Source of the DNA: Escherichia phage APCEc01 | Sequence record: NC_029091.1 | Direction: 5' to 3' (one strand) | Length of the DNA: 64,000 bases | Part shown: piece by piece, positions 1-64,000 of the stretch | Numbering within the stretch: the stretch's first letter is position 1 | Layout of the letters: every line of letters begins with the position of its first letter | Position numbers and translations under genes: made by a program | Notes under the pieces: model-generated | Databases searched by the model: none | Told to the model about the DNA's origin: nothing | What the model saw: the letters and a program-made list of their open reading frames with translations, nothing else

Positions 1-1130
1 ACTTTCTCTTGGTCTTCTTTCTTTAATTTGTTCCCAGTAGTTTCTTGGAATCCTTCTAAAGCACGTCCTTCTATTTCGTCCGCGGTATCACCAAAACCTA
101 TAGCACGCAATATAGACGCGGAGAGTTTAGCCATTCCTAATTGAATTAGTTCACCTAAGTTCATTAATGCTGTTCCTACACCTTTGACAATAGCAACGGT
201 TAAACCACCCCAGTCTCCAGCTTCCCACAATTGTTTTATAGAGTCAATAGAAGTGAATATATCACTTAAGAATTTACCCCACTCTTTAGCTTCATCGGAG
301 AATTTAGTAAAGTTTTCATCAAATAAATCCCAGGCAGAAGTGAACTTGTCTGTCCAATATTTGAAATGGACTATCAATAAATCAATACCGATAACAATAC
401 CAAGAATAAGTGCGGCCATTTTTGCTGCTTCAATAGCAGCCGTTATAGTGTATTTGAAAAGCATTCCAGCAATTCTGTCTGAAATTGATATTGATTTATT
501 AAACCCGGTTTGAACTGTTTTGGTGAGCATTGCAATTTTATCGCTCAATTTAAAGCTAATTCCGCCTTTAGAATCGGAAGTAGAATTAGCACTTTCTTGA
601 ACCGGTGCTGGGAAGAAATCTTCGTCTGGCTTATTATCAATCTTTTCAGGTGTAGGGAATGCTTTAAACAACTCATCAGAAGTTTCATTCTCAACCACTT
701 TAACAGGTATTGCGTTCTCAATTACTTCAAGAGAGGTGCCTCCTGTATTTTGAATAGCGGTAGATGTTTGTAATTTTTGCTCTAATAATGTAGCTAATCG
801 GTCTAACTTAGAGCTTATTGCACTAGAAACTTCGTTTATACCTTTAGTGACTTCAGTTTGTTTTTCAATAACTTCTGCGATAAGCTCTGTGCCTTCAGCA
901 GTATTATCTGTCGAATTCTTTAAGTCTCCAATTGATTCAATAATTCCATTGCCTTTATCTTCTACACTTTGTGATGTGAGTTCAGACGCGGCTTGGACAT
1001 CGTCTAGTTTTGATGAAATGTTATTCAATGCTTCTAATGAATCGGTAGCTGCATCAGCAGCTACTTTTTGTGGTTTATTATCGGCAATGACCTTATTTCT
1101 ACGCATGGATTTCATTTCTTCAGGTTTCAT
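1..1130 (-). CDS. 29: gp29 baseplate hub / tail-length determinator, partial (N-terminal ~376 aa; C-terminus lies beyond window start)
   Basis: Minus-strand frame opens with ATG at 1130 overlapping gp28 stop (ATGA); translation [21 protein letters not shown]... matches T4 gp29 as recalled; synteny 51-27-28-29. Plus-strand ORFs 184-1346 are shadows. Confidence 0.7.
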   Translation of the reverse strand, partial: MKPEEMKSMRRNKVIADNKPQKVAADAATDSLEALNNISSKLDDVQAASELTSQSVEDKGNGIIESIGDLKNSTDNTAEGTELIAEVIEKQTEVTKGINEVSSAISSKLDRLATLLEQKLQTSTAIQNTGGTSLEVIENAIPVKVVENETSDELFKAFPTPEKIDNKPDEDFFPAPVQESANSTSDSKGGISFKLSDKIAMLTKTVQTGFNKSISISDRIAGMLFKYTITAAIEAAKMAALILGIVIGIDLLIVHFKYWTDKFTSAWDLFDENFTKFSDEAKEWGKFLSDIFTSIDSIKQLWEAGDWGGLTVAIVKGVGTALMNLGELIQLGMAKLSASILRAIGFGDTADEIEGRALEGFQETTGNKLKKEDQEK

Positions 1131-1660
1131 TCAAGCAATCCAATAATTTCTGCTATACCCTTAATAGGACCATTAGGGCCTGGAATAGCAATAGTTGTCG
1201 AAAGGTCTTCTGCCCATTTGATTACAAAAGCAGGCATCTCAAGGAAAGAAATTTCTTTCTCTTCGTCATTAACTTTTATTAAGCAATTTGATAGCATTTC
1301 ACTGATTGTAGCGAATTGTTCAAATTTGCCTGGGGGTCTAAAATAAAAAGTATTACCTTGAAATTGGAATTCTGTTCGTTGGCATACATAGACGTCATCT
1401 AGTTTATAAGTGAATCCATCTTTTTCAACTTCAGACTTAAGTTTGTTATTAAATTCCAATATGTGTAGACATGCAAAATCAAAATCTGCGGGACTCATAT
1501 TTTTACAAATAGAATCAGCTAAGATTTTCATGTTTTCATCAGGGCCTTTAACGTCCTTTAAAAGATTATAATGTTTGAGCCCTAATTTGGGAATCATTAC
1601 CTTTTTATTAGACTGTGGTAGAATTATTTTCTTTAGAGGTAGAATCAGATTTAAGTTCAT
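1127..1660 (-). CDS. 28: gp28 baseplate hub distal subunit
   Basis: 177 aa, size and position identical to T4 gp28 between 27 and 29. Confidence 0.8.
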
Positions 1661-2780
1661 TTTTAACCTTAACTGGGTTAACAGGTTCTAACACCATTGA
1701 GTTGGTAAACATGTACAGATGAGTTTGTGAGTTGTTATTTGATAACTCATGAATAACTTCATCTACGTAAAATTCGGATTTGAATTGGTTCTTTTGGTCA
1801 ACAAATATAATTTTAGTAGCAGGCGTTATGTTAAAATTGCCTGTAGTAGTGCATTTAGCATATCCGTCATATTGAGCCATTGTCTGAAGACGACTTGCTT
1901 CTTCAAATCCATTACGATAGGTCATTTCGGAATATCCACCGGATCTTGACACAAGAATAGCATTATCACCATCGCCTGTAACAATAACCGGAATAGATGT
2001 ATCTAAAAATGAATGAGCGAATATCGTGGCGTTTTTAATAGGGTCTCTTGTAAATTGGTTAGCTTTAGTCATCCAGGTGAAATCCCATACTAATGGATAC
2101 TCAAGCTCTTGAATATACTGACCTACAGTATTTGGCTCACCTACAATCATCTTAATGCCTTCCTGACCAATAAGAGTATCGTAGTCAATCATGTTTACGC
2201 CTAAAATATCTTGCCATACGAATACGAACTTATCACTCGCTGTAGCAAGTCCTAATTCTCTGACATATGCCAAATAATCATCAAATGTGCTTGTCCAAGG
2301 GATATCAGGAACATAAGCATTAATAGTGTTTATTGGCGGAGTAATTAACGCACGGTCTTTGTATATGACACCTAACATTTCACGTATAGATTCGCCTGCG
2401 TCCCGGAAGAATGGACGCCCAAATTTAAGGTTCTCTATAGAATGTATTGTTCCAAGCTCAATTGCAATAATATTGTCACCTTTTGAGTCCACAGACACAG
2501 AATAATGTCTACATCCATAAATTCGAGTTCTAACTTGGAGAGGTGTGTTTGAATTTGAAACAGAGATTTGAACTATCTGTCTACCGTCCATTTTAGTGTG
2601 GATGTTTTTAGTGTCATAAAATTGAAGAATCCCTTCATTTCTTCCATATAGCGAATCTCGCATGGTTAAAGTTGTTATTGTTGCCGCGAGTTCAACGTAT
2701 CTATTTTCTTGCCAAGCCGAATAATCTTGGTATAATTTAACGCTTAAGTTAGGATATCCTGGACGTTGGAATACTTTCAT
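1608..2780 (-). CDS. 27: gp27 baseplate hub subunit
   Basis: 390 aa; [16 protein letters not shown]...[21 protein letters not shown] closely matches T4 gp27 as recalled. Confidence 0.9.
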
Positions 2781-3529
2781 TTTTTATGGTCCTTTTCTAC
2801 TAATGTTAAAGCAATACCACGTTCAACAGGAATCATTTGCATAATAGAATCCAATGTGTATTGACTCTTTACTAGTGAATGGTTTATCTGATAGAATGTA
2901 AAAATCTCATCAGGGTTAACTAACAATTTAAAAACCTCTAAGATATCAGTATATGTTTTAACATGTCGTTCACAACAACCTAATCTAAGGGTCAAATTAA
3001 TAGGGTTCATAGAAGCAATAACCTTCTCGAGCGAGTCAATGTCTATTGCTTCTATTACTTGGATTTGGTTCTCTTCAGTCAAATCATTCCATGGGTACCA
3101 TTCGTCATTATAATATATTTCTTTTATGTTTTCACTTATCATTAATGCCTTGTTGTCATAAAACTTTTCAGGGAAAGAAAAACGTATTTTTATACCAGCA
3201 ACATCAAGTTCAGGTTCGACTAGTTCTTTTTGATATATCTCAAATGGTGCAGTTTTTTCTTTAGAGCATTTAGGGCAAGTGAAAATAACGGGAACTTTTG
3301 TTTTGCCTATAGAGCCTGCAAAAACTTGCAGGAATATAAATGGTTGCCATGTTTTAGGATACTCGCCAAAATAATCATCAATCAGATCGGCAATTATTTC
3401 TTTTTGTTCTTGTGGCGAACGATGTTCGATATCATTTCTAACTAGTAAAAAGTCTCTATAATCCGCTACGGTGAACGGCTTGAAACGATGAACACCATCC
3501 GGTAATTTACAACGAATTATATTAGCCAT
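2777..3529 (-). CDS. 51: gp51 baseplate hub assembly catalyst
   Basis: 250 aa, position upstream of 27, size as T4 gp51. Confidence 0.8.
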
Positions 3530-3546
3530 AATTACTCCTTTTCTAT

Positions 3547-3558
3547 TATTTATAAATA
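3547..3558. promoter_or_regulatory. palindromic late promoter element TATTTATAAATA serving divergent genes 51 and 26
   Basis: T4 late promoter consensus TATAAATA readable on both strands between divergent late genes. Confidence 0.5.
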
Positions 3559-3576
3559 CACAATAAAGGAGTTAAC

Positions 3577-4203
3577 ATGTACAAATATACGTTTACAGTA
3601 CGTTTAGGCGATAAAGAAGTGAATTGTAGAGCCTTTACTTTAAAAGAATATTTAGGACTCATAGGTGCGCGGGCTACCGGTACTATTGAATCCGCAGTGA
3701 ACAATATTATCACTAATTGCTCTAATGCTAAAAACTTGACTAAACAAGAAGCCGAGTTATTGTTGGTAAATCTGTGGGCCCATTCATTAGGTGAAGTGAA
3801 TCAAGAACACACCTGGAATTGTTCCTGTGGGCATTCATTTCAAGTCTATATGAATTTATTGCACACTCAATTAGATGAACAGGCCGATCCCTGGTATTCG
3901 TTCAGCGGTATTAAAATTAAGTTCCGTCAACCTAAATTATTTGACGATAAAAATATCGCATTAATGATTGCTTCATGTATTGAGGCCGTTTTTGTCAATG
4001 GAGAGTCCATCCCTGTTGAAGATTTAACTGAAGCAGAAATAAACGACCTTTATGGCCTTATAACGGAAGATGACATGATCAATATTAAAAATCTTTTAGT
4101 ATCACCATCAATTTATCTAGCAACCCCTATTAAATGTCCCAAATGTGGGGCGTCACACGTTCACACAATACGAGGCCTCAAAGAATTCTTTGAGTTACTA
4201 TAA
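3577..4203 (+). CDS. 26: gp26 baseplate hub subunit
   Basis: 208 aa, size and synteny as T4 gp26. Confidence 0.8.
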   Translation: MYKYTFTVRLGDKEVNCRAFTLKEYLGLIGARATGTIESAVNNIITNCSNAKNLTKQEAELLLVNLWAHSLGEVNQEHTWNCSCGHSFQVYMNLLHTQLDEQADPWYSFSGIKIKFRQPKLFDDKNIALMIASCIEAVFVNGESIPVEDLTEAEINDLYGLITEDDMINIKNLLVSPSIYLATPIKCPKCGASHVHTIRGLKEFFELL

Positions 4204-4601
4204 TGTCTAATATCAATAAACTTTATTCAGATATCGACCCAGAAATGCGTATGGATTGGAACAAGGACGTTGCTCGTTCTGTAGGACTTCGTTCTATTAA
4301 AAATAGTCTTCTTGGCATAGTGACAACTAGAAAAGGCTCACGCCCCTTCGACCCTGAATTTGGATGTGATTTGGTCGATGAACTTTTCGAGAACATGACA
4401 CCACTTACAGCCGATACGATTGAGCGTAATATCCAGGCAGCTGTTCGTAACTATGAGCCACGCATCGACAAACTTTCTGTAAGTGTAACGCCAGTATATG
4501 ATGACTATATGGTTATAGTAGAGATTAGATTTTCGGTCGTAGACAACCCTGACGATATTGAACAAATTAAACTTCAGTTAGCGTCAAGCAATAGAGTGTA
4601 A
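4203..4601 (+). CDS. 25: gp25 baseplate wedge subunit
   Basis: 132 aa, size and synteny as T4 gp25; ATGA-type overlap with gene 26. Confidence 0.8.
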   Translation: MSNINKLYSDIDPEMRMDWNKDVARSVGLRSIKNSLLGIVTTRKGSRPFDPEFGCDLVDELFENMTPLTADTIERNIQAAVRNYEPRIDKLSVSVTPVYDDYMVIVEIRFSVVDNPDDIEQIKLQLASSNRV

Positions 4602-4626
4602 TGCTTCAAGGCAACCTATGTATAAT
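4599..4626 (+). promoter_or_regulatory. T4 middle promoter (MotA box aTGCTTCA, 12 nt spacer, TATAAT) upstream of uvsY
   Basis: MotA box consensus TGCTTtA about 12 nt upstream of sigma70 -10 TATAAT. Confidence 0.5.
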
Positions 4627-4680
4627 GGTTTTAGGTCCTTCCGATACAGCCGGGAGATTATTAGTTAAAGAGAGAATATT

Positions 4681-5094
4681 ATGAAGCTGGAAGATTTACA
4701 GGAAGAGTTAGACGCAGACTTAGCTATTGATATGACAAAGTTGCAATATGAGACGGCGAATAATGTTAAGTTATACAGCAAATGGCTACGTAAGCACTCA
4801 TTTATTCGTAAAGAAATGTTGCGTATAGAGACTCAGAAGAAAACTGCTCTAAAAGCAAGATTAGACTACTACTCGGGACGAGGTGACGGTGATGAATTCA
4901 GTATGGACCGATACGAGAAATCTGAAATGAAAACTGTCCTGGCCGCAGATAAAGATGTGCTTAAAATAGAGACTACTTTACAATACTGGGGAATTTTACT
5001 TGAGTTCTGTAGTGGTGCACTTGACGCAGTTAAGTCTCGTAGTTTTGCACTTAAACATATCCAGGATATGCGAGAATTTGAAGCGGGGCAATAA
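4681..5094 (+). CDS. uvsY: UvsY recombination mediator
   Basis: 137 aa, size and position as T4 UvsY between gene 25 and uvsW. Confidence 0.85.
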   Translation: MKLEDLQEELDADLAIDMTKLQYETANNVKLYSKWLRKHSFIRKEMLRIETQKKTALKARLDYYSGRGDGDEFSMDRYEKSEMKTVLAADKDVLKIETTLQYWGILLEFCSGALDAVKSRSFALKHIQDMREFEAGQ

Positions 5095-5318
5095 TGCGTT
5101 ATTCAATTGAAGATGCCTTTAATAATGACGAAGAATTTGAAACTGAAATTAAATTCTTAATGGAAAAGTATCGTCTACGTCGTCAGGATATTCGTATCCT
5201 GGCAGACCACCCGTGTGGTGAAGACGTCCTTTATATTAAAGGAAAATTTGCCGGATATCTTGATGAATATTTTTATTCTAAAGATATGGGCATTGATATG
5301 CATATGAGAGTTGTATAA
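5094..5318 (+). CDS. hypothetical protein (uvsY.-1 position)
   Basis: 74 aa ORF with ATGA overlap to uvsY. Confidence 0.6.
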   Translation: MRYSIEDAFNNDEEFETEIKFLMEKYRLRRQDIRILADHPCGEDVLYIKGKFAGYLDEYFYSKDMGIDMHMRVV

Positions 5319-5321
5319 ATA
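5314..5321 (+). promoter_or_regulatory. late promoter TATAAATA
   Basis: exact TATAAATA about 30 nt upstream of ATG at 5351. Confidence 0.45.
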
Positions 5322-5350
5322 GATATGTAATTTCAACTTAGGAGGCAATC

Positions 5351-5518
5351 ATGTCAGATAAGATTTGTGTTGTCTGTAAAACTCCAATCGATTCTGCATT
5401 GGTTGTTGAAACAGACAAAGGACCAGCACATCCTGGTCCTTGTTATAATTATGTCCAACAATTGCCGGTTTCAGAAAGTTCAGAAGAGCAATTGAACGAA
5501 ACCCAACTTTTACTATAG
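5351..5518 (+). CDS. small Cys-containing protein (55 aa; uvsY.-2 position), not in ORF track because under 60 aa
   Basis: SD GGAGG 6 nt upstream of ATG; CVVC...C motif suggests zinc ribbon. Confidence 0.5.
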   Translation: MSDKICVVCKTPIDSALVVETDKGPAHPGPCYNYVQQLPVSESSEEQLNETQLLL

Positions 5519-5545
5519 TGTTACCTTTTTTGCCTATGGTTTTTG

Positions 5546-5572
5546 GCCCTTCCAAAAAGGTTGGGCCTTTTT
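5546..5572. terminator. bidirectional rho-independent terminator between convergent genes
   Basis: GGCCC...GGGCC hairpin flanked by T-runs on both sides. Confidence 0.6.
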
Positions 5573-5577
5573 TTTAA

Positions 5578-5808
5578 TTAGAAGTCTTCTTCCACATCCT
5601 CATCATCGCCTTCAAGTTCGGCACGCTTACCTGCTAAGGCATCCCTGACAGAAATATCATCTGTATCTTTTAATTCCGTTTCTTTTATACGTTTCTTATA
5701 ATAAGCTTCCAATTCTTCAAGCCCTTCTAGGGTATGACAACTAGCAATTTTACCCATGAATTCGTCAATAGATGCTTCGTATAAAAATTGTTTAAATTCA
5801 AGTACCAT
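5578..5808 (-). CDS. uvsW.1: UvsW.1 small acidic protein
   Basis: 76 aa immediately downstream of uvsW as in T4. Confidence 0.7.
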   Translation of the reverse strand: MVLEFKQFLYEASIDEFMGKIASCHTLEGLEELEAYYKKRIKETELKDTDDISVRDALAGKRAELEGDDEDVEEDF

Positions 5809-5833
5809 TTTTATCTCCTAAGGGCCGAAGCCC

Positions 5834-7348
5834 TTATAAATTAATTGTTTTCATTACATAGTTAAATTTCTCATCAGCGTAACGTTGGATACGATCAATA
5901 CCGTGTTTTAACAAGTAATTAAGATGAGTATACTTCTTTTTAGTATTTAATGATTTAGGTTTTACACCTGCATCGTCGATGAGATCCCAAACTGTAGCAA
6001 CAGATTTAGAACCATGCTTGCGAAGCACGCGACCTACGGTTTGAAGTACGATAATTTTTGATTTAACACCATGGGCAAAAATAACATGATGAAGATTCTT
6101 GACTGAAATACCAGTAGAGAATACTCCATATGATGCGACAATAATAATGCCTTTACCATTTTCTGCCATGACTTTAAGCGCGTTACGTGTTTCAGTATCA
6201 ACTTCACCTGATACGTAATAAACTTTTTCGTATCCAAGCTCTTTAATAGCTTCAAATATTTCTTTACCGTGTGTAACGTGTTTAAACATTACAAAGGCGT
6301 TCTCGTCTTTCTTAGCCAATTTGACTGAAAGTTGAGCAATCCACTTTGTACGTCGTTTTAGTCCGGTAATAATTTTAACTTCTTCTTGGTATGTTTTACC
6401 TTTTAATTTGGTGGCGAATTCGTCCGGATAACGAAGGAAAATACTATTAATCTTAAGCTCAGTTACCTGTCCATCTTCCATTAATTTAGACGTGCTAACA
6501 GGACGGAAGATTTCGCCGAACATACCTACGTACTGCATTACATTGGCTTTTCCGTCTCTTAATGAGCCAGATAAACCGAATTTAAACATACAATTATTTA
6601 ATCCTGCGATGATTGAAGAAATACTTTTGCCTGTTGCTAAGTGGCATTCATCGTTCATCATCATACCGAACTGAGAGAACCATTCTTTAGGCTGCTTAAC
6701 TACCGTTTGCCATGTGCCAACAATAATTGGAGCGTCGTTTTTAGATTTGTCTGCTTTATCAGCACCACCGCCAATTTTCTTAATCATCGAATGACTAAAC
6801 AAGCGATAATCAACAAAATCATTAGCCATCTGGGTTGTCAATGCTGTTGTAGGGACGATAATGAGAATTTTACCTTCATAGTTCTCTAGATAATATCGAG
6901 CTAAAAGTGCTTGGATTAGTGATTTACCTGCTGATGTCGGAAGGTTTAAAATTCGACGACGATTAACTAGTCCTTCATATACTGCATCTTTTTGATACCA
7001 ATGTGGTTCGATTTTGGCGTTGCCCGAATAAATTTCTTGTTTAGAAAGCCATGCGTCAAAATCTTCTCTGGTAAGGTCTTCGGTCTCAAAGATTTTAGGG
7101 TCAATCCATACAGAATAACTCATATTGCTACAGAACTTTTTTATTTGTCCTACAAGTCCATATGGTAACAAACGGTTGTAATCTAAAAGTCGAATTCTAC
7201 CATCCCATTGCCCATAGCGATATTTTGGGTTAAATTTATACCCGTCAGCTTCAAAGCTAAAAAAGTCACGAAGTTCGTAAAACGTACTTTCGTCGCATTC
7301 AATGCGCACGTGACTAAAATCATAAAAATGTACTTTAATGTCAGTCAT
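5834..7348 (-). CDS. uvsW: UvsW DNA helicase (SF2)
   Basis: 504 aa; MTDIKVHFYDFSHVRIECDESTFYELRDFFSFEADGYKF..., Walker A LPTSAGKS, DECH box; near identical to T4 UvsW as recalled. Confidence 0.92.
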   Translation of the reverse strand: MTDIKVHFYDFSHVRIECDESTFYELRDFFSFEADGYKFNPKYRYGQWDGRIRLLDYNRLLPYGLVGQIKKFCSNMSYSVWIDPKIFETEDLTREDFDAWLSKQEIYSGNAKIEPHWYQKDAVYEGLVNRRRILNLPTSAGKSLIQALLARYYLENYEGKILIIVPTTALTTQMANDFVDYRLFSHSMIKKIGGGADKADKSKNDAPIIVGTWQTVVKQPKEWFSQFGMMMNDECHLATGKSISSIIAGLNNCMFKFGLSGSLRDGKANVMQYVGMFGEIFRPVSTSKLMEDGQVTELKINSIFLRYPDEFATKLKGKTYQEEVKIITGLKRRTKWIAQLSVKLAKKDENAFVMFKHVTHGKEIFEAIKELGYEKVYYVSGEVDTETRNALKVMAENGKGIIIVASYGVFSTGISVKNLHHVIFAHGVKSKIIVLQTVGRVLRKHGSKSVATVWDLIDDAGVKPKSLNTKKKYTHLNYLLKHGIDRIQRYADEKFNYVMKTINL

Positions 7349-7375
7349 GTCAAATTACCATGTAATAAATATAGT

Positions 7376-7383
7376 TATATTTA
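7376..7383 (-). promoter_or_regulatory. late promoter (TATAAATA on minus strand) upstream of uvsW
   Basis: plus-strand TATTTATA; the same ATAGTTATATTTATA context recurs upstream of gene 20. Confidence 0.4.
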
Positions 7384-7398
7384 TAATGAGGAAATACC

Positions 7399-8067
7399 AT
7401 GATCGATAAAGACTATATTGAAGAGTTACGTGCTCTTTCCGATAAAAAGGAAGCCAAAGCTAAACTGTTTGAATATGCGAAACAATTTGGCATTAGTGTT
7501 AAGAAAACAAAATCATTCGATAATATTGTTATTGATATCGAAGAAGCTCTTAACGCACTGGCTGATGAACCATTACCTGAAACCGATGGATTATCTATCA
7601 CCGATTTAATTACTGCCGCAGATGATGTGGACGGTGTTAATTTCACCAACGAAGAAGTTAAAGAAGAAGCTATTCTGTTGTTTGATTCTCCAACAGAACA
7701 AGTTGAAGTATTAGAAGTTGTCGAACAAGAAAAAGAATTCGACCATGATAAATTCGAAGAAGCAATTACTCAGGTTGTTGAATCTGAAAAAGAGCCTGAG
7801 ACAGAGGTAAATAAAGAAGTAAAATTTGTTCTGCCTGAAAATTTTAGTCCTACACTCATTAAATTAGGCAAAGCCCCAGGATATGTTACTGTTCCTTGGT
7901 GGATTTATCAATGGATAGCCGAAACCCCAGATTGGAAATCTCGTCCAACCAGTTTTGTGCACGCTTCTGCTCACCAAACATTATTTAGCTTAATTTATTA
8001 TATTAATCGCGATGGATCAGTTCTAATTCGTGAAACTCGTAATTCTTCTTTCGTAACATTAAAATAA
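7399..8067 (+). CDS. inh: putative Inh (inhibitor of prohead protease), acidic protein
   Basis: 222 aa between uvsW and hoc, same position and similar size as T4 inh; identity by synteny only. Confidence 0.45.
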   Translation: MIDKDYIEELRALSDKKEAKAKLFEYAKQFGISVKKTKSFDNIVIDIEEALNALADEPLPETDGLSITDLITAADDVDGVNFTNEEVKEEAILLFDSPTEQVEVLEVVEQEKEFDHDKFEEAITQVVESEKEPETEVNKEVKFVLPENFSPTLIKLGKAPGYVTVPWWIYQWIAETPDWKSRPTSFVHASAHQTLFSLIYYINRDGSVLIRETRNSSFVTLK

Positions 8068-8076
8068 GGATAGCTT

Positions 8077-9207
8077 ATGGCTTTTACAGTTGATATAACT
8101 CCTAAAACACCTACTGGAGTTATAGATGAGACTAAGCAGTTTACTGCTGCACCCAGTGGTCAAACTGAAGGTGGAACTATTACCTATGCATGGAGTGTAG
8201 ACGATGCTCCCCAAGAAGGATCAGCAGAAACTTTTGATTATGTGTTAAAAGGACCTGCCGGAACAAAAACAATTAAAGTTGTTGCAACAAATACTATTCC
8301 TGATACTGACGCTGAAACAGCAGAAGCTACTACAACTATCACAGTTCAAAATAAGACACAGACGACTACCTTAGCCGTAACTCCTGCTAGTCCTTCAGCT
8401 GGAGTAATTGGAACCCCAGTTCAATTTACTGCTGCCTTAGCTTCTCAACCAGCTGGAGCGTCTGCTACGTATCAGTGGTATGTAGATGATTCACAGGTTG
8501 GTGGAGAAACTAACTCTACATTTAGCTATACTCCAACTACAAGTGGAGTAAAAAGAATTAAATGTGTAGCCCAAGTAACTGCGACAGATTATGATGCAAA
8601 GGAAGTTACTTCGAATGAAGTATCATTAACGGTTAATAAGAAGACAATGAATCCACAGGTTACATTGACTCCTCCTTCTATTAACGTTCAGCAAGATGCT
8701 TCGGCTACATTTACGGCTAATGTTACGGATGCTCCAGAAGAAGCGCAAATTGCGTATTCATGGAAGAAAGATTCTTCTCCTGTAGAAGGGTCAACTAATG
8801 TATATACCGTTGATACCTCGTCTATTGGAAGTCAAACTATTGAAGTTACTGCAACTATTACTGCAACTGATTACGATAGCAAAACTATTACAGCAGAAGG
8901 TCAAGTTCAGGTAACTGATAAAGTTGCTCCGGAACCAGAAGGTGAATTACCTTATGTTCATCCTCTTCCACATCGTACTTCAGCTTACATCTGGTGCGGT
9001 TGGTGGGTTATGGATGAAATACAAAAAATGACTGAAGAAGGTAAAGATTGGAAAACTGAAGATCCAGATAGTAAATACTACCTGCATCGTTACACTCTTC
9101 AGAAGATGATGAAAGACTATCCGGAAGTTGATGTTCAAGAATCACGTAATGGATACATCATCCATAAAACTGCTTTGGAAACTGGTATCATCTATACATA
9201 TCCATAA
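8077..9207 (+). CDS. hoc: Hoc highly immunogenic outer capsid protein with tandem Ig-like domains
   Basis: 376 aa (same as T4 Hoc); repeated T-rich Ig-like segments ...TYAWSVDD..., ...TYQWYVDD..., ...AYSWKKD... Confidence 0.8.
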   Translation: MAFTVDITPKTPTGVIDETKQFTAAPSGQTEGGTITYAWSVDDAPQEGSAETFDYVLKGPAGTKTIKVVATNTIPDTDAETAEATTTITVQNKTQTTTLAVTPASPSAGVIGTPVQFTAALASQPAGASATYQWYVDDSQVGGETNSTFSYTPTTSGVKRIKCVAQVTATDYDAKEVTSNEVSLTVNKKTMNPQVTLTPPSINVQQDASATFTANVTDAPEEAQIAYSWKKDSSPVEGSTNVYTVDTSSIGSQTIEVTATITATDYDSKTITAEGQVQVTDKVAPEPEGELPYVHPLPHRTSAYIWCGWWVMDEIQKMTEEGKDWKTEDPDSKYYLHRYTLQKMMKDYPEVDVQESRNGYIIHKTALETGIIYTYP

Positions 9208-9211
9208 TCGT

Positions 9212-9240
9212 AAGGGGCTTCAGCCCCTTTCTTCGTTTTT
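9212..9240 (+). terminator. rho-independent terminator after hoc
   Basis: AGGGGC-ttca-GCCCCT hairpin followed by T-run. Confidence 0.6.
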
Positions 9241-9308
9241 AAAGCATACAAAACACAACTTGAGATTGATGTATATAATGGCACAAACCAAATAGTACGG
9301 GATTGATT

Positions 9309-9494
9309 ATGAGAGCTGAAGTTGAAGTTTATACATTACATGAGGCGGGATTTTCATTCGTAGAAATTGCTCAAAAAATTGGTTTACAACCTAAAGAAGT
9401 TGGATTACTATGGACTAAAGCCGAGATAGCTCGGTCAAAGTTTAAAGCAAAAGAAAAAGTTGTATACCGTAAACGTTTGATTAACAAAAGGTGA
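9309..9494 (+). CDS. hypothetical small protein (24.3 position)
   Basis: ORF between hoc and rnlB; first ATG at 9309 (track start is TTG). Confidence 0.45.
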   Translation: MRAEVEVYTLHEAGFSFVEIAQKIGLQPKEVGLLWTKAEIARSKFKAKEKVVYRKRLINKR

Positions 9495-9498
9495 AGAA

Positions 9499-9750
9499 AT
9501 GAGTTTTGCACAGGAATTAAGAGAAAGGGCGCTGGCCACTAAAGCTAATTTGTTGAGTGATTTTATTACTAACTTCTCTGTGATGGCAGAGAAAGCCGCT
9601 GATAAAGGCCAGACACAATTCACGTACTACCCGTCAAAGAACGATTTAACTATAACTGAACAAGTCGGTCAATGGCTTCGTGATAACGGCTTTCAGTACA
9701 AAATTAATCACGACCAGCGTGATGGTCATTGGATAGAAATCAAGTTCTAA
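9499..9750 (+). CDS. hypothetical protein (24.2 position)
   Basis: 83 aa ORF, SD GGTGAAG upstream. Confidence 0.5.
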   Translation: MSFAQELRERALATKANLLSDFITNFSVMAEKAADKGQTQFTYYPSKNDLTITEQVGQWLRDNGFQYKINHDQRDGHWIEIKF

Positions 9751-9778
9751 TATGCTTTACAATTTTTGATGGTATAAT
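9751..9778 (+). promoter_or_regulatory. middle promoter (MotA box TGCTTTA, 13 nt, TATAAT) upstream of rnlB
   Basis: sequence atatGCTTTAcaatttttgatggTATAAT. Confidence 0.5.
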
Positions 9779-9869
9779 GAATCTAGGTTCTATCCATTCA
9801 AATTAAACATCCGGTCAGAGATAGAGTCTCTGCTAATTATTTTGATATTATTATTTATAATGGTGATTT

Positions 9870-10868
9870 ATGTTTAAGAAATACAGCAGTCTTGAAAACC
9901 ACTACAACTCTAAGTTTATTGAAAAACTCTACACTAATGGTTTGACTACTGGTGTTTGGGTAGCACGTGAGAAAATCCATGGGACTAACTTCTCGTTAAT
10001 AATTGAACGTGACAACGTCACATGCGCCAAGCGCACAGGCCCTATTCTTCCGGCAGAAGATTTTTATGGTTATGAAATCGTACTCAAGAAGTATGATAAG
10101 GCTATTAAAAACGTTCAAGAAGTAATGGGTAGTTCTCGAGCCGTATCATATCAAGTATTCGGTGAATTCGCTGGTGGTGGAATCCAGAAAGGTGTTGACT
10201 ACGGTGAAAAAGATTTTTATGTGTTCGATATCCTTATCAATACAGAAAGTGGTGATAATACGTATTTGACCGATTACGAAATGCAAGATTTCTGTAATGA
10301 ATTCGGTTTTAAAATGGCACCAATGCTTGGACGTGGCACATTTGATGCTCTTATCATGATTCCAAACGATCTTGATTCTGTCTTAGCCGCTTATAACGCC
10401 ACGGCATCGGAAGACCTTGTCGAAGCAAATAATTGCGTATTTGATGCTAATGTTATTGGCGATAATACGGCAGAAGGTTATGTTCTGAAGCCTTGTTTCC
10501 CTAAATGGCTGCCAAACGGTACTCGTGTAGCTATTAAGTGCAAGAACTCTAAATTCAGTGAAAAGAAAAAGTCTGATAAGCCTATTAAAACTCAGGTTCC
10601 ATTAACCGAAACTGACAAAAACTTGCTTGATGTTCTAGCTTGTTATGTTACATTAAATCGTATTAATAATGTGATTTCTAAGATTGGTGCTGTAACGCCA
10701 AAAGATTTTGGCAAAGTGATGGGATTGACTGTTCAAGATATTCTGGAAGAAACTTCTCGCGAAGGTATTGTATTAACATCATCTGATAATCCGAATCTTG
10801 TTAAGAAAGAATTAGTCCGAATGGTGCAAGATGTTCTGCGTCCTGCATGGATTGAATTAGTATCATAA
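9870..10868 (+). CDS. rnlB: RNA ligase 2 (Rnl2)
   Basis: 332 aa; nucleotidyltransferase motif I KIHGTN at residues 35-40; size and position as T4 rnlB. Confidence 0.85.
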
Positions 10869-10870
10869 CG

Positions 10871-10898
10871 AAAAAAGGGACCGTAAGGTCCCTTTGTT
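10871..10898. terminator. bidirectional terminator between rnlB and gene 24
   Basis: AAAGGGACC-gtaa-GGTCCCTTT hairpin with A-run and T-run flanks. Confidence 0.65.
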
Positions 10899-12182
10899 TT
10901 ATTCATCAATGATAATTTTTGGTAGCTTAACACCTAATAAAACAGACAAGTCTGAACGTCCTGCCATTTTATCCATGTCCCCGCCATCAATTATTCTCGC
11001 TTCTTTTTCGTCTTTTGCTACTGTGTAAGGATTTGCTGATAAAGCATATCTAACCAATAATCCGATAGACGGTTGCAAACTTTCCGGATCAACTACAACT
11101 TTAAATGCACCGACATGTTCCGGGTCATCTAAATCTACTCCTTCAGTGTATGGAGCATAAAAGATGGACCCTACAATTTCTTTTTCGCCGATATTTTCTA
11201 CAACACCCACAATAACATAATCTAACGGACTGTTGGTATCGCAGTAAAGAGGTAATCCATTTGCCAAGAATCCATAAGCATTTTGTGAAAGATACTTGTC
11301 ATCTTCTGGCTTATGTTTTAACCAACCAGAAGCAGCAAGAATAGCAGCTGCACGAGCTGAGGCTACACAAAACGTTGCAGTATAAGTTGTCTCTTTTTGA
11401 ATGTGTGATACCATTTCACACACCATTCGATATAATGAACGACCTGCTTCTGGAGCGGATGCATAGCTCAAGTCAATAAATCCGGTGTCAGTAATTCCAG
11501 TAACTTTATAACGTTTCGATACAGTAATTAAAGACTGAAGAATATCTTTATTAATTTCATCAGCCATTTCAGTAGCAAGCAAATCTTCTAAGAAGTTAGG
11601 GGCATCAAATCCATTCGCTTCCAAATCTTGCGCTAATTCAACCGTGAGGCCAGTTTTAAGTTTACGAGATTTGACTGAAGTTTGCCATTTATTAATCTGG
11701 AATCTTGCATCAGAAATTTCGCTACCAGAGCTTTCAAATTTGCTTGTTACCGCTGCATCTGAAAATAACCGTACCTTTAAATGAACGACTGCAATCTGAA
11801 GAGCTAATTCTAGATCACTTTCTTGAATATCTGCAAATGGTGTATCTTCTAACACTTTATAGACGATATTATTATATTTGAAAAAATCACCTTTATTTAG
11901 TGTGACTTTTGATTCTTCTGTGAGCTCAGTAATTTTTTCTCGGTCTACATATCCAACTTCGCCAGCATAAGTAGCACCGGTTTTAAATGTGAATTCGTTA
12001 TCTGGGTTAAGATATTTGATACCATAAAAAGCAGCAACAGGTTGATTAGTTCTTTGTGTTGCTACAATGTCAGAATATATTAATTTAGTCGTAGCGCGAG
12101 TCAAAGCAACGAGATTTGGGCGACCAATTGAGTTGCTAGTAGACGTTGTAGATTCACGCAATAATTTTTGGATTTTACTCAT
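10899..12182 (-). CDS. 24: gp24 head vertex protein
   Basis: 427 aa, gp23 paralogue, size equals T4 gp24. Confidence 0.9.
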   Translation of the reverse strand: MSKIQKLLRESTTSTSNSIGRPNLVALTRATTKLIYSDIVATQRTNQPVAAFYGIKYLNPDNEFTFKTGATYAGEVGYVDREKITELTEESKVTLNKGDFFKYNNIVYKVLEDTPFADIQESDLELALQIAVVHLKVRLFSDAAVTSKFESSGSEISDARFQINKWQTSVKSRKLKTGLTVELAQDLEANGFDAPNFLEDLLATEMADEINKDILQSLITVSKRYKVTGITDTGFIDLSYASAPEAGRSLYRMVCEMVSHIQKETTYTATFCVASARAAAILAASGWLKHKPEDDKYLSQNAYGFLANGLPLYCDTNSPLDYVIVGVVENIGEKEIVGSIFYAPYTEGVDLDDPEHVGAFKVVVDPESLQPSIGLLVRYALSANPYTVAKDEKEARIIDGGDMDKMAGRSDLSVLLGVKLPKIIIDE

Positions 12183-12209
12183 TGCATTTTTTCCTTATGT
12201 GATATAGAT

Positions 12210-12217
12210 TATTTATA
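12210..12217 (-). promoter_or_regulatory. late promoter TATAAATA (minus strand) for gene 24
   Basis: plus-strand TATTTATA about 30 nt upstream of gp24 start. Confidence 0.5.
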
Positions 12218-12223
12218 AAGATT

Positions 12224-12253
12224 GTTTACAACGTATTTGGTATGTGATACTAT
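12224..12253 (+). promoter_or_regulatory. T4-type early promoter (GTTTAC -35, 18 nt, TACTAT -10)
   Basis: matches T4 early promoter architecture; the -10 and leader are identical to the copy at 48560. Confidence 0.55.
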
Positions 12254-12289
12254 AGACTTATCAACTACAGAGGAGTAAACAAAATGACT
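12248..12289 (+). repeat. 42-bp promoter/leader/start cassette, identical copy at 48560-48601
   Basis: tactatagacttatcaactacagaggagtaaacaaaatgact read at both loci. Confidence 0.8.
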
Positions 12290-12553
12290 AAAGCACGTTT
12301 CTTACGAGATACTTTAAAAGTTCTGGAAGCTGAAGCAGTTAAGTTAGTAGAAAAATATGGTGCAAAAGTTAATGGTAATGCCTTCAACAAAGTATGGATG
12401 AAAGTTGATTCTGAAGCTCGAGCTAAAGGTTATTGGGCCACTGATAAACTTGCATCATTCAAAAACAAAGACGGTTCTCCGGCATATGTCCAAGAAGGTA
12501 TGCCTAATTGGCAAAATATTTTGAAAACTTACATCGAAATTGCACAGAAATAA
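12284..12553 (+). CDS. hypothetical early protein (89 aa) inserted between late genes 24 and 23
   Basis: ORF with SD GAGGAG and early promoter; opposite strand to flanking late genes. Confidence 0.6.
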   Translation: MTKARFLRDTLKVLEAEAVKLVEKYGAKVNGNAFNKVWMKVDSEARAKGYWATDKLASFKNKDGSPAYVQEGMPNWQNILKTYIEIAQK

Positions 12554-12557
12554 AACC

Positions 12558-12588
12558 AAAAATGGGAGACCGAAGTCTCCCAAAATAA
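12558..12588. terminator. bidirectional terminator between small ORF and gene 23
   Basis: GGGAGAC-cgaa-GTCTCCC hairpin flanked by A/T runs. Confidence 0.65.
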
Positions 12589-12605
12589 GATTTAATCAAT
12601 TAAGA

Positions 12606-14174
12606 TTAGATGCCTTTTACATATACACGGCGGAAGTAAGCGTTCTTACCAAGGCTGTTCAGGATAGATGGCATACCGGACTGGATGCGAGCACCTGGAG
12701 CCTGCAGGGAACTTTCAGCAAACGGGTTAACACCGATACCGTAACGAGTTTTAAAGCCCATTACCGGCTGGAAGTTCTTAGGATCGGAACCACGCAGCGG
12801 GGTAAGTGCAACGTAAGGAGCATAGTAAATACCTGCATCCATTTCGTTAGCGCCTTTGTAACCAACGGTGAAGTAATCCTGTTTAGCATACTGGTCGATG
12901 TATACGCGGTATTTACCACCAAGTACACCGGCAAATACAGACTTAGTAGTGTCGGTATTAAAACCAGAAGCCAGACCCTGTGCAGCGTAAGAAATACCAG
13001 TATCAACTGAAGCCAGTACGTTAACTACGTTACGGGAAGCGATAATGAAGTTACCTTCACCGCGACCGGTTTGACGAGCAATTTCAACTGCTTCTTTATC
13101 AATCTGGAACAACAGAGATTTAAAGCTTTCACCGGCCCAACGAGCACCACGGATATCAATCGGGTCCTGGAAGTCAAATACACCAGCTTTAGAACCCGGA
13201 GTCAGGGTCATACCAGATTTACCAACCTGTGCAGAGTAGTTAATCCAATCAACAACTTCACGGTTGATTTCTAGCATAATTTCTGTAGCCAGAATACCGC
13301 TCAATTCAGCATCAGCATCCATACCGTGTACTGCACGGAGGTCTTGTGCTAATTCGATAGAGTAAGCAGCTTTCAGCTGGCGAGATTTAGCTTCGATAAC
13401 TTGTTTATCGATACGGAAGCCCATTTCATTCCATGGGTTATCGGTAGAACCGTTGAAACCTTCCTGGAGTTCAGCGATAGAAGTAGCCATACCTTCAGCG
13501 ATTTCTACCAGTGCACCAGCTTCCATTTGTTTCTTAACTTCTGCATCTAATTTAGCTGCATCAGTTGCACCAGAATCAAGTGTTACGACAGCAGAAGCTT
13601 GCAGATATACAGTACCAGTTTCTTGGAAGAAGTGAGTATAGATATCACCTACAACAGTAGTAGTGCCAGCAGCCAGAGCTGGGAATTTCTTAGCAGCACC
13701 CTGACCAGAGAACATCGCATCTGGAGCATACATCGGATGGAAAGCTTCTTTAGCGCCAGCAGCGATAGGGTCTTTACCATATACTGCACGGAGAGCAAAT
13801 ACCTGACCGGTCGGGCTGTTCATAGGCTGAACACCACAAATATCAAAAGCGATCAGATTAGGAATAGCACGACGAACCATACCCATAACTGCCGGCCCAA
13901 TTTGGGTTACTGCACCAGAGGTTTGACCCGCTGCGATGTTCTGAGCATTATAACCATGGTCACCACCAATTTCAGCTTCGGTCAAGAAAGAACCAAATGC
14001 CTGAGCGATTTTCTCGTCTTTATATTCAGGGGATACTTCGAAATCTTTTTCCTGGTTTTCGAAGATTTTAGCGATAATAGCCTGCTTGCTGTTAGCGATT
14101 TCCGGCAGGCCTTCACCTTCCAGCAGTTCTTTCCATTTGTCTACGAGCTGAGCTTTAGTTTTGATAGTAGTCAT
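12606..14174 (-). CDS. 23: gp23 major capsid protein
   Basis: 522 aa; near identical to T4 gp23 as recalled over almost the whole length. Confidence 0.97.
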   Translation of the reverse strand: MTTIKTKAQLVDKWKELLEGEGLPEIANSKQAIIAKIFENQEKDFEVSPEYKDEKIAQAFGSFLTEAEIGGDHGYNAQNIAAGQTSGAVTQIGPAVMGMVRRAIPNLIAFDICGVQPMNSPTGQVFALRAVYGKDPIAAGAKEAFHPMYAPDAMFSGQGAAKKFPALAAGTTTVVGDIYTHFFQETGTVYLQASAVVTLDSGATDAAKLDAEVKKQMEAGALVEIAEGMATSIAELQEGFNGSTDNPWNEMGFRIDKQVIEAKSRQLKAAYSIELAQDLRAVHGMDADAELSGILATEIMLEINREVVDWINYSAQVGKSGMTLTPGSKAGVFDFQDPIDIRGARWAGESFKSLLFQIDKEAVEIARQTGRGEGNFIIASRNVVNVLASVDTGISYAAQGLASGFNTDTTKSVFAGVLGGKYRVYIDQYAKQDYFTVGYKGANEMDAGIYYAPYVALTPLRGSDPKNFQPVMGFKTRYGIGVNPFAESSLQAPGARIQSGMPSILNSLGKNAYFRRVYVKGI

Positions 14175-14191
14175 TTGTGTTAACCTTTAAA

Positions 14192-15004
14192 TTAGAAACG
14201 AGATGCGACTTTCGCATATAAACTTACATTAGAATTCTGTTCTACCTGAGTTGTGGTAGTGTCAACTGCTTCGGCAACAAAATTAAGACCGGCAGCGTCA
14301 TTGTCAACTGTATTTATACTTTCGGTAATAGCGGCTTCTTCTTTAGTAGAACCTTTAACCATTTCTACAATAGCAGTTAACTTAGTACCAAATGCGTCAG
14401 AATAATCCATACCTTCAACCAGGCCAATAACTTTTTCTTTCTGAGATTCAGTCAGGTCTTTTACGCTTTCATTAATAGCGGTTTCACGCTGAACGTAATT
14501 GATATATGCATCACGTTTGGTAACTTCTTCGAACAAACGAGCGGTTTCTTCTTTATGTTCGGCCAGCTCTTCTTCCATTTCTGCTACAACATCTACAGAT
14601 TCTTCTGGAACAACAACGTTATGTTCAACAAACAGTTCTTTCAGACCACCAAGCATGGATTCGAACAAATCAGCTTTAATGCCTTTATCAACTGCGATTT
14701 GGTTTTCTGCGAGCCATTCTTTTGCAAGATGGTCTAGGAATTTAGAAGCTTGTTCAGCCAATTTTTTATCAGCTTTCTCTTCAGCATCTTCTTTAGCCTT
14801 TTCAACTTCTTCTTCGGCCTTTTCGGCGATGGCTTTGATATGAGATTCAGCAAGTTTGACTGCTTCCTGCTTAACGGTGGCTTCGAATACAGTGCTGAAA
14901 TTAGCTTTAACGTCCGGAGACAGTTCTACTGATTCGAAAACACTATTAAGAGCAACTGAAGTCTCGATGTTCTGAGCTTCTTTCAAAAGTTGTTCTTTGA
15001 TCAT
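14192..15004 (-). CDS. 22: gp22 prohead core scaffold protein
   Basis: 270 aa, acidic coiled-coil-rich, size and position as T4 gp22. Confidence 0.85.
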   Translation of the reverse strand: MIKEQLLKEAQNIETSVALNSVFESVELSPDVKANFSTVFEATVKQEAVKLAESHIKAIAEKAEEEVEKAKEDAEEKADKKLAEQASKFLDHLAKEWLAENQIAVDKGIKADLFESMLGGLKELFVEHNVVVPEESVDVVAEMEEELAEHKEETARLFEEVTKRDAYINYVQRETAINESVKDLTESQKEKVIGLVEGMDYSDAFGTKLTAIVEMVKGSTKEEAAITESINTVDNDAAGLNFVAEAVDTTTTQVEQNSNVSLYAKVASRF

Positions 15005-15034
15005 TTTAGTGTCCTGTGGTTTAGATTACATTAT

Positions 15035-15042
15035 TATTTATA
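15035..15042 (-). promoter_or_regulatory. late promoter TATAAATA (minus strand) for gene 22
   Basis: plus-strand TATTTATA just upstream of gp22 start. Confidence 0.45.
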
Positions 15043-15679
15043 ATGCTTTTAAACTCTCTGCGAGAGCTTTAAATGCTTCGTCAGCACTGTTTTTGGTGAT
15101 TTCCACCGAATTTTCTGATTCTGATATTTGTTTAGGAGTAACCCAAGCATCTGGAGCAGAAGGTCCCCATACGGCATCTACGCCGACGGTTAATTTAAAT
15201 CCTTCGTTCACGATACGGTACCCTTTATTGGTGTCGGTTAAAGAACCAAGACCACGAGAGGAAACACCTGGAATCCAACCAGCTCGTATATTAGCAGCTA
15301 ATTTATCGCCGGGACCATGGTCGCCTTCAATAATTCTAGCACGTCCATATACATCGTTTCCTTTCCACCACATATCTTCGATAATGATAGCGGCTTGCAT
15401 AGGGTCAACATTTGCACGAGGTGGATGGTTTAATTCTCCAAGGGCTTGTTTGGTTGCGACTTGTTCTTTAATATAGTCACTTACTGCTTTTTCCAAAACG
15501 CGTTTAGGATATAAACGTTTATTTCGGTTAACAACCTCTGCCTGAAGAAAAATACCTTCTATATAAAGCCCTGGTTTTAAGCCAGAATCTTTTCCATCAT
15601 GAGATTCCAACATTGGAACGCCATCAATAATCTCACCGGGTTGACCCCAAGTTTCAATAAGTAACTCGGGTTTATTCAT
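15038..15679 (-). CDS. 21: gp21 prohead core protease
   Basis: 213 aa; [20 protein letters not shown]... matches T4 gp21 as recalled. Confidence 0.9.
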   Translation of the reverse strand: MNKPELLIETWGQPGEIIDGVPMLESHDGKDSGLKPGLYIEGIFLQAEVVNRNKRLYPKRVLEKAVSDYIKEQVATKQALGELNHPPRANVDPMQAAIIIEDMWWKGNDVYGRARIIEGDHGPGDKLAANIRAGWIPGVSSRGLGSLTDTNKGYRIVNEGFKLTVGVDAVWGPSAPDAWVTPKQISESENSVEITKNSADEAFKALAESLKAL

Positions 15680-16104
15680 TAGCTTAATCCTAATGCTTTA
15701 CGACGTTTAAGAGCCTTTTTACGCTTACGCAAGCCTTTAACTTGGCCTGAAGGGTTAGCTTTTTTAGCTTTAACGACCTTACGAGCGATTTGTCTACGTT
15801 TTGCTTTAGAAAGACCAGTGGTTTGGAACGCGTTACGTTCACGAGTTTTACGGTCTTTAGTGCGGGTGACTTCACCACGAGAAGAAACATGTTTAACGAT
15901 AAACTCATTTAACTGTTCTTCATTAATAATGGAAGCCATTGCAACAGCTAAATCCGTTTCAGTTTCAAGCATGTTCTCGATAATAGTATTTATATCGTCA
16001 ATATCGAGAGCAGAAGACAATGCATCGATTCGGCCCTGTGCTTCAGGAATAAGTGCTTCGACATTTTCGAGTACCAATTCATAAGATTCAGGGATAAGAT
16101 ACAT
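15679..16104 (-). CDS. 68: gp68 prohead core protein
   Basis: 141 aa, basic C-terminus, position between 67 and 21. Confidence 0.7.
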
Positions 16105-16343
16105 TATTCATCGTCCTCATCATCTTCGTCTTCGTCGTCATCGCCTTCATCAGCGTCGTCTTCCGAAGCTTTAGCTTTCTTTTCTTCTTCTTCAGGTTCT
16201 TCGCCTTCAATCAAAAATTGAGAAGCGATTTCTGCTTTGCGTGCTTCAATCAAACGAACCGTTTTTTCTGCCATTGCACTTTCAAAAAACTTTCGAGTAG
16301 CAACGAGGTCGTTTGATTTAATAGCTTGAATTAAATCGTCCAT
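16104..16343 (-). CDS. 67: gp67 prohead core protein
   Basis: 79 aa, highly acidic C-terminal tail, position after gene 20. Confidence 0.7.
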
Positions 16344-17914
16344 TAAAAATCCTCTTGTTCTTGGTCGGGGTCTTGGAAACGAGCCTCTTTCGACTCTTCT
16401 TCAATTTGCTTAGCCTCTTGTTCAATTTCCTCGTCAGACATCTGAAGAATATCTTTCATAGCTGTTCTGTGAGAAATATATTTACCAATAAATGGTTCGG
16501 CCATCTGAAGCATATTAATGCGACGCTCCAGAATCTCAGCATCCTTTAATTCCGAGAAATAACTATCCCGATGAAATTTTATCTTAATATTATTTATTTC
16601 ATCATTCCACTCATCTTCTGTAATAATTCCTTTAAGAATTAAATTAGTTTTAAGCGGGTCTAGGAATATCTCTTCAAATTTATGTTGCAGCTCACGAATA
16701 AATTTACCAAATGACAATTCATCTCGTGTAATAGAAGTACCAGCATCAAACTGTATACCACCTTGGTCACTTGGAATACGGGTAATAGGAATACGTAAAG
16801 CCATATAAAGCGCATTACGGAACCAACGTACATCTTCCATATTTCCGGTATTATCTGCACCTGGTAATGTATCAACTTCTGTTACTGCTTTACCATCACG
16901 TCGTTGTAACCAATAATCTTCGGTCATCGACATAATATGCTGTTGGTTTTTAATCTTGCCTGTAGTAGCATCATATGCAATACGGTTTTTCATCGTATTC
17001 ATAACATGTTGCATATGTTCTGCTGCTTTTCTTGAAGGCATATTACCTGTATCAACGTACCATACACGACGATCGGGAGCACGAGTAATACGATAAATTA
17101 CGACAGCATCTTCAAGAAGTTTTAATTGGTTCGCTGGCTTAATAGCCCGATGCAAATAACCGATGATATTTTTACCACAACAATCAACTAAACCAGAATG
17201 GGCGTAAACAATCGCGGCTTTAGGGATTTTTATTTTTGTGCCCGCTTCATATATGCGACCATCACAAGCATAAGATTCGTGTGATGTGTCATAAATGAAA
17301 TATTCTTTATAACCCTTGACTATTTTAACACCGGCTTCAGTGGTTGTAATAACTTCACGGACATATTGAACTTGACGTGGGTCTAAACGACGAAGCTCTT
17401 TAATACCTTCTTTAGGGCGTTTAGGGTCAATAATTTTATGGAAGAAAATTCGAGAATCTACATACCAACGTCTAAAATGATCTGAACCTTTACGTTGGAA
17501 AGATAAATGATTCAACACTTCGTTAAATTCATCCAACATCATTGATTTGATATTTGGGCTAAATTTTGTGTTGTCTAAATTTATAGAAACGACTTCTGTA
17601 TCGTCTTCATACACGATAGCATCGGAAACTATTTCAGAGACTGCATTATCCACTTCATAGTTCGTCATCAAATTTCGATACGTATCGATTAATTCACGGG
17701 TTGATTTGAGCCCTGGTTCTTGACTACCGAACATTCTCTGAAACATAGCATTATATGTTTGCTGTGCTTCATTTTCAGATACTTCGTATTCTTTAGCGCC
17801 GTCGTCCAATTTTGGTGCGGTGATAGATTCTAAATTTTCTTTTTCTTGGTCTTTGTAATCACGTTCGTCCATTTTTGCCCATGGAGCAAACAAACTTAAG
17901 ATATTAAATTTCAT
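16343..17914 (-). CDS. 20: gp20 portal vertex protein
   Basis: 523 aa, size and sequence consistent with T4 gp20. Confidence 0.9.
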
Positions 17915-17942
17915 TGTATTCTCCGAATGGGAATTATAGTTA

Positions 17943-17950
17943 TATTTATA
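17943..17950 (-). promoter_or_regulatory. late promoter TATAAATA (minus strand) for gene 20
   Basis: plus-strand TATTTATA about 30 nt upstream of gp20 start. Confidence 0.5.
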
Positions 17951-17998
17951 TGGACTTCTCCGTCATCACGGGAAGCTGGGGATTTCTCCCCAACCAGA

Positions 17999-18490
17999 TT
18001 ATTCCCACCAATCAAGAGCAAGAGTTACTTCGAACGTTTCAATCTCGTTATTGCTGTCCCAGTCAAGAGATACTTCGCCAACGTTAGTAGGCCACAAGCC
18101 GACAATTTCAACTTCTTTAGTGACCGTTTTAGCATCACGGGCAAATTGACGAACGATAGCAGACTTTTTATATTCAGCAGGTTTACCACCGGTAATTTCA
18201 TTACCTTGTCCTGCTGCAATACCTTGCCAATCAACAAATTTCTGACGAATGCTATGAGCATCATCGTTCATTACTGTAATAGTCCAATCATCGAATGTAC
18301 GATCACCGGCCACGTTAATTTTACGGTTCATATAAGAAACAGGAACCTTTTCAACAATCGCAGCAGGAAGAGCCGTAGCACGACACTGGAAGCTAAAGTT
18401 TTGCCCAAGATAAGAGATTTCTACTTCGAACAGGTTAGGGCGAGCGAAATCACCTGATTCGAAGGCACGAGTTACGTCATCTACAAACAT
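17999..18490 (-). CDS. 19: gp19 tail tube protein
   Basis: 163 aa, as T4 gp19. Confidence 0.9.
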   Translation of the reverse strand: MFVDDVTRAFESGDFARPNLFEVEISYLGQNFSFQCRATALPAAIVEKVPVSYMNRKINVAGDRTFDDWTITVMNDDAHSIRQKFVDWQGIAAGQGNEITGGKPAEYKKSAIVRQFARDAKTVTKEVEIVGLWPTNVGEVSLDWDSNNEIETFEVTLALDWWE

Positions 18491-18562
18491 ATTAGCCTCT
18501 GTAGTAATATGGGCTTAGGATTAACCTGATGCCCATAGAATTAATTTTTAAACGATATAGTA

Positions 18563-18591
18563 TATTTATATGGGCTACCGAAATAGCCCAT
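18563..18591 (-). promoter_or_regulatory. late promoter TATAAATA plus 8-bp stem hairpin between genes 18 and 19
   Basis: plus-strand TATTTATA followed by ATGGGCTA-ccgaaa-TAGCCCAT inverted repeat. Confidence 0.45.
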
Positions 18592-18602
18592 CAGGCGTCT
18601 TA

Positions 18603-20582
18603 TTAACCACCTACAGCACCAATCAGTTCGTCGAAATCGGCACCAGTTGCTGTTGCTACAAAGTTCAACGTAATATAATTTATCGAGCGGGCAGGTTGTA
18701 AGTAGAAAGTAGCTACAAATTCATTACGGTCGATAACTGCTGGGGTGTTATTGGTAGTATCACAAACAACTTTAAAGTTATATACACCACCGAGAGCTTT
18801 AATACCCTGTAGATATTGAGAAGTCTCTGTACGGAAAGAAGAACGGGTAAATGCGTTGTTCAATTCAAACAGGCGATATTTGGATGCTGAACCAATGTTC
18901 GTTTTAACCATATTGAACAAACGACGAACGTTAATACGGTCAAATGGTGAAGGAACAGAAGTGACAGTTTTATCACCGTACAGAACATACCCATCACCAC
19001 CGGTACCAGTAACAGGGTTAATAGCTTCCTGATACAAACGATCACGCTGTGGTTGACGAGTTTCAATTGCAAGCTTAATAACGTTAAGAATTTGTCCACG
19101 ATTATAACCAGCAGGAGACATCCAAGGCTGAGAAATATTGTCTGTGCGAGCACAAAGACCCGCGATATCAGCAGCTAACGGAACCCAACGATTCACATCA
19201 TTATATTTATCATATTGATATTTATAGTTACCGTCAATAGCGGCATAAGTAGAACTTACATTAAAGTTATTATCAGTGTAAGTTCCTGACGCAGTACGCC
19301 AATCAACCAGATTATCAACTGCACGATTAACAGGAATACCGACTATAGTTGCACGTGGCGGTGAGCAAAGAACCAAGCAATCTTGACGAGAATCACCAAT
19401 TGCTACAACATGTTTCTGAACTGTAGAAGCAACTTCTAAAGATTCACCTGCACAAGAACCGGCAATAAACAACTGCGCATTAACAGATTCGCGGTCAGCA
19501 AACAAATCCCAAGCTTCCATTAAATCACCAGCGTCAACCGTTTCATTAGATGATAAGCCGCCACCCAGTTTGATTACGCCAGAGAAACCTTTTGGCCAAC
19601 CTTGTGCAGTAGCGAAAATATAATTGCTTGCGCCTTTAGCAAAGAAATCATCAATAAAGATATTACTACCATAAATATCGCGTTCACCGCGTTTAGTAGA
19701 AAGAACTACACTCTGGACTACAGCATCGTTACGACGAACGATAATTGCATATTGGTCATCAGTTTGTGGGCCATACCCAAATATTGCTTTAGCAGTAGAT
19801 GCGCGAGTACCACCATCAGGATAAATTTTTAACTGGGCTGAAGCACCTTTGTCGTAGTCTGCTTTAGATACGATTTCAATTTCGAGCTGGTCACCAAGTT
19901 CACCAGGATAAAGAGCAACTACGCCTGGGACACCATATTTTTTAATAGATTCTTGGAAAGTTAGAGAAGTAATAGCTTCTTCAGAAGTTTCAACTTCAGT
20001 TAACAGAATACCCGAATCGGTTACGATAGAACCAATTGTAATAACGCCAGAAAGTCCAGAAGAACTGGCAACTTCGGCGGTCCAGTTAGAACCCAATGCC
20101 GGATATTCATTAATTTCTTTTGCACGAGCAATAATTTTACCGGTTGGGATGTAAATGTTAAGAATTTTACCATCGACATCAACTGAAGTGACATAACCAT
20201 CTGCTTCAACAGTTTCGGTCAAATACTTAACGATAATTTTATCACCAACTGCATAGTTACTACCAGCAGCAGAAATTGTGAATTCAATATTGCCTGCTAC
20301 AGGAGATGAGTTCTTAGCAGTATCACGGTCAACTGCGCGTACAACACGAAGGTCATTACCATATTGAAGGAAGTTCATAGCAGACATGAAATAATCTGCT
20401 GTATCCGTATTAGGAGTACCAAACATATCAACTAATGCAACTTCATCAGTGATTTGTTTAATCTGGAATGCAGGTCCCCATTGGAATTTTCCAGCCAGGG
20501 CAGCAGTACCAGTGGAGTTATTAACTACAGTACTCTGTACGGTAGTTTCTTTGAGCTCAACGCCCGGAGAGAGAAGTGACAT
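18603..20582 (-). CDS. 18: gp18 contractile tail sheath protein
   Basis: 659 aa, identical size to T4 gp18. Confidence 0.9.
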   Translation of the reverse strand: MSLLSPGVELKETTVQSTVVNNSTGTAALAGKFQWGPAFQIKQITDEVALVDMFGTPNTDTADYFMSAMNFLQYGNDLRVVRAVDRDTAKNSSPVAGNIEFTISAAGSNYAVGDKIIVKYLTETVEADGYVTSVDVDGKILNIYIPTGKIIARAKEINEYPALGSNWTAEVASSSGLSGVITIGSIVTDSGILLTEVETSEEAITSLTFQESIKKYGVPGVVALYPGELGDQLEIEIVSKADYDKGASAQLKIYPDGGTRASTAKAIFGYGPQTDDQYAIIVRRNDAVVQSVVLSTKRGERDIYGSNIFIDDFFAKGASNYIFATAQGWPKGFSGVIKLGGGLSSNETVDAGDLMEAWDLFADRESVNAQLFIAGSCAGESLEVASTVQKHVVAIGDSRQDCLVLCSPPRATIVGIPVNRAVDNLVDWRTASGTYTDNNFNVSSTYAAIDGNYKYQYDKYNDVNRWVPLAADIAGLCARTDNISQPWMSPAGYNRGQILNVIKLAIETRQPQRDRLYQEAINPVTGTGGDGYVLYGDKTVTSVPSPFDRINVRRLFNMVKTNIGSASKYRLFELNNAFTRSSFRTETSQYLQGIKALGGVYNFKVVCDTTNNTPAVIDRNEFVATFYLQPARSINYITLNFVATATGADFDELIGAVGG

Positions 20583-20609
20583 TTTAATTCCTCTTAATTT
20601 GCTTTATTT

Positions 20610-22926
<2,317 letters not shown>

Positions 22927-22935
22927 ATTTACCTC

Positions 22936-23760
22936 TTATTGTTTTCTAGGACCAGGAGGGGTTGGTGGAGTCGGGATTGGAATATCATGAGTATAAGTTT
23001 GTTCAACTTCACCATTCCAATCTTGTGCTTCAACGTCTCTCGGTTTAATTTCTGTATCAACTGATTCAAAAACACTGGCGGCTGTTTGAAGGTCTCGTTC
23101 ATTAGCATGAAAATCAAGATAAGTCGTTTTAATAAGGCCTTCAGCTGCGCCTACCGGAGGATACATCCATCCATTTACTTCAAATGTTAATGACCACTCT
23201 AAACGTCGTCGAGATAAATTATCACCGTCTATTTGTTCATCCATTGCTGCTGCCATCCATACGACTTTAATATCCCTTTCAAATGGAATATCCTGCCCAT
23301 ATTGCTCAATCATAGTCGTATTAAAATGCGGCTGAAAATATGGAATAATTTGCTCAACGATTTGGAACATATCATCTTCATAACGAGTAAAGATGCTCAG
23401 TTCAAAAATCATTTTAATTGGTGATGGGTTGTATTGGTCTACAATATCCTTAGTCGATTTACTCAAAAGAGAGTTATTCAATATATTCGTTTTAAACGTT
23501 GGGTTATAAACGAAATCTACCATTTGGAGATTTATACGTGGTAGAATAGTTTCGACTTTAGCCACATCTTCTTGTGAGTTTATAGAGGTCCATTTATTAA
23601 GTTTCATCATAAAGTGCTCTTTAGATGCATACGTAATAGGAACTCTAATTAATTTATTGCCTGTAGACAATTGACGGTTAACTTGGATATTTGAAAACAA
23701 ATCGCCCATCATTGTGATATATCGCCTGAACGACGAGTTGTAAAAATAACCAAACATCAT
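22936..23760 (-). CDS. 15: gp15 tail sheath stabiliser / tail completion
   Basis: 274 aa (true start may be second Met), position and size as T4 gp15. Confidence 0.8.
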   Translation of the reverse strand: MMFGYFYNSSFRRYITMMGDLFSNIQVNRQLSTGNKLIRVPITYASKEHFMMKLNKWTSINSQEDVAKVETILPRINLQMVDFVYNPTFKTNILNNSLLSKSTKDIVDQYNPSPIKMIFELSIFTRYEDDMFQIVEQIIPYFQPHFNTTMIEQYGQDIPFERDIKVVWMAAAMDEQIDGDNLSRRRLEWSLTFEVNGWMYPPVGAAEGLIKTTYLDFHANERDLQTAASVFESVDTEIKPRDVEAQDWNGEVEQTYTHDIPIPTPPTPPGPRKQ

Positions 23761-23809
23761 TTCTCCTAACCGGCCTTTCGACCGGTGTTTGCTTTATCTT
23801 ATCTATTTA

Positions 23810-24574
23810 TTAATTCATAAACCCATCGTCAAATGGTGAATTTTGTCTACCACGGTTGTTAACTACTACATACGGCTCAACGTATTCACTTGCCTCTGAA
23901 TTGATTTGCTCAACTTCAGAATATTCATCGATATTAATGTCATGGATACCGTCAAGATTTCTAACAGGGTTAAGTTCCAAGTCACTAAATTCAGGTATAT
24001 TGATACCTTCATTTTTCTGAAGCACCGGATTGATTTCTTCGCCAGAGTAAATAAACTTGCCTGCAGTAATTTTACGAATCGCATTTTTACCTACTTGATA
24101 GAATGGGTCATATGGTTCAACCCAGTTAATCTCAAACAAACTGTTGTCCATTGGGAAGTATATTAAATCACCTTCCTTAGGCTCCTGATTGTTGACCTGG
24201 TGTTTGAAAAGGCCCGGGTTAATAGATAATGTAACCTCGTCTTGAACTTGCATTCCGAAGTTGCTGAAGAACGATTTCGCTCCTTCATAACCTTCAAAAG
24301 AGTTCAGATATGCAGCAAATTTCCATGCTTTAGTAAATTTATTTTTAAGGTCCTCACCAAAGATAAGGTCCACGGCAACATATTCACGTGGAACATAAAA
24401 ACATTCAATACCGCGCATCTGTATGCTTTCTGCCACTAGAACATCGGCTAATGTCTGACTATTCTCATAATTATTAAAATTGACAAATGGATTGAGGATT
24501 TCGGTCTCATTTGTCTGAGAATACCCACCACGATTTTCTAGCTTGGCGAAAAGATTTTTATCATAAGTTGCCAT
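23810..24574 (-). CDS. 14: gp14 neck protein
   Basis: 254 aa, synteny. Confidence 0.8.
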
Positions 24575-24575
24575 A

Positions 24576-25502
24576 TTAACCTACCAAAATACCTGCAGGA
24601 GGGTCCAGTAAATATAACTCTTCTCGTAAAGCTTCTTTCTCTAAACGAGCTTCTTCAATTAATCGAACACCATCAACAGTGACGCCACCAGGTAACATCA
24701 TACCTTGATGTTTAGCAAGAATTTGTCCATTAAGCTCTTTAGCTAATGCAGTTGCATAATCTTTAACCCAGCGGTTGTTATATGCGCCTTGTTTAGTTGC
24801 AGGATCTTCACCAACTCGACGTCCTACCAAATTATGGTCTGGATTATCATAACGTTCAGAAATAGACCATGAATCACGAGGACCAACCTGACCGTACCCT
24901 ACTGTATTTCCTACCATCTTATGGGCCTCGATATAAGAGCGAACATACGATTCAACGATAATGACATCTTTCTGTCTAAAGTTACCCATTACTTTTAATT
25001 GCTCGTTTGCAGAGTTAAACCAAAAATCTGGAAGAGGAGCAATCATATCTTGAAGCATACCCATATAAGATACTAATTGAGAATAATACCCGAGGTCAGC
25101 GCCAAAAGCGTTTGGGCCGTAGAATTTACCACAATTACTACCCATACCACCTGAAACACCAGCCATTCCTAAAAGGAAATCGGTGAACCATGGATAAGTT
25201 GCATTACCATCCATTGAAGTAATAGAGCCAACATTTGTTCTTATAATTCTTGTTACGGCAAATACGTTAGAACCACGCATATCAAATACGCCGTGACGGT
25301 ATTTTTCTTCGTCATCAACAAAAAATACATGGAAACCTTTATTCAACCCGTCAAAATGGTATTCGCCATAAAGTTCTAACGCTCGTGAAATACAATCATA
25401 AATTTGGTCCGTAGTTAATTCAACATTTACAATAGGAGCGCCTAAACGACGTAATATTACATCCTTTAATTCTTTAGGGTTTTGTGCATTATAACCTGAC
25501 AT
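24576..25502 (-). CDS. 13: gp13 neck protein
   Basis: 308 aa, synteny. Confidence 0.8.
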
Positions 25503-25534
25503 ATAAATCCTTTAGGGCCCGAAGGCCCTTTTCA

Positions 25535-26983
25535 TTAAGCTGTAGGAAGTTCAACCCATGCGCCATCTTTGCGAACATAGAATTTACCGTCTGAAGGAGC
25601 ATCTTCAATATATCCAGCGTCCTTAAGAGTCTGGATTTCAGCTTCTGCAGCGGCCAAATCAGTTTCAAGAGTAGCAATTCTAGAAGTTAAACCATTAATT
25701 GTCATATCATGACTTTTAACTGTAGGCAATATACCGCGTTCTTCAACAGTCGAACAATTTGGGTTGGTGCCATTTATAAGAGTATTTAATGTGTTTACAG
25801 AACCCTTAATTCCTGTGCTATTAGTCCCAACATCAGTTTGAATGCTCTGAATGTCATTACTCATCCCACTGATAGTTCCTTCAAGCTCTCGAGTACGATA
25901 AAGCAAAGAGCCGTCTGGTTCCGGTTTCCCACCTGAAGCGTCAACACCAACTACGTTATTTAACCATGACACATTAAAACGCAGTCCTGACGAAGAATCA
26001 GAGCCGACAACAGTGTTCAATGCTCCGATAGCATCAGTATTGAGTTTAATACGTCCTTGGATTGTAGTAGGCAAATCATCAGCGCCAATGGCAGTTTCTA
26101 CCGTAGTCAAACGAGGTTTAATACCACCTGATTGATTGAGCTCAAGATTAATGTCGTTTATTGCTGAACTATTCGCATTAGTTGTAGTAATAATAGAAGT
26201 CGTATTAGGATACCCAATAGACTGTTTAATGCCATCCAAGTCAGCATTTTGACGCGACAAAGTTAAATCAATACCGGAAAGACGACTAAACACTGGAGTA
26301 GTGAAAGAAGTACGAGGCCCCATTTCTTCGCGCAAGTGTTCGACTTCAATAGTTAAAGAGCCGACGTCAGAATCAGCAAATTTAGTTTCTAAATCAGTTA
26401 ATCGAACACCATGGTCAACAATTACGGAGCTATTAGTCATAATACGGCGTTTCATACCAGTGCTATCATTTCCTGGAGTAGGAACCCCATTAATATCTTG
26501 ACCAGTATATTGTCCTAATTCATTTTTAATCCAAAGCAGGTCATTACGAACCGTTCTATAAACTGAATCTGTTTCCTGATTATAAACACCAATATCATCA
26601 GTATTCGCATCAATATGTTCATTCAAATCATTCAATTCACTAGCATGGGTTTGAACTGTGACTTTAATGACATCAATATCTTGGGTGTTCTGGCCTATCT
26701 GTGCAAGAGCATCAACATCCCCAGAAACATCTAAAATACCTTGAATAACTTTGATATCTTCATTGGCCGTATTCAAAGAAGATGCTATAGTTTTAATATT
26801 AACATCTAACGCTTCTACGTTACGTTGAACTTCAACAATAGGGCGGTTCATTACACCTTCAGAACCGTATTTTGTGTCAGCACCTGTTATTTCTTCATCG
26901 TTTTTAATCCATTCAATACGACTCTGACCCGCGTCTGGCGGGCCGTCAACATATGGTAAATCTACCAGAGTTATATCAGACAT
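25535..26983 (-). CDS. wac: fibritin (whisker antigen control) with C-terminal foldon
   Basis: 482 aa coiled-coil protein ending GYIEDAPSDGKFYVRKDGAWVELPTA, a foldon-like motif. Confidence 0.85.
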   Translation of the reverse strand: MSDITLVDLPYVDGPPDAGQSRIEWIKNDEEITGADTKYGSEGVMNRPIVEVQRNVEALDVNIKTIASSLNTANEDIKVIQGILDVSGDVDALAQIGQNTQDIDVIKVTVQTHASELNDLNEHIDANTDDIGVYNQETDSVYRTVRNDLLWIKNELGQYTGQDINGVPTPGNDSTGMKRRIMTNSSVIVDHGVRLTDLETKFADSDVGSLTIEVEHLREEMGPRTSFTTPVFSRLSGIDLTLSRQNADLDGIKQSIGYPNTTSIITTTNANSSAINDINLELNQSGGIKPRLTTVETAIGADDLPTTIQGRIKLNTDAIGALNTVVGSDSSSGLRFNVSWLNNVVGVDASGGKPEPDGSLLYRTRELEGTISGMSNDIQSIQTDVGTNSTGIKGSVNTLNTLINGTNPNCSTVEERGILPTVKSHDMTINGLTSRIATLETDLAAAEAEIQTLKDAGYIEDAPSDGKFYVRKDGAWVELPTA

Positions 26984-28566
26984 TATTTTACCTTAATGAT
27001 ATAGTTTAAAGAAATATTCCATGGACGAGTTTCATTTCCAATTAATTCTGGACGATTCATGGTATATTTAGAGTTACGCTGAGACGCTGGATCAATTTCA
27101 TATCCTTCGTTAGTAAAATATGAACGGTTATCCCAGTCAAGTCCTTTACGAGTACCAACAAAGTTTGAACGACGAGTATTACCAAATGCACCGGAATCGT
27201 CACGTTCGCCAAAACCACCAGCGTGCTTATGATACGACATCTGTTGTTTTTGCACTTCACCGACATATCCACCGGTACAACCTTCCGCCAGACGAGGCTT
27301 ACCGAATTGGTCATTACCATTAACATTAGGGTTAGTTAAATGGTTACCACGACCTGAGCCGCGAACAAATAATCCACGCATATCAGGCAAGCCTGGGTTA
27401 GAAGAGCTACCACCATATCGTGTCCCAATTCTGGAAGCATATACAGGACATTCTGAAGCAGAAACGGTCCCACCATGACAGAAGCGCCAGTCAGAACTCG
27501 GTAAACTATCTGCAGCCCACATTGTAATAGCGCCAACTGGAAGAATTCGGTCCAATTCATTTTGAGTCACAATACGATTGCCTTGAATATAACCACCGGT
27601 CATATTGACATTACCCGTTATATTAGCGCCACCAGAACCAACCGTCAACGTATTATTAATGCGAAGCGTGCCATTAATAGTTTGTCCGCCTCGTTGGTGG
27701 ATAACATCAGCATTCCAAGCAAGGGCAGAAGAACCATCACCACCTGATTGGCTACCCGCTTGTGTAGTTAAACGAACAACTCCACGTAAAGAAGTTGTAG
27801 CCCCACGCCCGTTTAATGTTGCGCCGGTCACTACAACTGAAGAGTTGTTACTATTTACTTCAGTCTGTGTCCCTAGTTTAACGACACCTTTATTAGTTTC
27901 TGATGCTACTGAATTCATAAAGGTATAAGGTGAAATTGCATAGCCTTCACGCAGGGTGCCTTGTTGTGCTTGAGCAACTGTAGCCAAACGAACAACACCG
28001 GTAATAGATTCGGTGGCGTCACCATTATTTGGAGCAATTTGTGAAATAAGTTTAATTGCTAATTGTTGTGTTTTTAACGGGGTCATTGCCGTTGTATCGT
28101 CAGAACCAGCTAATGCCGCAGCAGAAGTTGAAATTTTAATTACACCATTTGTTGCTTCTGTTGACACTTTTGTCTGAAATACATTGTCTATTTTTTGATT
28201 CAATTTAAGCGGAGTAATTGATGCATCGTCAATAGCTCCAGTTACTGCTTCATCTCCAGTAGCATAACGAGTTAAGCCATATTGAGTTTCAGTTGCATTA
28301 GGATATTGTAGACGAGCATTCAGTGTTGCCGGAGTAACAGCTTTACTATTATCTAATCCATCAATAACTTCTTGTGGAGTAGCTATTTGAATAATTCCAG
28401 GTGTAGTAGTTGTTGCTTCCGGTACGCCATTAACACCTGAAGGAGAAATGGCAGCTAATGCGGCTTGGACATTAGTGACTGTGTCTGGAAAATTCGACCC
28501 CGTAGGGTCGAATTCAACGTAAATGGATTCGTTTGAAACGTGTTGGTATGTATTGTTATTACTCAT
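26983..28566 (-). CDS. 12: gp12 short tail fibre
   Basis: 527 aa, equal to T4 gp12; repetitive Gly/Thr-rich N-terminal region. Confidence 0.85.
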
Positions 28567-29240
28567 GAGGCTCTCACAAAGTGGTAGAAAACGGTAGGAG
28601 TATCATGGTTATCAAGAGTAACCGTTTGGGCACCCAATAAATTCCATGTTCCGTATCCGGATTTTGCTTCAGACAAAATTTCTTGCGAAATTGTTACACC
28701 AAACGAAGCATATGTTGGCAACACATGACGTTGGTTATCTAAATATGTCACCTGAAGTTTATTACCTTCAGACGGATGGTCTTTATAAGAAGAAATAGCG
28801 ATTTGATTAGCAATGGCTTCTTGTAAAGCTATACGAACTTGTGCCGTTAATTCGTTATCAGTCATACCAATTGTTGCTTTAACAGCAAGTCCAAATACGT
28901 TAATAACGACCGGCGTTCCAGGGGCCAAAGTATCGTCGAGAACATCACCAGAAAAAGTCCAATAATCAACTTGTGCTGTACCTTCAGGCGATACGCCTGA
29001 AGTGTTTGTGACAACAGTACCAATATCAGCTCGTGCCATATTATGGACATCATTTATTGCAGATTCTACGTTAGCGTCATAAAAACCGCGAGCTAACTGA
29101 GAAATAGTCACAGAACCTACAGCTTGGTTGTTTAAAACATCAATTTGAGCTGGATTTTTTCTGTAATTCAAAAAATCAGCATGGCGGGAAATAACTCCCG
29201 CCTTTGTATTAAGTACAGTCATTATGCAATCCTTACCCAA
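28563..29240 (-). CDS. 11: gp11 baseplate wedge / short-fibre attachment
   Basis: 225 aa, synteny. Confidence 0.8.
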
Positions 29241-31027
29241 CGGTATACAGTTATAGATGGCTGAATATTAGTTATAGAACGCGCTGGAACATGAGATTCA
29301 TTAGTCTTTGCATGGTCTTCACGATATTTAGTGTAAATAGGACCTTCTTCATCCGGGTCGTATTGGCAACCGCCTATAATTACTGTACCATTATCATCAG
29401 AAATAAGAACCTTTTCATCGGTTTGTGTAGCTGGTAAATCAGCATTTTCTAATGTGATGGTTGTTACACCAACGGTACCACCTGCAGTATGAGTAGGGTT
29501 ACCATTGACGTCAAGGTCATTATTATTTAATGCAAAATTAGGATCCGACGCGTCATCATTCCAACCTGCTAATACTTTGCCTTGTCCCCAAATTTTCCAC
29601 GAACCAAAACCTAAATAAGTGGCCGGATTATTAGGGTTAACCGCATTTTCGTAAATAGTCCCGACAGGATAAATTGTATCAAATATTGCTGAGATAGTCG
29701 AGAATTCACGTTCATACTTAGGAACAGGTTCTACATTAGGCCATCCAATTTTATCGAAATCGGTTAATGCAACGTCACCAGTAATTTCAATGTTAGACCC
29801 TTGAGAAACATATTTCTCATCAGCGACATCAAGAATTTCTTCCATTTCAAGAAGAGTTCCTAAATCGTTATTAAACCATGTGATGGTAATAATGTCTTGG
29901 TCTTCAAATTGACGGTCAAACAGAATTGCGCTAGGGATATTATCAGTATATTCAATCGCATAATCTGTATACGATTGAGTCCATGTCCCACCGAGATTAG
30001 CGCATGACTCTTCAGAATCAGCATCCACACCTTCACAACGGAAAATAGGAGTTCCAACAGTACCCGCTAATTCTTGGAGAATACCATTGAAGCGAACTTC
30101 TAATGAATTCGGGTTAGGTGGTTCTGTAGGATTAATACCAAATGCTGTAAATGGAATAGACCTGAATGTACTCAAATCAGTGACGTAAATACTTCCGTCA
30201 ATAGACTTTTTAGCAGTCAATTTACTATCTAAAATGCGAACTTGGCGACGAGTATATGAACTACGCCACTGAGAAACACCGTCTAGGAATGTCTCAATTT
30301 GTACAGTGTCCCCAACATTACATGGTTGGCGTAATCTAATATTAAATCCATCAAGTGCAACCAGTTCACCAGGATTAGCGCCTGGAGAACCAAAATCACT
30401 ATTATCACTGAATACATCACCATAATACAATTCGTTGCCACGATGTTTTACGCGAATGTTGTTAACGTTATAAGAGGTCCCGTTAAAAACATCCATGAAA
30501 TCGGTCTGACCTTGGGTTTCAACCAGATATTCTCTACGAGCAACATTACTAATGTCAGAGCTAACTATTTTATCAATTTGTTTGTTCTTGATGTATTCCC
30601 AACGACCAGGAGCACAATAAACTAATTCTAAATCAGAGAACTGAACGTTAATTTCTACCGGAGATGAAGAACCTTTAATCGTGTCCCCGTTTGCCGGAAT
30701 TAAAGTAACAGGGTTAATGTTCCAAGTTGCAAATACGTCACGAGCACGAATAACTTTATTATAGTCTGCAATTGTACCTTTAGGAAGATTTACCGAAACT
30801 CGCCCAGAAGTAGTATTAATTGCATAAGATTTACCCCAAGCGGCCTTAAGATTAAGACCATCAGCCGCATCATAAGTCTTCCATGCGCCAGCGGCATAAG
30901 GAACTTCACCATCACCTAATTCATAATAGATTTCGTCAAAGTTCTCATTTATTTTTTCACCACCTCGACGAAGGTAATCGCCTTGTCCGTCATCAACGAC
31001 GTTACCAATTTTAATATTTTGTTTCAT
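29222..31027 (-). CDS. 10: gp10 baseplate wedge subunit and tail pin
   Basis: 601 aa, synteny. Confidence 0.85.
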
Positions 31028-31899
31028 TATTGAGCGACCCCAATTTTCTGAGTTGAGATAATTTTAACTGCTGAACGTAATCCAATAATATCGGATGTAA
31101 TCGTCATAGTAGCAAAGTTGTTAATAATACTAAAGCTAATATTAGCAATCTCGTCGGTTTCATCTACATTACCAACTCGCATTACTGCAAATTCGGTAGA
31201 AAGAACTTCTGAGTTAATTGTATCTATTAGAATATTTATTTCGCATGTTTTTATTTTTCTACCGTCAGCGGATTGGCATGTAACAAGCAATTTAGCCATA
31301 TTATAATCTGTGCGATAAAACAGAGGAATAGAAACTGAGTTTCCTGTAAGACTCCAAGTCCCATCGACAGGAGATTCTTTCTGCCCAAACATGCTATCAG
31401 TAGAATAATTCCATACTGAAGTTGGCCCGTTAAGTTCAACACAACGAAGAACAACATGGGTATAAGGGGTGGAAATAACAAGATTATTAAGAACACCTTT
31501 AATTGAACCATCGGTTACTTGGATACTTAAAGGATTGTTAACAGAAATAGACCCATTAGAGTTTATGAATTCTACAGAATCACCTAATTCAGGACGGTCA
31601 ATAATAACAATCACACCGCCATCAGAAGCATCAATATCATGCATGGTGCCGGGTTTAATAGGAGTTTGATAATCGATCGCCTTTCCTTTTTGATAATAAC
31701 CTGTGGCATGAATAGTTTGACCTGTAGGTCCGGTTCCATCTGCTACGGCCATTTTACGTTGATCGCCAAATGCATTGTAAATAGCGTTGATATCGTCATT
31801 TATTTTATTACCACCGTCGAATAAGATATCACCTGTTGAGGCATTACCAATTTCGCCGGTATCGATTAATTGTTTAGGAGTTTGCTTAAAAAATGCCAT
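31027..31899 (-). CDS. 9: gp9 baseplate wedge, long-tail-fibre socket
   Basis: 290 aa, synteny. Confidence 0.85.
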   Translation of the reverse strand: MAFFKQTPKQLIDTGEIGNASTGDILFDGGNKINDDINAIYNAFGDQRKMAVADGTGPTGQTIHATGYYQKGKAIDYQTPIKPGTMHDIDASDGGVIVIIDRPELGDSVEFINSNGSISVNNPLSIQVTDGSIKGVLNNLVISTPYTHVVLRCVELNGPTSVWNYSTDSMFGQKESPVDGTWSLTGNSVSIPLFYRTDYNMAKLLVTCQSADGRKIKTCEINILIDTINSEVLSTEFAVMRVGNVDETDEIANISFSIINNFATMTITSDIIGLRSAVKIISTQKIGVAQ

Positions 31900-31931
31900 A
31901 ATTCTGCCTTTTGTTGTCCGATATTATATTC

Positions 31932-31970
31932 TATTTATAGATACAAAAATGGGAGCCCGAAGGCTCCCTA
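31932..31970 (-). promoter_or_regulatory. late promoter TATAAATA (minus strand) for gene 9 plus GGGAGCC-cgaa-GGCTCCC hairpin after gene 8
   Basis: plus-strand TATTTATA and adjacent perfect hairpin in the 8/9 intergenic region. Confidence 0.5.
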
Positions 31971-31971
31971 A

Positions 31972-32976
31972 TTAAAACATAAACAAAATGTTAATTTCTT
32001 CTGTTTGGTCCATTGCCATAATAACAGGTGGTCGGTTTTCCATATAAATCATTTCACCGGAATGATGTTGCAGGTCTCTAGGGTCGTAATAATCCTTTTC
32101 TGCTTTAACATTAGGGTCATTTGGATTTTTCTTAGCTTCTAACGGGTTTGCGATAATTGATATCTGTCTAAAACCCTTGTTACCAGGCAAAGCTGCCTCA
32201 GGGAAATAAACAGAATCAAAATATGCTTTAAACCGCATCGTATTAGCTTTAACACGGTAAATCAAACCGTAGTCATCTTGTTGCCAAGTTAAGTTATTTT
32301 CATATCCCCAACGGGTGGGGTCTTCTTTAATTTCTTCCGGCCATGGAACTACAAGATATTCGTTAGTGCAACGGTTAATTGACACATCGGCAGGAATCTC
32401 ATAAAGATATTCCCAAATATATCCATCACCGGTTTCGATAACCCCATTAGCATCGCCTCTGCCTTCAGGAGGAGACATAGAACGAACAGACGGAGTCCAT
32501 TTACCACCCAATTTAAGACATTCATCTTTATTATCTAAAGATTCTATTGAACAGAGCCCTACGTCAGGGACATCTAAACAACGGTAAATTAACCAACCAG
32601 CTCCAACTTCTGTCGCGTTGTACGGAGCAGTATTACATGCGACTATATCGTTAATTCTAAACGTGTAAGGGTCTGGATATCGCACATCTCCCCAATCACG
32701 TCTAGGAATAACAGAATCTAACATTGAAGGTAAAACTTTAACGGTGCCCATCATATGGGTCCACATATCAGTAACACCAAGAACAGAATCTGTAGGATAA
32801 GGTGGGGCGAAGCCCACCTCATTTTCATTTGACGCCCAAGGCTCTGAACGTCCAAACGTAATATAAATGGAGTTCTTATCATCTCCATCCCCAACTGAAT
32901 TATAAAAATTCAGCATTTTCTCTGTTCTAAATTTTGATGTAACTATTGCACGATAGATAACACTTGAATCATTCAT
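31972..32976 (-). CDS. 8: gp8 baseplate wedge subunit
   Basis: 334 aa, equal to T4 gp8. Confidence 0.85.
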   Translation of the reverse strand: MNDSSVIYRAIVTSKFRTEKMLNFYNSVGDGDDKNSIYITFGRSEPWASNENEVGFAPPYPTDSVLGVTDMWTHMMGTVKVLPSMLDSVIPRRDWGDVRYPDPYTFRINDIVACNTAPYNATEVGAGWLIYRCLDVPDVGLCSIESLDNKDECLKLGGKWTPSVRSMSPPEGRGDANGVIETGDGYIWEYLYEIPADVSINRCTNEYLVVPWPEEIKEDPTRWGYENNLTWQQDDYGLIYRVKANTMRFKAYFDSVYFPEAALPGNKGFRQISIIANPLEAKKNPNDPNVKAEKDYYDPRDLQHHSGEMIYMENRPPVIMAMDQTEEINILFMF

Positions 32977-35900
32977 CTAATTTAACCTGTGGTGGATTCA
33001 CGGGGTCTCTTGGATTTCCTACATTATCGATTAACCGTTGTTCAACCAAATCTCTAAATCTAGAGAATGTTGTTCCGGACGCATCAAATAATGGGCTCAT
33101 CAGTTTACGTCGTTCCGATGGAAGTTGACCTTGAAATATGGAGTTATTGTTTTCAGCGTTATAATCTTCAGGTAATGGATAATCTTGACCAGCCATAGGG
33201 CCTATTTCATATATCGCTTTACCTGTAATAGGGTCAAACTCAACATTTCCTTGTGGGTCTAATTTAGCCACTCGGTCTGCATATTTAGTCGGTAATCCAG
33301 AATCCCACTTATAGTTTTTGTATTTATTAATAATGGTTTCAACATGTTTAAGTGTTAATCCGGTGTTAATAAACATTGTGAGAAGGGTAATTGCGATAAA
33401 TCCAAATCCAACCGGATGAACAAAACGTAATACGTCTGATTTCCAACGAGATGATGGAAGTTTAGATTTAATCTTCATTACGTAGTATGCTCTACCACGA
33501 TTTATGTAATCGATGTTGTTCTGAGAAAGCTCTTTACCTTTAATACCACGAACAATTTCGCCTTCAAAACCAGGGAGTCTTTCAGCTTTAACTTCCTGTC
33601 CTTGGATTAAACGACCTAAGAGGTTGTGAATTGTTACAGTCCATTGTAATTTACCTTTAGAGTAACTTCTCTCGATATACGTCACATTACAACGTCCTGT
33701 AGCGGTGTATATGGTTTGTCCGACCAAATCTTCTGTCAACGAATCAGATTCAATGATGATATCATATTCGGTCCCGGAACTAGATTCAATTTCAATTTCA
33801 ACATCTTCGTTATAAAGCACTTTAAACAAGAATTTATACGATGCTTCAGTTCCTTTAGTTGAATAGAAGTCATAACTTCTTGATTCAAAGAAACGAGACA
33901 CTAAATCGCGTTTTTCGGCGTTTAAGTAAATGTTTCGTTTATAAATCTCAGACCATAAATATTCCCACGCATGTTCTTCGCGCGGATATTGATTTTTAAT
34001 AAGATTTAAAAGGTTGTTATAATGGGTCCCATAACCGTCAGAAAGATACTGAATATAAGCCTCGCAGAATGCTTCAAAGTTTGTATTATCTAAAAGATAA
34101 GACTCCGGCATCATTGTAGTGAGCAATGGTCGTAAATCCGGGTCTGCAATACCGTCCTCTTCTACAGGAGTCCATGTGGTATCTTTTTCTTGGTTTTGTA
34201 ACGATGCTGTTAAGAATATATTAGTAGGCTTCCAAATTATAGAAACATTATCTCTAACACGATAACTAAAATCATAATAAGAAATAATCTCACCTGATGA
34301 TTTATAGAAAATCATGCCGGATGCATATTTTTTAAATCCGGCGAAATCTACGTTAGGCATCACTATTGTACAGTCACCGTCCTTCCAATATTCATGAACT
34401 TCACGGTCTGAAGAACTAAGTGGATGATTCTCAATAACCTTAGTGTAAAGTAAATCAGAATAAATTACAACAGCCTTGTCTGAGTTATTAATCCAACATC
34501 GAGTACCGGACTTTCTAGAATAACTAAAGAATGGCTCAGCATAGTATTCCATCGGTTGAGGAGTGAACGATTCCCATTGAGAGTCTTCAGTTGAAATAAA
34601 TGCCATCATATGATAATGTTTATCAGCCAACCATTCGCGAGGATACTCATATTTAACAGCACCGATTAAACCGTACTTGATTTGTGTTTTTGGGTCATCA
34701 ACAATATCCGATTCTAGAAATTTAAAATTACTAGATGAAATAGATAACTCAACACCATCAGTAGACATACTGGTGTACCCAGGTTCAATACGACGGCGTT
34801 CTTCTTCAGTATTACCAAACACACGTTTAAATGTGCCAGCATCATGGTCTAGAACGTAAACGCCCTTATCAGCAGAATCAACAATAGGAGTAGTCCTCGG
34901 GTCGTCATTAAGATTAACAACTTCACCGATAATCAGTGCAAATATTTTACCGCCGACAGAATCCATTTTATAGCAAACTGCCTTAGGGTTACCTGTGATG
35001 TTAAATGTTTCTTGTTCAAACAAACGTTCGGAATACGTCGGAGATAACGGGTCTGAATCAATAGGGGCATTACTAGTTTTAATAAAACGAACTTTATCTC
35101 GAGCAGCAACGTATACATAATCGTCATTGCAAACGATAGCTTCTGCAATACGTGACACGTTAGCAGGTAATGATGCGTAGTTACCAAATATTTCTACATC
35201 AAATCCTAAATTTAACTGGTCACCAATTTTAGCAAATGTTATATCTTGAGAACTAAATCTCACATCACCAGCAGACCAACGAACGTCAGTTGATTTACGG
35301 CCGTAAAATAATTTATCATACCCAAGAACATACGTGGTATAACCTGTCTGGTAATACACTGTTCTTGATACAGGGTACCCTACACGGTCATTAAACAATT
35401 TAACCGATTTCCAGGTTTGTCCCTTATCATTAGAGACTTTAACCACAGGCTGATACCGTTCAAACAAATAAAGAATTCCTTCGGATTCCATCAAATAAAC
35501 ACGGTTTATATCATGACACACCTGTTGAATCGAACCTTGAATTTCATGATACTCATTTTCGCCAATAATGAAATTTTTAATAGATGAAATATCCGCATAA
35601 GCAGGGCTAAATTGGAACGATTCATTCATTAGAGCTGCCATTATAGTGTCGTTATTAAAATCGACATAAGACATGTTGTTATTTGTAAATTTTTCTCTAA
35701 TAAAAGTGTTAGCCAATTGCATTTCAATCATATGTTGAAATGTATACGCGTTAGTCTGAAATGATTCAAATATTTCGGTATATACCCAATCAGATCTCTC
35801 GAAGCCTTCGGCGGCAGTTGATACACGAATAATATAAGAAGTTAATGGGTCTAAGCTACTTTCGAACCAGTTGCTATTAGGAGTATATCCTAAATTTATC

Positions 35901-36067
35901 CATCTGTAGCTGGCAGGGGGAATTATTTCCCCGTCTGCCGTTTTAGTCTCAGCGATTTCTACGAAATAGTAGAAATTAGCACCAACGTCATCCCAGCGTA
36001 TTTGAACTTGGTTAGCGGACAACTTGGATATTCTGAGACTTGTGACTGCTGGCGCTTTTACTGTCAT
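32969..36067 (-). CDS. 7: gp7 baseplate wedge initiator
   Basis: 1032 aa, equal to T4 gp7. Confidence 0.85.
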   Translation of the reverse strand: MTVKAPAVTSLRISKLSANQVQIRWDDVGANFYYFVEIAETKTADGEIIPPASYRWINLGYTPNSNWFESSLDPLTSYIIRVSTAAEGFERSDWVYTEIFESFQTNAYTFQHMIEMQLANTFIREKFTNNNMSYVDFNNDTIMAALMNESFQFSPAYADISSIKNFIIGENEYHEIQGSIQQVCHDINRVYLMESEGILYLFERYQPVVKVSNDKGQTWKSVKLFNDRVGYPVSRTVYYQTGYTTYVLGYDKLFYGRKSTDVRWSAGDVRFSSQDITFAKIGDQLNLGFDVEIFGNYASLPANVSRIAEAIVCNDDYVYVAARDKVRFIKTSNAPIDSDPLSPTYSERLFEQETFNITGNPKAVCYKMDSVGGKIFALIIGEVVNLNDDPRTTPIVDSADKGVYVLDHDAGTFKRVFGNTEEERRRIEPGYTSMSTDGVELSISSSNFKFLESDIVDDPKTQIKYGLIGAVKYEYPREWLADKHYHMMAFISTEDSQWESFTPQPMEYYAEPFFSYSRKSGTRCWINNSDKAVVIYSDLLYTKVIENHPLSSSDREVHEYWKDGDCTIVMPNVDFAGFKKYASGMIFYKSSGEIISYYDFSYRVRDNVSIIWKPTNIFLTASLQNQEKDTTWTPVEEDGIADPDLRPLLTTMMPESYLLDNTNFEAFCEAYIQYLSDGYGTHYNNLLNLIKNQYPREEHAWEYLWSEIYKRNIYLNAEKRDLVSRFFESRSYDFYSTKGTEASYKFLFKVLYNEDVEIEIESSSGTEYDIIIESDSLTEDLVGQTIYTATGRCNVTYIERSYSKGKLQWTVTIHNLLGRLIQGQEVKAERLPGFEGEIVRGIKGKELSQNNIDYINRGRAYYVMKIKSKLPSSRWKSDVLRFVHPVGFGFIAITLLTMFINTGLTLKHVETIINKYKNYKWDSGLPTKYADRVAKLDPQGNVEFDPITGKAIYEIGPMAGQDYPLPEDYNAENNNSIFQGQLPSERRKLMSPLFDASGTTFSRFRDLVEQRLIDNVGNPRDPVNPPQVKLDE

Positions 36068-38037
36068 TGTGAAATAGGCTCCAAATCTATAGTTAAGTAC
36101 TGAGGACGTAAGTCATTTTCGAATACGATTAAAGAACCATCCTTTGTAAAAATAATATCATCTGCAGGGTCGGAATAAAGTTCAATTGTTTGAACTTCAA
36201 AACGGTCTGAAGTGAGGTCAATTTTAGCAATGTTCCAATAAATCGAATCGGCAGGATAATTCACTTCACCAATTGAATAGTATTTGTTTCGTCCGTCAGT
36301 AACAGTAAGTTTATTAAAATCATTACCTGTATAAGGTTGTATATTTTCGTTTTCAACAACATCACCGTCCGCAAATGGACCAATAATAACTTGACCTATG
36401 CCACGGTCATTACGGTCAGAAGATACTATGCGAACACCATATTTAATAGTTTCGTTTGCATTTTCTGGATTAGGTCTGTGCGAATCAAACGAGAATATAT
36501 TAGATTCCATCGATCTATCTTTAATCTGATTATTGTATTTAATACCGGCCTCAGGCGTTTTATAGAAGTTTTGTACTTCGCGAACCATTTGAATAGTAGC
36601 TGAAGAACCAATAATAGAAATATCTGCATCATCGACATAAGTTAGCATTTTAGATTTTGCAAACGATGAGTTAAAAATTTCTACATCTTCAATATAATAT
36701 CGGTCAATTTTATTAATAATTTGCCCTTCAAGATATTGCTCTGATTCTTGAAGTTTATTCAACGCGTATGTAACTTTGATATTCATTTTGATAAACAAAT
36801 AATCAGGCGAAATAACAACAGGTGTAATAGTCCCTAAGTTATAATCATTCAAATAGTTTTTGATATCATCACGTTGGACAGAAGTCAAATACAATCCAGA
36901 TTTAGGCTTAGCAGCAATATATGCGTACCCTGGTTTAGATGAATCTGTGAATGTTTGAACCGCCTGAATAATAGAACCAAACCGCTCAGAAACGAATGTG
37001 TCATAGTCGGGAGCGGTTACACAACGTTGTTGAGTTTCGCGTTTAATTGTGCCTAATTCGCGGATACGTTCAATATCTTCAGGGTCACCACCGCCGTCGG
37101 CCCCAACAAAGTCTGGGTTATTGCTAGGGTTCTCATTAATATCTATTACCGTGATATTAGCTAATGTATCAGCATAAGAAAATCCTACAGCACCGTTAGC
37201 ATCTGCGCCATTAGTAGAAATATACTCAATTACGATTTTAGAACCCTGAACAGGTTTAAGGCCACCAATATAGTTAGATGTTAACGCACCTTCTGACGTG
37301 TTAATAGAGATTTCGCCTTCACCAAAATAAAATTCGGTGTTCCCATCAACTGTTTCACGCATATAATAGATTGTTGACGTAGAACCAGCGTGAACCATCG
37401 ACTTACGAGTCCAGTTAATCCATTCTGCTCCGTCAACATACAACTTAACCAAATTACGGTCAATATTCTTATCACGAATAATGATAGGTTTTAATCTATC
37501 AAATGTTAATTCAGTGCGAACAATACGTCCTTGAGCTAATCGAAGACGTGGAAAATATTGGTTATTTTTGTCTTTAACTACAATGACATCTTCAGTAGAA
37601 ACAAAGTTATACGGGTTAACAGAAGTATCTTTAGCGTATGCTAAGAAACGAGTGCCACGTGGAATGGTGATATAGTTTCTATTTAATGCATCTGTACATG
37701 TGAGCATAATTTCTGTTTGTGCTGCTGATTTAGATGAAGGCAGATATCCGTTATCTTGAGCCGCTTGTACAACAGAACTACGCAAGTTTGCAGTACGCAT
37801 AAAACTTTCATACACTGCACTATTACTGAACTGTTGGATGTAAAGAGTGTTATATGCTAAAAGGTCGCACAATACGTTTAAGCGTGAACCTTCAAAATCA
37901 TAATCAAGAAATTCATTCTGTCCATTGAGCCATTCGATAATGTTCTGTTTGATTTCGGCAAATGTGCCCCCGATAAAAATCTCGGGAATAGCATTCGCTG
38001 TTCGGGTTAATTGATAATTTACAGGAGTGTTTGCCAT
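36064..38037 (-). CDS. 6: gp6 baseplate wedge subunit
   Basis: T4 gp6 begins MANTPVNYQLTRTANAIPEIF; this is residue 20 of the track ORF, so start set at 38037 instead of 38094. Confidence 0.85.
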   Translation of the reverse strand: MANTPVNYQLTRTANAIPEIFIGGTFAEIKQNIIEWLNGQNEFLDYDFEGSRLNVLCDLLAYNTLYIQQFSNSAVYESFMRTANLRSSVVQAAQDNGYLPSSKSAAQTEIMLTCTDALNRNYITIPRGTRFLAYAKDTSVNPYNFVSTEDVIVVKDKNNQYFPRLRLAQGRIVRTELTFDRLKPIIIRDKNIDRNLVKLYVDGAEWINWTRKSMVHAGSTSTIYYMRETVDGNTEFYFGEGEISINTSEGALTSNYIGGLKPVQGSKIVIEYISTNGADANGAVGFSYADTLANITVIDINENPSNNPDFVGADGGGDPEDIERIRELGTIKRETQQRCVTAPDYDTFVSERFGSIIQAVQTFTDSSKPGYAYIAAKPKSGLYLTSVQRDDIKNYLNDYNLGTITPVVISPDYLFIKMNIKVTYALNKLQESEQYLEGQIINKIDRYYIEDVEIFNSSFAKSKMLTYVDDADISIIGSSATIQMVREVQNFYKTPEAGIKYNNQIKDRSMESNIFSFDSHRPNPENANETIKYGVRIVSSDRNDRGIGQVIIGPFADGDVVENENIQPYTGNDFNKLTVTDGRNKYYSIGEVNYPADSIYWNIAKIDLTSDRFEVQTIELYSDPADDIIFTKDGSLIVFENDLRPQYLTIDLEPISQ

Positions 38038-38045
38038 TTTAATTC

Positions 38046-38339
38046 CTATTTTATAAAGACTTTTGACGAGGCCTGAGAAACAGTATCCCCGCATGAAATT
38101 GGGTCAGCCATTTGAACGGCCTTTTTACCGGTGACGTATACTTTAGATGTACGAGGTTCAGTAACACCTCCATGAGTCTCGTATGGTTTTTTAATTTCTG
38201 TATGAGGTGTTATTTGGTCTCCTGCCACAAGAACAGGAATACCACCGGTGAACACTTTAGATTGGGAAGCATTTATTACAGTAGGAGGCCATGCTTCATG
38301 ACCTGTTGTAACACACTTGTCGTAACTTAAGCCAGACAT
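38046..38339 (-). CDS. 5.4: gp5.4 PAAR-repeat spike tip protein
   Basis: 97 aa from [11 protein letters not shown]...; matches T4 gp5.4 as recalled; the track ORF N-terminal extension is in frame but not used. Confidence 0.8.
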
Positions 38340-38341
38340 TT

Positions 38342-38857
38342 TCACGGCCTCACATAAACATAGTTTCGTAATTGATGAGCCCATTTGCTCCAATTTCCTA
38401 CTATAGTTTTTGTATAAACCTTAGTAAGAGTTTTTTGTACTGGAGCCGGTGGAGGTTCTGTACCAGAGTCACTTCTAGAACCGCCTGATGAACTTTCTTC
38501 TTGGTAGTTATAAATCATTTCAACCGTATAACTAAACACTTTACGAAGATTCTGAGGAGCTCTCCACAAATATAACTGTGTGGACTCATCTTTTGGTAAA
38601 TCATCCCATGAAGATGCGGTTTCAAAATCATCATTTAATCGGTATTTCAATGCGTCCGAAGAAAAGCTAAACACACTTTCATATGTTCCATATAAACGAT
38701 TACCATCTACCGTAATGCCTTGTGTCGGTTCATAATCTGTTATATTTATTGACACTAAAGTTTCGGTTGTTTCTAACTGTGGAGTAAAAAGGGCGTCTAT
38801 TGACGCCCCTTCCATGTCTTCTCCTAAGTCGGTATTTAAAGGAAGTATTTGTGCCAT
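38342..38857 (-). CDS. hypothetical protein (gp5.1 position)
   Basis: 171 aa between gene 5 and 5.4. Confidence 0.55.
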
Positions 38858-38860
38858 ATA

Positions 38861-40594
38861 TTACCCAATATCAATACGAGATCCGTCAACAGTGTATTGT
38901 CCTGAAGCTACTGAGCTCATTGTAGACATTGTTTCTGCCCAATCCCCGGCAACAGTCATATCAACATTACCATTAACAGTCCATTTAACGTTTCCGTTGA
39001 CGGTGTAATCATGATTCCCTTCGACCTGAGTTTTTGCATCACCTTTAACAAGAATATCTGCATTTCCGTCAACAACTATTTTGATATTACCCTTAACGTA
39101 AAGAGTTCCATCGCCTTCAACAGTTTTAGATTGATTACCACGAATAAAGATTGTGTCATTGCCGTCTATTTGATGGAGGCGGTCTGCCATGTTATAATAT
39201 ATTTCATTAGCACCAACGTTAACAAGCTTATCGCCAGAAATCAAAAAGTTCCCATCGCCATTAGTGATGTCAAAAAGGTCTTCTACAGTTTTACGAGTAC
39301 GACGCCCAGACGGAGAAACTTCCTCATATGACCCTGTTGGATGAACTAAGCGATAACGTTCATTACCTGGAGTATCGTCAAATTCTTGGATATGACCGCT
39401 TTCTGTTTCCATAGCATGAACGTATGGATACTCACCACGATAACTTGATTCCGGTTCTTTAAAAAGGATGCGTGAATCTAATGGAACAGGAGGACCAGCT
39501 GGGTCTTCTGGATCGGTATTTCTAGTAACTAAATCGGCACCAACTCCTGGTGAAGGCGGCGTTTTAACAGGAACACCATATGATTCCATGTTACCGGTTA
39601 AAATAATTGTTGTTACACGTGAAGCGCGTCCTTTAGTCTGTTGGAACCATAATGAATCGCGTCCAGATTTGTATGCAGTTTTCCAATCGCCTGCGGCCAT
39701 TGCTTTAAGCATAGTATTGAATTTTGCTACACCACCAACGCCCATTTGGAAACACATGTTTTCTAATGCCATTTGACGAGACCTGTTCATTTTAGCATAA
39801 ACAGGACCTACTTTAGAATTAGAACGAATGTCTTTCTGCATCTTAGCAAGGTCTTTCTCAAATAACGCTGTTGCTTCTTCTAATGTAATAGTTCCCGGAT
39901 TTCCTGTTACTTCACGCCCTACTTGATCGGATAACAATTTATTAATTCGAGACATATCTCGGGTCTTTTCCATTACGATAAGGTGTCCAATACCTACGGT
40001 AGGATATCCGAGATGGTCCCAATACACTTTATCACGAAGACCTTCGTCACGACGTAACATTTCTGTTATTGTAAAATTAGGGTCATCATCTTCTGGAATA
40101 TTTGCTAAATCTGTATCATCTGGGTTTATACCATAATCCAAGTTGTTATCTTGAATTACGTTAGAGTTTGAATAATAACCAGCTTCACCACCTTGGTTTA
40201 ATACGTTCGTATCATTACCTAAACGTCGTGGATACTGGCCTGTCGGGTCTGAAAAACCTTCAAGTCTATTAGGCTTTTCACGTACGATTCCACCGTATGT
40301 ACCAAGTACAATCCCGTTTGTTTTCCATTTGTCTAAGAAATGACCATATACTCGAGTTCCTTCAACAGGACCTGTAACAGAACCACCAATACCTGACATT
40401 GATGCAGACGTAATAGGTTGAATAACAGTCATCCATGGAAGTTTTTCTGTAGGAATACCTTGTACATCACCTTGTGCTCTCTGTGCTGGATGAAGACCAA
40501 CGACTCGAACTCGAACTCGCCCTTGTTTTAATGGGTCCATTCTGTCCTCGACAACACCCACGAACCAATTAAGGCTACTGCTAATCATTTCCAT
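38861..40594 (-). CDS. 5: gp5 baseplate hub subunit with tail lysozyme and C-terminal beta-helix
   Basis: 577 aa; lysozyme-like middle domain; C-terminal V-x-G-N/D octapeptide repeats (VKGDAKTQVEGNHDYTVNGNVKWTVNGNVDMTVAGDW). Confidence 0.9.
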   Translation of the reverse strand: MEMISSSLNWFVGVVEDRMDPLKQGRVRVRVVGLHPAQRAQGDVQGIPTEKLPWMTVIQPITSASMSGIGGSVTGPVEGTRVYGHFLDKWKTNGIVLGTYGGIVREKPNRLEGFSDPTGQYPRRLGNDTNVLNQGGEAGYYSNSNVIQDNNLDYGINPDDTDLANIPEDDDPNFTITEMLRRDEGLRDKVYWDHLGYPTVGIGHLIVMEKTRDMSRINKLLSDQVGREVTGNPGTITLEEATALFEKDLAKMQKDIRSNSKVGPVYAKMNRSRQMALENMCFQMGVGGVAKFNTMLKAMAAGDWKTAYKSGRDSLWFQQTKGRASRVTTIILTGNMESYGVPVKTPPSPGVGADLVTRNTDPEDPAGPPVPLDSRILFKEPESSYRGEYPYVHAMETESGHIQEFDDTPGNERYRLVHPTGSYEEVSPSGRRTRKTVEDLFDITNGDGNFLISGDKLVNVGANEIYYNMADRLHQIDGNDTIFIRGNQSKTVEGDGTLYVKGNIKIVVDGNADILVKGDAKTQVEGNHDYTVNGNVKWTVNGNVDMTVAGDWAETMSTMSSVASGQYTVDGSRIDIG

Positions 40595-41169
40595 TATGCA
40601 ATCTCCATCTCACGAATCAAATCAGTAATAAACGAGTTTATATCTTCTTTTGCAACAATTTTTATTTTACGAAGTTTTTCGTTATCTAATACAGCCGCTT
40701 CATAAATATCTACTGCAGCTAAAGGTCCTTTATATTGCGGATACTTACGAGCTTCATCACCTTTATCGTACCACACTAAAGGCTCGTCAGGATATGAAAC
40801 TAAATTGTAAAATTTCTCACGGTTCTCGTTAATATGATAAAGAATTTGGTCGCCGCCTGCATTAGCATATTTCTGAATAGAAGCTTGATACGCTGCTTCC
40901 TGAGATGTAATCCAACCATAATACGGGTCGTAGTTGTCATTACACATCAAAAGGACCCAGTATAATTGAGGGTTGCCATAAATGATATTCGCTAGTTCTT
41001 CAGGACGCGGAGAGCCTTTAATATAATAAGAACGTAATCTATAATTGGCAGCAACACGCTTAAAGTACTCTTTATAGTTACGAAATATGTCTGTCATAGG
41101 AATAGTAGGTGCATTCTTATCAACTGTTTTAGCACTATATCCTATTGGGTCGAAGAATGTAAATAACAA
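40594..41169 (-). CDS. 53: gp53 baseplate wedge subunit
   Basis: 191 aa, synteny next to gene 5. Confidence 0.8.
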   Translation of the reverse strand: MLFTFFDPIGYSAKTVDKNAPTIPMTDIFRNYKEYFKRVAANYRLRSYYIKGSPRPEELANIIYGNPQLYWVLLMCNDNYDPYYGWITSQEAAYQASIQKYANAGGDQILYHINENREKFYNLVSYPDEPLVWYDKGDEARKYPQYKGPLAAVDIYEAAVLDNEKLRKIKIVAKEDINSFITDLIREMEIA

Positions 41170-41196
41170 GATAGTCTCCTTCCAATATGAAATTGG

Positions 41197-41219
41197 TATA
41201 AATAATAATACTATTTATA
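41197..41219. promoter_or_regulatory. divergent late promoters (TATAAATA on plus for gene 4, on minus for gene 53)
   Basis: plus-strand TATAAATA at 41197-41204 and TATTTATA at 41212-41219. Confidence 0.5.
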
Positions 41220-41230
41220 AGGAGGACAAC

Positions 41231-41680
41231 ATGGCCTACTCTGGTAAATGGGTCCCAAAAAATTTAAAAAAATACCGTGGAGACCATACCAAAATAACGT
41301 ATCGTTCAAACTGGGAAAAATTCTTTTTCGAATGGTTGGATAAAAATCCAGAAATTATTGCATGGGGTAGTGAAACAGCAGTAATTCCATATTTTTGTAA
41401 TGCTGAAGGTAAGAAACGTCGATACTATATGGACATATGGATGAAAGATGCATCAGGTCAAGAGTTCTTTGTAGAAATAAAACCAAAGAAAGAAACTCAG
41501 CCACCTATTAAACCGGTGAATCTTACAACTGCGGCTAAGAAACGTTATATGAATGAAATCTACACGTGGTCTGTGAACTGTGACAAATGGAAAGCTGCCT
41601 CAGCTGTTGCTGAAAAGAGAAATATAAAATTTCGAGTTCTAACCGAAGATGGTCTTAGAAAACTCGGATACAAGGGGTAA
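41231..41680 (+). CDS. 4: gp4 head completion protein
   Basis: 149 aa from [18 protein letters not shown]...; matches T4 gp4 as recalled; SD AGGAGG. Confidence 0.85.
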
Positions 41681-41682
41681 TT

Positions 41683-42504
41683 ATGAGCATATTCCAAATT
41701 ATATCTGAAGGCGTACAAGCCCCTAAGATTGCTCAGTCTATGAATGAAAGAAAATGGATTGAGATAGGATTAGAATACAAGAAAGCTAAAGAGAAAGGAA
41801 TCACTGCAAAAGCATTTGCAGAATCAAAAGGAATAAAATACTCGTCGTTTACATCTGCAATGTCTAGATATGCATCATCTATTAAGACTGCACAGAAAAT
41901 TGAAACGCTTGAATCTAAACCTAAAAATAAACTCAATAAGCAAGAACGTCAACTTCTGATGATAAACTCGTTTCGCAGTTCAATACGAGAAAAGATTAGA
42001 AATGAAGGCGCAGCAGTAAACAACAAATCATCTAAGTGGTTTGTTGAAACAATTAAAAAAAGTGTAAAAGGTCATAAAGTAGTCAAGCCTACGCCAGGCA
42101 AAATTTATACTTACGTGTATGATGCTAAACATAAAGATACTCTGCCATACTGGGACCGATATCCTTTGATTATTTATTTAGGATTAGGTAAACATAATTT
42201 GATGTATGGGTTAAACTTGCACTATATCCCACCTAAAGCACGTCAACAGTTTCTTGAAGAATTGCTGAAGCAATATGCTAGCACAACTACTATTACTAAT
42301 AACACAAAGTTGAAGATAGACTGGAGCAAGGTGAAAGGATTTCAAGGTGCTGACAAAATGATTAAAGCATACCTGCCAGGCCACATTAGAGGAACAATAA
42401 CAGAAATAGCTCCTAAAGACTGGGCTAACATAATCATGTTACCTACTCAGCAGTTTATGTCAAAAGGAAAACGTTTCTCTGCGAATACTGTTTGGAAATC
42501 TTAA
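41683..42504 (+). CDS. 2: gp2 DNA end protector
   Basis: 273 aa, size and position as T4 gp2. Confidence 0.8.
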
Positions 42505-42606
42505 TTCTATTCTCTTCCGTTCTTCTGATATTCTGTTGAACCGGATTAATGGAAGAGACCTAAAACCATTATACTGCATTTTTATTAAAGCGTTTTTGAG
42601 GTGCTT

Positions 42607-43191
42607 ATGACTCGTCCAACGAGACAGATTTTTAACCAAACAAATATAACAAACTTTGTTGTGGATATCCCAGATAGTACACGAACTTCAGGTTTTGTGC
42701 TCAATGCCCAAACAGCTCCATTGCCAGGTGTGAGAATTCCTGTTGTTGAAACTGTGACAGGCACAATGGGGTTAGGACGTGCAATGCGTGCAGGCACCAC
42801 ATTTGAATACGACCCTTTTGTTGTACGATTTATAGTTGATGAAGACATGACGTCCTGGATGAACATGTATAAATGGATGCTCAGCACTAATAACTATATA
42901 ACCGGACATAATACGGCCCACTCCGATGGTCCTGAGTTTGTTACTTTGCACATTTTAAACAACAATAAGACTGAAGTAGTTTTGACGGCGAATTTCTATA
43001 AACCATGGATTTCTGATTTGAGTGAAATTGAATTTAGTTACACCGAAGACTCTGACCCTGCCGTTACGTGCGTAGCAACTATTCACTATGCGTACATGAC
43101 GATAGAAAAGGATGGTGAAGTCATTGTATCTCAACAACCACGTCAAGCAGTCGAATCTAAATCCATTTCTAGACACCCTTCCTTGCGTTAA
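42607..43191 (+). CDS. 3: gp3 tail completion / sheath stabiliser
   Basis: first ATG at 42607 (MTRPTRQIF...); track start 42601 is a GTG. Confidence 0.75.
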   Translation: MTRPTRQIFNQTNITNFVVDIPDSTRTSGFVLNAQTAPLPGVRIPVVETVTGTMGLGRAMRAGTTFEYDPFVVRFIVDEDMTSWMNMYKWMLSTNNYITGHNTAHSDGPEFVTLHILNNNKTEVVLTANFYKPWISDLSEIEFSYTEDSDPAVTCVATIHYAYMTIEKDGEVIVSQQPRQAVESKSISRHPSLR

Positions 43192-43244
43192 TCGCTTCTA
43201 GCTCCGTATGTTATAATCACTCATAAATTATATGAGGAAAACCT

Positions 43245-43979
43245 ATGGAGCTAATCTTTTTAAGTGGCATCAAACGTAGTGGTAAAGACACCACTGCTGA
43301 TTACATCAATTCAAACTTTAAATCCGTAAAATACCAATTAGCATATCCAATTAAAGACGCTCTAGCAATAGCCTGGGGACGTAGGCATGCTGAAAATCCT
43401 GATGTATTCACAGAGTTGAAATACGAATACTTTGAAGGCATTGGATACGACCGTGAAACACCATTAAATCTCAATAAGTTGGATGTTATTGAATTATTGG
43501 AAGAAGCGCTAATTTATTTGCAAAGTCAATATTTACCGATTAATAATGTTAAAGTATTATCATCGTTAGAAGGTGGATATTCGTATCTAGATATTAAACC
43601 ATATGAAGCCCTGCGTGAAGCTATAAATAATATCAACGACACATGGTCAATCCGCCGTCTTATGCAAGCCCTCGGTACGGATGTTGTCGTTAATTTATTT
43701 GACCGTATGTATTGGGTTAAACTTTTTGCATTAAACTATATGGATTATATTGGAAGTGATTTCGATTACTATGTTGTGACCGATACACGCCAAGTCCATG
43801 AAATGGAAACCGCTAGAGCGATGGGTGCTACAGTTATTCATGTGGTTCGCTCTGGTACGGAATCCACCGATAAACATATTACAGAAGCTGGGTTGCCTAT
43901 TGAAGAAGGCGATTTAGTTATTACAAACGACGGCTCTTTAGAAGAGCTTTATTCTAAAATTGAAACAATCTTAAGGTAA
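43245..43979 (+). CDS. 1: gp1 deoxynucleoside monophosphate kinase
   Basis: 244 aa; P-loop GIKRSGKDT; size and position as T4 gp1. Confidence 0.85.
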   Translation: MELIFLSGIKRSGKDTTADYINSNFKSVKYQLAYPIKDALAIAWGRRHAENPDVFTELKYEYFEGIGYDRETPLNLNKLDVIELLEEALIYLQSQYLPINNVKVLSSLEGGYSYLDIKPYEALREAINNINDTWSIRRLMQALGTDVVVNLFDRMYWVKLFALNYMDYIGSDFDYYVVTDTRQVHEMETARAMGATVIHVVRSGTESTDKHITEAGLPIEEGDLVITNDGSLEELYSKIETILR

Positions 43980-43983
43980 TAAA

Positions 43984-44669
<686 letters not shown>

Positions 44670-44682
44670 TTTTCACAAAACA

Positions 44683-44712
44683 GTTTACATAAAGATGATG
44701 GTGTGTTACTAT
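44683..44712 (+). promoter_or_regulatory. early promoter (GTTTAC, 18 nt, TACTAT); upstream 26 bp identical to 53125-53150
   Basis: aaataattttcacaaaacagtttaca shared with the promoter at 53143. Confidence 0.55.
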
Positions 44713-44746
44713 CATCCTATCAAATAAACAGCCTCAAGGAAATAAA

Positions 44747-45034
44747 ATGAAATCCTATAAAGAATTTATATCACCTTTTGCTAACGTTTCTACTCTGACC
44801 GAAGCAACCCTTACTTCCGAAGTTATTAAAGCAAATAAAGGACGTGAGGGTAAACCAATGATTAGCCTGGTTGACGGCGAAGAAGTAAAAGGTACTGTTT
44901 ACTTAGGGGATGGATGGTCTGCTAAGAAAGACGGCGCTACTATTGTTATCTCTCCGGCCGAAGAGACTGCACTGTTTAAAGCTAAGCATATTTCTGTAGC
45001 TCAGCTTAAAATTATTGCAAAAACTCTTCTGTAA
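44747..45034 (+). CDS. ipI: internal protein I-like, capsid targeting sequence MKSYKEFI
   Basis: 95 aa (T4 IpI size), N-terminal CTS resembling T4 consensus MKTYQEFIAE, position next to 57B. Confidence 0.6.
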   Translation: MKSYKEFISPFANVSTLTEATLTSEVIKANKGREGKPMISLVDGEEVKGTVYLGDGWSAKKDGATIVISPAEETALFKAKHISVAQLKIIAKTLL

Positions 45035-45037
45035 GTA

Positions 45038-45086
45038 GTTTACATGCTGATAGGACTATGTTATAGTAGTCCTATCAAAACAAATG
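45038..45086 (+). promoter_or_regulatory. early promoter embedded in stem-loop (PeSL-like cassette, copy A)
   Basis: GTTTAC, 17 nt, TTATAG inside 9-bp inverted repeat ATAGGACTA/TAGTCCTAT; near-identical copies at 51859 and 53423. Confidence 0.6.
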
Positions 45087-45104
45087 AGTAAATGGAGAAA
45101 TAAA

Positions 45105-45290
45105 ATGAAACGCGCTGAACTGATTCGTAATGTTGCTGTAGTAATTGCTTCAATGGCTTTTAGTTTTTCGATGTTTGTAGGATTCATTTGCGGACTACTG
45201 ACAACAACTGAAAATTCTATCTCATTGGTAGTAGCATTTCTAATCGGTTTAATCGCTATCGTTATGGATAAAATTGCAAAAGGTGAGTAA
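45105..45290 (+). CDS. small membrane protein (61 aa, two predicted TM helices)
   Basis: start chosen at ATG with SD GGAG; hydrophobic stretches VAVVIASMAFSFSMFVGFICGLL and LVVAFLIGLIAIVM. Confidence 0.5.
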   Translation: MKRAELIRNVAVVIASMAFSFSMFVGFICGLLTTTENSISLVVAFLIGLIAIVMDKIAKGE

Positions 45291-45291
45291 A

Positions 45292-45654
45292 ATGAAATAT
45301 CACGTATATGCGGATTTTGAAGCAAATCCTTCTAAAGACCCTGATTGTCGTTTGATACGCAAACCATTTGATTCAGCAGCTCAAGCATGGACTTGGATTA
45401 AATCTAAATCGCCTGGTTATATGTTCTTTGAAGTAGTCGATGACAATGGTACACTGCATCCAGAACCTACAGAAACTATTAATTTCCTTCTGTTTGCTGG
45501 TTACGACTGTTATCCTCTTGGTGGTATTGATGATCTTGTTGCTACAGGAAAAACTGTTGAGGCTCTTCGCGAAATTTATAAAAACGCAGAAGAAAATTTT
45601 GACTGGTACCAGATTGTCAGTGCACATACTTTTGAAGTGGTGGAACACTCATGA
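45292..45654 (+). CDS. hypothetical protein (120 aa)
   Basis: ORF with SD GGTGAG upstream of MKYHVYADF. Confidence 0.5.
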   Translation: MKYHVYADFEANPSKDPDCRLIRKPFDSAAQAWTWIKSKSPGYMFFEVVDDNGTLHPEPTETINFLLFAGYDCYPLGGIDDLVATGKTVEALREIYKNAEENFDWYQIVSAHTFEVVEHS

Positions 45655-45941
45655 TTCTTTACGCTAAAGTAAAATCTGTCGAGAACGGATATGAAAGCGA
45701 TCAACGTGCAGCTAAAGCACTAGTCGATGACTATGGTATTTTGACTAATTTTGAAGTTGAAAAGGTTTATATCGACCGTTCATCTTCGCAAGTTAAATTA
45801 CTCTGTGAAGATGATAAATTTAACACAGTTAACTTTGATTTCTTTATTGAAACAGAAAAAGGCCCTCTTGAATATGATATTTTCAAGAATCCTTTGAAAT
45901 TACGTTGCATTGAATATAATTACATTAATATGGTACGGTGA
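45651..45941 (+). CDS. hypothetical protein (96 aa)
   Basis: ORF with ATGA overlap to upstream gene. Confidence 0.5.
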   Translation: MILYAKVKSVENGYESDQRAAKALVDDYGILTNFEVEKVYIDRSSSQVKLLCEDDKFNTVNFDFFIETEKGPLEYDIFKNPLKLRCIEYNYINMVR

Positions 45942-45945
45942 GTAA

Positions 45946-46461
45946 ATGAATATTTGTTTAGGCAGTACAATTCCTAAGGGTTACGTAATTGATGTCACTA
46001 CTTGGGAAAATGACGGCGACAACTATAAAACTAAAACGTTGTTTGGTGTAGAAGAGCATGAGCTCCAACAGTTTAAATATCTCTTGAAGAAATTTAAGAG
46101 TCGTCATTCCAGCACTAAAGCTGAACGTTACTGTGGTAATACACCATTCAGTGATTGCTCGCTTTTAATCTATGAATACTTGGTTGAAGGACTGTTCTCA
46201 GACCAGCTTTATCCAGAATTCATTAAAAAGGTCTTTGGTATTGAAGTCGACCTTGGTAATAAATCTGAAGAAGACGAATCGCGTGTATTTGACCTGTTCC
46301 ATGAGAATGGATATTTAGTATCAGAAGGTCTCATTGATATTCTTGGCCATGCTTCTGAATATTATGATTATGATTTCTTGCGTGTAGTTGAATGTGTTGA
46401 ATTTGCTTATATTGAAGAAGAAATCGTTTTGCCGACTGTTAAAATGATTGATTTGCTTTAA
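45946..46461 (+). CDS. hypothetical protein (171 aa)
   Basis: ORF in early operon. Confidence 0.5.
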   Translation: MNICLGSTIPKGYVIDVTTWENDGDNYKTKTLFGVEEHELQQFKYLLKKFKSRHSSTKAERYCGNTPFSDCSLLIYEYLVEGLFSDQLYPEFIKKVFGIEVDLGNKSEEDESRVFDLFHENGYLVSEGLIDILGHASEYYDYDFLRVVECVEFAYIEEEIVLPTVKMIDLL

Positions 46462-46540
46462 GAATTATGTGTTATTATTAATTCATACCCTCTATTACCA
46501 AAGGTGCTCTAAAGTGCCTTTCATAATAGAAAGTTATTTA

Positions 46541-46614
46541 GGCCCTGTAGCTCAATGGTTAGCAGCAGTCCCCTCATAAGGGAAAGGTTACCAGTTCGAA
46601 TCTGGTCTGGGTCA
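46541..46614 (+). tRNA. tRNA with CAU anticodon (Met or lysidine-modified Ile)
   Basis: cloverleaf: acceptor GGCCCTG/CTGGGTC, anticodon loop CTCATAA, T-arm ACCAG-TTCGAAT-CTGGT; D-stem imperfect. Confidence 0.6.
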
Positions 46615-46620
46615 TATATT

Positions 46621-46697
<77 letters not shown>

Positions 46698-46715
46698 ACT
46701 TTAAGTGAGGAAAAT

Positions 46716-47060
46716 ATGAAAGGTAATATTTATCTGGTAGTTCATGATTTAACGTTTTATTTTAATGAACAGGATACAGTTATTTCCGACCGGTTGATTA
46801 ATTCGTTATATCAACACGCTGATTACGTTTATTTCCAAAATGAATTTGGCCATTGGAAGTTTCTTAAAAACCGTTCCGGGTTAACTAGTTTTGAATACTT
46901 TGACCGTAAAGACCTTTTAAACGAAATTCCATTACAACATCGGTTCCAGAAACGCGAATCACTATACTATTGTCGTCATATACCAAATGCTGAATGTGTT
47001 TATGAAGCGATTAATCTATGGCGTCGGCGTCGAGAGCAAATTGATGATATGCCAAAATAA
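46716..47060 (+). CDS. hypothetical protein (114 aa)
   Basis: start at ATG with SD GAGGA downstream of the tRNAs; the track ORF start lies inside the tRNA. Confidence 0.5.
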   Translation: MKGNIYLVVHDLTFYFNEQDTVISDRLINSLYQHADYVYFQNEFGHWKFLKNRSGLTSFEYFDRKDLLNEIPLQHRFQKRESLYYCRHIPNAECVYEAINLWRRRREQIDDMPK

Positions 47061-47064
47061 GAAG

Positions 47065-47372
47065 CCGGGTCGCTACCGGCAAGTCGTCGGACTGATGTTC
47101 CCTGAGTAAGGACTGGTCTTAATAAATCTTTACGATTTGTTAATATCCCCTTACATCACAGCAGAAACGGCGCACAGAATTATCGATTCGAGGAAATATC
47201 TTTGTCGTAAGCCGAGTAGCGTTTTTGACGGAACGTTCGGATATGGTCGAGATATGGCCTTTTAAAAATATTGAGTAGCGTCAACTGCTTAATAACCGGG
47301 TTCGAATCCCGGCGTTTCGTACAAACACTTGCCTTAGCAGGTGGAACCCCGACAAGGTTGCCGCAAGGCTTA
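47065..47372 (+). ncRNA. putative small stable RNA region (position of T4 rnaC/rnaD species 1 and 2 RNAs)
   Basis: about 300 nt with no plausible plus-strand ORF, tRNA-like T-arm CCGGG-TTCGAAT-CCCGG at about 47287, ends at a terminator. Confidence 0.3.
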
Positions 47373-47400
47373 GCCCCTTCCGAAAGGTCGGGGCTTTTTG
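47373..47400 (+). terminator. rho-independent terminator
   Basis: GCCCCttccgaaaggtcGGGGC followed by TTTTTGG; same motif family as 47916 and 63611. Confidence 0.6.
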
Positions 47401-47444
47401 GCATAATAATAAATAGATAAGTTAATTAACTTAGGAAAAGCAAC

Positions 47445-47909
47445 ATGAAATCATACGCTGAATTTTTGACTGAACAATCTAGTTCAGATGTAAAAGCCGC
47501 TGCGATTGCAGCAATTCAAGCAGGTAAATATTCTTACAAAGACGCCTCTGATGAAGAACGTTTCCGTTTTATTAGAGATTTTAAAGCCGAAGGTTTTACT
47601 AATGCTAATACTGTTAGCCGAGTTTTTAAAAGCCTAGCTGCATCAGGTGAATTGTTCCAGAAAGCTACAGGTAAAGCACCTGCGCCAAAAACAGACCCTA
47701 AAGCAGCTCAAGAAAAAAATATCGCCAAAGGAATTATTTCTAAGTATGAAGCAATTCTTAAAGAGCTTTTAGTAATCAAAACAGAAGGCCAGAAACTGGC
47801 ACGAGCACATAGCTTCAAAGATAATCCTCACGCTCATAGCCTTGAGTATGTTGAAGATATCCAAAAACTTATTAAAGACCGTATCTGGTCTGCTAAACAA
47901 ATTAAATAA
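47445..47909 (+). CDS. internal-protein-like protein with capsid targeting sequence MKSYAEFLTE (154 aa)
   Basis: N-terminal CTS motif, lysine/alanine-rich. Confidence 0.55.
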   Translation: MKSYAEFLTEQSSSDVKAAAIAAIQAGKYSYKDASDEERFRFIRDFKAEGFTNANTVSRVFKSLAASGELFQKATGKAPAPKTDPKAAQEKNIAKGIISKYEAILKELLVIKTEGQKLARAHSFKDNPHAHSLEYVEDIQKLIKDRIWSAKQIK

Positions 47910-47915
47910 TAGAAT

Positions 47916-47944
47916 GCCCCTTCCTTATGGTTGGGGCCTTTTGG
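47916..47944 (+). terminator. rho-independent terminator
   Basis: GCCCCttccttatggttGGGGC then CTTTTGG. Confidence 0.6.
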
Positions 47945-47975
47945 TATCTAGGGCATAAAAATATTTCATAAAGAT

Positions 47976-48004
47976 GTTTACTTCTTCTAAGGACATGATA
48001 CTAT
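47976..48004 (+). promoter_or_regulatory. early promoter (GTTTAC, 17 nt, TACTAT)
   Basis: consensus spacing; leader tagacttatcaacc...gagga resembles other cassettes. Confidence 0.55.
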
Positions 48005-48032
48005 AGACTTATCAACCATAGAGGAAAATGTT

Positions 48033-48536
48033 ATGAGTCTTTACACTGAACTGAATAAAAAATCTGAAGAATCTGCTGAAACTATTTTTAAAAACGTGCA
48101 AAAGCGTATTTTGGAAAAGATGTACGATGCAGCATCTAAAGGTGAAAAATCTTGCCGGTTTCCGATGAGGTGTTCTTCTGATTTATGCGCAAATACTATT
48201 GAATGGCTGGAAAGTGAAGGTCTTACGGTAGAGAAAAACCCGGCGACTTCTATTGACGGCGAATCATATATTAGTATTTCTTGGGATAAATCAAGGGTAG
48301 AAGAGAAAGATGGTGATTGGGTTGTAGATGTTAAAACTTCTGATGGTGGACGTTCTGTTGAAGTTTCAGCTGTAGTTAAAGGCACCCACGAACAAAGGAC
48401 TTGGGGTTGGGGTGGTGAAGAAAAAGAAATTGTTCTTAGTGTGATTGCCAGGTCAACTAGTAATAAAATTGCACAAAGCATCATTGACGCTGCAATTGCT
48501 GAAGCAGAAAAAATTTGCAAAATTAAAAATAAATGA
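48033..48536 (+). CDS. hypothetical protein (167 aa)
   Basis: ORF with promoter and SD; the overlapping minus-strand ORF is a shadow. Confidence 0.55.
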   Translation: MSLYTELNKKSEESAETIFKNVQKRILEKMYDAASKGEKSCRFPMRCSSDLCANTIEWLESEGLTVEKNPATSIDGESYISISWDKSRVEEKDGDWVVDVKTSDGGRSVEVSAVVKGTHEQRTWGWGGEEKEIVLSVIARSTSNKIAQSIIDAAIAEAEKICKIKNK

Positions 48537-48537
48537 T

Positions 48538-48565
48538 GTACAAACGCCAAGGATGGTGGTACTAT
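48538..48565 (+). promoter_or_regulatory. early promoter (TGTACA -35-like, TACTAT -10)
   Basis: -10 and leader identical to cassette at 12248. Confidence 0.5.
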
Positions 48566-48601
48566 AGACTTATCAACTACAGAGGAGTAAACAAAATGAC
48601 T
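48560..48601 (+). repeat. 42-bp promoter/leader/start cassette, second copy
   Basis: identical to 12248-12289. Confidence 0.8.
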
Positions 48602-48760
48602 ACTTTAATTATTTGGTTCGATGAAAATGAAGAAACATACTGTGTGAATATTGGTGAAAGTCCAATGCCTGAATTTGAATCCTCGGATAAAAACTCTGTT
48701 GTATCTTGGGCTGAAGGTTATAAAGCAGCTAAAGGTGACGTTGAAATAATTTACATCTAA
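48596..48760 (+). CDS. hypothetical small protein (54 aa), not in ORF track
   Basis: ATG preceded by SD GAGGAG from the cassette; MTTLIIWFDENEETYCVNIG... Confidence 0.45.
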   Translation: MTTLIIWFDENEETYCVNIGESPMPEFESSDKNSVVSWAEGYKAAKGDVEIIYI

Positions 48761-48778
48761 GTAAGTTTATGTTATAGT
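48750..48778 (+). promoter_or_regulatory. early promoter (TTTACA, 17 nt, TATAGT)
   Basis: sigma70-like hexamers with 17 nt spacer. Confidence 0.5.
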
Positions 48779-48806
48779 AATCACATCAAATCAAGAGGAA
48801 AATAAA

Positions 48807-49034
48807 ATGGCTAAAGTTAGTATTGATGTCGTTGATTATGAATACACCGAAGAAGTTATTCGCAACCGACACCCTGAAGTTCGTATCGATTCAGTCCAAG
48901 ATTCCAAGTTCTGGACAACTGAGCTTAATCTGAGTGGTCCTTATGAAGCTGTTAAGAAGTTCATGGTTGAAGAATACTGCGAAGGCATGCACCCCGAAGA
49001 CGCCAAGTTTTATGTCAATTTGATTAAAAAATAA
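48807..49034 (+). CDS. hypothetical protein (75 aa)
   Basis: ORF with SD AGAGGAA. Confidence 0.5.
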   Translation: MAKVSIDVVDYEYTEEVIRNRHPEVRIDSVQDSKFWTTELNLSGPYEAVKKFMVEEYCEGMHPEDAKFYVNLIKK

Positions 49035-49069
49035 TTTACAAACTCTTGAGAGCAGAGTATAATGCTCTC
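49035..49069 (+). promoter_or_regulatory. early promoter (TTTACA, 17 nt, TATAAT) with -10 inside inverted repeat GAGAGCA/TGCTCTC
   Basis: consensus hexamers and 7-bp inverted repeat flanking the -10. Confidence 0.55.
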
Positions 49070-49104
49070 ATCGGATAACAAACCACCAATTGAAAGGTAA
49101 TAAT

Positions 49105-49698
49105 ATGAACACACTGAAGAAACTTGTTGAATTCATCCGCACTAAACTTGGTACTGCTATGGCTAAAAATCTGACTGTCGAAGAACAGTATAACGCAGCT
49201 GCAGATAAGTTGATTACCCAAATCAAAGAACTAAAAACGGCTTCTGTTAAATCTATTAATGAAGAAAAACGTATTCGCGAACTTGTTAATGAAAAGAACA
49301 AACAAGCCGCTTCTAAGGAACGTGAAATTCGTAAGCTCTTGGCTGAAGGACAAGATGTTACCATGCATGCTAAGCTTGGTCTTCTGTATCGTCGAACTGC
49401 CGAACAACTTAATACAAAGGCTGACGGGTATGCCGCTATGCGAATTGAAATTGCTCGTAAGGTGGTTGAACTTGATGATGCTCGTCAGAATCTGGCAATC
49501 AAACTCGAATACATTCGTGAAACTCGAGCAGCCAATGCCCTTGGTATCTCTACGGCTGATGATGTAATTGAAATCGCTGCACTGACTAAGGTTGATATCG
49601 AAGACACTCTGACTCGTGTTGAAACGTTCAATGGCACTCCAGCCGGTGTCGAAACCACTTCTGCTGATGTACAAGAATATATTAACTCTTTGAAATAA
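49105..49698 (+). CDS. hypothetical coiled-coil protein (197 aa)
   Basis: ORF, predicted mostly helical; the minus-strand ORF 49231-49749 is a shadow. Confidence 0.5.
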
Positions 49699-49705
49699 AA
49701 TAATA

Positions 49706-49730
49706 CGGAGGACTCCGGTCCTCCTTTTGG
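49706..49730 (+). terminator. rho-independent terminator
   Basis: GGAGGACtccgGTCCTCC followed by TTTTGG. Confidence 0.6.
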
Positions 49731-49747
49731 ATAATAAAGGAGTTAAC

Positions 49748-50350
49748 ATGCGAAACCAAAATAATGATATTGACTCAATGTTCGAAGAGTTCCGAGATAA
49801 GGTAAATCCACCTACGTCTTTAGTTGATTCATTACGATATGTTGCAACCGGACGTAAATGGTACTGGTCGTCTTCTTATGAGACTACTGAGAAAACGGCT
49901 AGCCATAGCAGAAAATCTTTATTAGCCCCAGGTATTATGATTCATGATATCGGAGCTATTGCTAAACTAGTTGCAGACCATGATATTAGATTCACCGATT
50001 TCGTTGCTCCTACATGGTCTGTTTGTTGTTTAAACACTGAATGGGAATATATCAGCGAACGCTCTAAAGATTATTATGGTTTTAGAGATAAGCTTCTGAG
50101 GTCTAACATGTTTTATATTGATACAGAAGTTCTGGTCAATAATAAAAAATACTACTTCACTTTAATCGTCGATTCTGAAACTATGTATGAAGGCGGGCCT
50201 TTGCTTAAGAGAGTTGATGCTTTAAGTGCTATTGATGCGCTTTATGAAACTATGGTTGTTAGTCCTAATTTCACTAACAATTTAATCCTTGAGCAATTTA
50301 TTATGGAATGTAGAGAATATGTCAAAGCCAACCCTGTACATGCCAATTAA
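49748..50350 (+). CDS. hypothetical protein ending in F-I-M-E-C-R motif (200 aa)
   Basis: ATG with SD AAGGAG; C-terminal ...LEQFIMECREY. Confidence 0.5.
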   Translation: MRNQNNDIDSMFEEFRDKVNPPTSLVDSLRYVATGRKWYWSSSYETTEKTASHSRKSLLAPGIMIHDIGAIAKLVADHDIRFTDFVAPTWSVCCLNTEWEYISERSKDYYGFRDKLLRSNMFYIDTEVLVNNKKYYFTLIVDSETMYEGGPLLKRVDALSAIDALYETMVVSPNFTNNLILEQFIMECREYVKANPVHAN

Positions 50351-50714
50351 GCCCTGGGCATACGAATACAAGCGTAAATTAATCCCAAATGAAGTACTAT
50401 TTGGCCCTATTTTAGCTTTAGCATTTTTAATCTTTATGATTATAGGAGCTGTTTTAGATTCCAATAAAGTTATATCGTCTGATGCAGCATTTTCATTAAT
50501 GTTCGTCGCACCACTTATTGTACCGTTTTTATTAATGCCTATTAATTGGGTAGGATATTGGCACCAAGGCCGTCATCACAGAGCTCGAGTAAGAGAATGG
50601 AAAGTTCAGTGCGCAAAAGCCCAAGCTCAGTATGATGAAGCTGTTAAAAAGTATGAATATGAAGAAGCTATGGAATTCGTTAAGGAAATAAGATGCAAAA
50701 GCCTCAACTCTTAA
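50319..50714 (+). CDS. membrane protein, F-x-K-E-x-R-C C-terminal family (131 aa)
   Basis: two predicted TM helices; ends ...AMEFVKEIRCK; start uncertain (50289, 50319 or 50340). Confidence 0.45.
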   Translation: MSKPTLYMPIKPWAYEYKRKLIPNEVLFGPILALAFLIFMIIGAVLDSNKVISSDAAFSLMFVAPLIVPFLLMPINWVGYWHQGRHHRARVREWKVQCAKAQAQYDEAVKKYEYEEAMEFVKEIRCKSLNS

Positions 50715-51052
50715 CCGTATGGCCTTCTCTTGGTGAGAACATTCTAATTTTTATTATGAGTATTGGCATGGGATTTGCCTTTGGATTAGTTGGATTTCTT
50801 ATTGACGGCGTTGTGTTAGGATTTATAGGGAACACTGGTGGATTCACAGACCAATGGCAGGACTTACGGTATACCCAAGCCTTTGCATCCATCGCATCAT
50901 TTTGTACTGTAGTCTATTTTTACTACGATTTTATAAACCACAACAAGAAAAATAAAAAGGTTTACGCTTCTCAAATGATTAGTTATAATGAACTCCTAGC
51001 TAGACGTGAAAATGAAACAATCGAAAACTTTATTAAGGAATGTAGAAAATGA
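50693..51052 (+). CDS. membrane protein, NFIKECR C-terminal family (119 aa)
   Basis: 2-3 predicted TM helices; ends ...ETIENFIKECRK. Confidence 0.5.
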   Translation: MQKPQLLTVWPSLGENILIFIMSIGMGFAFGLVGFLIDGVVLGFIGNTGGFTDQWQDLRYTQAFASIASFCTVVYFYYDFINHNKKNKKVYASQMISYNELLARRENETIENFIKECRK

Positions 51053-51354
51053 GTAAGATTATTGAAATTAAAGTACCAGAGTTTAATGATGCCAAATCCG
51101 CTTCAGATGCAATTTATAAACTTCTGAATCAAGCTGAACGTATCGAAGAAGAAGCAACAAAGATCGCAGACCAATATGCCGTATCATTTTCTGTAGGTGA
51201 TTATGGTAGCGGTCGTACTTATTATCCTAAGGGTGAAATCGTATCCCAGTGGATGAAAGATGAAATTGAAAATAATGGCGGCGATGTTAAGCGTGAAGGT
51301 AATGGATACGTTATTACTGAAGGTGCTTGGGTTTCGTCTTCTGCGTTGTGCTAA
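51049..51354 (+). CDS. hypothetical protein, GWVSSS-x-x-C C-terminal family, member 1 (101 aa)
   Basis: ends ...EGAWVSSSALC; ATGA overlap with upstream gene. Confidence 0.5.
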   Translation: MSKIIEIKVPEFNDAKSASDAIYKLLNQAERIEEEATKIADQYAVSFSVGDYGSGRTYYPKGEIVSQWMKDEIENNGGDVKREGNGYVITEGAWVSSSALC

Positions 51355-51363
51355 GGAATCATT

Positions 51364-51636
51364 ATGTCTAAAGAACAAACCGAACTGGCTGAAGCTGTAG
51401 CAAAAATCTATGCAGCTATTGAGGCTGCCAAAGAAATTGCTGATAAACAAAACACAACATTCAACTTGTACCCAGCTTATGGTATGGGTGGAACCTATCA
51501 TTCACCCGGACATCTTAAAGCCGATCTTGAACGTTGTACAAAAAACGGCTATGCTGAATGGGCTGACGTTTACCAATACGACTACAACCTGAGCCTCGAA
51601 ACTGGTGGTTGGGTCGCATCTTCTCACACTTGCTAA
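51364..51636 (+). CDS. hypothetical protein, GWV-x-SS-x-x-C family, member 2 (90 aa)
   Basis: ends ...GGWVASSHTC; SD AAGGAA. Confidence 0.5.
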   Translation: MSKEQTELAEAVAKIYAAIEAAKEIADKQNTTFNLYPAYGMGGTYHSPGHLKADLERCTKNGYAEWADVYQYDYNLSLETGGWVASSHTC

Positions 51637-51645
51637 GGAAACAAT

Positions 51646-51843
51646 ATGTCTCGTGAATTAGATTGTGCTGTACGTACGGCAGTAGCTGCTCTGGAAAACC
51701 TGTTCCAAATTGCAACAGAAGAACGCGAAGAAGTTACATTATGGATTGAAGATAACGCAGGTCTGAATCTCCAGGACGCGATCTCATTATCCCACAATAG
51801 TATCACTGTTCAAGGCTGGGTATCATCTAGTTATTCTTGCTAA
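51646..51843 (+). CDS. hypothetical protein, GWVSSS-x-x-C family, member 3 (65 aa)
   Basis: ends ...QGWVSSSYSC; SD AAGGAA. Confidence 0.5.
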   Translation: MSRELDCAVRTAVAALENLFQIATEEREEVTLWIEDNAGLNLQDAISLSHNSITVQGWVSSSYSC

Positions 51844-51847
51844 AACA

Positions 51848-51896
51848 GTTTACAACAAGATAGGGCTATGTTATAGTAGTCCTATCAAAACAAATG
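51848..51896 (+). promoter_or_regulatory. early promoter in stem-loop (PeSL-like cassette, copy B)
   Basis: GTTTAC, 17 nt, TTATAG; gatagggctatgttatagtagtcctatcaaaacaaatg. Confidence 0.6.
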
Positions 51897-51905
51897 GAGT
51901 CCACA

Positions 51906-52145
51906 ATGATTTATTACGAAAGTATCGGAACCAAAGTGGTTAGTAAAACCATTACTCGTGAAAAGTTTGCAAAGATATTCGATATGCGTTATAAAAAATC
52001 TGAACACAAAGGCATCCGATTCGAAGATGCGCACTGTACAATTTGCCCTTATAATGAAGACATAAACGGTACAATCGTTCCATTGGTAGAGGCTTCACAT
52101 GATGACCTCTGGGATGAATATAATATCGCATGTCGTGAAATTTAA
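51906..52145 (+). CDS. hypothetical protein (79 aa)
   Basis: start at ATG after SD GGAG (the track start ATG is part of the SD). Confidence 0.45.
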   Translation: MIYYESIGTKVVSKTITREKFAKIFDMRYKKSEHKGIRFEDAHCTICPYNEDINGTIVPLVEASHDDLWDEYNIACREI

Positions 52146-52173
52146 GTTAATGAATTAATCCGAGGAAAATATT

Positions 52174-53130
52174 ATGATGTTAGTTATTGGTTCTCGTGCA
52201 CTTCACTATCACGGTCTTATTGATTCTAGCGCTATTAAAAATAGTGATTGGGACTTTATTGCGGACCAAGGTTCTTGGAATGCATTCAAAAATCAAATGA
52301 TGGGTGTATATGTTCACCAAGATAACCCTGATGTCCAAGTTTTCAAATGCTTCCATAATGGACGCGAAACTCATTTTGAAGCATATATTGTTCCGGCAAT
52401 CACTAATGTCCGTGAATTAGTCGGTGAACTCACTCCTGAAGATTTCACGTCTTCTTATGACCTTTTAAAATACGCCAAGAAAAATTTGACTAAAGACCGT
52501 TTGAACGGGTTTTACTGGGCAACTCCTGAGATATGTCTTGCAATTAAGATGTCTCATCGTTTCAAGAAAAATAATCCATTCTTTTTAAAGACTATGAACC
52601 ATATTCAGTATCTTCGTGGTAAAGGTGTTACACTGAACGATGAACTTACTGAAATTATGCTGAAACGCCAGAAAGAAACCTTGAATTATGCTCACCCAGT
52701 TCTTGACACTTCTAAAAGTGCGTTCTTTAAAGATGACATCTATACATATGACCATGATACTATTCATGAAGCCATTGCACTAACAGACCGTCCAGCGTAT
52801 ACATTTTATATGAAAGATGGTTCTGAAGTCATGACCTCACGCGAGAAGTTCGAATCATTACCAGAAATGGTCAAATTGGCCGGCGTATACGAAGAATCAT
52901 GTGTACTAGCGTTAGAACGTTCTCAGATTCCTAATAACTTTGAAATCCATCCACGTGATAGTTTTATGATGGCCCTTGAAAAGGTCTGTACATCAATCAC
53001 ATCAGGATGGTTCCGTGAGTTCGCTTGGGAAAATTATAGCAAAGTAGTAAGTATGTACCAAAGCTTAGGACACGACGATTACGTCAAGCGTTTCAAACAA
53101 AACTTTCATATGGTAAAACCTTTCAAATAA
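52174..53130 (+). CDS. hypothetical protein (318 aa), possible nucleotidyltransferase-like N-terminus
   Basis: largest ORF of the accessory region; N-terminal IGSRAL...SDWDF weakly resembles the G-S...D-x-D signature. Confidence 0.5.
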   Translation: MMLVIGSRALHYHGLIDSSAIKNSDWDFIADQGSWNAFKNQMMGVYVHQDNPDVQVFKCFHNGRETHFEAYIVPAITNVRELVGELTPEDFTSSYDLLKYAKKNLTKDRLNGFYWATPEICLAIKMSHRFKKNNPFFLKTMNHIQYLRGKGVTLNDELTEIMLKRQKETLNYAHPVLDTSKSAFFKDDIYTYDHDTIHEAIALTDRPAYTFYMKDGSEVMTSREKFESLPEMVKLAGVYEESCVLALERSQIPNNFEIHPRDSFMMALEKVCTSITSGWFREFAWENYSKVVSMYQSLGHDDYVKRFKQNFHMVKPFK

Positions 53131-53142
53131 TTTCACAAAACA

Positions 53143-53172
53143 GTTTACAAGGTCTGTAGTTGTTGATACTAT
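53143..53172 (+). promoter_or_regulatory. early promoter (GTTTAC, 18 nt, TACTAT); upstream 26 bp identical to 44665-44690
   Basis: shared aaataatttcacaaaacagtttaca. Confidence 0.55.
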
Positions 53173-53210
53173 AGACCTATCAAAACAAATGAGTGAATGG
53201 AGATATAAAA

Positions 53211-53411
53211 ATGACTACTTTGAATAAACGTTTCGGTAAAGCTAAACCTGGTTGTGCAGCAGAACGTCGTTATGTTTTCGCTCAGTTAGAAGATGTAGAG
53301 TATCAGATTAATCAAGTTCACATTACTGGCATCGAGCCTATGTGTGGCCTTGAAGCTCTTCGTGAAGTTCGTGATGGGTATCGTCGTGACATCGAAGAAA
53401 TGTCAAAATAA
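53211..53411 (+). CDS. hypothetical small protein (66 aa)
   Basis: ATG after SD GGAG; MTTLNKRFGKAKPGCAAERRY... Confidence 0.45.
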   Translation: MTTLNKRFGKAKPGCAAERRYVFAQLEDVEYQINQVHITGIEPMCGLEALREVRDGYRRDIEEMSK

Positions 53412-53412
53412 G

Positions 53413-53455
53413 TGTACAAACTGATAGGACTATGTTATAGTAGTCCTATTAAAAC
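53413..53455 (+). promoter_or_regulatory. early promoter in stem-loop (PeSL-like cassette, copy C)
   Basis: gataggactatgttatagtagtcctattaaaac, nearly identical to copies A and B. Confidence 0.55.
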
Positions 53456-53469
53456 ATGAGGAGAATATT

Positions 53470-53775
53470 ATGAAATTAGGCGAAACCAACCGAATTGGTC
53501 TTTTAACAATATTTGTATCACTTTTTTACGCAGCTCTTTCTGTTGCAGTATTACAAAAGGCTTACAGTATGGATGGTGTTCCTGGTTTTGTATTCTTATC
53601 GCCGTTTTTGCTATTCGTTGGAGCATTGTTATTATATGCCACGACTAGTTTCGACCATAACGTCTGGGTCAATTATAAATGTAAATTGTCTGAAGAAGAA
53701 CACGCAGAAGCTCGTAAAAAAGCTATTGAATCTACCAATCTAGAAAATTTCATTAAAGAATGTCGAGGAAAATAA
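53470..53775 (+). CDS. membrane protein, NFIKECR C-terminal family (101 aa)
   Basis: two predicted TM helices; ends ...NLENFIKECRGK. Confidence 0.5.
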   Translation: MKLGETNRIGLLTIFVSLFYAALSVAVLQKAYSMDGVPGFVFLSPFLLFVGALLLYATTSFDHNVWVNYKCKLSEEEHAEARKKAIESTNLENFIKECRGK

Positions 53776-53776
53776 T

Positions 53777-54463
53777 ATGAATAGTTCTAAAGTGTTTAAT
53801 AGTCAAGCTCGTGCAGTAGGTGGTTTTGCTCATGCGATTAAAAATGACCAGATTAAAAACGAGCCTATGTTCTTTAATTGCGATTTGAATTTTGCTTTTG
53901 ATAACGGCGGTCCAATTACTCGTAGCTTTATCCAAAATCTCCCTGACGATTGGAAAGACTCGGATGTAGTATTTGATTCACGAGTCCATATGCTGATGCC
54001 TGGTTGGTATCCTGCTATTCCTGGTTATCACCATGATGACGTACCACGCCCGGATATTCCGGTTGGTCAACATTTTATTACTGCAGGACAACCTGACTAT
54101 GACAATCCTCGCTATTTGTCTGAACATATTCTTGGTCTTGTTAACGCTGATGTGTGTCCTACTCATTTTGCAACAGGAACTGCAGAGTTCAGTCAGATTC
54201 CTGATGGCGAACTTATCTATCGCCAGTGGCACAAAGAAGTCCTCGAAAAAATCGAAAAAGGCGAACTAGAGAAATGGGAAGCTCCAGATCGTACTCTTCT
54301 TCAGTTTGATTGGCAAACATGGCACACTGGTTCTCGTGCAATTAGTAACGGATGGCGTTGGTTCGGACGTGTATCTCGTAATACAGACCGAGTTAAAAAG
54401 ATTACCAATGAAATTCGTGTCAATGCCCAAGTTTATCTGGAATTCCCTATGGAAGGATGGTAA
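53777..54463 (+). CDS. hypothetical protein (228 aa), His/Asp-rich, possible metal-binding fold
   Basis: ORF with SD GAGGAAA; contains YHHDD and WHTGSR segments. Confidence 0.5.
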   Translation: MNSSKVFNSQARAVGGFAHAIKNDQIKNEPMFFNCDLNFAFDNGGPITRSFIQNLPDDWKDSDVVFDSRVHMLMPGWYPAIPGYHHDDVPRPDIPVGQHFITAGQPDYDNPRYLSEHILGLVNADVCPTHFATGTAEFSQIPDGELIYRQWHKEVLEKIEKGELEKWEAPDRTLLQFDWQTWHTGSRAISNGWRWFGRVSRNTDRVKKITNEIRVNAQVYLEFPMEGW

Positions 54464-54954
54464 TGATTAACAAAACATATTGGTCTAATATAGACGATGG
54501 CAACGAAGGTATTTCATACTATTCAGTAGATTGGACAGGATGTCCATCCTACTTAGTGAAACATATTTGCCAAGAATTTAAAATCGACCAGCCAGCAGGT
54601 ATTATCGTGAACAGATACATTAATGGATATCAACCTATCGATGAAGTAATACGAACAACTCAAGCTGAGCTTGAAAAGTTTTTCAATAAGTGCCAATGGA
54701 TAACAGGATGGATTATATTTGTACCGTCGGTATGGTTTTTTAGTACTAAGGTGAGTTCTTTCGGTTTTGTTGATATTATTGCTATCTTATTAGCATCTGC
54801 TATCGTAAGTATAATTGGCGGTATAATTGGTGGAGGTACTGTAGGCATCATTATTAATCTTGTTAAAAGTAGTTTACAAGAACGTAAAGACAAGATAAAG
54901 GCCAAGAATAATGAAGTTGAACGTTTTATTACCGAATGCAGGAATTTGAGATGA
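54457..54954 (+). CDS. membrane protein, F-I-T-E-C-R C-terminal family (165 aa)
   Basis: C-terminal half hydrophobic (two TM helices, GxxxG-rich); ends ...VERFITECRNLR. Confidence 0.5.
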   Translation: MVMINKTYWSNIDDGNEGISYYSVDWTGCPSYLVKHICQEFKIDQPAGIIVNRYINGYQPIDEVIRTTQAELEKFFNKCQWITGWIIFVPSVWFFSTKVSSFGFVDIIAILLASAIVSIIGGIIGGGTVGIIINLVKSSLQERKDKIKAKNNEVERFITECRNLR

Positions 54955-55187
54955 GTATAGCAATTTACATTAAATCAGAATCATGTGATAGTTATCTGTA
55001 CACATATGATAAAGATGTGTCAGAAGAAAAAATCAAAGACGACCTTAATATGGACCTTGATATGTTCTGTCCTATTGCAGATTACAAACTTGCGGTCTCT
55101 AATAGTGAAAGTCCATCTAAAGAAACGCGCATTGAAGAATTTATGTCCGAATTAATGGCCAAATCATGGGACCGAGATGATGAGTAA
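54951..55187 (+). CDS. hypothetical acidic protein (78 aa)
   Basis: ATGA overlap with upstream gene, SD AGGAA. Confidence 0.45.
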   Translation: MSIAIYIKSESCDSYLYTYDKDVSEEKIKDDLNMDLDMFCPIADYKLAVSNSESPSKETRIEEFMSELMAKSWDRDDE

Positions 55188-55635
55188 GAAAAATAAAGTG
55201 AAAGAACTATCAGCCGGTATTATTTTCCTTACCGAAGATAAAGAATTATTCATGGGGCGTGTAACTGGTTCTCGTCCTAAAGGTGCATTAGCTCATCGGT
55301 GGGATATTCCTAAAGGCCGTGTCGAACCTGGCGAATCTCCTATTGAAGCCGCTATTCGTGAATGCGAAGAAGAAACTGGGTTTACACAATATGACCCTGC
55401 CTTCCTGAAAGACCTAGGTGAACATCATTACTCAGACAATAAGAATATTCATCTGTTCCTATATACCATCCCTGTAGAGCACGAGCAATTCAGAAACAGT
55501 GTTTGTAATTCCTATCATACATTCCCAGACGGACGACAGATTCCTGAATTTGATGCATTCGCTTTAATTAAACCTTCTCAATGGGAATATGTAATGGGTA
55601 AATCATTATATAAGGTGCTCACTACACTCCTATAA
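55177..55635 (+). CDS. nudE: Nudix hydrolase NudE
   Basis: 152 aa; Nudix box GRVEPGESPIEAAIRECEEETGF; immediately upstream of e as T4 e.1. Confidence 0.8.
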   Translation: MMSKKNKVKELSAGIIFLTEDKELFMGRVTGSRPKGALAHRWDIPKGRVEPGESPIEAAIRECEEETGFTQYDPAFLKDLGEHHYSDNKNIHLFLYTIPVEHEQFRNSVCNSYHTFPDGRQIPEFDAFALIKPSQWEYVMGKSLYKVLTTLL

Positions 55636-55642
55636 GTAATAA

Positions 55643-55668
55643 ATACCTCCTATAAACGTGGGAGGTAT
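55643..55668 (+). promoter_or_regulatory. stem-loop sequestering the lysozyme RBS, with late-promoter-like TATAAACG in the loop
   Basis: 8-bp inverted repeat ATACCTCC/GGAGGTAT; 3' arm contains SD GGAGG two nt before ATG. Confidence 0.55.
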
Positions 55669-55669
55669 T

Positions 55670-56158
55670 ATGAATATATTTGAAATGCTTCGTAATGACG
55701 AAGGTCTTAGACTGACTTTATACAAAGACACTGAAGGCTTTTGGACGATTGGCATAGGCCATTTAGTAACAAAGAACCCGTCTTTAGCCGTAGCTAAAGC
55801 TGAACTTGACAGAATGATCGGTCGTAAATGCAACGGTACAATTACCCTTGATGAGGCTGAAAAGCTATTTAATGAAGACGTTGATAAAGCCGTCCGCGGA
55901 ATCTTGGGTAATGCTAAACTTAAACCGGTATATGATTCTTTAGACGCAGTTCGTCGGTGTGCATTGGTCAATATGGTCTTCCAAATGGGTGTAGCAGGAG
56001 TCGCCGGTTTTACTAATTCTCTTCGTATGCTTCAACAGAAACGTTGGGATGAAGCGGCAGTAAATCTAGCCCAATCTAAATGGTATCGTCAGACACCTAA
56101 TCGCGCGAAACGCGTAATCTCAACATTTAAAACAGGAACTTGGAAAGCGTATATATGA
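55670..56158 (+). CDS. e: endolysin (T4 lysozyme)
   Basis: start at [15 protein letters not shown]...; catalytic-site context [12 protein letters not shown]; matches T4 lysozyme as recalled; track ORF starts 4 codons upstream. Confidence 0.92.
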
Positions 56159-56436
56159 AAACATATAGTGAATTTTTATCAGAATCTATTCTTAACGAAG
56201 CTACTGACACATTTGCAACTAAGCTAGGTGCAGCTTTGGTTGAAGCTGAAAGTCTATTAGCACGTATTTCTGAACTTGCTAGTAAGATAGATACTCGCAA
56301 ATTTGAACGTACCAGCGATATCGCTAAGCTTGAAGCCTTGTTGCGTATGTGCGATAAACCAGAAGAAATCGCTAAGAACGGCTCGCTGATGAAACAACGT
56401 CTTGAAAAATATATTTCAGGCGCTTCAGAAAAATAG
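56155..56436 (+). CDS. internal-protein-like protein with [13 protein letters not shown] (93 aa)
   Basis: CTS motif; ATGA overlap with e stop; IpIII/IpII locus position. Confidence 0.55.
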
Positions 56437-56437
56437 T

Positions 56438-56489
56438 GTTTACTTCCTCCAAGGGTTTTGATACTATACATTCATCAACTACTTGGAGG
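56438..56489 (+). promoter_or_regulatory. early promoter (GTTTAC...TACTAT) inside 8-bp inverted repeat CCTCCAAG/CTTGGAGG containing the SD
   Basis: promoter hexamers and inverted repeat read directly. Confidence 0.5.
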
Positions 56490-56494
56490 AAATT

Positions 56495-56908
56495 ATGACT
56501 CGTATCAATTTAACACTTGTTTCTGAACTGTCCGACCAACATCTTATGGCTGAGTATCGTGAATTACCACGCGTATTTGGTGCAGTCCGTAAACATGTTC
56601 AAAACGGTAAACGTGTAAAGGATTTTAAAATCTCTCCAACATTTATCTTAGGCACAGGTCACGTAACATTCTTTTACGACAAACTCGAATTTTTACGTTT
56701 ACGTCAAATCGAGCTAATCGCTGAATGCTTGAAACGTGGTTTCAAAATCAAGGACACGACTGTCCAGGATATTTCCGACATTCCTGTAGAATTTCGTAAT
56801 AATTACGTCCCGTCCGAAGCGTCCATTGCGATAAGTCAAGCACGCTTAGATGAAAAAATTGCTCAACGTCCGACTTGGTACAAATACTATGGTAAATCAA
56901 TTTACTAA
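56495..56908 (+). CDS. denV: endonuclease V (pyrimidine dimer DNA glycosylase / AP lyase)
   Basis: 137 aa from [35 protein letters not shown]...; near identical to T4 DenV as recalled. Confidence 0.92.
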
Positions 56909-56915
56909 GGAAAAA

Positions 56916-57176
56916 ATGAAAATGTATCAAGAATTTATCATTGAAGTAGATGCCAAAGACCCCAAATTTAAAGTTAAAGCTTTCATTGGTGATGCGGAAG
57001 ACTTTGGCTCATTAAAACGTAATGGGTATTCTTTCTTGGGTGGCGATGGTAAAGAAATCAACACCTATGCAAAACGTAGTGAAATTGCTTATGTTGTAGT
57101 AAGTCCTAAAGTAGATGTTGACGATATTGGATACGATTTTAACAACTTCGGAATTATTTCTGGCGGTAAAGCTTAA
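56916..57176 (+). CDS. internal-protein-like protein with CTS MKMYQEFIIE (86 aa)
   Basis: CTS motif, SD AAGGAAA. Confidence 0.55.
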   Translation: MKMYQEFIIEVDAKDPKFKVKAFIGDAEDFGSLKRNGYSFLGGDGKEINTYAKRSEIAYVVVSPKVDVDDIGYDFNNFGIISGGKA

Positions 57177-57182
57177 ATTGTT

Positions 57183-57212
57183 TACGCTTAAGTATTAATA
57201 TGGTATAATTAC
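57183..57212 (+). promoter_or_regulatory. early promoter (GTTTAC, 18 nt, TATAAT)
   Basis: consensus hexamers. Confidence 0.55.
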
Positions 57213-57239
57213 TCTATCAAAACAAACAAGGAAACAAAA

Positions 57240-57554
57240 ATGAAAACGTATAAAGAATTTATTGCAGAATCCGCCAACCAACGCGTTGAAGGTGGTTATA
57301 TTTGGATTGAACAAGTTGAGCCACCGAGCCGCACTTCTACAGGTAAATGGAAAATTACTGTTGACGGTCCTGGCGGTAAACGTAGGACTCTTAAAGAAAT
57401 TAACGGGTACTATGAAGAAGCTCTTTCGGATGCAGGAACTTACATGATGCAAATCATGATTAAAAACCCTGAAAACCGTTTTGCAGCTAAAGTCTTCCGT
57501 CGTATTGGTAATAAACTTTATGATGCATACTCTAAAAACTTCCCTAAAGAATAA
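57240..57554 (+). CDS. internal-protein-like protein with CTS MKTYKEFIAE (104 aa)
   Basis: N-terminus almost identical to T4 CTS consensus. Confidence 0.6.
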   Translation: MKTYKEFIAESANQRVEGGYIWIEQVEPPSRTSTGKWKITVDGPGGKRRTLKEINGYYEEALSDAGTYMMQIMIKNPENRFAAKVFRRIGNKLYDAYSKNFPKE

Positions 57555-57579
57555 CATAAATTAAAACAATAGGAACAAA

Positions 57580-57909
57580 ATGAAAACATATCAGGAGTTT
57601 ATCACTGAAGTTACATTATCTGCGGAACAGAAAGCTGCTATCGAAGAAGGTAAAAATCCCAAAGTAACATACAAAGTAAATAGTAAAGGCGTTTTTGATG
57701 GCTTGGTTCAAGACCCTGAATTGAAAAAAGCTCTTTCTAAAACTAATGCGTACTTTGCTCCTAAATTTAACACAGCCGGTGTACTTATTGGATTGGACGT
57801 ATTCAACTCTAAAGGTGTTCTATCTAATGCCTTTGGTTATGCCGCTAACAAAATTACCAAAGCAGCATGGGAATCCAATACCAAACAAGCTCAAAAGCCT
57901 AGAGTATAA
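57580..57909 (+). CDS. internal-protein-like protein with CTS MKTYQEFITE (109 aa)
   Basis: N-terminus matches T4 CTS consensus. Confidence 0.6.
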   Translation: MKTYQEFITEVTLSAEQKAAIEEGKNPKVTYKVNSKGVFDGLVQDPELKKALSKTNAYFAPKFNTAGVLIGLDVFNSKGVLSNAFGYAANKITKAAWESNTKQAQKPRV

Positions 57910-58082
57910 TTCTTGCCTAATAAAGGGAAACGCAACCTCTCCTCATGAACGTCGAGTCCTCTGAGTGATGTACCTTTTCCAACCTGTAATAAGGTCGAGC
58001 CCAAGTGCGGTAATGGGTTTACATAGCGAGTCGAAGGACCTAACATGTGCCACGGAATGGCCCAAACCTTAAGAGAAATAAT

Positions 58083-58622
58083 ATGAGAACATTTTTAACT
58101 GGACCTTATCTATCCCTGATGAATGCTTTTACACACCATTCTGATGCTAGAGTAGAAGAAATTTGTAAGAACGGTTATGTCCCACCATTTGAAGACGTAC
58201 TCAAGCAGTACTGTACACTTCGTTTAGACGGCGGCCGACAATCAGGTAAATCAATTGCTGTGACTAACTTTGCTGCTAATTGGCTGTATGATGGCGGAAC
58301 AGTTATTGTTCTTTCTAATACTTCAGCTTATGCTAAAATTTCTGCTGGCAACATTGAAAAAGAATTTTCGCGTTATTCTAGCGACGATATTCGATTCCGT
58401 TTATTTACTGATTCTGTTCGTAGTTTTATTGGCAATGAAGGTTCTAAATTCCGTGGATTAACGCTTTCTCGTATTCTGTATATAATTGACGAGCCTATTA
58501 AAGCTCCTGATATGGATAAGATTTACAATGTACATATTAAAACAGTCCAACACTGTTGCAAAAGCAAATATTGCATCGGCGGTAATGCTCGTCCTCAATT
58601 TTTTGTGATTGGAATGCAATGA
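58083..58622 (+). CDS. P-loop NTPase of unknown function (179 aa)
   Basis: Walker A GGRQSGKS and Walker B-like ILYIIDEP; first ATG at 58083 (track start is GTG). Confidence 0.5.
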   Translation: MRTFLTGPYLSLMNAFTHHSDARVEEICKNGYVPPFEDVLKQYCTLRLDGGRQSGKSIAVTNFAANWLYDGGTVIVLSNTSAYAKISAGNIEKEFSRYSSDDIRFRLFTDSVRSFIGNEGSKFRGLTLSRILYIIDEPIKAPDMDKIYNVHIKTVQHCCKSKYCIGGNARPQFFVIGMQ

Positions 58623-58927
58623 TGACCACTATTGAAGTTTTTGAATATTGTTATAACAGCCCAGTATGCAATAAAAGGGCCCTTGTAGAAAATTACGAGA
58701 TTTACCATTTTAAACCTAAACGATACCGTTTGACTAAAGGTCCGTTCGCAGGGCAGCAGGTTCTTTGTACTGCTCCTAATGCACGGTTGATGACTAGTAT
58801 TCCACATTTCAAAATGGAATTTATTGACGGGCCATTTAAGGGATTAATCACTCAAAGTTTAATGGCGTTTAATTCCGACCCATTTTTGATTAAAGAAAAA
58901 ACTTGGATAAATTTATTTTCTAATTGA
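58619..58927 (+). CDS. hypothetical protein (102 aa)
   Basis: ATGA overlap with upstream gene. Confidence 0.45.
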   Translation: MMTTIEVFEYCYNSPVCNKRALVENYEIYHFKPKRYRLTKGPFAGQQVLCTAPNARLMTSIPHFKMEFIDGPFKGLITQSLMAFNSDPFLIKEKTWINLFSN

Positions 58928-58933
58928 GGTTAT

Positions 58934-59296
58934 ATGAAAGCATATCAAATTCTTGAAGGCACACACAAAGGCACTATTTATTTTGAAGACGGTACTCAAG
59001 CCCGGATTATTGTCTCTAAGACTTTTAAAGAAGACGCTATTGTAGACCCGGAAATTTTCTACGGTTTGCATGCCCGTGAAATTGAAATTGAACATCACCC
59101 TAAAGTTAAAATTGAAGGTGGTCAACATCTGAACGTTAACGTTCTGCGTCGTGAAACTCTAGAAGATGCAGTTAAGCATCCAGAAAAATATCCGCAGCTG
59201 ACCATCCGTGTATCTGGTTATGCAGTTCGCTTTAACTCTCTGACTCCGGAACAGCAGCGCGACGTTATCGCTCGCACCTTTACTGAGAGTCTATAA
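58934..59296 (+). CDS. grcA: autonomous glycyl radical cofactor (GrcA/YfiD-like; T4 Y06I-type)
   Basis: 120 aa; C-terminal glycyl radical motif [27 protein letters not shown]; C-terminal ~57 aa match E. coli GrcA as recalled; host-like codon usage in 3' half. Confidence 0.8.
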
Positions 59297-59520
59297 TGGC
59301 TAAATTGATTATAGAAGGGTCTGAAGATGTTTTAAAATGTTTTGCCGCCTGGTTTAGTTGCTCAGGCGAGCAATCATTCACTGAAGCATTTAGAATGGGT
59401 GATATTACCGGAAACTATCCGGCAACTGATATCACTGTACGTGGATATGGTATTAATGAGCCTATCCAATTGGTCGAATATGACCTTGCCACTGATGAGG
59501 AAATTCCTTATGTCGATTGA
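59296..59520 (+). CDS. hypothetical protein (74 aa)
   Basis: overlapping stop/start with grcA-like gene. Confidence 0.45.
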   Translation: MAKLIIEGSEDVLKCFAAWFSCSGEQSFTEAFRMGDITGNYPATDITVRGYGINEPIQLVEYDLATDEEIPYVD

Positions 59521-59776
59521 AGACATCAAAGGCTACAAGCCGCATACCGATGATAAAATCGGTAAAGTGAACGCTATTAAAGATGCAGAAGTCCGTCTTG
59601 GATTGTTGTTTGATGCTCTGATTGAAGAAGCATATATCTTGAAAGAAAATGAAACAGAGCAACAAACCAAAGAAGATATGGATGCAGTGCAGGCTCTTAA
59701 GTATGCTAAGCAACATCTAAAAGAAGCCAGCATGTGGGCGTGTCGTGCAGTATTTCGACCTGAGGAAAAATACTAA
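59511..59776 (+). CDS. hypothetical protein (88 aa)
   Basis: ATG at 59511; longer track ORF from 59342 overlaps the upstream gene and is less likely. Confidence 0.4.
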
Positions 59777-59991
59777 TGGCTTCTACTATTACTGGGTTAT
59801 TGGACTTTCAAGAAAAGGTCAACAAAATTTGTAGTGAATACTTAAAGTATCTTGAAGAAGACCTTGAAGATTGTAAGGAAGAAGGCGAAGAAGACTATGC
59901 TGACCAGCGTCGACGCCAAATCGAAGAGATGAGGCATTTCGCCAATATGGTATCTAAAGAATCTTGGGCTTTAACTCCATTTTATCAATAA
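59776..59991 (+). CDS. hypothetical acidic protein (71 aa)
   Basis: ATGA-type overlap, SD AGGAAA. Confidence 0.45.
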   Translation: MASTITGLLDFQEKVNKICSEYLKYLEEDLEDCKEEGEEDYADQRRRQIEEMRHFANMVSKESWALTPFYQ

Positions 59992-59995
59992 AGTA

Positions 59996-60044
59996 GTTTA
60001 CTTCTCCTCTAGTTGTGTTACTATAGACCTGTCAACTAGAGGAG
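59996..60044 (+). promoter_or_regulatory. early promoter (GTTTAC, 17 nt, TACTAT) inside perfect 12-bp inverted repeat that includes the SD
   Basis: CTCCTCTAGTTG at 60004-60015 and CAACTAGAGGAG at 60033-60044. Confidence 0.6.
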
Positions 60045-60052
60045 AAATCAAA

Positions 60053-60511
60053 ATGACTATCAATTCAGACGTTTTTATCCGCCGTAATAAACTCCGTCGA
60101 ATCTTTGAAACGGAGTTCCGCAAAATAAATGCCGGTATAAAAGATGCTGCAAAGTCTCTTGGACTACCAGGCTTTCATATCAAGTATTCTCAACATCTCT
60201 TAGATCGTGCCATCCAGAGAGAAATAGATGAGAATTACGTTTTTGAATTATTTCATAAAGTAAAAAATCATGTTAAAGAAGTTGCAGAATTTTTATCAAT
60301 GCCGGCACGTCCAGATGTTGATGAAGATTTTGTCGAAGGTGTCGAATATCGCCCAGGCCGTTTAGAAATAACTGATGGAAATCTTTGGTTAGGACTTACA
60401 GTTTGTCGCGAAAATCCGGCATTCAAAATGAAGACTCTTCAATGCAGAATGGCTATTATTAACAATAAACGACTACCAGGAAAAGCTTCTAAAGCAGTGA
60501 TTAAAATCTAG
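60053..60511 (+). CDS. regB: RegB site-specific endoribonuclease
   Basis: 152 aa; MTINSDVFIRRNKLRR...KYSQHLLDRAIQREIDE...LQCRMAIINNKRLPGKASKAVIK matches T4 RegB as recalled. Confidence 0.9.
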   Translation: MTINSDVFIRRNKLRRIFETEFRKINAGIKDAAKSLGLPGFHIKYSQHLLDRAIQREIDENYVFELFHKVKNHVKEVAEFLSMPARPDVDEDFVEGVEYRPGRLEITDGNLWLGLTVCRENPAFKMKTLQCRMAIINNKRLPGKASKAVIKI

Positions 60512-60519
60512 AGGTAAAC

Positions 60520-61062
60520 ATGAGAAAAGCACTACTCGCTGGTCTATTTGCTCTTTCATTATCAGCACATAGCTCCGAGCATACTTTTAGTAATGTCCAA
60601 CTCGATAACTTGAATTATGCTTATCAGTTTGGGGAACAGTTTTCTAAGGATGGAAAATTTAAAACGCATGAAAATATGCATAAGAAAGGACTTGGATACA
60701 TAATGGCCGCAATACTATGGCAGGAATCATCTGCCGGTATTAATCTTAAAGATAAGAAAGGTCACCATGCGTATGGAATGTTCCAAAATTATCTACCGAC
60801 AATGAGGGCAAGAATTAACCAGCTTGGTTATAATATGACTGATGCCCAAATTAAGAAAATGCTATCTAAGCGGTCTAATTCAGCCAGATGGGCTTATATC
60901 GAATTTTCTTATTGGTTAAATATACATAACGGGGATATAAGAAAAGCTATATCCTCATATAATGCGGGATGGAAGACAAGTGCCGGAAGTAAATATGCTT
61001 CTGAAGTCCTAGAAAAGGCTAATTACCTTAAATCAAATAAACTACTGGAAATAAAAGAATGA
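60520..61062 (+). CDS. secreted lytic transglycosylase-like protein (SLT domain)
   Basis: signal peptide MRKALLAGLFALSLSAHS; SLT motifs E-S (WQESSAG), AYGMFQ, YNAG. Confidence 0.6.
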   Translation: MRKALLAGLFALSLSAHSSEHTFSNVQLDNLNYAYQFGEQFSKDGKFKTHENMHKKGLGYIMAAILWQESSAGINLKDKKGHHAYGMFQNYLPTMRARINQLGYNMTDAQIKKMLSKRSNSARWAYIEFSYWLNIHNGDIRKAISSYNAGWKTSAGSKYASEVLEKANYLKSNKLLEIKE

Positions 61063-61406
61063 CCAAAATGTTGGCTTTAATAGTTGGCTTGGTTTCATTT
61101 AACGCTCTTGCTAATACTACATATACTGATGTAACGGAGTATACAAACAGAACGGCGTCTGATTACTGTGGTAAAAGTCAAGAGTGTAAAGTAGATTTTT
61201 CACAAAAATTGTTATATGCGTATAAAGACGGAGAAAAAGACGGGGCGTCTAGTAGGTTCAAGGCGTCTACCTTAATTAAAAGATACTATAAAAAATGGCA
61301 AATATTAGAATGCTCGGTGGCGGAACCTAAAGATAAGGCAGCATGCAATTCTATGGTGGACCGTCTAGTTGACTCTTATAATAGAGGACTTGCAGCAAGT
61401 GATTAA
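61059..61406 (+). CDS. secreted small Cys-containing protein (115 aa)
   Basis: signal peptide MTKMLALIVGLVSFNALA; four Cys residues. Confidence 0.5.
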   Translation: MTKMLALIVGLVSFNALANTTYTDVTEYTNRTASDYCGKSQECKVDFSQKLLYAYKDGEKDGASSRFKASTLIKRYYKKWQILECSVAEPKDKAACNSMVDRLVDSYNRGLAASD

Positions 61407-61866
61407 AAACTATATCAAGGGCGATATTGTCGCCCTGTTTTCTAAAGGTAATAATATTGCTCATGGGTGTAATTGTTTTCATACAATGGGCGCGGGTGTG
61501 GCAGGACAATTAGCAAAGGCTTATCCAAAAATTCTGGAAGCCGATAAACTTCAAACCGAATTCGGAGACGAGTCTAAACTCGGGACTTATTCGGTTTATG
61601 AAAAATATTTTAAGACCCATAAAGCTTATTGCTTTAATCTTTATACACAGTTTGAGCCGGGACCTAATTTTGAGTACTCTGCTTTAATGAATTGTATAAT
61701 AGAATTAAATGAATTCGGAAAGAATAAGATAATAAAGCCTGTAATTTATATGCCAAGAATTGGTGCAGGTATTGGTGGTGGAAACTGGGATGTCATCGAA
61801 GAGATTTTAGATACGTATTCTACTAAACTAGAAATTGTGATTGTTGATTGGGAACCGTTATTATGA
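61399..61866 (+). CDS. macrodomain-like protein (ADP-ribose binding/processing fold), probable GTG start
   Basis: motifs GNNIAHGCNCFHTMGAGVAGQL and PRIGAGIGGGNWDVIEEIL resemble macrodomain N-x(6)-GGGV and P-x-I-S-T-G-x-x-G signatures; no in-frame ATG before the first motif. Confidence 0.5.
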   Translation: MIKNYIKGDIVALFSKGNNIAHGCNCFHTMGAGVAGQLAKAYPKILEADKLQTEFGDESKLGTYSVYEKYFKTHKAYCFNLYTQFEPGPNFEYSALMNCIIELNEFGKNKIIKPVIYMPRIGAGIGGGNWDVIEEILDTYSTKLEIVIVDWEPLL

Positions 61867-62075
61867 ATATACATTATCCACATCCATATGACCCAAAGAA
61901 TAAGGCAGTAATTATTCGTCAATGGGAACGCATTTGTCGTACCAAATGTCCAATTAATAGTCCACATGATGTAGATAAAGACTACATCGGAACATTCGTT
62001 GAATATACCTTTATTGATAAGAAAGGCCGTAAACAACATGTAGAAGAATATTGCTTAAAGGTGACATGGCTATGA
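61863..62075 (+). CDS. hypothetical protein (70 aa)
   Basis: ATG overlapping upstream stop (ATGA). Confidence 0.45.
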   Translation: MNIHYPHPYDPKNKAVIIRQWERICRTKCPINSPHDVDKDYIGTFVEYTFIDKKGRKQHVEEYCLKVTWL

Positions 62076-62278
62076 GTCAAACAAAAATTCTTACAGGTGC
62101 TAAATGCGAAAAATGCGAATGGCCTGTAGTTTTTGCTTTATGCAATGACGAAATGGCTTGTGATTTTGATTATTGGTGTTACTGTTCGAACAAAGGTTGT
62201 AGCAATCATAAAGGTGAAGGGTTTTACTCAGGATTTTACCCTTACCCAGATTTCGTTAAAGAAGGTGAACCTAAATGA
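62066..62278 (+). CDS. Cys-rich small protein, putative zinc ribbon (70 aa)
   Basis: C-x2-C (CEKCEW) and further Cys pairs; start 62066 or 62072. Confidence 0.45.
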   Translation: MAMSQTKILTGAKCEKCEWPVVFALCNDEMACDFDYWCYCSNKGCSNHKGEGFYSGFYPYPDFVKEGEPK

Positions 62279-62457
62279 AATTGACTAAAGAAGAGAAAAC
62301 TAAACTGTTCGAACTTATCCATGACCTATTGGATGAGCAAGCAGCCACCAATGCGTACGATGAATATGCTCCTTTGACGGACGAAGAATATCAAGCATTG
62401 TTGGAATCATTTGACAGGAAAGAACAAGAACTCATTGACTATGTGAATTCACTATAA
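62275..62457 (+). CDS. hypothetical acidic protein (60 aa)
   Basis: ATGA overlap. Confidence 0.45.
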   Translation: MKLTKEEKTKLFELIHDLLDEQAATNAYDEYAPLTDEEYQALLESFDRKEQELIDYVNSL

Positions 62458-62466
62458 GGGACTCTT

Positions 62467-63048
62467 ATGGCTAGTTTAATTTTTACCTATGCCGCTATGA
62501 ACGCTGGTAAGTCTGCTTCATTACTTACTGCTGCACATAACTATAAAGAACGTGGCATGGGTGTATTAGTTCTTAAACCGGCTATTGATACTCGCGATTC
62601 AAAAGGTGAAATAGTCTCTCGTATTGGTATTCGTCAGGATGCCAATATAATTACAAAAGACATGGATATCTTTGAATTTTATAAATGGGCTGCAGCACAA
62701 AAGGATATTCATTGTGTATTTGTTGACGAAGCTCAGTTCTTAACTACTGAAAAGGTGTATCAACTTAGTCGTATTGTTGACGTGTACAATGTGCCGGTAA
62801 TGGCATATGGACTACGAACAGATTTTAAAGGTAATCTATTTGAAGGTTCTCAAGCATTAATGGCTATTGCCGATAAGCTTGTTGAACTTAAAGGTGTCTG
62901 TCATTGTGGTAAAAAGGCCACAATGGTAGCTAGAGTCACGGAAGACGGACTTCCAATTACAGATGGCAGTCAAATTGAAATTGGTGATACCGATAGATAT
63001 GTGTCATTATGCCGGAAGCATTGGAATGATTTGACAGGGTTGTTATAA
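62467..63048 (+). CDS. tk: thymidine kinase
   Basis: 193 aa; P-loop AAMNAGKS, Walker B FVDEAQF, C-terminal zinc ribbon CHCGKK...C; matches T4 Tk as recalled. Confidence 0.92.
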   Translation: MASLIFTYAAMNAGKSASLLTAAHNYKERGMGVLVLKPAIDTRDSKGEIVSRIGIRQDANIITKDMDIFEFYKWAAAQKDIHCVFVDEAQFLTTEKVYQLSRIVDVYNVPVMAYGLRTDFKGNLFEGSQALMAIADKLVELKGVCHCGKKATMVARVTEDGLPITDGSQIEIGDTDRYVSLCRKHWNDLTGLL

Positions 63049-63075
63049 ATACTAATATCTAACCAAGAGGTATAT

Positions 63076-63288
63076 ATGCAGCAATTAAACGAAAGACAAC
63101 TTCGTAATCTTACTGTAACCCAATTAGATGAAATCCGAAGAGAATTAGGACATTCTATTTCTCATTTAAACGAGGATATCCGTCAAACTGGTTCTAAAGC
63201 TGATTATACACGCAAGCGCAAGCTGGAAAAATACCTCACAGATGTTAAGGCCGTCCAAAGGCGAAAAATAAATACTGGCCAAAATTAA
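63076..63288 (+). CDS. hypothetical protein (rI.-1 position)
   Basis: 70 aa between tk and rI. Confidence 0.5.
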
Positions 63289-63300
63289 CAGGAGGCCTAT

Positions 63301-63603
63301 ATGGCCTTAAGAGCGATAGCTGTCATAGCGATGCTGGGGTTTTTTGCAGCAACAACTCCTATCGTTGGTACTGCACATATCGACCCATATTTTGATAACT
63401 TTATGGAATCAGGGATTAAAAACGTATATACTTTGTTTGAAATTCAAAATGTCGAGAATTCTGAAAAATTCTATAAGTATATGGCAAAGCATTACAAAAA
63501 TAGCCCCTGTGATGATGCATTTGAATGTCATGAACAAGGCATAAAAACTGCCAGACAATTTGCCGAGTTCATGAAAATAAAATTAGAGCCTACATCTATC
63601 TAA
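63301..63603 (+). CDS. rI: RI lysis inhibition regulator (antiholin), secreted
   Basis: 100 aa; N-terminal signal/SAR segment; DPYFDNFMESGIK...CHEQGIKTARQF resembles T4 RI as recalled; position next to tk. Confidence 0.7.
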   Translation: MALRAIAVIAMLGFFAATTPIVGTAHIDPYFDNFMESGIKNVYTLFEIQNVENSEKFYKYMAKHYKNSPCDDAFECHEQGIKTARQFAEFMKIKLEPTSI

Positions 63604-63610
63604 TTTACTA

Positions 63611-63638
63611 GCCCCTTCCGAAAGGTTGGGGCTTTTTG
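63611..63638 (+). terminator. rho-independent terminator after rI
   Basis: GCCCCttccgaaaggttGGGGC followed by TTTTTGG. Confidence 0.6.
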
Positions 63639-63648
63639 GCATCTATCA

Positions 63649-63677
63649 GTTTACTTCTCCTCAGGTTGTGTTATAGT
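63649..63677 (+). promoter_or_regulatory. early promoter (GTTTAC, 17 nt, TATAGT) with CTCCTC...GAGGAG inverted repeat
   Basis: consensus hexamers; partial inverted repeat includes the SD. Confidence 0.55.
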
Positions 63678-63704
63678 AAACCTTACTTACTAGAGGAGAA
63701 CGTT

Positions 63705-63884
63705 ATGTCACGTAAAGAAAAAATTTCTAAGTTAATGTTTTTGATTGAAGAGTACGCTAATGCGGTATCTGATTGGGAAAATGCTCATGGTTGCGAAGAT
63801 GGAGACATCGACATTAACAGAGCTATGAAAAAGATGGCTGAAGCCCACACCGAATTGCAAATGTATGTTAACGAGATTATGTGA
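63705..63884 (+). CDS. hypothetical protein (59 aa)
   Basis: ATG with SD GAGGAG; the track ORF N-terminal extension overlaps the promoter. Confidence 0.45.
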   Translation: MSRKEKISKLMFLIEEYANAVSDWENAHGCEDGDIDINRAMKKMAEAHTELQMYVNEIM

Positions 63885-63891
63885 GGATATT

Positions 63892-64000
63892 ATGCTTTAC
63901 GATTATACTGGAAAATCTGAAGACGGTGTACTTGAACTTTTACCTGAAAGCGCTGAAGATGATGATACGGTGGTGATGTTTTGTAAAAATGGCCCTGGGG
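63892..64000 (+). CDS. hypothetical protein, partial (3' end beyond window)
   Basis: ATG with SD GAGGA; MLYDYTGKSEDGVLELL... Confidence 0.35.
   Translation, partial: MLYDYTGKSEDGVLELLPESAEDDDTVVMFCKNGPG

Follow-up and report, generated by a model that had tools for sequence, protein, structure and literature searches.

The 64-kb window analysed here (the whole stretch of DNA under study) comes from an RB69-like Mosigvirus, a T4-type phage, and carries six genes whose products begin with a capsid targeting sequence (CTS). We think it probable, with good confidence, that these six genes are the internal protein (IP) complement of the phage, and that their products are packaged, cut by gp21 and injected as first-response effectors. 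The N-terminal CTS of each precursor would bind the gp22-based scaffolding core during prohead assembly, and gp21 would then cut past the Glu of an L/I-x-E motif, at residue 10 in four of the proteins, probably at residue 15 in the Ip5-like protein and at residue 19 in IpI. Cleavage would free a small, mostly basic mature protein within the head, and the mature proteins would be ejected into the cell along with the DNA. There they would act as pre-made effectors: IpI would block a GmrSD-type type IV restriction enzyme, and the other five would most likely each neutralise a different modification-dependent nuclease variant or another immediate defence. The genes appear to occupy recombination-prone loci in which cassettes would be swapped behind a constant promoter-plus-leader module.

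A six-frame scan of the window for the pattern KxYxEF gave six matches, all on the plus strand and all directly after the ATG at the start of an ORF. The stricter pattern MKxYxEF also occurred six times in the window and was absent from 200 dinucleotide-preserving shuffles, while the looser KxYxEF had a mean of 0.41 per shuffle. ORF N-termini were also scored with a PSSM trained on 20 CTS sequences that included the six window N-termini. The six CTS ORFs scored 28–36 bits and the next best ORF of the window scored 6.7 bits. Because of this gap we count exactly six CTS ORFs with none missed, and the PSSM found no further CTS genes among the ORF N-termini of the window. The six-frame scan and the PSSM recovered all four ORFs that a first-pass annotation had placed in 56155–57909, and the same scan recovered the two that it had placed elsewhere (44747–45034 and 47445–47909).

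Tyr4 and Phe7 are kept in all six N-termini. Each also has a putative gp21 site of the form L/I-x-E, located at residues 8–10 in five proteins and at residues 17–19 in IpI. The predicted sites are LTE19 (ORF 44747), LTE10 (ORF 47445), LSE10 and LNE15 (ORF 56155), IIE10 (ORF 56916), IAE10 (ORF 57240) and ITE10 (ORF 57580). According to the summary of work by Mullaney and Black given in PMC9026906, CTS positions 4 and 7 serve targeting and L/I-x-E serves processing. The matching machinery is encoded in the same window. The prohead core serine protease gp21 (15038–15679, minus strand; Pfam Peptidase_S77, E=2.9e-107) and the scaffolding core protein gp22 (14192–15004, minus strand; Pfam T4_CASP, E=1.5e-89) lie with gp67, gp20 and gp23 at 10899–17914, all on the minus strand. 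The enzyme expected to cut off the CTS is gp21, and the CTS is presumed to bind the gp22 core, whose role is described in PMC9026906. Reading the six products as head proteins targeted by a CTS and processed by gp21 thus fits the sequence (Tyr4, Phe7, L/I-x-E and the gp21 and gp22 genes), and it corresponds to the standard model in print. Virion proteomics for RB69-like phages did not turn up in the searchable literature.

Four of the six genes form a cluster around e and denV. It is flanked by e (lysozyme; 55670–56158, plus strand, identified as an ORF and from the RB69 annotation) and by vs.8. As had been proposed, the genes are interleaved with denV, which encodes endonuclease V and is a conserved non-IP gene within the cluster; it lies between the first and second CTS ORFs (56495–56908, plus strand, from an ORF and the RB69 annotation of a 98.5%-identical region). 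The first gene encodes an Ip5-family internal protein of 93 aa (56155–56436, plus strand), and its start codon shares bases with the stop codon of e (ATGA), a translational overlap. It hits the 'internal head protein' family phrog_3499 (E=2.1e-46). Identity is 47.6% to T2 Ip5, over 90% of the length, and 88% to VR25 ip5; an Ip5 is also known from T6. LNE15 is kept in RB69ORF127c and in VR25 ip5, and LSE10 is the other candidate site; the precursor is probably cut at residue 15.

The second gene (56916–57176, plus strand) encodes an internal protein of 86 aa that begins MKMYQEFIIE, with a predicted cut after IIE10. Its ATG at 56916 agrees with that of RB69ORF125c and is located 8 nt past denV. 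The product hits the 'internal head protein' family phrog_2667 (E=2.3e-19), is given that label in many RefSeq records and is 73% identical to VR25 gp125. The third gene (57240–57554, plus strand) encodes an Ip10-family internal protein of 104 aa that begins MKTYKEFIAE, with a predicted cut after IAE10; identity is 73% to VR25 ip10 and 72–73% to SP18 Ip10. A strong early-type promoter-like site, TTTACG-17-TATAAT with an extended TG, lies 5' of this ORF at 57181–57209. The fourth gene (57580–57909, plus strand) was identified by the motif scan and encodes 109 aa beginning MKTYQEFITE, with a predicted cut after ITE10. A tblastn search gave 89 records; among the matches listed, nearly all are 'hypothetical' or unannotated and one distant match bears an unrelated label. 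The family is found in Mosigvirus. The nearest relative outside this genus is the Dhakavirus protein WG01_115 (36% identity), which occupies the same position after denV. Searches of Pfam, NCBIfam, PADLOC and PDB with ORF 57580 gave no match, and its predicted model had a pLDDT of 53.

ORF 44747 (44747–45034, plus strand, 95 aa) is IpI by its sequence and by its position after 57A/57B. It has a 19-residue propeptide, MKSYKEFISPFANVSTLTE, with a predicted cut after LTE19, followed by a 76-aa IPI*-like mature domain. Pfam IPI_T4 (PF11634) matches residues 20–95 with E=1.4e-50 and 169.6 bits (gathering cut-off 25), and the PDB entry 2JUB, 'Internal protein I', aligns to the same residues with E=5.8e-42. 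The mature domain is 94.7% identical to T4 IPI*, with 72 of 76 residues the same and four differences. T4 IpI occupies the same place after 57B and has a 19-residue propeptide that likewise ends in x-T-E, whereas the start of the leader differs by several substitutions (MKSYKEFISP in the window, MKTFKEFTST in T4). None of the other five CTS ORFs matched PF11634 in the Pfam search, so they are not IPI_T4 members. The CTS of all six proteins bears out the six-protein set that had been proposed, but one of its members, as an IpI orthologue, is no new protein. RB69 IPI has been reported to prevent GmrSD restriction, and RB69 is noted as sensitive to the UTI89 enzyme (PMC6024577). By analogy with the published RB69 and T4 experiments, the IpI of the window would be a GmrSD inhibitor.

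An early-type promoter-like site, TTTACA-17-TACTAT with a TG extension, lies upstream of ipI at 44684–44712 on the plus strand, and T4 ipI, ipII and ipIII have an upstream promoter layout like that of ipI in the window. None of the six genes has the canonical late promoter TATAAATA directly upstream. T4 ipI, ipII and ipIII likewise have no TATAAATA directly upstream, and the nearest T4 copies are upstream of e. The absence of TATAAATA speaks neither for nor against late expression.

The known variable IP loci (57B–tRNA and e–denV–vs.8) hold five of the six CTS ORFs. The sixth, ORF 47445 (47445–47909, plus strand, 154 aa, beginning MKSYAEFLTE, predicted cut after LTE10), lies outside both, at a third locus downstream of tRNA genes and an rnaC-like RNA. 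It was identified by the motif scan and matches phrog_2280, a family annotated as of unknown function. A tblastn search gave 510 phage records, and among the matches listed every one is 'hypothetical' or unannotated. Distant relatives retain a CTS-like N-terminus. The AlphaFold model of this protein is all-helical (pLDDT 73) with a disordered leader, and Foldseek against PDB and BFVD gave only its own uncharacterised relatives. An exhaustive HMMER search with ORF 47445 returned eight cluster representatives, none of which pointed to a homologue beyond this small family. A word-indexed search for deeper homologues, which was not confined to this ORF, gave close relatives only. At the post-tRNA site RB69 likewise has a CTS gene, and a Yersinia phage has a tandem pair.

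BLASTP among the mature domains, with the leaders removed, found no pairwise similarity. ORFs 57240 and 57580 had been candidate paralogues: at full length both match phrog_3966 and they match each other by BLASTP (E=3e-5). Once the leader was removed there was no BLASTP match, and profile-profile comparison gave a probability of 0.1%. The link is therefore leader-driven and we rejected paralogy; the view that the mature domains are unrelated stands. Also without the leader, BLASTP found no sequence similarity of the mature window proteins to T4 IpII or IpIII, and no homology of the five non-IpI mature domains to IpI. No significant match that would hint at a function for these five came from sequence searches of Pfam, NCBIfam, PADLOC and PDB, and sequence and structure searches gave no clue to a fold or family for their mature domains.

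The mature proteins are of 8–16 kDa, mostly with a pI of 9–9.7, and resemble T4 IpI–III in size and pI. Five of the six are basic or near-neutral (pI 8.1–9.7, net charge +1 to +8), and about 1000 IP molecules are embedded in the DNA of the T4 head (PMC3012670). Both facts would suit packaged proteins with a mainly physical role, as basic counter-ions for DNA condensation or ejection and not as specific anti-defence effectors. We consider such a role quite improbable. The mature domain of ORF 56916 is mildly acidic (pI 5.2), each of the three T4 IPs has a specific GmrSD target, and IpIII expressed in the host works without its CTS. In addition, unrelated mature domains are swapped between near-identical phages, a pattern that fits target-specific selection better.

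This swapping is seen when the window is compared with RB69 (AY303349). The two are 98.5% identical over the e–denV cluster, where RB69 ORF127c, 125c, 124c and 123c correspond to the four window genes, and both have ipI. RB69 has an additional Ip7-like gene, ORF156c, before ipI, whereas the window has no Ip7-like gene there and instead a 55-nt repeat (44715–44769), which adjoins the promoter-like site upstream of ipI and marks the junction of the ORF156c cassette. At the third locus RB69 has a different CTS protein, ORF149c, in place of ORF 47445. Within the cluster, RB69 ORF127c has a degenerate leader, ORF124c is truncated at its C-terminus, and residues 8–10 of ORF123c read IAA, with Ala at position 10, in contrast to ITE in ORF 57580. 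Because ORF123c reads IAA and the leader of ORF127c is degenerate, leader function is not uniformly preserved.

Cassette junctions lie in repeats that take in the ~23 nt at the 5' end of the CTS coding sequence. The CTS-like start of ORFs 47445 and 57580 might then be a recombination by-product of the shared promoter-plus-leader module, and the two proteins might be unpackaged, ordinary early proteins of the cytoplasm. The 'hypothetical' or unannotated status of nearly all their relatives among the matches listed agrees with this explanation, as do the listed IP-type annotations of relatives, which fall at the two classical loci and not at that of ORF 47445. It is nevertheless very improbable. 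Distant homologues in other genera keep Tyr/Phe4, Phe7 and L-x-E as the rest of the protein diverges, and a passive remnant would decay. Synonymous sites also differ in the CTS codons, which argues that selection acts on the peptide. The CTS genes found at the third locus in RB69 and in the Yersinia phage are likewise difficult to explain in this way.

Beyond RB69, the window genes share with T4 ipII and ipIII the e–vs.8 locus, a 10-residue leader and an I-A-E cut site, and they are similar in size, basic charge and directly upstream early-type promoters. The locus holds four CTS genes in the window, with denV second in order, whereas in T4 it holds two, both before denV. In VR25 (Gaprivervirus), annotated ip5–denV–ip10–IP–ip7, the order is as in the window: e, an overlapping Ip5-type gene, denV, three CTS genes and vs.8. 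Three of the four cluster proteins of the window have VR25 homologues (88%, 73% and 73% identity); the fourth cluster gene is ip7 in VR25 but ORF 57580 in the window. The set had been described as expanded. This holds relative to T4 only, since VR25 has comparable annotated CTS cassettes around e and denV, and WG01 has such cassettes too.

Injected anti-restriction proteins occur outside the T4-type phages as well. The Dar proteins of phage P1 are packaged in the head, injected and shield the incoming DNA from restriction, which is the same logic as that of the IPs. The Dar set is unrelated and much larger, and it uses another packaging route, with no CTS and no gp21 processing. For T4-type phages, the first-pass annotation had suggested a diversified arsenal of injected, possibly anti-defence, proteins. 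The idea of a diverse set of CTS-tagged defence proteins was already put forward by Rao and Black (2010; PMC3012670), and more than 30 IP variants are cited from Arbiol et al. (2010). Silas et al. (2025; PMC12373910) provided experiments for T4, in which Ip1, Ip2 and Ip3 proved to be inhibitors of three different GmrSD enzymes; IpII and IpIII inhibit GmrSD from ECOR21 and ECOR17, respectively. IpIII is needed on ECOR17, and its CTS is dispensable if it is expressed in the host. By analogy, the arsenal proposed for the window is consistent with this work, and the five non-IpI proteins, if packaged, cleaved and injected, may inhibit GmrSD enzymes as T4 Ip2 and Ip3 do.

It is possible that the GmrSD analogy fails for these five, and that they are injected effectors whose targets lie in host physiology or in some defence that is not type IV restriction, for example in transcription or translation takeover, against toxin–antitoxin systems or against abortive infection. 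Silas et al. (PMC12373910) combined ten ip genes with five additional active GmrSD systems, and no further inhibitory pairing emerged; therefore other IPs may have non-GmrSD targets. The five proteins have no homology to IpI, IpII or IpIII. RB69 DNA is modified with arabinosyl-hmC and not with glucosyl-hmC (PMC6024577), so the targets may not be the same as for the T4 IPs; by analogy with RB69, the DNA of the window phage probably also has arabinosyl-hmC. Against this, every IP of known function so far acts on GmrSD-family enzymes, and in the view of Silas et al. (PMC12373910) the Ip loci, taken together, follow GmrSD diversity. We therefore regard a general failure of the analogy as unlikely.

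The concept of CTS-tagged, injected internal proteins is long established and was lately confirmed by experiment. Only two points are mildly new, namely the two CTS families without a label and the third locus, past the tRNA genes, at which cassettes are swapped. A tentative, somewhat doubtful reading is that ORF 47445 (phrog_2280), ORF 57580 and the third locus provide injected inhibitors of defences not yet tied to IPs. Candidate targets would be nucleases for arabinosyl-hmC DNA or non-GmrSD first-response systems. If true, this would extend the published picture of two Ip loci, all anti-GmrSD.

The value of the present analysis is mainly in annotation: an RB69-like phage has six such genes, and its close relatives differ by whole cassettes. 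With the leader-bearing ORFs known, researchers on phage therapy and on defence systems know which genes to test on wild hosts. Internal proteins reach the cell as ready-made effectors along with the phage DNA and contribute to host range.

Six-frame scanning of the window gave six matches to KxYxEF, all directly after an ATG, on the plus strand and at the start of an ORF. The pattern MKxYxEF, typical of the capsid targeting sequence (CTS), was found six times in the window and not once in 200 dinucleotide-preserving shuffles. Against a PSSM trained on 20 CTS sequences, including those of the window's six ORFs, these ORFs scored 28-36 bits and the best other ORF N-terminus in the window 6.7 bits, a gap that sets the number of CTS ORFs in the window at exactly six. 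They are ORF 44747 (44747-45034, 95 aa), ORF 47445 (47445-47909, 154 aa), ORF 56155 (56155-56436, 93 aa), ORF 56916 (56916-57176, 86 aa; start MKMYQEFIIE, ATG at 56916, K at 56919), ORF 57240 (57240-57554, 104 aa) and ORF 57580 (57580-57909, 109 aa), all on the plus strand. The first-pass annotation had counted six such ORFs, which is confirmed, and had placed denV among four of them. This agrees with the gene order nudE, e, CTS ORF, denV, three CTS ORFs and vs.8. T4 has nudE, e, ipIII, ipII, denV and vs.8 in the same interval. VR25 shares the window's architecture in an already annotated e-ip5-denV-ip10-IP-ip7-vs.8 cluster. The e/denV region is 98.5% identical to RB69 and 99.3% to vB_Eco_mar005P1, both of the genus Mosigvirus, subfamily Tevenvirinae; vB_EcoM_SCS57 matches a second region at 99.7% identity. 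Genes for the prohead protease gp21 (Peptidase_S77, E=2.9e-107; on the minus strand at 15038-15679), gp22 scaffold, gp67, gp20 portal, gp23 and gp24 are also present, so the machinery needed by the CTS model is encoded in the window.

ORF 44747 is the IpI orthologue: it hits Pfam IPI_T4 (E=1.4e-50), and four residues separate its mature domain from T4 IPI* (94.7% identity). RB69 IPI, for which four differences are likewise reported, is said to prevent GmrSD-type restriction; the DNA of RB69-type phages carries arabinosyl-hmC (PMC6024577). This modification may move the targets of the non-IpI proteins away from those GmrSD variants that were examined with T4. ORF 56155 matches phrog_3499 'internal head protein' and falls in the Ip5 family, with 47.6% identity to T2 ip5 and 88% to VR25 ip5. 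ORF 56916 matches phrog_2667 and shares 73% identity with VR25 gp125; many records annotate this ORF as 'internal head protein'. ORF 57240 is classed by similarity as Ip10-like (73% identity to VR25 ip10, 72% to SP18 Ip10). ORF 57580 occurs in 89 phage records; among those listed nearly all are 'hypothetical' or unannotated and none has an internal protein (IP) label, and a relative with 36% identity follows denV in Dhakavirus WG01. ORF 47445 occurs in 510 records, 'hypothetical' or unannotated in every one listed, and exhaustive HMMER searching against 1.84 billion representatives found it only eight clusters. Its relatives in Tequatrovirus, Tegunavirus and Jiaodavirus have CTS-like starts (MKSYAQFLNE, MLEYSEFLKE, MKFKEFLAE and MLKFNEFLAE), which are kept though the C-terminal half is swapped out. 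ORFs 47445 and 57580 are thus two CTS families without an internal-protein label in the records inspected, a modest addition. Structure prediction and fold search gave no functional clue.

According to the experiments of Mullaney and Black, as described in PMC9026906, targeting depends mainly on residues 4 and 7 and processing on residues 8 and 10, and the first ten residues of IPIII are enough for packaging. All six window proteins have Tyr4, Phe7 and an L/I-x-E site, which lies at residues 8-10 in four (47445, 56916, 57240 and 57580). In ORF 44747 residue 10 is Pro, and the sole L/I-x-E site is LTE19, matching the T4 IpI cut site ITE19; the 76-residue IPI* chain of PDB 2JUB aligns with residues 20-95 of this ORF. 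We add here that ORF 44747 is an IpI with a 19-residue propeptide. ORF 56155 has two sites, LSE10 and LNE15. Since LNE15 is retained in RB69ORF127c (leader MKTYMNFYQNLSLNE) and VR25 ip5 (MKTYNEFLTVTTLNE), it is the likelier predicted cut site. The predicted mature products have 76-144 residues and pI 8.1-9.7, except ORF 56916 (pI 5.2), and resemble T4 IpI-III in size and pI. When nine 5' ends (six window, three T4) were aligned as nucleotides, conservation did not extend past roughly base 30 of the coding sequence, and synonymous differences occur among these bases, which points to selection on the leader as a peptide. Some leaders and ends vary even between these near-identical phages: in the RB69 segment, RB69ORF127c (2556-2837, corresponding to ORF 56155) has the degenerate leader MKTYMNFYQN, RB69ORF123c (3981-4310, ORF 57580) reads IAA at residues 8-10 where the window has ITE and has lost the residue-10 cleavage site, and RB69ORF124c (3640-3912, ORF 57240) is C-terminally truncated (90 aa vs 104 aa). 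These differences may be real variation or errors of an old record.

The mature domains had been described as unrelated, and leaderless all-against-all BLASTP of the six proteins and T4 IpI-III bore this out, matching only ORF 44747 with T4 IpI. ORFs 57240 and 57580 both belong to phrog_3966 and match in full-length BLASTP (E=3e-5), but their relation was rejected because hhalign of the leaderless families gave a probability of 0.1%. The link is due to the leader alone, and the phrog_3966 grouping is a leader artefact. Remote-homology clustering is evidently able to merge unrelated IPs via a common leader.

The ATG of ORF 56155 overlaps the e stop codon (ATGA); in VR25, KaAlpha and WG01, too, e is overlapped by the IP gene that follows it. 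ORF 56916 starts 8 nt downstream of denV. An early-type promoter-like pattern (GTTTAC, about 17 nt, TAnnAT, often TG-extended) was found upstream of ipI (44684-44712), of ORF 57240 (57181-57209) and, by eye, of denV (56438-56467); T4 ipI, ipII and ipIII have such sites arranged as in the window. An exact TATAAATA late promoter was found directly upstream of none of the six CTS ORFs, nor is there a late promoter directly upstream of T4 ipI-III; the closest in T4 lie upstream of e. Upstream of e in the window (55630-55672), a late-promoter-like AATAAATA at 55638-55645 is followed by a hairpin (ACCTCC...GGGAGGT) predicted to sequester the e ribosome binding site. The six CTS proteins may be supplied late. 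Early/late translational control of T4 lysozyme is known, and the hairpin recalls such control. The RB69 record annotates an internal Met as the e start; a T4-like MNIFEML start is at 55670.

Alignment of 43900-49500 with the RB69 record revealed two cassette differences in DNA otherwise 92-98% identical. RB69 has ORF156c, Ip7-like and starting MKTYQEFIAE, between 57B and ipI, and the window lacks it; here Shf125875 and ATK47 also carry Ip7 genes. At the junction lies a stretch of 55 nt (44715-44769) that takes in the promoter-region end, the ribosome binding site and ~23 nt at the start of the leader. RB69 has two copies of it (AY303349, 77141-77087 and 76766-76712), the window a single one. 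As the RB69 copies flank ORF156c, the window state seems to have arisen by recombination between the two repeats, or the RB69 state by an insertion. After ipI, a short element (45033-45110) contains a site resembling a strong early-type promoter (TTTACA-17-TATAGT with TG, 45039-45067). This element matches the RB69 segment at two further positions (81-84%) and is apparently one of the promoter-based repeats tied to T4-type cassette shuffling. According to PMC2839356, Repoila et al. (1994) saw repeats built on early promoters at two IP loci that vary strongly. The second difference, in surroundings otherwise 95-98% identical, is 47400-47995, holding ORF 47445, which has no RB69 counterpart in the alignment; RB69 has ORF149c (MKTYAEFLTEAAKLPSE...), ORF148c and e.8 there (74080-72880). 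ORF149c and ORF 47445 have only their first 12 residues in common, and a Yersinia phage (segment 922-2037) carries tandem relatives of ORF149c (weak; 29% identity, E=2e-4) and ORF 47445 (clear). This swap and tandem arrangement suggest that the post-tRNA site behaves as a third, cassette-swapping IP locus beyond the two in the literature. Upstream of ORF 47445, a non-coding region at about 47186-47325, structured and tRNA-like with GGGTTCGAATCCC at 47298-47310 resembling a T-loop, corresponds to 'rnaC, species 1 RNA' of ATK47; it had no ARAGORN call and no Rfam family at E<=0.01. A hairpin with a T-run is at 47378-47398.

The idea of an IP arsenal is long established: Rao and Black (2010) reported a varied group of defence proteins bearing the CTS, and more than 30 IP variants were known to Arbiol et al. 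(2010) (PMC2839356). ECOR17 growth requires IpIII, and host-supplied IpIII works without its leader (Srikant et al., 2022). T4 Ip1, Ip2 and Ip3 each block one different GmrSD, with zero cross-protection (Silas et al., 2025; PMC12373910). The proposal of a diversified set of injected IPs is therefore supported and already in print, and the five non-IpI proteins are predicted IPs that would be packaged and cleaved by gp21. To this, the present analysis makes modest additions: the IpI identity, the predicted LNE15 site, the phrog_3966 artefact, two unlabelled CTS families and a probable third IP locus.

Follow-up and report, generated by a model that had tools for sequence, protein, structure and literature searches.

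The 179-codon open reading frame (ORF) analyzed here, located in 64,000 nucleotides of Escherichia phage APCEc01 (NC_029091.1; this whole stretch is referred to as the window), is very likely the RB69-group ortholog of T4 vs.8 with a terminase-type ATPase fold, and its product appears to be the ATPase core (N-subdomain I) of a T4-type large terminase (TerL) in free-standing form. Overall, the gene is already known and is an ordinary member of its family. Both the terminase homology of Vs.8 and its activation of the immune sensor EcAvs2 are already published: T4 vs.8 was described as an uncharacterized ATPase-like protein homologous to the ATPase domain of T4 terminase, and was found to be toxic on co-expression with EcAvs2 in a screen of the T4 and PhiC120 proteomes that was accompanied by an AlphaFold 3 model, the native role being left open (Evans et al., Nat Commun, August 2026; PMC13601566). 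The homology was matched independently in the present analysis.

The window phage is an RB69-like Mosigvirus; RB69-group phages share 98.3–98.8% DNA identity with the window, and the gene is annotated as vs.8 in RB69. PHROG 1488 matches the ORF over its full length (E 2.7e-78; residues 3–179 on profile positions 2–177 of 177), residues 41–219 of annotated T4 Vs.8 are 90% identical to the 179-residue product at the amino acid level, and PhiC120 is 97.2% identical to the window over 57500–60600. Among 2111 phage records with T4-type terminases, searched by tblastn (E ≤ 1e-3), vs.8 is absent from about half and present in 1008, in 1006 of which it is full-length. Family members comprise approximately 150–185 residues, except for three of 233–259 residues with N-terminal extensions; fragments are represented in BFVD by a 57-residue entry (T2) and a 133-residue entry (vB_EcoM_Lutter), and the vs.8 match in SV76 is broken into three pieces. 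Identity of Vs.8 falls to approximately 35–45% in T4-like phages of Klebsiella and Serratia, as compared with 82–84% for gp17 in the two such phages listed; this apparent divergence of Vs.8, much faster than that of gp17 and with the active site kept, is reported here for the first time.

The ORF listing of the window calls the plus-strand frame as 58047–58622, from an upstream GTG; the ATG at 58083 yields a protein of 179 residues, with the stop codon TGA at 58620–58622. Family-wide conservation of the first 16 residues (M-x-x-F-L-T-x-P-Y-L-S-L-M-N-A-F), seen in an alignment of 21 sequences with identity down to 38% (A1), supports the latter start. The DNA 5′ of this ATG is conserved at the nucleotide level only, with indels that break the frame, and relatives carry a purine-rich AGAG/GGAA block at the position matching the Shine-Dalgarno-like sequence of vs.8. 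Owing to the frame-breaking upstream indels and the conserved N-terminus, the annotated vs.8 starts of T4 and RB69 therefore look wrong: translation in RB69 would not begin at the annotated Met13, and the 40-residue N-terminal extension of annotated T4 Vs.8 is very probably never made. The corrected start codon that these features suggest for both phages is new here.

The Walker A motif of Vs.8 fits GxxxxGK[ST], and its Walker B motif, ILYIIDE, fits hhhhD followed by a catalytic Glu, as expected of an ASCE P-loop NTPase. D49-G-G-R-Q-S-G-K56, R124-G125, E137, P138, G177, and Q179 are invariant in A1, and D136, F173, F174, and V175 are at least 90% conserved; R52 and G55 remain at least 90% conserved in a wider alignment of 41 sequences with identity down to 17% (A3). 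In a distant branch of the family, His replaces the P-loop Lys (SGH[ST]) and the Walker B Glu is absent, so ATP hydrolysis cannot be the conserved function there; the genomic context of these members comes from contigs shorter than 600 bp. The AlphaFold2 model (pLDDT 82.4, pTM 0.84) forms a single RecA-like ASCE domain, and the protein ends right after the fifth core strand (172–176). The earlier note, made from the sequence alone, had described a small P-loop NTPase with the motifs GGRQSGKS and ILYIIDEP in a 179-residue protein too small for a helicase. Both motifs are present and invariant or nearly so across the family, the predicted fold bears them out, and the single domain leaves no place for tandem RecA-like domains. 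The profile searches and the comparison with T4 and its relatives that the note proposed identify the ORF as the ortholog of T4 vs.8, with the large-terminase ATPase core as its nearest named relative.

The association with the terminase emerges from family profiles. In hhalign, the 41 Vs.8-family sequences align with 24 T4-type TerL ATPase domains (97.4%, E 1.4e-11, 124 columns): GRQSGKS pairs with gp17 S161-R-Q-L-G-K-T167, RG with the invariant R245-G246 of T4-type TerL, and DE with gp17 D255-E256, the alignment spanning gp17 residues 140–275 only. When the A3 profile was compared with 177,635 PDB sequences, T4 gp17 provided the three top matches (E 3.8e-4 to 1.2e-3), and PHROG 2 (terminase large subunit) is matched by 25 of the 41 family members, with a best E of 3.9e-8. 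The A1 profile ranked gp17 second among all 269 window ORFs (hmmsearch), but with E 0.076; against PDB sequences it did not resolve the terminase link, which only A3 and the profile–profile comparison resolved. Single-sequence searches with Vs.8 gave nothing significant in Pfam, NCBIfam, PADLOC, or PDB sequences, with Terminase_6N matches in Pfam failing to reach the threshold or to exceed those of the generic AAA_14 and AAA_30 models, and BLASTP of Vs.8 against the phage's own gp17 was not significant. Foldseek against the PDB returned weak generic ASCE matches only (TM 0.4–0.5), and a fold search alone does not separate the terminase from SF1/SF2 RecA1 domains. The P-loop arginine is a recognized feature of large terminases (PMC5727402). 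The predicted nucleotide site of Vs.8 is complete, with the terminase-type P-loop arginine, the RG motif, and the Walker B Asp-Glu.

The remainder of a terminase is missing. Vs.8 ends at residue 179 after its fifth core strand and has no lid (ATPase subdomain II); it consists of one domain and has no second RecA domain; and no nuclease-domain match was obtained for it in Pfam or PHROGs, its 179 residues comparing with 611 in gp17. The coupling (C) motif of TerL, TTT/SxT, comes after the strand that follows Walker B; gp17 has IIITTT there, and Vs.8 ends in FFVIGMQ. The hhalign alignment stops short of this strand; the two strands may be equivalent, in which case Vs.8 would end where TerL runs on into the C-motif and lid. 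Lacking both lid and nuclease domain, Vs.8 is therefore not classed as a terminase, nor as a helicase or kinase. The features discussed here are listed in the table.

Table. Positions of vs.8, its motifs, and associated features in the window
Feature	Position	Strand	Basis or remark
gp17, genuine large terminase of the phage	20613–22448	−	SRQLGKT, MIYIDE, and IIITTT in translation; 36 kb from vs.8
Conserved non-coding element upstream of vs.8	57940–58066	+	Near-invariant DNA with single-base indels
P1 hairpin of the element	57940–57968	+	
~40-nt core of the element	57980–58017	+	Includes hairpin H1, ACCT/AGGT (57982–57995)
Hairpin H3 of the element	58049–58061	+	GCCA-CGGAA-TGGC
Shine-Dalgarno-like AAGAGA	58071–58076	+	Read from sequence; 6 nt ahead of the ATG
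vs.8 coding sequence	58083–58622	+	179 aa and TGA; predicted stand-alone terminase-type ATPase core
Walker A/P-loop GGRQSGKS, residues 50–57	58230–58253	+	Includes terminase-style P-loop arginine R52
RG motif, R124-G125	58452–58457	+	Ahead of Walker B; invariant in the 21-sequence alignment; putative role
Walker B ILYIIDEP, residues 131–138	58473–58496	+	Catalytic-type Glu137
C-terminus FFVIGMQ, residues 173–179	58599–58619	+	Last β-strand; conservation and model
vs.7, 102 aa	58619–58927	+	ATG overlaps the vs.8 stop (ATGA, 58619–58622); PHROG 2049
vs.6, GrcA-like autonomous glycyl-radical cofactor	58934–59296	+	Pfam Gly_radical, E 2e-18; RB69 annotation
vs.5 homolog	59296–59520	+	RB69 annotation; PHROG 1986
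vs.4, Acb2-family sponge (anti-CBASS)	59510–59776	+	Pfam PF24729 Acb2_Tad1_hairpin, E 4.4e-18; RB69 annotation
Short (71 aa) homolog of T4 Vs.3/TadIV-1	59776–59991	+	40% identity over 65 aa, E 8e-12
regB	60053 (start)		Start after the vs.3 homolog

The gene order of the window agrees with the further claim of the earlier note that six small ORFs, with this one first, lie as a block between the internal-protein cluster and regB, the six being vs.8, vs.7, vs.6, vs.5, vs.4, and the short vs.3 homolog. The placement of vs.8 after denV and the internal-protein genes and directly before vs.7 recurs in the annotations of RB69, T4, JS10, and PKO111. Because the ATG of vs.7 overlaps the stop codon of vs.8, the two genes are predicted to be translationally coupled. 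A downstream ORF was identified in 32 related loci; it overlaps vs.8 by 4 or 1 nt in 31 of them and is, according to jackhmmer, a Vs.7 homolog in 29 of the 32; the apparent coupling of vs.8 with vs.7 in these 29 loci is described here for the first time. Vs.7 is thus an obligate-looking partner of Vs.8 as far as gene arrangement indicates, and it is somewhat probable that the two proteins work together. Vs.7 has no P-loop and no match to a family of known function in Pfam or PHROGs (PHROG 2049 being of unknown function), and a protein search returned three relatives, carrying the Pfam identifier PF26834. An AlphaFold2 model of Vs.7 from four sequences was unusable (pLDDT 51) and lends no structural support to a Vs.8–Vs.7 complex. 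When vs.3 to vs.8 were each expressed alone, only Vs.3 inhibited type IV Thoeris, and the short Vs.3 group of ~70 residues did not inhibit it (PMC13243611).

A non-coding gap of 173 nt precedes vs.8 and contains a conserved element, which hardly changes across genera whose Vs.8 proteins are no more than 35–39% identical and is not coding because it carries single-base indels. A further four phage groups share its ~40-nt core, which lies beside tRNA genes in three of them; instances of the element number roughly 1,100 or more. In the type-II variants (the L035/L055 group), the helix flanking the core reads CTGG/CCAG. The element has no Rfam match and no tRNA or tmRNA call. Its single-sequence fold is no better than that of shuffles (z = +1.35), and RNAalifold returned short helices only, with little or no covariation credit; 92.9% of cells are paired in the pair counts, as against 87.4% in shuffles, and three pairs are changed on both sides. 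Identity with T4 rnaC or rnaD was rejected, these being unrelated, as was a sigma-70-like match (58018–58046) as the vs.8 promoter, which is not conserved in the T4 group or the type-II variants. The element may form a stable RNA or have a regulatory function of its own; unannotated and shared by otherwise unrelated virulent phages, it is a candidate new phage RNA.

Regarding function, Vs.8 would bind ATP and probably hydrolyze it; binding is likely to be needed for its function, and hydrolysis is predicted from the motifs alone. Vs.8 and the translationally coupled Vs.7 would be produced at a constant ratio. Vs.8 would probably be expressed early, as judged from its place in the early accessory region alone, and would not package DNA. 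EcAvs2, a terminase sensor, would take Vs.8 for terminase because Vs.8 looks like an ATP-loaded terminase ATPase domain. The toxicity with EcAvs2 represents activation of the defence, not its inhibition, and provides no support for a decoy role against EcAvs2. The native role may be an accessory one in host interaction or counter-defence that makes use of this mimicry, for instance by engaging factors that recognize the TerL ATPase fold; such a role is considered the likeliest, and the neighbors include the Acb2-family sponge and the TadIV-1 homolog. Gene neighborhood says little about function in T4 accessory regions, and the counter-defence or terminase-mimic role, the weakest step of the proposal, is put forward tentatively. 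As a whole, an ATP-binding terminase-type ATPase core that acts with Vs.7 in an accessory host-interaction or counter-defence function is the best explanation and is favored with moderate confidence. A bolder version is doubtful: Vs.8 and Vs.7 would form an ATP-dependent counter-defence module that mimics terminase and targets sensors or factors recognizing the TerL ATPase fold, and vs.8 would directly follow a new phage non-coding RNA motif that has spread horizontally, consists of the P1 hairpin and the invariant ~40-nt core, and is shared by Tevenvirinae, Vequintavirinae, Stephanstirmvirinae-like, N4-like, and probably Vibrio phages. Vs.8 is among the few non-terminase phage proteins reported to trip the terminase-sensing, NLR-like receptor Avs2, and it is retained full-length in nearly all enterobacterial T4-like phages despite this liability. 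An early-infection job for a free-standing terminase ATPase core would explain the cost that the phage bears, and the role of Vs.8 would show whether terminase mimicry serves against bacterial immunity; K56, R52, R124, E137, and Q179 are the residues worth mutating.

Other roles for the protein are less probable. Vs.8, together with Vs.7, might be a nucleotide-directed enzyme or sponge that binds or hydrolyzes a nucleotide, a nucleotide-derived immune signal, or a toxic NTP, which would agree with family-wide conservation concentrated in Walker A, RG, Walker B, and the N-terminal helix while most other positions vary, and with the presence in the block of two genes for nucleotide sponges or homologs of one (Acb2, TadIV-1). 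To our knowledge, however, ASCE domains of the terminase or helicase type are not known as sponges. Vs.8 also matches no PADLOC or anti-defence family and does not inhibit type IV Thoeris (PMC13243611), and such a role is considered unlikely. An accessory of the packaging motor, binding gp17, gp16, or the portal gp20 and serving as an additional or inhibitory subunit to tune or delay the terminase ATPase or nuclease, is of similarly low probability. Vs.8 is paralogous to the very gp17 subdomain in which the ATP site lies and keeps the TerL RG motif, and large terminases act as rings in which active sites are completed between subunits (PMC5727402); yet vs.8 lies 36 kb from gp16 and gp17, in an accessory region outside the late packaging operon, it evolves far faster than gp17, which is unexpected for the partner of a slow motor, and it accompanies T4-type terminases in only 1008 of 2111 records (tblastn, E ≤ 1e-3).

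Nucleic-acid remodeling is more improbable again: Vs.8 as a minimal RecA1-type module with Vs.7 as the second half, acting early on RNA or DNA like a split helicase, is at odds with a Vs.7 that shows neither P-loop nor family match, with helicase motifs Ia, Ib, and III (SAT) that are not evident in Vs.8, and with profile evidence favoring the terminase over helicases. The earlier note had raised a known kinase family with an ordinary role; a small nucleotide kinase (dNMP- or thymidylate-kinase-like) of ordinary metabolism would suit a P-loop protein of ~180 residues, but neither a kinase family nor a kinase-type fold was matched in any library searched, which makes this reading highly improbable. 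Equally so is a decaying relic, i.e., a non-functional piece left from a duplicated terminase gene, or a set of chance motifs. The protein is short, truncated relative to TerL, and dispensable-looking, and T2, vB_EcoM_Lutter, and SV76 carry fragments; against this stand the full-length genes in 1006 of 1008 records, active-site motifs that are invariant down to 38% identity, the confident model, and the conserved predicted coupling, and the conservation pattern appears to have effectively refuted this reading already.

Compared with known systems, the terminase-type core encoded by vs.8 most closely resembles T4 Vs.8 (NP_049732; PHROG 1488), which has the same Walker A and B motifs and the same locus position. 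The window protein is the RB69/PhiC120-group variant, and T4 Vs.8 differs in being annotated with 219 residues, of which the extra 40 at the N-terminus translate the conserved non-coding element. Solo P-loop proteins of ~150–170 residues from other large phages in BFVD (e.g., Proteus phiP4-3, Vibrio JSF10, Aeromonas Aes012, and Pseudomonas 201phi2-1; all uncharacterized) are similar in size and predicted single-domain fold (Foldseek E 1e-7 to 2e-3), but share only 15–24% sequence identity with Vs.8. The gp17 ATPase N-subdomain I (PDB 2o0h; Pfam PF03237) shares the P-loop arginine (GRQSGKS in Vs.8, SRQLGKT in gp17) and the RG...DE block. By contrast, gp17 has 611 residues, with the lid, nuclease domain, and portal-binding region that Vs.8 lacks, and a C-motif TTT, for which the G-M-Q at the very C-terminus of Vs.8 may be the replacement; Vs.8, in turn, has its own conserved N-terminal helix, an accessory-region locus, and far faster divergence. 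Furthermore, Ksap1 and Ksap2 are, like Vs.8, small, lineage-restricted, non-terminase phage proteins that trigger a terminase-sensing Avs2; by published accounts, all three resemble the ATPase fold of terminase and fill the same pocket (PMC11564622; PMC13601566). Ksap1 is a demonstrated trigger during infection, whereas vs.8 is reported for co-expression toxicity only; unlike Ksap1 and Ksap2, Vs.8 is truly homologous to TerL in sequence, and its nucleotide site is intact.

The window derives from an RB69-like T4-type phage (Mosigvirus), and its segment 57500-60600 shares 98.3-98.8% identity with RB69, vB_Eco_F31, and their relatives and 97.2% identity with phiC120. The earlier note had read 58083-58622 as a 179-residue P-loop protein carrying Walker A (GGRQSGKS) and Walker B-like (ILYIIDEP) motifs, and this ORF was confirmed; it is annotated as vs.8 in RB69, with a start 36 nt downstream of ATG 58083, and an identical 540-nt ORF in one close relative is labelled "p-loop containing nucleoside triphosphate hydrolase." T4 Vs.8 is annotated with 219 residues, and its residues 41-219 are 90% identical to the window ORF. 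On comparative grounds, the start codon of vs.8 is ATG 58083, because the N-terminus M-x-x-F-L-T-x-P-Y-L-S-L-M-N-A-F is kept throughout the family, down to 38% identity, and the DNA 5′ of the ATG is conserved at the nucleotide level only, with single-base and 5-base indels shifting the frame. The public start codons therefore look wrong, the N-terminal extension of T4 and the Met13 start of RB69 probably being mis-annotations. The 219-residue T4 model reads through a conserved non-coding element (NC_000866 64793-64912; L003:6794-6913, minus strand), the RB69 start (NC_004928 63240; L001:3619) loses 12 conserved residues, and several database entries of 194-196 residues start inside hairpin H3 of the same element.

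AlphaFold2 confidently predicts Vs.8 as a single α/β domain with five strands (pLDDT 82.4, pTM 0.84), pLDDT falling below 50 only in a variable Cys-rich loop (residues 162-168). PHROG 2 (terminase large subunit) is matched by 25 of 41 family members (best E 3.9e-8), and Pfam Terminase_6N is matched below threshold by 21 of the 41, alongside generic AAA_14 and AAA_30. Against all PDB sequences, a profile of the 41 sequences ranked T4 gp17, the large terminase (TerL), at positions 1-3 (E 3.8e-4 to 1.2e-3), with a signal-recognition-particle receptor at rank 4 (E 0.0019) and P74-26 TerL after it. Using hhalign, the Vs.8 family was aligned over 124 columns (97.4% probability, E 1.4e-11) with 24 T4-type TerL ATPase domains, which were gathered with the window's own gp17 (20613..22448, minus strand) as query. 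Judged by these profiles, terminase is set apart from SF1/SF2 RecA1 domains. The P-loop arginine, a recognised feature of large terminases (cis-arginine or sensor; PMC5727402), is at least 90% conserved in the 41-sequence alignment. The C-terminus (FFVIGMQ, with G177 and Q179 invariant) directly follows the fifth strand, and the whole 179-residue protein has no lid subdomain, nuclease domain, or second RecA domain. Vs.8 is a TerL-type ATPase core and not a terminase, helicase, or kinase. The small P-loop nucleoside triphosphatase proposed in the earlier note, considered there too small for a helicase, is thus upheld by both the profile searches and the structure prediction it had called for, and the kinase reading is effectively excluded, as is that of a decaying relic.

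A word-indexed protein search returned 28 clusters, all from T4-like phages, and a profile search run exhaustively over 1.84 billion representatives returned only 56, which are stand-alone proteins of about 150-185 residues, except for three of 233-259 residues with N-terminal extensions. By tblastn, 1008 phage records carry vs.8, 1006 of them at full length, and all have Enterobacterales hosts; T4-type terminase was found in 2111 records, 990 of them at least 80% identical to the window gp17. On these counts, Vs.8 is near-universal in enterobacterial Tevenvirinae and confined to them. In Klebsiella and Serratia T4-like phages, Vs.8 identity is about 35-45%, and gp17 identity is 82-84% in two listed phages of these hosts; by this comparison, Vs.8 evolves fast outside its motifs. 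Six metagenomic proteins (P0056, from contigs <600 bp only, P0060, P0065, P0066, P0074, and P0075) form a distant branch, in which the P-loop lysine is replaced by histidine (SGH[ST] for SGK[ST]) and the Walker B DE by D-C/V-A/S, with the P-loop arginine retained. Owing to these replacements, hydrolysis would not be universal across the wider family, and the branch may be a non-hydrolysing derivative.

As the earlier note had it, vs.8 is the first of six small ORFs before regB, followed by vs.7, vs.6, vs.5, vs.4, and a Vs.3 homolog. The stop codon of vs.8 and the start codon of vs.7 overlap (ATGA). A downstream ORF is found in 32 of 35 related IMG/VR loci; in 31 of the 32 it shares 4 or 1 nt with the vs.8 stop, and in 29 it encodes a Vs.7 homolog, as it does in JS10 and PKO111. 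The genes beyond vs.7 differ from phage to phage. Because of this overlap and conservation, Vs.8 and Vs.7 look like a two-gene module. Vs.7 itself obtained no family assignment in profile searches, and its predicted structure (pLDDT 51) was too low in confidence for use. In PP397179.1 (163 kb; L058:2840-4516), a distant phage that is apparently T4-like from its gene content, the Vs.8-family protein P0053 is encoded two genes downstream of a 217-residue glycyl-radical protein, with no coupling to a vs.7-like gene; this phage keeps the vs.8/vs.6 neighbourhood and lacks the vs.8-vs.7 pairing.

Features of vs.8, its gene block, its upstream element, and the core motif in other phages
Feature	Position	Details
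vs.8 ORF	ATG 58083 to TGA 58620-58622	+ strand; 179 aa
Walker A GGRQSGKS	58230-58253	
Walker B ILYIIDEP	58473-58496	
hhalign span	Vs.8 30-156	gp17 140-275
hhalign P-loop	Vs.8 G51-R-Q-S-G-K-S57	gp17 S161-R-Q-L-G-K-T167
hhalign RG	Vs.8 R124-G125	gp17 R245-G246, invariant
hhalign Walker B	Vs.8 D136-E137	gp17 D255-E256
Upstream element	57940-58066	core 57980-58017
H3 hairpin	58049-58061	10-22 nt before vs.8 Shine-Dalgarno; invariant loop GGA, covarying stem
vs.7	58619..58927	
vs.6, GrcA-like	58934..59296	Pfam Gly_radical, E 2e-18
vs.5	59296..59520	
vs.4, Acb2 family	59510..59776	PF24729 Acb2_Tad1_hairpin, E 4.4e-18
Short Vs.3/TadIV-1 homolog	59776..59991	71 aa; 40% identity, E 8e-12
regB	60053..60511	
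Core, rV5-like Vequintavirinae	about 570 nt upstream of tRNA cluster	slur16; about 119 records with full-length version
Core, about 150-kb phi92/ESCO13-like phages	between tRNA-Thr and tRNA-Gly	PsgM04F, phiWec188
Core, N4-like Klebsiella phages	1-kb non-coding gap, about 1.1 kb from tRNA-Leu	KpCHEMY26, Pylas
Core, Vibrio phages		22 records matching core
Further core copies	L061:1501-1543, L062:1501-1539, L065 about 1255-1300	

The 173-nt gap 5′ of vs.8 contains blocks that are near-invariant where Vs.8 proteins share only 35-39% identity. Compensatory changes are found in helix H1 (ACCT/AGGT to GCCT/AGGC), in a flanking helix (CCC/GGG to CTGG/CCAG), and in the H3 stem (GCCA/TGGC to GGCA/TGCC, GACA/TGTC, or CAGCA/TGCTG), the H3 loop always containing GGA. 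In a 22-sequence alignment, 92.9% of cells are paired versus 87.4% in shuffles (none of the 500 shuffles is as high), three pairs are changed on both sides, and the covariation score is 0.182 versus 0.080, with all slid registers far lower; these counts are suggestive rather than decisive, because the helices were derived from the same 22 sequences. Besides the GGA of the H3 loop, a second conserved motif, A(A/T)GGAC, lies ~20 nt upstream (AAGGAC, about 58034-58039), and the two together resemble paired binding sites of the CsrA/RsmA type. In some T4-like phages the element is present as two diverged copies in tandem (L029 and L041, upstream of position 3000); in the second, GGTCAGCCCGCGGCGGTAAGGGG replaces GGTCGAGCCCAAGTGCGGTAATGGG, and compensatory changes keep a small CCG/CGG stem.

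The ~40-nt core (AAC-CTGTAAWAAGG-TCRAGCC-NNNG-NGCGGTAATGRG) is shared, with hardly any change, by four further phage groups and is not confined to vs.8. Downstream of it in T4-like phages come the vs.8-specific GGA-loop hairpin and then the ribosome-binding site; in Vequintavirinae, phi92-like, and N4-like Klebsiella phages it lies among tRNA genes or no more than about 1.1 kb from them, and not beside vs.8. In each group examined, the hairpin immediately 5′ of the core is fixed in position and variable in sequence (CCTCAT/ATGAGG, CACAT/ATGTG, GAATGT/ACATTC, and GAGTG/CACTC). The core matched no Rfam family in any context, is unlike both rnaC and rnaD of T4, has no match in 5,426 E. coli genomes and one in 185,579 species genomes (on a metagenome-assembled contig), and as a sequence string had no match in the literature searched. 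We read it as an uncurated non-coding phage motif that has spread horizontally; owing to the hairpin covariation, the element most likely acts as RNA and is a candidate new phage ncRNA motif. The non-coding gap of KpCHEMY26 (L065:1068-2070) holds the core and a GAGTGCTCTTTYCGTTGTG-like unit repeated about four times, with weak, sub-threshold tmRNA-like Rfam matches at 1698-1833, and is possibly an array of small RNAs.

Regarding function, the comparisons show a TerL-type nucleotide site under strong purifying selection in an otherwise fast-evolving, almost always retained accessory protein, and a conserved translational coupling to Vs.7. ATP binding, and probably hydrolysis, would be needed for function; Vs.8 would work together with Vs.7 and would not package DNA. 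Evans et al. (Nat Commun, 3 Aug 2026; PMC13601566) screened EcAvs2, a bacterial immune sensor of terminase, against the T4 and PhiC120 proteomes with AlphaFold 3, reported that the vs.8 product is homologous in sequence to the ATPase domain of T4 terminase, Walker A and B included, and modelled the product in the terminase pocket of EcAvs2 with a bridging ATP. Vs.8 is reported to be recognised by the terminase sensor (PMC13601566), and the authors suggested, leaving the native function open, that activators of this kind, other than terminase, might serve anti-defence and that Avs2 might have evolved to recognise them. We tentatively favour a native role in host interaction or counter-defence that exploits the likeness to ATP-bound terminase, although the sole functional datum is activation of a defence, not its inhibition. 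A modulator of the packaging motor is improbable, and a split helicase-like remodeller is more doubtful still.

A nucleotide-directed enzyme or sponge is likewise an unlikely role for Vs.8, which heads a block that, judged by the Acb2_Tad1_hairpin match of the vs.4 homolog, carries an Acb2-family anti-CBASS sponge. T4 Vs.3 was shown to be the type IV Thoeris sponge TadIV-1, and when Vs.3-Vs.8 were each expressed from "the promoter of vs.8," only Vs.3 was active (PMC13243611). The window homolog (59776-59991), annotated just as RB69ORF117c, lacks the N-terminal ~20 residues of T4 Vs.3; short-form homologs were reported to be inactive against type IV Thoeris (PMC13243611), and the window phage may for this reason be sensitive to that system. 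The interest of the locus rests mainly on the native role of Vs.8, on Vs.7, and on the upstream element, and less on the finding as originally worded, since the gene is the known T4 vs.8, P-loop and terminase-like nature included, whose fold and family assignment were recently published (PMC13601566) and were reached here independently.

Follow-up and report, generated by a model that had tools for sequence, protein, structure and literature searches.

Two small proteins have been validated biochemically as spare parts for pyruvate formate-lyase (PFL): YfiD, also called GrcA, from Escherichia coli and Y06I from bacteriophage T4. According to the account of Wagner 2001 given in PMC8683613, both are activated by the PFL-activating enzyme and both restore oxygen-cleaved PFL. 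E. coli GrcA (PDB 6OWR) is a stand-alone protein of ~14 kDa which carries the motif RVSGY. The domain replaced by the spare part is the C-terminal glycyl radical domain of PflB which, like that of TdcE, has the same fold and motif. In a different setting, intragenic recombination between host and phage has been described for the psbA and psbD genes of marine cyanophages (Zeidner 2005; Sullivan 2006, PMC1484495).

The gene described here encodes a protein of the first kind and, in the arrangement of its DNA, recalls the second. It lies in a 64,000 nt stretch from Escherichia phage APCEc01 (NC_029091.1), referred to below as the window, which is a Tequatrovirus genome segment. We think it very likely that the Tequatrovirus spare-part gene (vs.6/Y06I) is an old phage homolog of grcA in which a segment, located in the window at about 59112-59284, was overwritten by host grcA, and that the Jiaodaviruses underwent the same independently. 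The gene and its biochemical role are already known from T4 Y06I and nothing new is proposed concerning function. The features of the locus are given in Table 1.

Table 1. Features of the vs.6 (grcA-like) locus; positions refer to the window.
Feature	Position	Strand	Description and basis
Upstream ORF, position of T4 vs.7	58619..58927	+	102 aa; from the ORF list and synteny with JK45 and T4
Shine-Dalgarno-like GAGG	58926..58929	+	4 nt before the ATG; read from the sequence
CDS of the phage autonomous glycyl radical cofactor	58934..59296	+	120 aa and TAA; ortholog of T4 vs.6/Y06I
Phage-type 5' half	58934..59111	+	old, diverged homolog of the GrcA N-terminus; codon alignment, hhalign, TIGR04365
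Host-type tract	59112..59284 (about)	+	internal patch with DNA of E. coli grcA, which codes for the glycyl radical domain
Gly95 codon GGT	59216..59218	+	predicted radical site in the RVSGY motif (residues 92-96); motif position, alignment with 6OWR and PFL
Phage-type tail GAG AGT CTA TAA	59285..59296	+	right-hand flank of the putative converted patch
Downstream ORF, position of T4 vs.5	59296-59520		ATG at 59296-59298, overlapped by the TAA of the GrcA-like gene

As in T4, the gene is located between vs.7 and vs.5, with regB, vs and tk downstream and the denV, lysozyme and internal head protein genes upstream. This common gene order, together with 92.8% DNA identity and 114 identical residues out of 120, identifies the ORF as the ortholog of T4 vs.6, as was proposed in an earlier note which, from the letters of the window alone, had recognised a GrcA/YfiD-type gene and a homologue of Y06I. 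The T4 gene also has 120 codons, the same mosaic structure and the same left junction. The proteins differ by T21I, A35S, I36F, H54P, H55Q and K57T (window to T4). All six of these residues are in the N-terminal half, and the function considered here is extrapolated from that of the T4 protein. A gene of Shigella phage JK45 that bears the annotation "autonomous glycyl radical cofactor GrcA" is 99.7% identical to the one in the window. Under the names GrcA or vs.6, the gene of the window has matches in more than 700 phage records, and about 160 of about 640 records are at least 95% identical to it.

Like GrcA/YfiD, the product is a small stand-alone protein: the gene has its own Shine-Dalgarno sequence and ATG, and there are separate ORFs on both sides. 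The TGA stop codon of the upstream ORF (58925-58927) overlaps the ribosome-binding site. A Pfam search assigned no family to this ORF, which is only 40-83% identical to its T4 counterpart. In the GrcA-like protein itself, residues 60-101 match the Pfam family Gly_radical (PF01228) at 2e-18, and the best PDB matches are YfiD (6OWR, E = 3.5e-42) and PFL (1H16/1CM5, 6.7e-27). Alignment with these chains makes Gly95 equivalent to G102 of GrcA and G734 of PflB, and the phage domain has 48 of 60 residues in common with that of PflB. Residues 18-120 align with positions 23-126 of the NCBIfam model TIGR04365 (IPR011140; E = 9.1e-47), with a score of 158.5 bits. This is below the equivalog cutoff of 170 because the N-terminal half is divergent; on its own this half scores 13 bits. 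Nolan et al. 2006 (PMC1524935) had proposed that vs.6 has an NrdD-associated role in nucleotide metabolism. The matches lend no support to a role of this type: the significant NCBIfam and PDB matches were all of the PFL/GrcA or PFL2 type, with no NrdD among them.

The two halves of the gene differ sharply in their relationship to E. coli grcA. Over residues 61-120 (EGGQHLNV...TESL), identity to E. coli GrcA is 100%. The first 60 residues align only with indels, agree at 19 of 59 aligned positions (32%) and form an N-terminal half that is 7 residues shorter. At the DNA level, 175 of 183 nucleotides (95.6%) between 59114 and 59296 are those of the commonest E. coli grcA allele, all 8 differences being synonymous third positions, whereas the 5' half matches at 89 of 177 (50%). 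A search for a recombination breakpoint placed it at 59111|59112, with a maximum chi-square of 95.6 that was reached in none of 2000 permutations. The earlier note had expected a radical domain exchanged with that of the host grcA, identical or nearly so over about the last 57 residues, next to a distantly related N-terminal half. These expectations are borne out by the alignments with grcA and with Y06I: similarity to both is strong, divergence differs between the halves of the gene, the identity runs over 60 residues, the breakpoint is sharp and, as described below, the segment is closer to E. coli than are the grcA genes of E. albertii and Citrobacter. The extent of the host-type DNA had to be amended. 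It begins at 59112 but ends at about 59284, where the last three sense codons, GAG, AGT and CTA, take over from the GAA AGC CTG of E. coli; the same three codons are common to Jiaodavirus and Slopekvirus genes. Since these last codons are of phage type, the host-type DNA is an internal patch and not the whole 3' half. Within it, five synonymous sites (59128, 59161, 59182, 59215 and 59275) separate the window from the major E. coli allele.

Protein constraint could mimic such a mosaic, and the comparison was for this reason also restricted to codons specifying the same amino acid in phage and host. In the window, identical codons are used at 9 of 18 such positions in the N-terminal half and at 52 of 60 in the C-terminal half (Fisher p = 0.0023); in T4 they are used at 8 of 18 and at 58 of 60 (p = 1.8e-6). 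Control phages whose domain is almost the same (Slopekvirus, Pseudotevenvirus and T5-like) share about 50% of these codons with E. coli, to a like degree in both halves. Homology to the host locus is confined to the gene: on either side, before the ATG and after the stop codon, the DNA is unrelated to the E. coli grcA locus, including its promoter, terminator and flanking DNA. The tract is also the only host-like DNA within the 64 kb, since megablast of 1-59100 and 59297-64000 against 5,426 complete E. coli genomes gave no other match.

The 5' half is itself related to grcA. A comparison of T4-like with bacterial GrcA N-terminal halves by hhalign gave a probability of 94% (E = 1.3e-7) over 47 colinear columns which run up to the junction, and intermediate phage sequences bridge the two groups. 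As the N-terminal halves are homologous and colinear, the gene is an ancient full-length homolog rather than an unrelated phage domain fused to a host fragment. All T4-like genera have the 120-aa gene with the same architecture. Outside Tequatrovirus and Jiaodavirus, the region corresponding to the tract is 73-85% identical to any bacterial grcA.

Base composition had been the first visible sign, the earlier note having described an island of G/C-ending, host-type codons. Such an island is present, but only weakly visible. Leucine is encoded by CTG in 4 of 6 cases, arginine by CGC in 3 of 6 and proline by CCG in 2 of 3, compared with 11-13% in the genes of the window. Across the gene, GC3 rises from 0.28 in the 5' half to 0.37 in the 3' half, and GC from 0.37 to 0.47. 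The tract belongs to the top 1.4% of 183-nt windows in GC content, yet 13 other regions are equally GC-rich, and under the codon usage of the window itself its score falls at the 9th percentile. Composition is a real but weak indicator. Because the tract is only a mild outlier by GC, GC3 and codon-usage likelihood, composition was dropped as the main evidence and we rely on nucleotide identity to the host, which is the decisive evidence for a mosaic.

The donor is grcA and not pflB. Tequatrovirus tracts match grcA at 174-180 of 183 positions and pflB at 140-145 (140 for the window), a level which rules out pflB and tdcE; PflB carries the domain that the spare part replaces but is not the source of the DNA. 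Bacterial comparisons were made with the grcA genes of 80 species or loci from a GTDB scan. K. pneumoniae is not among these 80 loci, and the source of its grcA was a chromosome listed in PLSDB as a plasmid. Among the 80, E. coli is the closest to every Tequatrovirus tract (95-98%), followed by E. albertii (92-95%) and then Citrobacter. The tract is closer to E. coli than either E. albertii or Citrobacter is. In the bacteria themselves, the two halves of grcA diverge in parallel: relative to E. coli, identity is 97.0% in the 5' half and 96.2% in the 3' segment for E. albertii, about 87% and 91-94% for Citrobacter, and 84% and 88.5% for K. pneumoniae. This parallel divergence shows that the bacterial gene is inherited vertically and therefore that transfer went from host to phage, and in these comparisons the phage tract nests within E. 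coli.

Transfer in the reverse direction, with E. coli and K. pneumoniae acquiring the 3' half of grcA from phages, would have a parallel in the two-way exchange between host and phage reported for cyanophage psbA (PMC1484495). It is nevertheless highly improbable here, given that the bacterial 3' halves track species relationships in step with the 5' halves. Moreover, every one of the 5,426 E. coli genomes has the allele, no E. coli allele has the phage-type tail or the variants of the window (the best reaches 95.6%), and the codon choice of the tract is untypical of phage. Transfer from host to phage remains our reading in what follows.

The earlier note had singled out the mosaic boundary as the unusual part. 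The break at 59111|59112 is real, but the mosaic indicated by these comparisons is not peculiar to APCEc01: it is common to T4 and essentially all Tequatroviruses (about 640 records). In T4 vs.6, 174 nt are 100.0% identical to the major E. coli grcA allele, which is itself found at 99% identity or more in 5156 of 5432 E. coli records. Among Tequatrovirus-type records, 294 are at least 99% identical to this allele, 347 are at 95-99% and 2 at 90-95%. The window lies at the diverged end of this range. While its radical domain protein is identical to that of T4, it has 8 differences from E. coli where T4 has 2.

The first four of its internal differences (59128, 59161, 59182 and 59215) have the states of the nearest unconverted outgroup genus (L095-L098), an agreement not readily put down to chance (roughly p = 0.03) which becomes weaker across the whole clade (6 of 12 unique sites). 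This suggests that the four sites are ancestral states retained through patchy or partial conversion, rather than new mutations, and that the window carries the patch in an older or less complete form. The N-terminal halves of Tequatroviruses fall into two clades separated by a dS of 0.35-0.47, the window belonging to the minority clade. The tracts of T4 and of L090, one from each clade, show 0 differences over 171 nt. At the other end of the tract, the E. coli-type sequence of T4-type phages stops near tract positions 164, 167, 170, 173 and 176, forming a nested staircase beyond each end of which the states are phage-type ones common to other genera. A copy in O157 typing phage 3, a phage labelled Mosigvirus, was considered as a third independent conversion and discarded, as the whole gene is of the Tequatrovirus window type.

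A second genus shows the same pattern with a different donor. The grcA genes of K. pneumoniae and E. coli differ at 21 of the 183 tract positions. Tequatroviruses, the window included, have the E. coli state at all 21 of these diagnostic sites, and Klebsiella Jiaodaviruses have the K. pneumoniae state at 19, 17 or 14 of them. Single Jiaodaviruses agree with K. pneumoniae at every position of the first 100-131 nt, or have one differing site in the first 158 nt. In some, codon 60 is the host-type GTT, which places the left junction one codon further left. In the phage database, 106 records of Klebsiella or Raoultella phages are 95-99% identical to the K. pneumoniae allele, against 85-88% for E. 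coli phages, and a reciprocal search with the E. coli allele gave the mirror result. The residues L77 and E81, of K. pneumoniae type, occur in both Klebsiella-phage genera, although the Slopekvirus DNA is only 81% identical.

Host matching does not extend to every isolate. Phage Nispero, isolated on K. aerogenes, was considered as a finer case of host tracking, but none was found, as it carries the K. pneumoniae allele. Similarly, Tequatroviruses isolated on Salmonella or Yersinia carry the E. coli allele and not that of the isolation host. Because these alleles differ from those of the isolation hosts, tracking is at the level of the main natural host.

Could a single ancient event account for all this? 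A T4-like ancestor might have captured host grcA, or its 3' half, only once, with subsequent divergence and with protein constraint mimicking the host. The radical domain is indeed extremely conserved at the protein level across all phages and bacteria compared, and Nolan et al. 2006 (PMC1524935) found vs.6 conserved in every T4-like genome that they examined. However, synonymous sites escape protein constraint: Slopekvirus and Pseudotevenvirus share 57-58 of the 60 residues but only 81-83% of the DNA, and their use of the same codons stays at ~50% in both halves. The 100% identity of T4 to E. coli over 174 nt, and the fact that sister genera differ in host allele (21/21 sites of E. coli type as opposed to 19/21 of K. 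pneumoniae type), are further difficulties, and we give a single capture very little credence. The sequences instead provide firm grounds for at least two independent conversions from host to phage, one in Tequatrovirus and one in Jiaodavirus.

Selection acting on the nucleotide sequence itself, through RNA structure, a shared regulatory RNA target or convergent codon optimisation, might also bring phage and host DNA together, and the tract does have several codons favoured in E. coli (CTG, CGT and CCG). We nevertheless consider this barely credible. An RNA element behind the nucleotide conservation was looked for and dismissed: Rfam gave no match, and shuffled sequences are predicted to fold as well as the tract does (z = 0.14). 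The codons copied also include CAA, GTA, AAG, CAT, TAT, GCA and TTT, which are non-optimal in E. coli, and other E. coli phages (T5-like and Mosigvirus-like) encode the domain at 72-79% identity.

The number of events within a genus is less clear-cut. Conversion by the host could have been rare and not recurrent, occurring once per genus, with subsequent spread and reshuffling by recombination between phages. T4-like phages recombine intensely among themselves, and vs.6 stands out as a conserved island amid flanks that diverge strongly. The equal tracts of T4 and L090 on different N-terminal halves would follow from a crossover at the junction, and crossovers with unconverted alleles could have produced the right-hand staircase. 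On the other hand, no unconverted Tequatrovirus allele occurs in the ~640 records, so that the partners for such crossovers are not evident today, and 294 records are no more than one mismatch away from the major E. coli allele despite a dS of ~0.4 between N-terminal halves. We regard a single conversion per genus as possible but rather unlikely. Either several conversions within Tequatrovirus, or one followed by phage-phage recombination, would be compatible with the data; probably, conversion has happened repeatedly, beyond the two genus-level events. We lean, with some reserve, towards the broader view that T-even-type phages repeatedly overwrite the radical-domain half of the gene with the grcA of the species which they currently exploit.

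By analogy with its T4 ortholog and with E. coli YfiD, the phage protein would receive its radical on Gly95 from the host PflA. Its 60-residue C-terminal domain would then dock into PflB that has been cleaved by oxygen at G734 and restore PFL activity, so that the supply of fermentative acetyl-CoA and ATP could be kept up in a microaerobic host whose expression has been shut off by the phage. The phage would benefit because it depends on fermentation by the host in low-oxygen habitats and at the same time shuts off the expression of host genes.

We propose that the internal segment was replaced when the phage gene underwent homologous recombination, or gene conversion, with the copy of grcA on the host chromosome. 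Its left edge lies where similarity between phage and host begins (codon 60/61) and its right edge a few codons before the stop codon. In the Jiaodaviruses the same process occurred independently with K. pneumoniae grcA as donor, and the variable right-hand junctions suggest more than one event within Tequatrovirus. The degradation of host DNA by T4-type phages, and the modified cytosine that they contain, should disfavour recombination with the host chromosome. During infection, the UvsX recombination machinery of the phage might nonetheless allow fragments of host DNA to invade homologous phage sequence, with the edges of the tract presumably set by where homology starts and stops. Selection may in addition favour a host-matched domain, as this has to fit the PflA and PflB of the host.

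The sequences are direct evidence that, in nature, lytic T4-like phages and the chromosomes of their hosts exchange DNA through homologous recombination, and a patch of ~170 nt of host chromosome sits in a conserved gene of the best-studied virulent phage. The vs.6 tract offers a simple, assayable locus for measuring phage-host exchange and, in practice, may give a hint at the natural host of uncultured T4-like contigs. If overwriting is indeed repeated, the tract would record in molecular form which natural host a phage has recently had, and would serve as a natural reporter for homologous recombination of phage DNA with the host chromosome. We found no published description of a nucleotide mosaic between vs.6 and grcA or of host tracking by this gene, although it may have been noticed earlier in Wagner 2001 or in the T4 genome review. 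Host-tracking conversion of vs.6 is apparently undescribed so far and is modestly surprising.

The closest parallel is that of cyanophage psbA and psbD, and the observations made here extend the psbA pattern, in which damage-prone host parts are kept host-matched, to enterobacterial phages. Like these genes, vs.6 supplies the phage with its own copy of a host component prone to damage, a copy required because the phage shuts off host expression; segments of the gene have been exchanged between host and phage, composition is patchy and the sequences cluster by host. Three features of psbA-type conversion, a supported breakpoint, a donor lineage with a direction of transfer, and independent events in lineages with different hosts, are found in vs.6. 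In contrast to psbA, vs.6 belongs to virulent enterobacterial T-even phages, and its tract of ~170 nt is up to 100% identical to the allele of a named species. The direction from host to phage is also clear, and two sister genera carry the alleles of their different hosts.

In T4-type Tequatroviruses the right-hand end of the E. coli-type tract in vs.6, the grcA-like gene, is not at a single position. Comparison of window positions 59274-59296 with T4 and eight further loci (L003 and L176-L183, respectively) revealed five nested end points, at tract nt ~164, 167, 170, 173 and 176, with phage-type codons (TTC ACC GAG AGT TTG) past each of them. This nested staircase of junctions suggests that multiple recombination events lie behind it.

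Over the interval 58534-59696, vs.6 of this phage is 85-97% identical to that of T4, whereas the flanking ORFs at the vs.7 (58619-58927) and vs.5 (59296-59520) positions are only 40-83% identical between the two phages. Judged by these identities, vs.6 is a conserved island. Two further phages are of note. E. coli O157 typing phage 3 (L179, KP869101.1) is labelled Mosigvirus in its record and yet carries a Tequatrovirus vs.6 of the window type, reflecting either a quirk of taxonomy or exchange of vs.6 between genera. In a T4-like phage represented by an IMG/VR contig of 173,276 bp (L099), the gene is three codons shorter at its end (...RTFT; 117 residues aligned), making the extreme C-terminus either dispensable or variable.

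Other regions of the window reach a GC level equal to that of the grcA tract (GC >= 0.47 in 183-nt windows). Megablast of these regions against E. coli genomes returned zero matches, arguing that their composition has a different cause.

GC-rich regions of the window other than the grcA tract
Start	End
12564	14043
15129	15428
17958	18143
27116	27890
36920	37143
47182	47417
49374	49666
51471	51730
55232	55439
55942	56125
57880	58071

In the E. coli genome collection, the 174-nt tract matches a median of 2 places per genome, grcA and, most likely, pflB; one genome has 21, and 5 places are on records labelled plasmid. PLSDB files whole chromosomes or chromosome pieces under plasmids (CP125156.1 and LR134122.1). 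Some "viral" IMG/VR contigs (L117, L156-L163) carry either full-length PflB C-termini or bacterial-type grcA, with 91% identity to Yersinia in the tract and an N-half of bacterial type; such contigs are likely to be bacterial DNA in viral bins. The grcA gene of K. aerogenes NCTC10006 includes a frameshift, probably an assembly error.

Klebsiella phage Nispero (L174), whose isolation host is K. aerogenes, carries the K. pneumoniae allele, and none of the K. aerogenes-specific variants is present in its gene. In the Slopekvirus Klebsiella phages L005 and L006, the radical domain has K. pneumoniae-type amino acids (ETLLDAVEH) and its DNA is only ~81% identical to K. pneumoniae grcA, a pattern that could stem either from an earlier conversion or from convergent evolution in adapting to the host.

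Follow-up and report, generated by a model that had tools for sequence, protein, structure and literature searches.

Gene vs.1 of phage T4 (T4p112, UniProt P13311) encodes an uncharacterised protein whose similarity to SLT-type enzymes was published in 2006 (PMC1524935). The gene vs (T4p111, UniProt P13310; PF26829) carries the name valyl-tRNA synthetase modifier, and as far as the work of Muller and Marchin (1975, 1977) is reported in the citing paper (PMC8076793), the vs locus was tied to the cytoplasmic valyl-tRNA synthetase (ValRS). An experimental function for Vs.1 was not found in the literature.

The family-1 lytic transglycosylases (Slt70 and MltE/EmtA of E. coli; MltD and Slt of P. 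aeruginosa; the EtgA and VirB1 class) have E-S, GLMQ-like and AYNxG motifs, a lysozyme-like helical fold and a periplasmic location in common with the prediction for Vs.1, which is also similar in size to the small 'specialised' transglycosylases of secretion systems (EtgA, VirB1 class). Vs.1 differs from these enzymes by a highly divergent sequence, for which PDB sequence searches gave nothing significant, by an additional N-terminal helix/hairpin (residues 25-58) with the invariant residues Q27, N30 and G38, and in being neither a lipoprotein nor associated with a known envelope machine. Virion-borne murein enzymes are a second point of comparison. T7 gp16, phi29 gp13 and phi6 P5, which were among the Foldseek matches of the Vs.1 model, as well as T4 gp5, a lysozyme of a different family, are part of the virion and exert their action from the outside as the phage enters. 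In contrast, Vs.1 has a predicted Sec signal and would be synthesised early inside the cell, and it is not known as one of the listed T4 virion proteins. The T4 proteins RI (an antiholin) and Spackle (an inhibitor of the gp5 lysozyme) are small, Sec-exported and pre-replicative, as is predicted for Vs.1 and Vs, but neither has sequence or fold similarity to Vs.

Identity and genetic context of the gene pair

The window analysed here, a stretch of 64,000 nucleotides from Escherichia phage APCEc01 (NC_029091.1), originates from a Tequatrovirus with 99.9% DNA identity to Shigella phage JK45. Two open reading frames were indeed present where the first-pass annotation had located a pair of early exported proteins. 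By sequence comparison they are the T4 genes vs.1 and vs, already catalogued and not new. The following features were assigned:

60511..60514, + strand: Shine-Dalgarno GAGG of vs.1, read from the sequence, 5 nt upstream of the ATG
60520..61062, + strand: vs.1 orthologue, 180-aa precursor, predicted periplasmic SLT/GH23 lytic transglycosylase (phrog_600, T4 identity, AF2, Foldseek)
61059..61062, + strand: ATGA overlap placing the vs start codon on the vs.1 stop codon, read from the sequence; probable translational coupling
61059..61406, + strand: vs orthologue, 'valyl-tRNA synthetase modifier' PF26829, 115-aa precursor (phrog_1256, T4 identity, AF2)
61418..61446, + strand: terminator-like GC hairpin with T-run, by consensus scan only

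The gene order in the window is regB-vs.1-vs-tk.4-tk, as in T4. The regB frame (Pfam REGB_T4, E 3.5e-69) ends at 60511, and the last base of its stop codon is the first base of the vs.1 Shine-Dalgarno sequence. This cluster also includes the RI gene, 2 kb further downstream. The terminator-like hairpin starts 12 nt past the vs stop codon within the 5' end of tk.4; a terminator is annotated at this stretch in one related record. Vs.1 shares 83% amino acid identity with its T4 counterpart, along with length class, position between regB and vs, signal peptide and motifs, and no substantive difference between the two was seen. A full-length match to the phrog_600 profile (E 3.7e-67, residues 1-178), together with the regB-vs position, places it in the orthologous group of T4 vs.1. 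Vs and T4 Vs are 68% identical and have the same length of 115 aa, four cysteines, C-terminal helix motif and neighbours; they do not differ structurally, only in how they are read, as a periplasmic disulfide-bonded protein here and as a cytoplasmic partner of ValRS in the T4 name. Vs matched phrog_1256 (E 1.8e-35) and belongs to PF26829 (ValRS_modifier), a membership precomputed for all its homologues. The vs.1 sequence represents a JK45/CEV1-type allele with 99-100% identity to deposited sequences, and Vs.1-like sequences were found in 2051 phage records, including those of Felixounavirus and Kuttervirus, and Vs in 794. Judged by this sequence record, both are real conserved genes, and as a gene call the pair is routine: two named, much-sequenced T4-type genes.

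The early expression proposed by the first-pass annotation is supported by orthology, given that T4 vs and vs.1 belong to the class with early RNA and middle protein. A promoter consensus scan gave 18 matches against 19.9 expected from shuffled sequences and, with no enrichment, was uninformative on timing.

We consider it probable that the region harbours T4 vs.1/vs orthologues encoding an early periplasmic SLT/GH23 transglycosylase and an exported four-helix disulfide protein. Both genes would be transcribed early within the regB-tk cluster, and both precursors would enter the Sec pathway and be cleaved by signal peptidase I. Vs.1 would act as a small periplasmic family-1 (SLT, GH23) lytic transglycosylase with Glu69 as single acid/base, cutting the MurNAc-GlcNAc bond of host murein to yield 1,6-anhydroMurNAc in the periplasm of the infected cell, well ahead of lysis by holin and endolysin. 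Such an early murein-cutting enzyme is an odd product for a lytic phage so long before lysis. The coupled downstream vs frame would yield an 11-kDa Vs protein, whose four helices held by two turn-stapling disulfides would be built for, and suited to, the periplasm.

Predicted export signals

60520..60573, + strand: predicted Sec signal peptide, Vs.1 residues 1-18, MRKALLAGLFALSLSAHS, followed by SEHT; sequence features kept in homologues
61059..61112, + strand: predicted Sec signal peptide, Vs residues 1-18, MTKMLALIVGLVSFNALA, followed by NTTY; sequence features kept in homologues

Vs.1 and Vs each begin with a basic n-region; an uncharged hydrophobic core (13-15 residues) follows, and then an AXA-type site, with predicted cleavage between A-H-S and S in Vs.1 and between A-L-A and N in Vs. 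Signal peptides were called with a home-made rule (n-region, uncharged core, small residues at -3 and -1) and not with SignalP. Among the 142 window frames that start with ATG and reach 60 aa or more, only three passed this rule, namely Vs.1, Vs and RI, and the signal peptide of RI is experimentally known to be cleavable (PMC8385771). The features recurred in 68 of the 69 Vs.1 homologues and in 36 of the 38 Vs homologues; the exceptions were an atypical start in Vs.1 and truncated N-termini in Vs. In the corresponding alignment columns the sequence drifts while hydrophobicity is retained, and the AF2 models had low confidence at the same N-termini (residues 1-20 of Vs.1; residues 1-19 of Vs, pLDDT ~50). 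At the level of prediction both proteins carry the hallmarks of Sec and signal peptidase I substrates. The first-pass view of an exported pair was borne out to this extent, and Vs.1 and Vs are most likely exported via Sec and cleaved by signal peptidase I. Literature text searches turned up no discussion of a Vs signal peptide.

The Vs protein and its assignment as ValRS modifier

61167..61346, + strand: span of the four invariant cysteine codons of Vs, from the alignment (C37, 61167-61169; C43, 61185-61187; C85, 61311-61313; C96, 61344-61346)

The predicted mature Vs protein has 97 aa and a mass of 11.0 kDa, compared with 12.9 kDa for the precursor. The first-pass annotation had rightly noted a second small protein with cysteines, which occupy positions 37, 43, 85 and 96; that this small secreted protein is annotated as valyl-tRNA synthetase modifier escaped it. 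The AF2 model (pLDDT 86.8) comprises the helices 20-37, 41-64, 69-85 and 90-114, with the cysteines flanking the turns between helices 1 and 2 and between helices 3 and 4. All four are invariant in 38 homologues, and an identical layout was present in divergent Vs-like open reading frames of Acinetobacter, Krischvirus and Pseudotevenvirus phages. They are probably paired as two disulfides. Helix 4 is nearly invariant (SMVDRLVDSYNRGL).

Searches for relatives led back to the family itself. A phmmer search against 1.84 billion representatives gave seven matches, six of them from the Vs family and the seventh an unrelated 378-aa protein matched weakly and probably by chance. Structural relatives in BFVD were Vs proteins only, and a Foldseek comparison of the model with the PDB gave nothing with E < 0.001. 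Within the databases searched, Vs is, by sequence and predicted structure, without relatives beyond phage Vs proteins. A reading as DUF1311/LprI-type lysozyme inhibitor was considered and rejected (Foldseek match 3gi7 with probability 0.07; none of the 38 members matching in Pfam; PDB profile search empty).

A partner of ValRS is expected in the cytoplasm, and the prediction for Vs, export combined with disulfides, goes against this location. The ValRS-modifier identity of such an exported-looking protein is a real puzzle. Its predicted export sits uneasily with the role in its name. When produced in the cytoplasm, full-length His-tagged T4 Vs was insoluble (PMC8076793), a point in favour of the periplasmic reading.

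Published transposon data for T4 (HIDEN-SEQ) classified vs.1 and vs as non-essential. In the LB control, insertions amounted to 26.6 and 22.6 for the vs.1/vs pair and to 178.6-652 for neighbouring genes, i.e. ~7- to 30-fold fewer in the pair. In M9 glucose medium, vs had a log2 fold change of -2.19 (adjusted p 0), the strongest minimal-medium effect in HIDEN-SEQ. The value for vs.1 had the same direction, but was not significant after correction (-0.87, p 0.0055, adjusted 0.155). The scarce insertions in vs.1 could be due to polarity on vs. A role in amino acid supply would account for the minimal-medium defect of vs no less well than a role in the periplasm. Non-essentiality and the minimal-medium defect of vs were the only phenotypes found. 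For the role in superinfection exclusion or lysis timing that had been suggested for the pair, we found nothing, and neither was evidence found for an involvement of Vs or Vs.1 in lysis inhibition. A paper on lysis timing by ORF52 of phage BSPM4 proved unrelated on checking.

Vs may be cytoplasmic as annotated and bind the host ValRS. Its hydrophobic N-terminus would then be no export signal or an inefficient one, the cysteines would be metal-binding or structural, and the adjacency to vs.1 would reflect T4 gene order. We regard this as possible, though on balance improbable. The annotation stems from T4 genetics and biochemistry, as far as these are summarised in the citing paper; the top minimal-medium effect of T4 vs suits the economy of amino acids and tRNA charging; and T4-like genomes are broadly syntenic, so that the adjacency of vs.1 and vs alone is weak evidence. 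The purified ValRS factor of the 1977 paper is said to be of ~10 kDa, a size compatible with the vs frame; it is, however, closer to the cleaved protein than to the precursor. A cytoplasmic location is further opposed by the n-region, core and AXA site, which persist in nearly all homologues despite sequence drift and extend to Vs-like proteins at 26-29% identity. The C-x5-C and C-x10-C spacing across helix turns is unlike that of usual zinc sites, and a leaderless form lacks an internal start, with no in-frame Met between residues 4 and 99.

Alternatively, the T4 'valyl-tRNA synthetase modifier' may in fact be a Sec-exported, disulfide-stapled periplasmic protein of four helices that partners the putative Vs.1 transglycosylase next to it, for example as its regulator. 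We put this forward tentatively and think it rather unlikely. This would mean that the vs locus was attributed to the wrong frame, or that a complex with ValRS arises only once cell breakage mixes the compartments. If Vs is truly periplasmic, a decades-old label needs revision, and the minimal-medium defect calls for an explanation in the cell envelope, not in translation.

Linkage of vs.1 and vs

In several phages a Vs or Vs-like open reading frame was located directly 3' of vs.1, namely in the window, T4, IME08, PWKp16, AB-Navy71, Krischvirus and two metagenomic contigs; in IME-CF2 it was one open reading frame away. The regB-vs.1-vs synteny was common to T4, IME08, PWKp16 and JK45. The genes overlap by 8 nt in T4 and by 1 nt in AB-Navy71, and abut in IME08; in PWKp16, Krischvirus and a metagenomic contig, 2-16 nt lie between them. 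The genetic linkage of vs.1 and vs is tight across divergent Straboviridae, and the two proteins may be functionally linked.

One form of such a link would be a periplasmic pair of enzyme and modulator, in which Vs would attach to Vs.1 or to a murein enzyme of the host and curb or steer its activity, comparable to the action of T4 Spackle on the gp5 lysozyme. We judge this to be unlikely, even though stop/start coupling and adjacency are kept from Tevenvirinae to Acinetobacter Twarogvirinae and Krischvirus, the predicted compartment is common to both proteins, the near-invariant helix 4 of Vs is as expected for a binding surface, and the fitness effects of T4 vs and vs.1 point one way. The effect of vs.1 in M9 medium is non-significant once corrected and may be polar. 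Moreover, several groups of phages (Kuttervirus, Felixounavirus and Aeromonas phages) carry a Vs.1-like gene that lacks an adjoining vs, and Vs had no fold or sequence likeness to known lysozyme or transglycosylase inhibitors (Ivy, MliC/PliC, PliG, LprI/DUF1311, Spackle) in Foldseek PDB, Pfam, PDB profile and BFVD searches, the rejected DUF1311 match having been the sole lead.

Vs.1 as a predicted lytic transglycosylase

60724..60726, + strand: codon of Glu69, predicted catalytic acid/base in the E-S motif, invariant in 69 homologues

The predicted mature Vs.1 protein has 162 aa, a mass of 18.7 kDa and a pI of 9.6. All motifs claimed for an SLT domain (E-S, AYGMFQ, YNAG) were present, as W67-Q-E69-S70-S71, A84-Y-G-M-F-Q89 and Y147-N-A-G150, and correspond to the E-S, G-L-M-Q-like and A-Y-N-x-G motifs of family-1 lytic transglycosylases. 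Residues E69, S71, G86, Q89, N90, Y147, N148, G150 and Y159 were invariant across the 69 homologues; the conservation of the catalytic Glu, on which the first-pass assignment depended, was confirmed in every homologue aligned. An hhalign comparison, weak at E 0.087, placed E69 opposite E64 of E. coli MltE/EmtA, the catalytic residue of that enzyme.

The AF2 model (pLDDT 89.6) has a lysozyme-like alpha-helical fold. Its Foldseek matches included a GH23 chitinase, MltD, Slt, phi29 gp13, T7 gp16 and phi6 P5 (probability 0.7-1.0), and the best PDB matches were all GH23 or lysozyme-like, with probabilities of 0.97-1.0 and TM scores of ~0.45-0.55 at E-values of only 0.015-0.3. PDB sequence searches with the single sequence, the profile and a divergent member gave nothing significant, and a search of NCBIfam gave no match. 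The Pfam SLT profile (PF01464) scored the window protein at 18.8 bits, below the gathering cut-off of 21.3, and matched 67 of the 69 homologues at E <= 0.1 (best 1.3e-7). The claim of an SLT lytic transglycosylase held for motifs and fold, while the window protein by itself falls short of the Pfam threshold.

Sequence motifs and the structural model support Vs.1 as an SLT/GH23-type enzyme. GH23 also includes hydrolases, among them goose-type lysozymes and chitinase, and transglycosylase chemistry seems the more probable for Vs.1. An alternative, in which Vs.1 would be a hydrolase of GH23 resembling goose-type lysozyme or chitinase, or would bind murein without catalysis, is quite improbable. 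In its favour are the top Foldseek matches to a GH23 chitinase (3w6e), a profile hit touching goose-type lysozyme at E 0.72 and the sub-threshold Pfam score; against it are the invariant E-S, G-[LM]-[MF]-Q and Y-N-A-G motifs and later Tyr with SLT-like spacing, the SLT matches of nearly all homologues and, for a non-catalytic protein, the strict conservation of Glu69. An SLT label on vs.1 is present in many GenBank annotations.

Identity of the two genes

Two ORFs of the window are orthologues of the named T4 genes vs.1 and vs, because gene order, PHROG matches and amino acid identities agree. The first-pass annotation had located the pair accurately to the base.

60520-61062, + strand: vs.1 orthologue, ORF of 180 aa
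5 nt upstream of the vs.1 ORF, + strand: Shine-Dalgarno GAGG, its first base doubling as the final base of the regB stop
61059-61406, + strand: vs orthologue, ORF of 115 aa, its start codon overlapping the vs.1 stop codon as ATGA

The first ORF shows 83% identity to T4 vs.1 and matched phrog_600 (E 3.7e-67); for the second, identity to T4 Vs is 68% and the PHROG match is phrog_1256 ('valyl tRNA synthetase modifier', E 1.8e-35). Around them in the window lie regB (REGB_T4 in Pfam, E 3.5e-69), thymidine kinase and an ORF with a macro domain, and the order regB, vs.1, vs, tk.4, tk.3, tk.2, tk.1, tk, rI.1, rI is shared with the annotated T4 record. The 3-kb stretch around the two ORFs shares 99.9% identity with Shigella phage JK45 (Tequatrovirus) and at least 95% with about 170 further records.

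The pair had been described as an extra SLT-domain enzyme followed by a second small secreted protein. This reading was accurate, yet both genes are known: the former is the long-noted Vs.1, the latter Vs. The SLT similarity of vs.1 was published in 2006 (PMC1524935): it was called 'marginally significant', held in all six of the T4-like genomes and bore out PSI-BLAST matches obtained earlier. Several GenBank records already name the protein 'transglycosylase SLT domain-containing'. Vs.1 orthologues are wrongly labelled 'Endoribonuclease RegB' in JK45 (L001:2521-3063), slur04, slur07 and some UniRef names, and 'putative RegB' in two Kuttervirus phages, SS9 and FrontPhageNews, a label apparently carried over from the adjoining regB gene. 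At 58934-59296 lies the vs.6 orthologue (120 aa, terminating ...RVSGYAVRF...), a glycyl-radical spare-part protein resembling GrcA, which is labelled 'pyruvate formate-lyase' in JK45 and 'autonomous glycyl radical cofactor GrcA' in the T4 RefSeq record.

Predicted export

A home-written signal-peptide rule (basic residues preceding a hydrophobic, charge-free core 10 or more residues long, followed by small residues at positions -3 and -1) was run on the 142 ATG ORFs of the window that are 60 aa or longer. Three satisfied it: Vs.1, Vs and, as sole other ORF and thus internal positive control, the RI antiholin orthologue (63301-63603). Cleavage of the RI signal peptide has been demonstrated experimentally (PMC8385771). 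A looser rule was satisfied by 68 of 69 Vs.1 homologues (identity down to 40%) and, among the Vs homologues (identity down to 43%), by 36 of 38; the failures were two Vs homologues with truncated N-termini and one Vs.1 homologue with an atypical start. Column conservation in the signal peptide and the mature part was 0.31 vs 0.52 for Vs.1 and 0.44 vs 0.59 for Vs, and the signal-peptide columns stayed strongly hydrophobic despite this drift, as signal peptides should. AF2 confidence was low exactly at residues 1-19 or 1-20 in both models. The export first proposed for both proteins is well supported as a prediction. The mature proteins would comprise 162 aa (18.7 kDa, pI 9.6) for Vs.1 and 97 aa (11.0 kDa, pI 8.3) for Vs. 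This region of T4-like genomes, ending at rI, seems to gather envelope-targeted proteins.

Vs.1 as a candidate murein enzyme

Vs.1 of the window scored 18.8 bits against Pfam SLT, just under the cut-off of 21.3, and 67 of the 69 homologues matched the family (best E 1.3e-7). The motifs originally quoted for it are present (W-Q-E69-S-S, A-Y-G-M-F-Q89, Y147-N-A-G). Invariant in the 69-sequence alignment are E69, S71, G86, Q89, N90, E128, W132, Y147, N148, G150 and Y159, which is the motif set of family-1 lytic transglycosylases with SLT-like spacing. Non-conservation of the catalytic Glu had been named as a ground for rejecting the enzyme; this objection fails because E69 is invariant in all 69 sequences. 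E69 pairs, in a weak hhalign alignment (E 0.087), with E64 of E. coli MltE/EmtA, the catalytic residue of MltE, in 'IESG...AIGLMQ'. Sequence searches of the PDB gave no significant match. The confident AF2 model (pLDDT 89.6) found lysozyme-like structures as its best PDB matches in Foldseek (GH23 chitinase, MltD, phi29 gp13, Slt, T7 gp16, phi6 P5), with probabilities of 0.7-1.0, but E values of only 0.015-0.6 and TM of about 0.5. The modelled fold and the motifs are compatible with a GH23 enzyme, and we infer the chemistry of a transglycosylase rather than a hydrolase. Taken jointly, it is fairly probable that the two proteins are exported and that Vs.1 belongs to the GH23 murein enzymes.

Vs and its annotated function

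The cysteines reported for the second ORF were confirmed as four, at 37, 43, 85 and 96, all invariant among 38 Vs sequences, in which the C-terminal helix (S-M-V-D-R-L-V-D-S-Y-N-R-G-L) is almost invariant too. The AF2 model (pLDDT 86.8) has four helices (20-37, 41-64, 69-85, 90-114), with C37/C43 either side of the first turn and C85/C96 either side of the third, suggesting two disulfides that would staple the hairpins. No PDB structure matched Vs with E < 0.001, and in the viral structure library BFVD the model matched only Vs proteins, apart from weak matches. These were 'Lipoprotein' proteins of Cronobacter phages A24 and CS01 and the unnamed 131-aa A0A7T6ZLD2 (probability 1.0, TM 0.60, rmsd 2.6 over 98 columns, E 0.31), which may be distant envelope-located helical relatives. 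A phmmer search of 1.84 billion representatives returned seven proteins: six belong to the Vs family, and the seventh, an unrelated protein of 378 aa, matched weakly and probably by chance.

Valyl-tRNA synthetase (ValRS) resides in the cytoplasm. The name 'valyl-tRNA synthetase modifier' stems from classical T4 work, cited in PMC8076793, in which a small phage factor bound host ValRS and altered its properties (Muller and Marchin 1975, 1977). Its conserved leader, predicted to be cleaved, and the four invariant cysteines at modelled helix turns make Vs look periplasmic, and no in-frame Met usable for a leaderless cytoplasmic form occurs between residues 4 and 99 of the window ORF. The purified T4 factor was reportedly about 10 kDa, which would be closer to cleaved Vs (11.0 kDa) than to the 12.9-kDa precursor. 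N-terminally tagged full-length T4 Vs formed inclusion bodies when expressed in the cytoplasm (PMC8076793), as expected of an uncleaved precursor, which hints weakly in the same direction. Text searches found no literature discussion of a Vs leader. We flag, and do not settle, the conflict between the predicted periplasmic, disulfide-bonded nature of Vs and its textbook cytoplasmic function. This compartment mismatch, with the tight coupling to the predicted periplasmic murein enzyme Vs.1, is the most interesting remainder.

Linkage of vs.1 and vs

The two genes overlap by 4 nt in the window and 8 nt in T4, abut directly in IME08 and are 2 nt apart in PWKp16. A PF26829 (ValRS_modifier) gene follows in two metagenomic T4-like contigs, with a 4-nt overlap (L015) or a 16-nt gap (L013). 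Vs-like genes overlap vs.1 by 1 nt in Acinetobacter phage AB-Navy71, follow after 7 nt in Krischvirus and lie one ORF away in Citrobacter phage IME-CF2. These three proteins have diverged beyond the reach of tblastn, with the leader, four-Cys arrangement and '...G-L' motif at the C-terminus all retained; hhalign gave 71% probability (E 3.8e-5) for AB-Navy71 and 84% (E 7.2e-6) for IME-CF2. The linkage is kept in much of Straboviridae, with the caveat that T4-like genomes are syntenic anyway, and is not obligatory, because the Vs.1-like genes of a Kuttervirus, a Felixounavirus and Aeromonas phages CC2 and 31 have no Vs-like neighbour.

Expression and fitness in T4

T4 multi-omics class both genes as early (RNA) and middle (protein), and the transposon study HIDEN-SEQ classes both as non-essential. 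According to its authors, vs shows the strongest conditional depletion of any gene in M9 glucose, a result they confirmed with a knockout.

HIDEN-SEQ supplementary values, in a sheet that is presumably LB vs M9, judging by its place ahead of the one for 'K-12 vs CFE299' and by vs being the top hit
Gene, LB control mean insertion count, log2FC in M9 glucose, p, adjusted p
vs, 26.6, -2.19, 0, 0
vs.1, 22.6, -0.87, 0.0055, 0.155
regB, 178.6, 1.17, 0.0488, 0.797
tk.4, 289.6, -0.07, 0.861, 1.0
vs.3, 652.1, -0.06, 0.913, 1.0

The joint depletion of vs and vs.1 fits a common pathway; equally, insertions in vs.1 could have a polar effect on vs, the gene coupled to it. We regard it as rather unlikely that Vs has a periplasmic role alongside Vs.1, whether instead of acting on ValRS or in addition to doing so. 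For the suggested roles in superinfection exclusion or lysis timing, no evidence was found for either gene.

Neighbouring features

The macro-domain ORF downstream of vs (61399-61866) is the tk.4 orthologue; it starts at a GTG, sharing 8 nt with the end of vs, and the ORF listing puts a TTG start at 61369. In a 2025 preprint T4 tk.4 receives the new name adfM and is shown to shield the phage from the DarTG2 defence system. Twelve nt past the vs stop, within the start of tk.4, lies a terminator-like hairpin (61418-61446, AGGGCGA...TCGCCCT, then a T-run), which points to partial termination of the transcript, or to an element for RNA stability, between the two genes. In AB-Navy71 a 141-aa protein with a predicted signal peptide directly follows the Vs-like gene (L005:2782-3207), and in Aeromonas phage 31 the place of Vs is taken by a lipoprotein-like ORF of 146 aa (L011:3368-3808).
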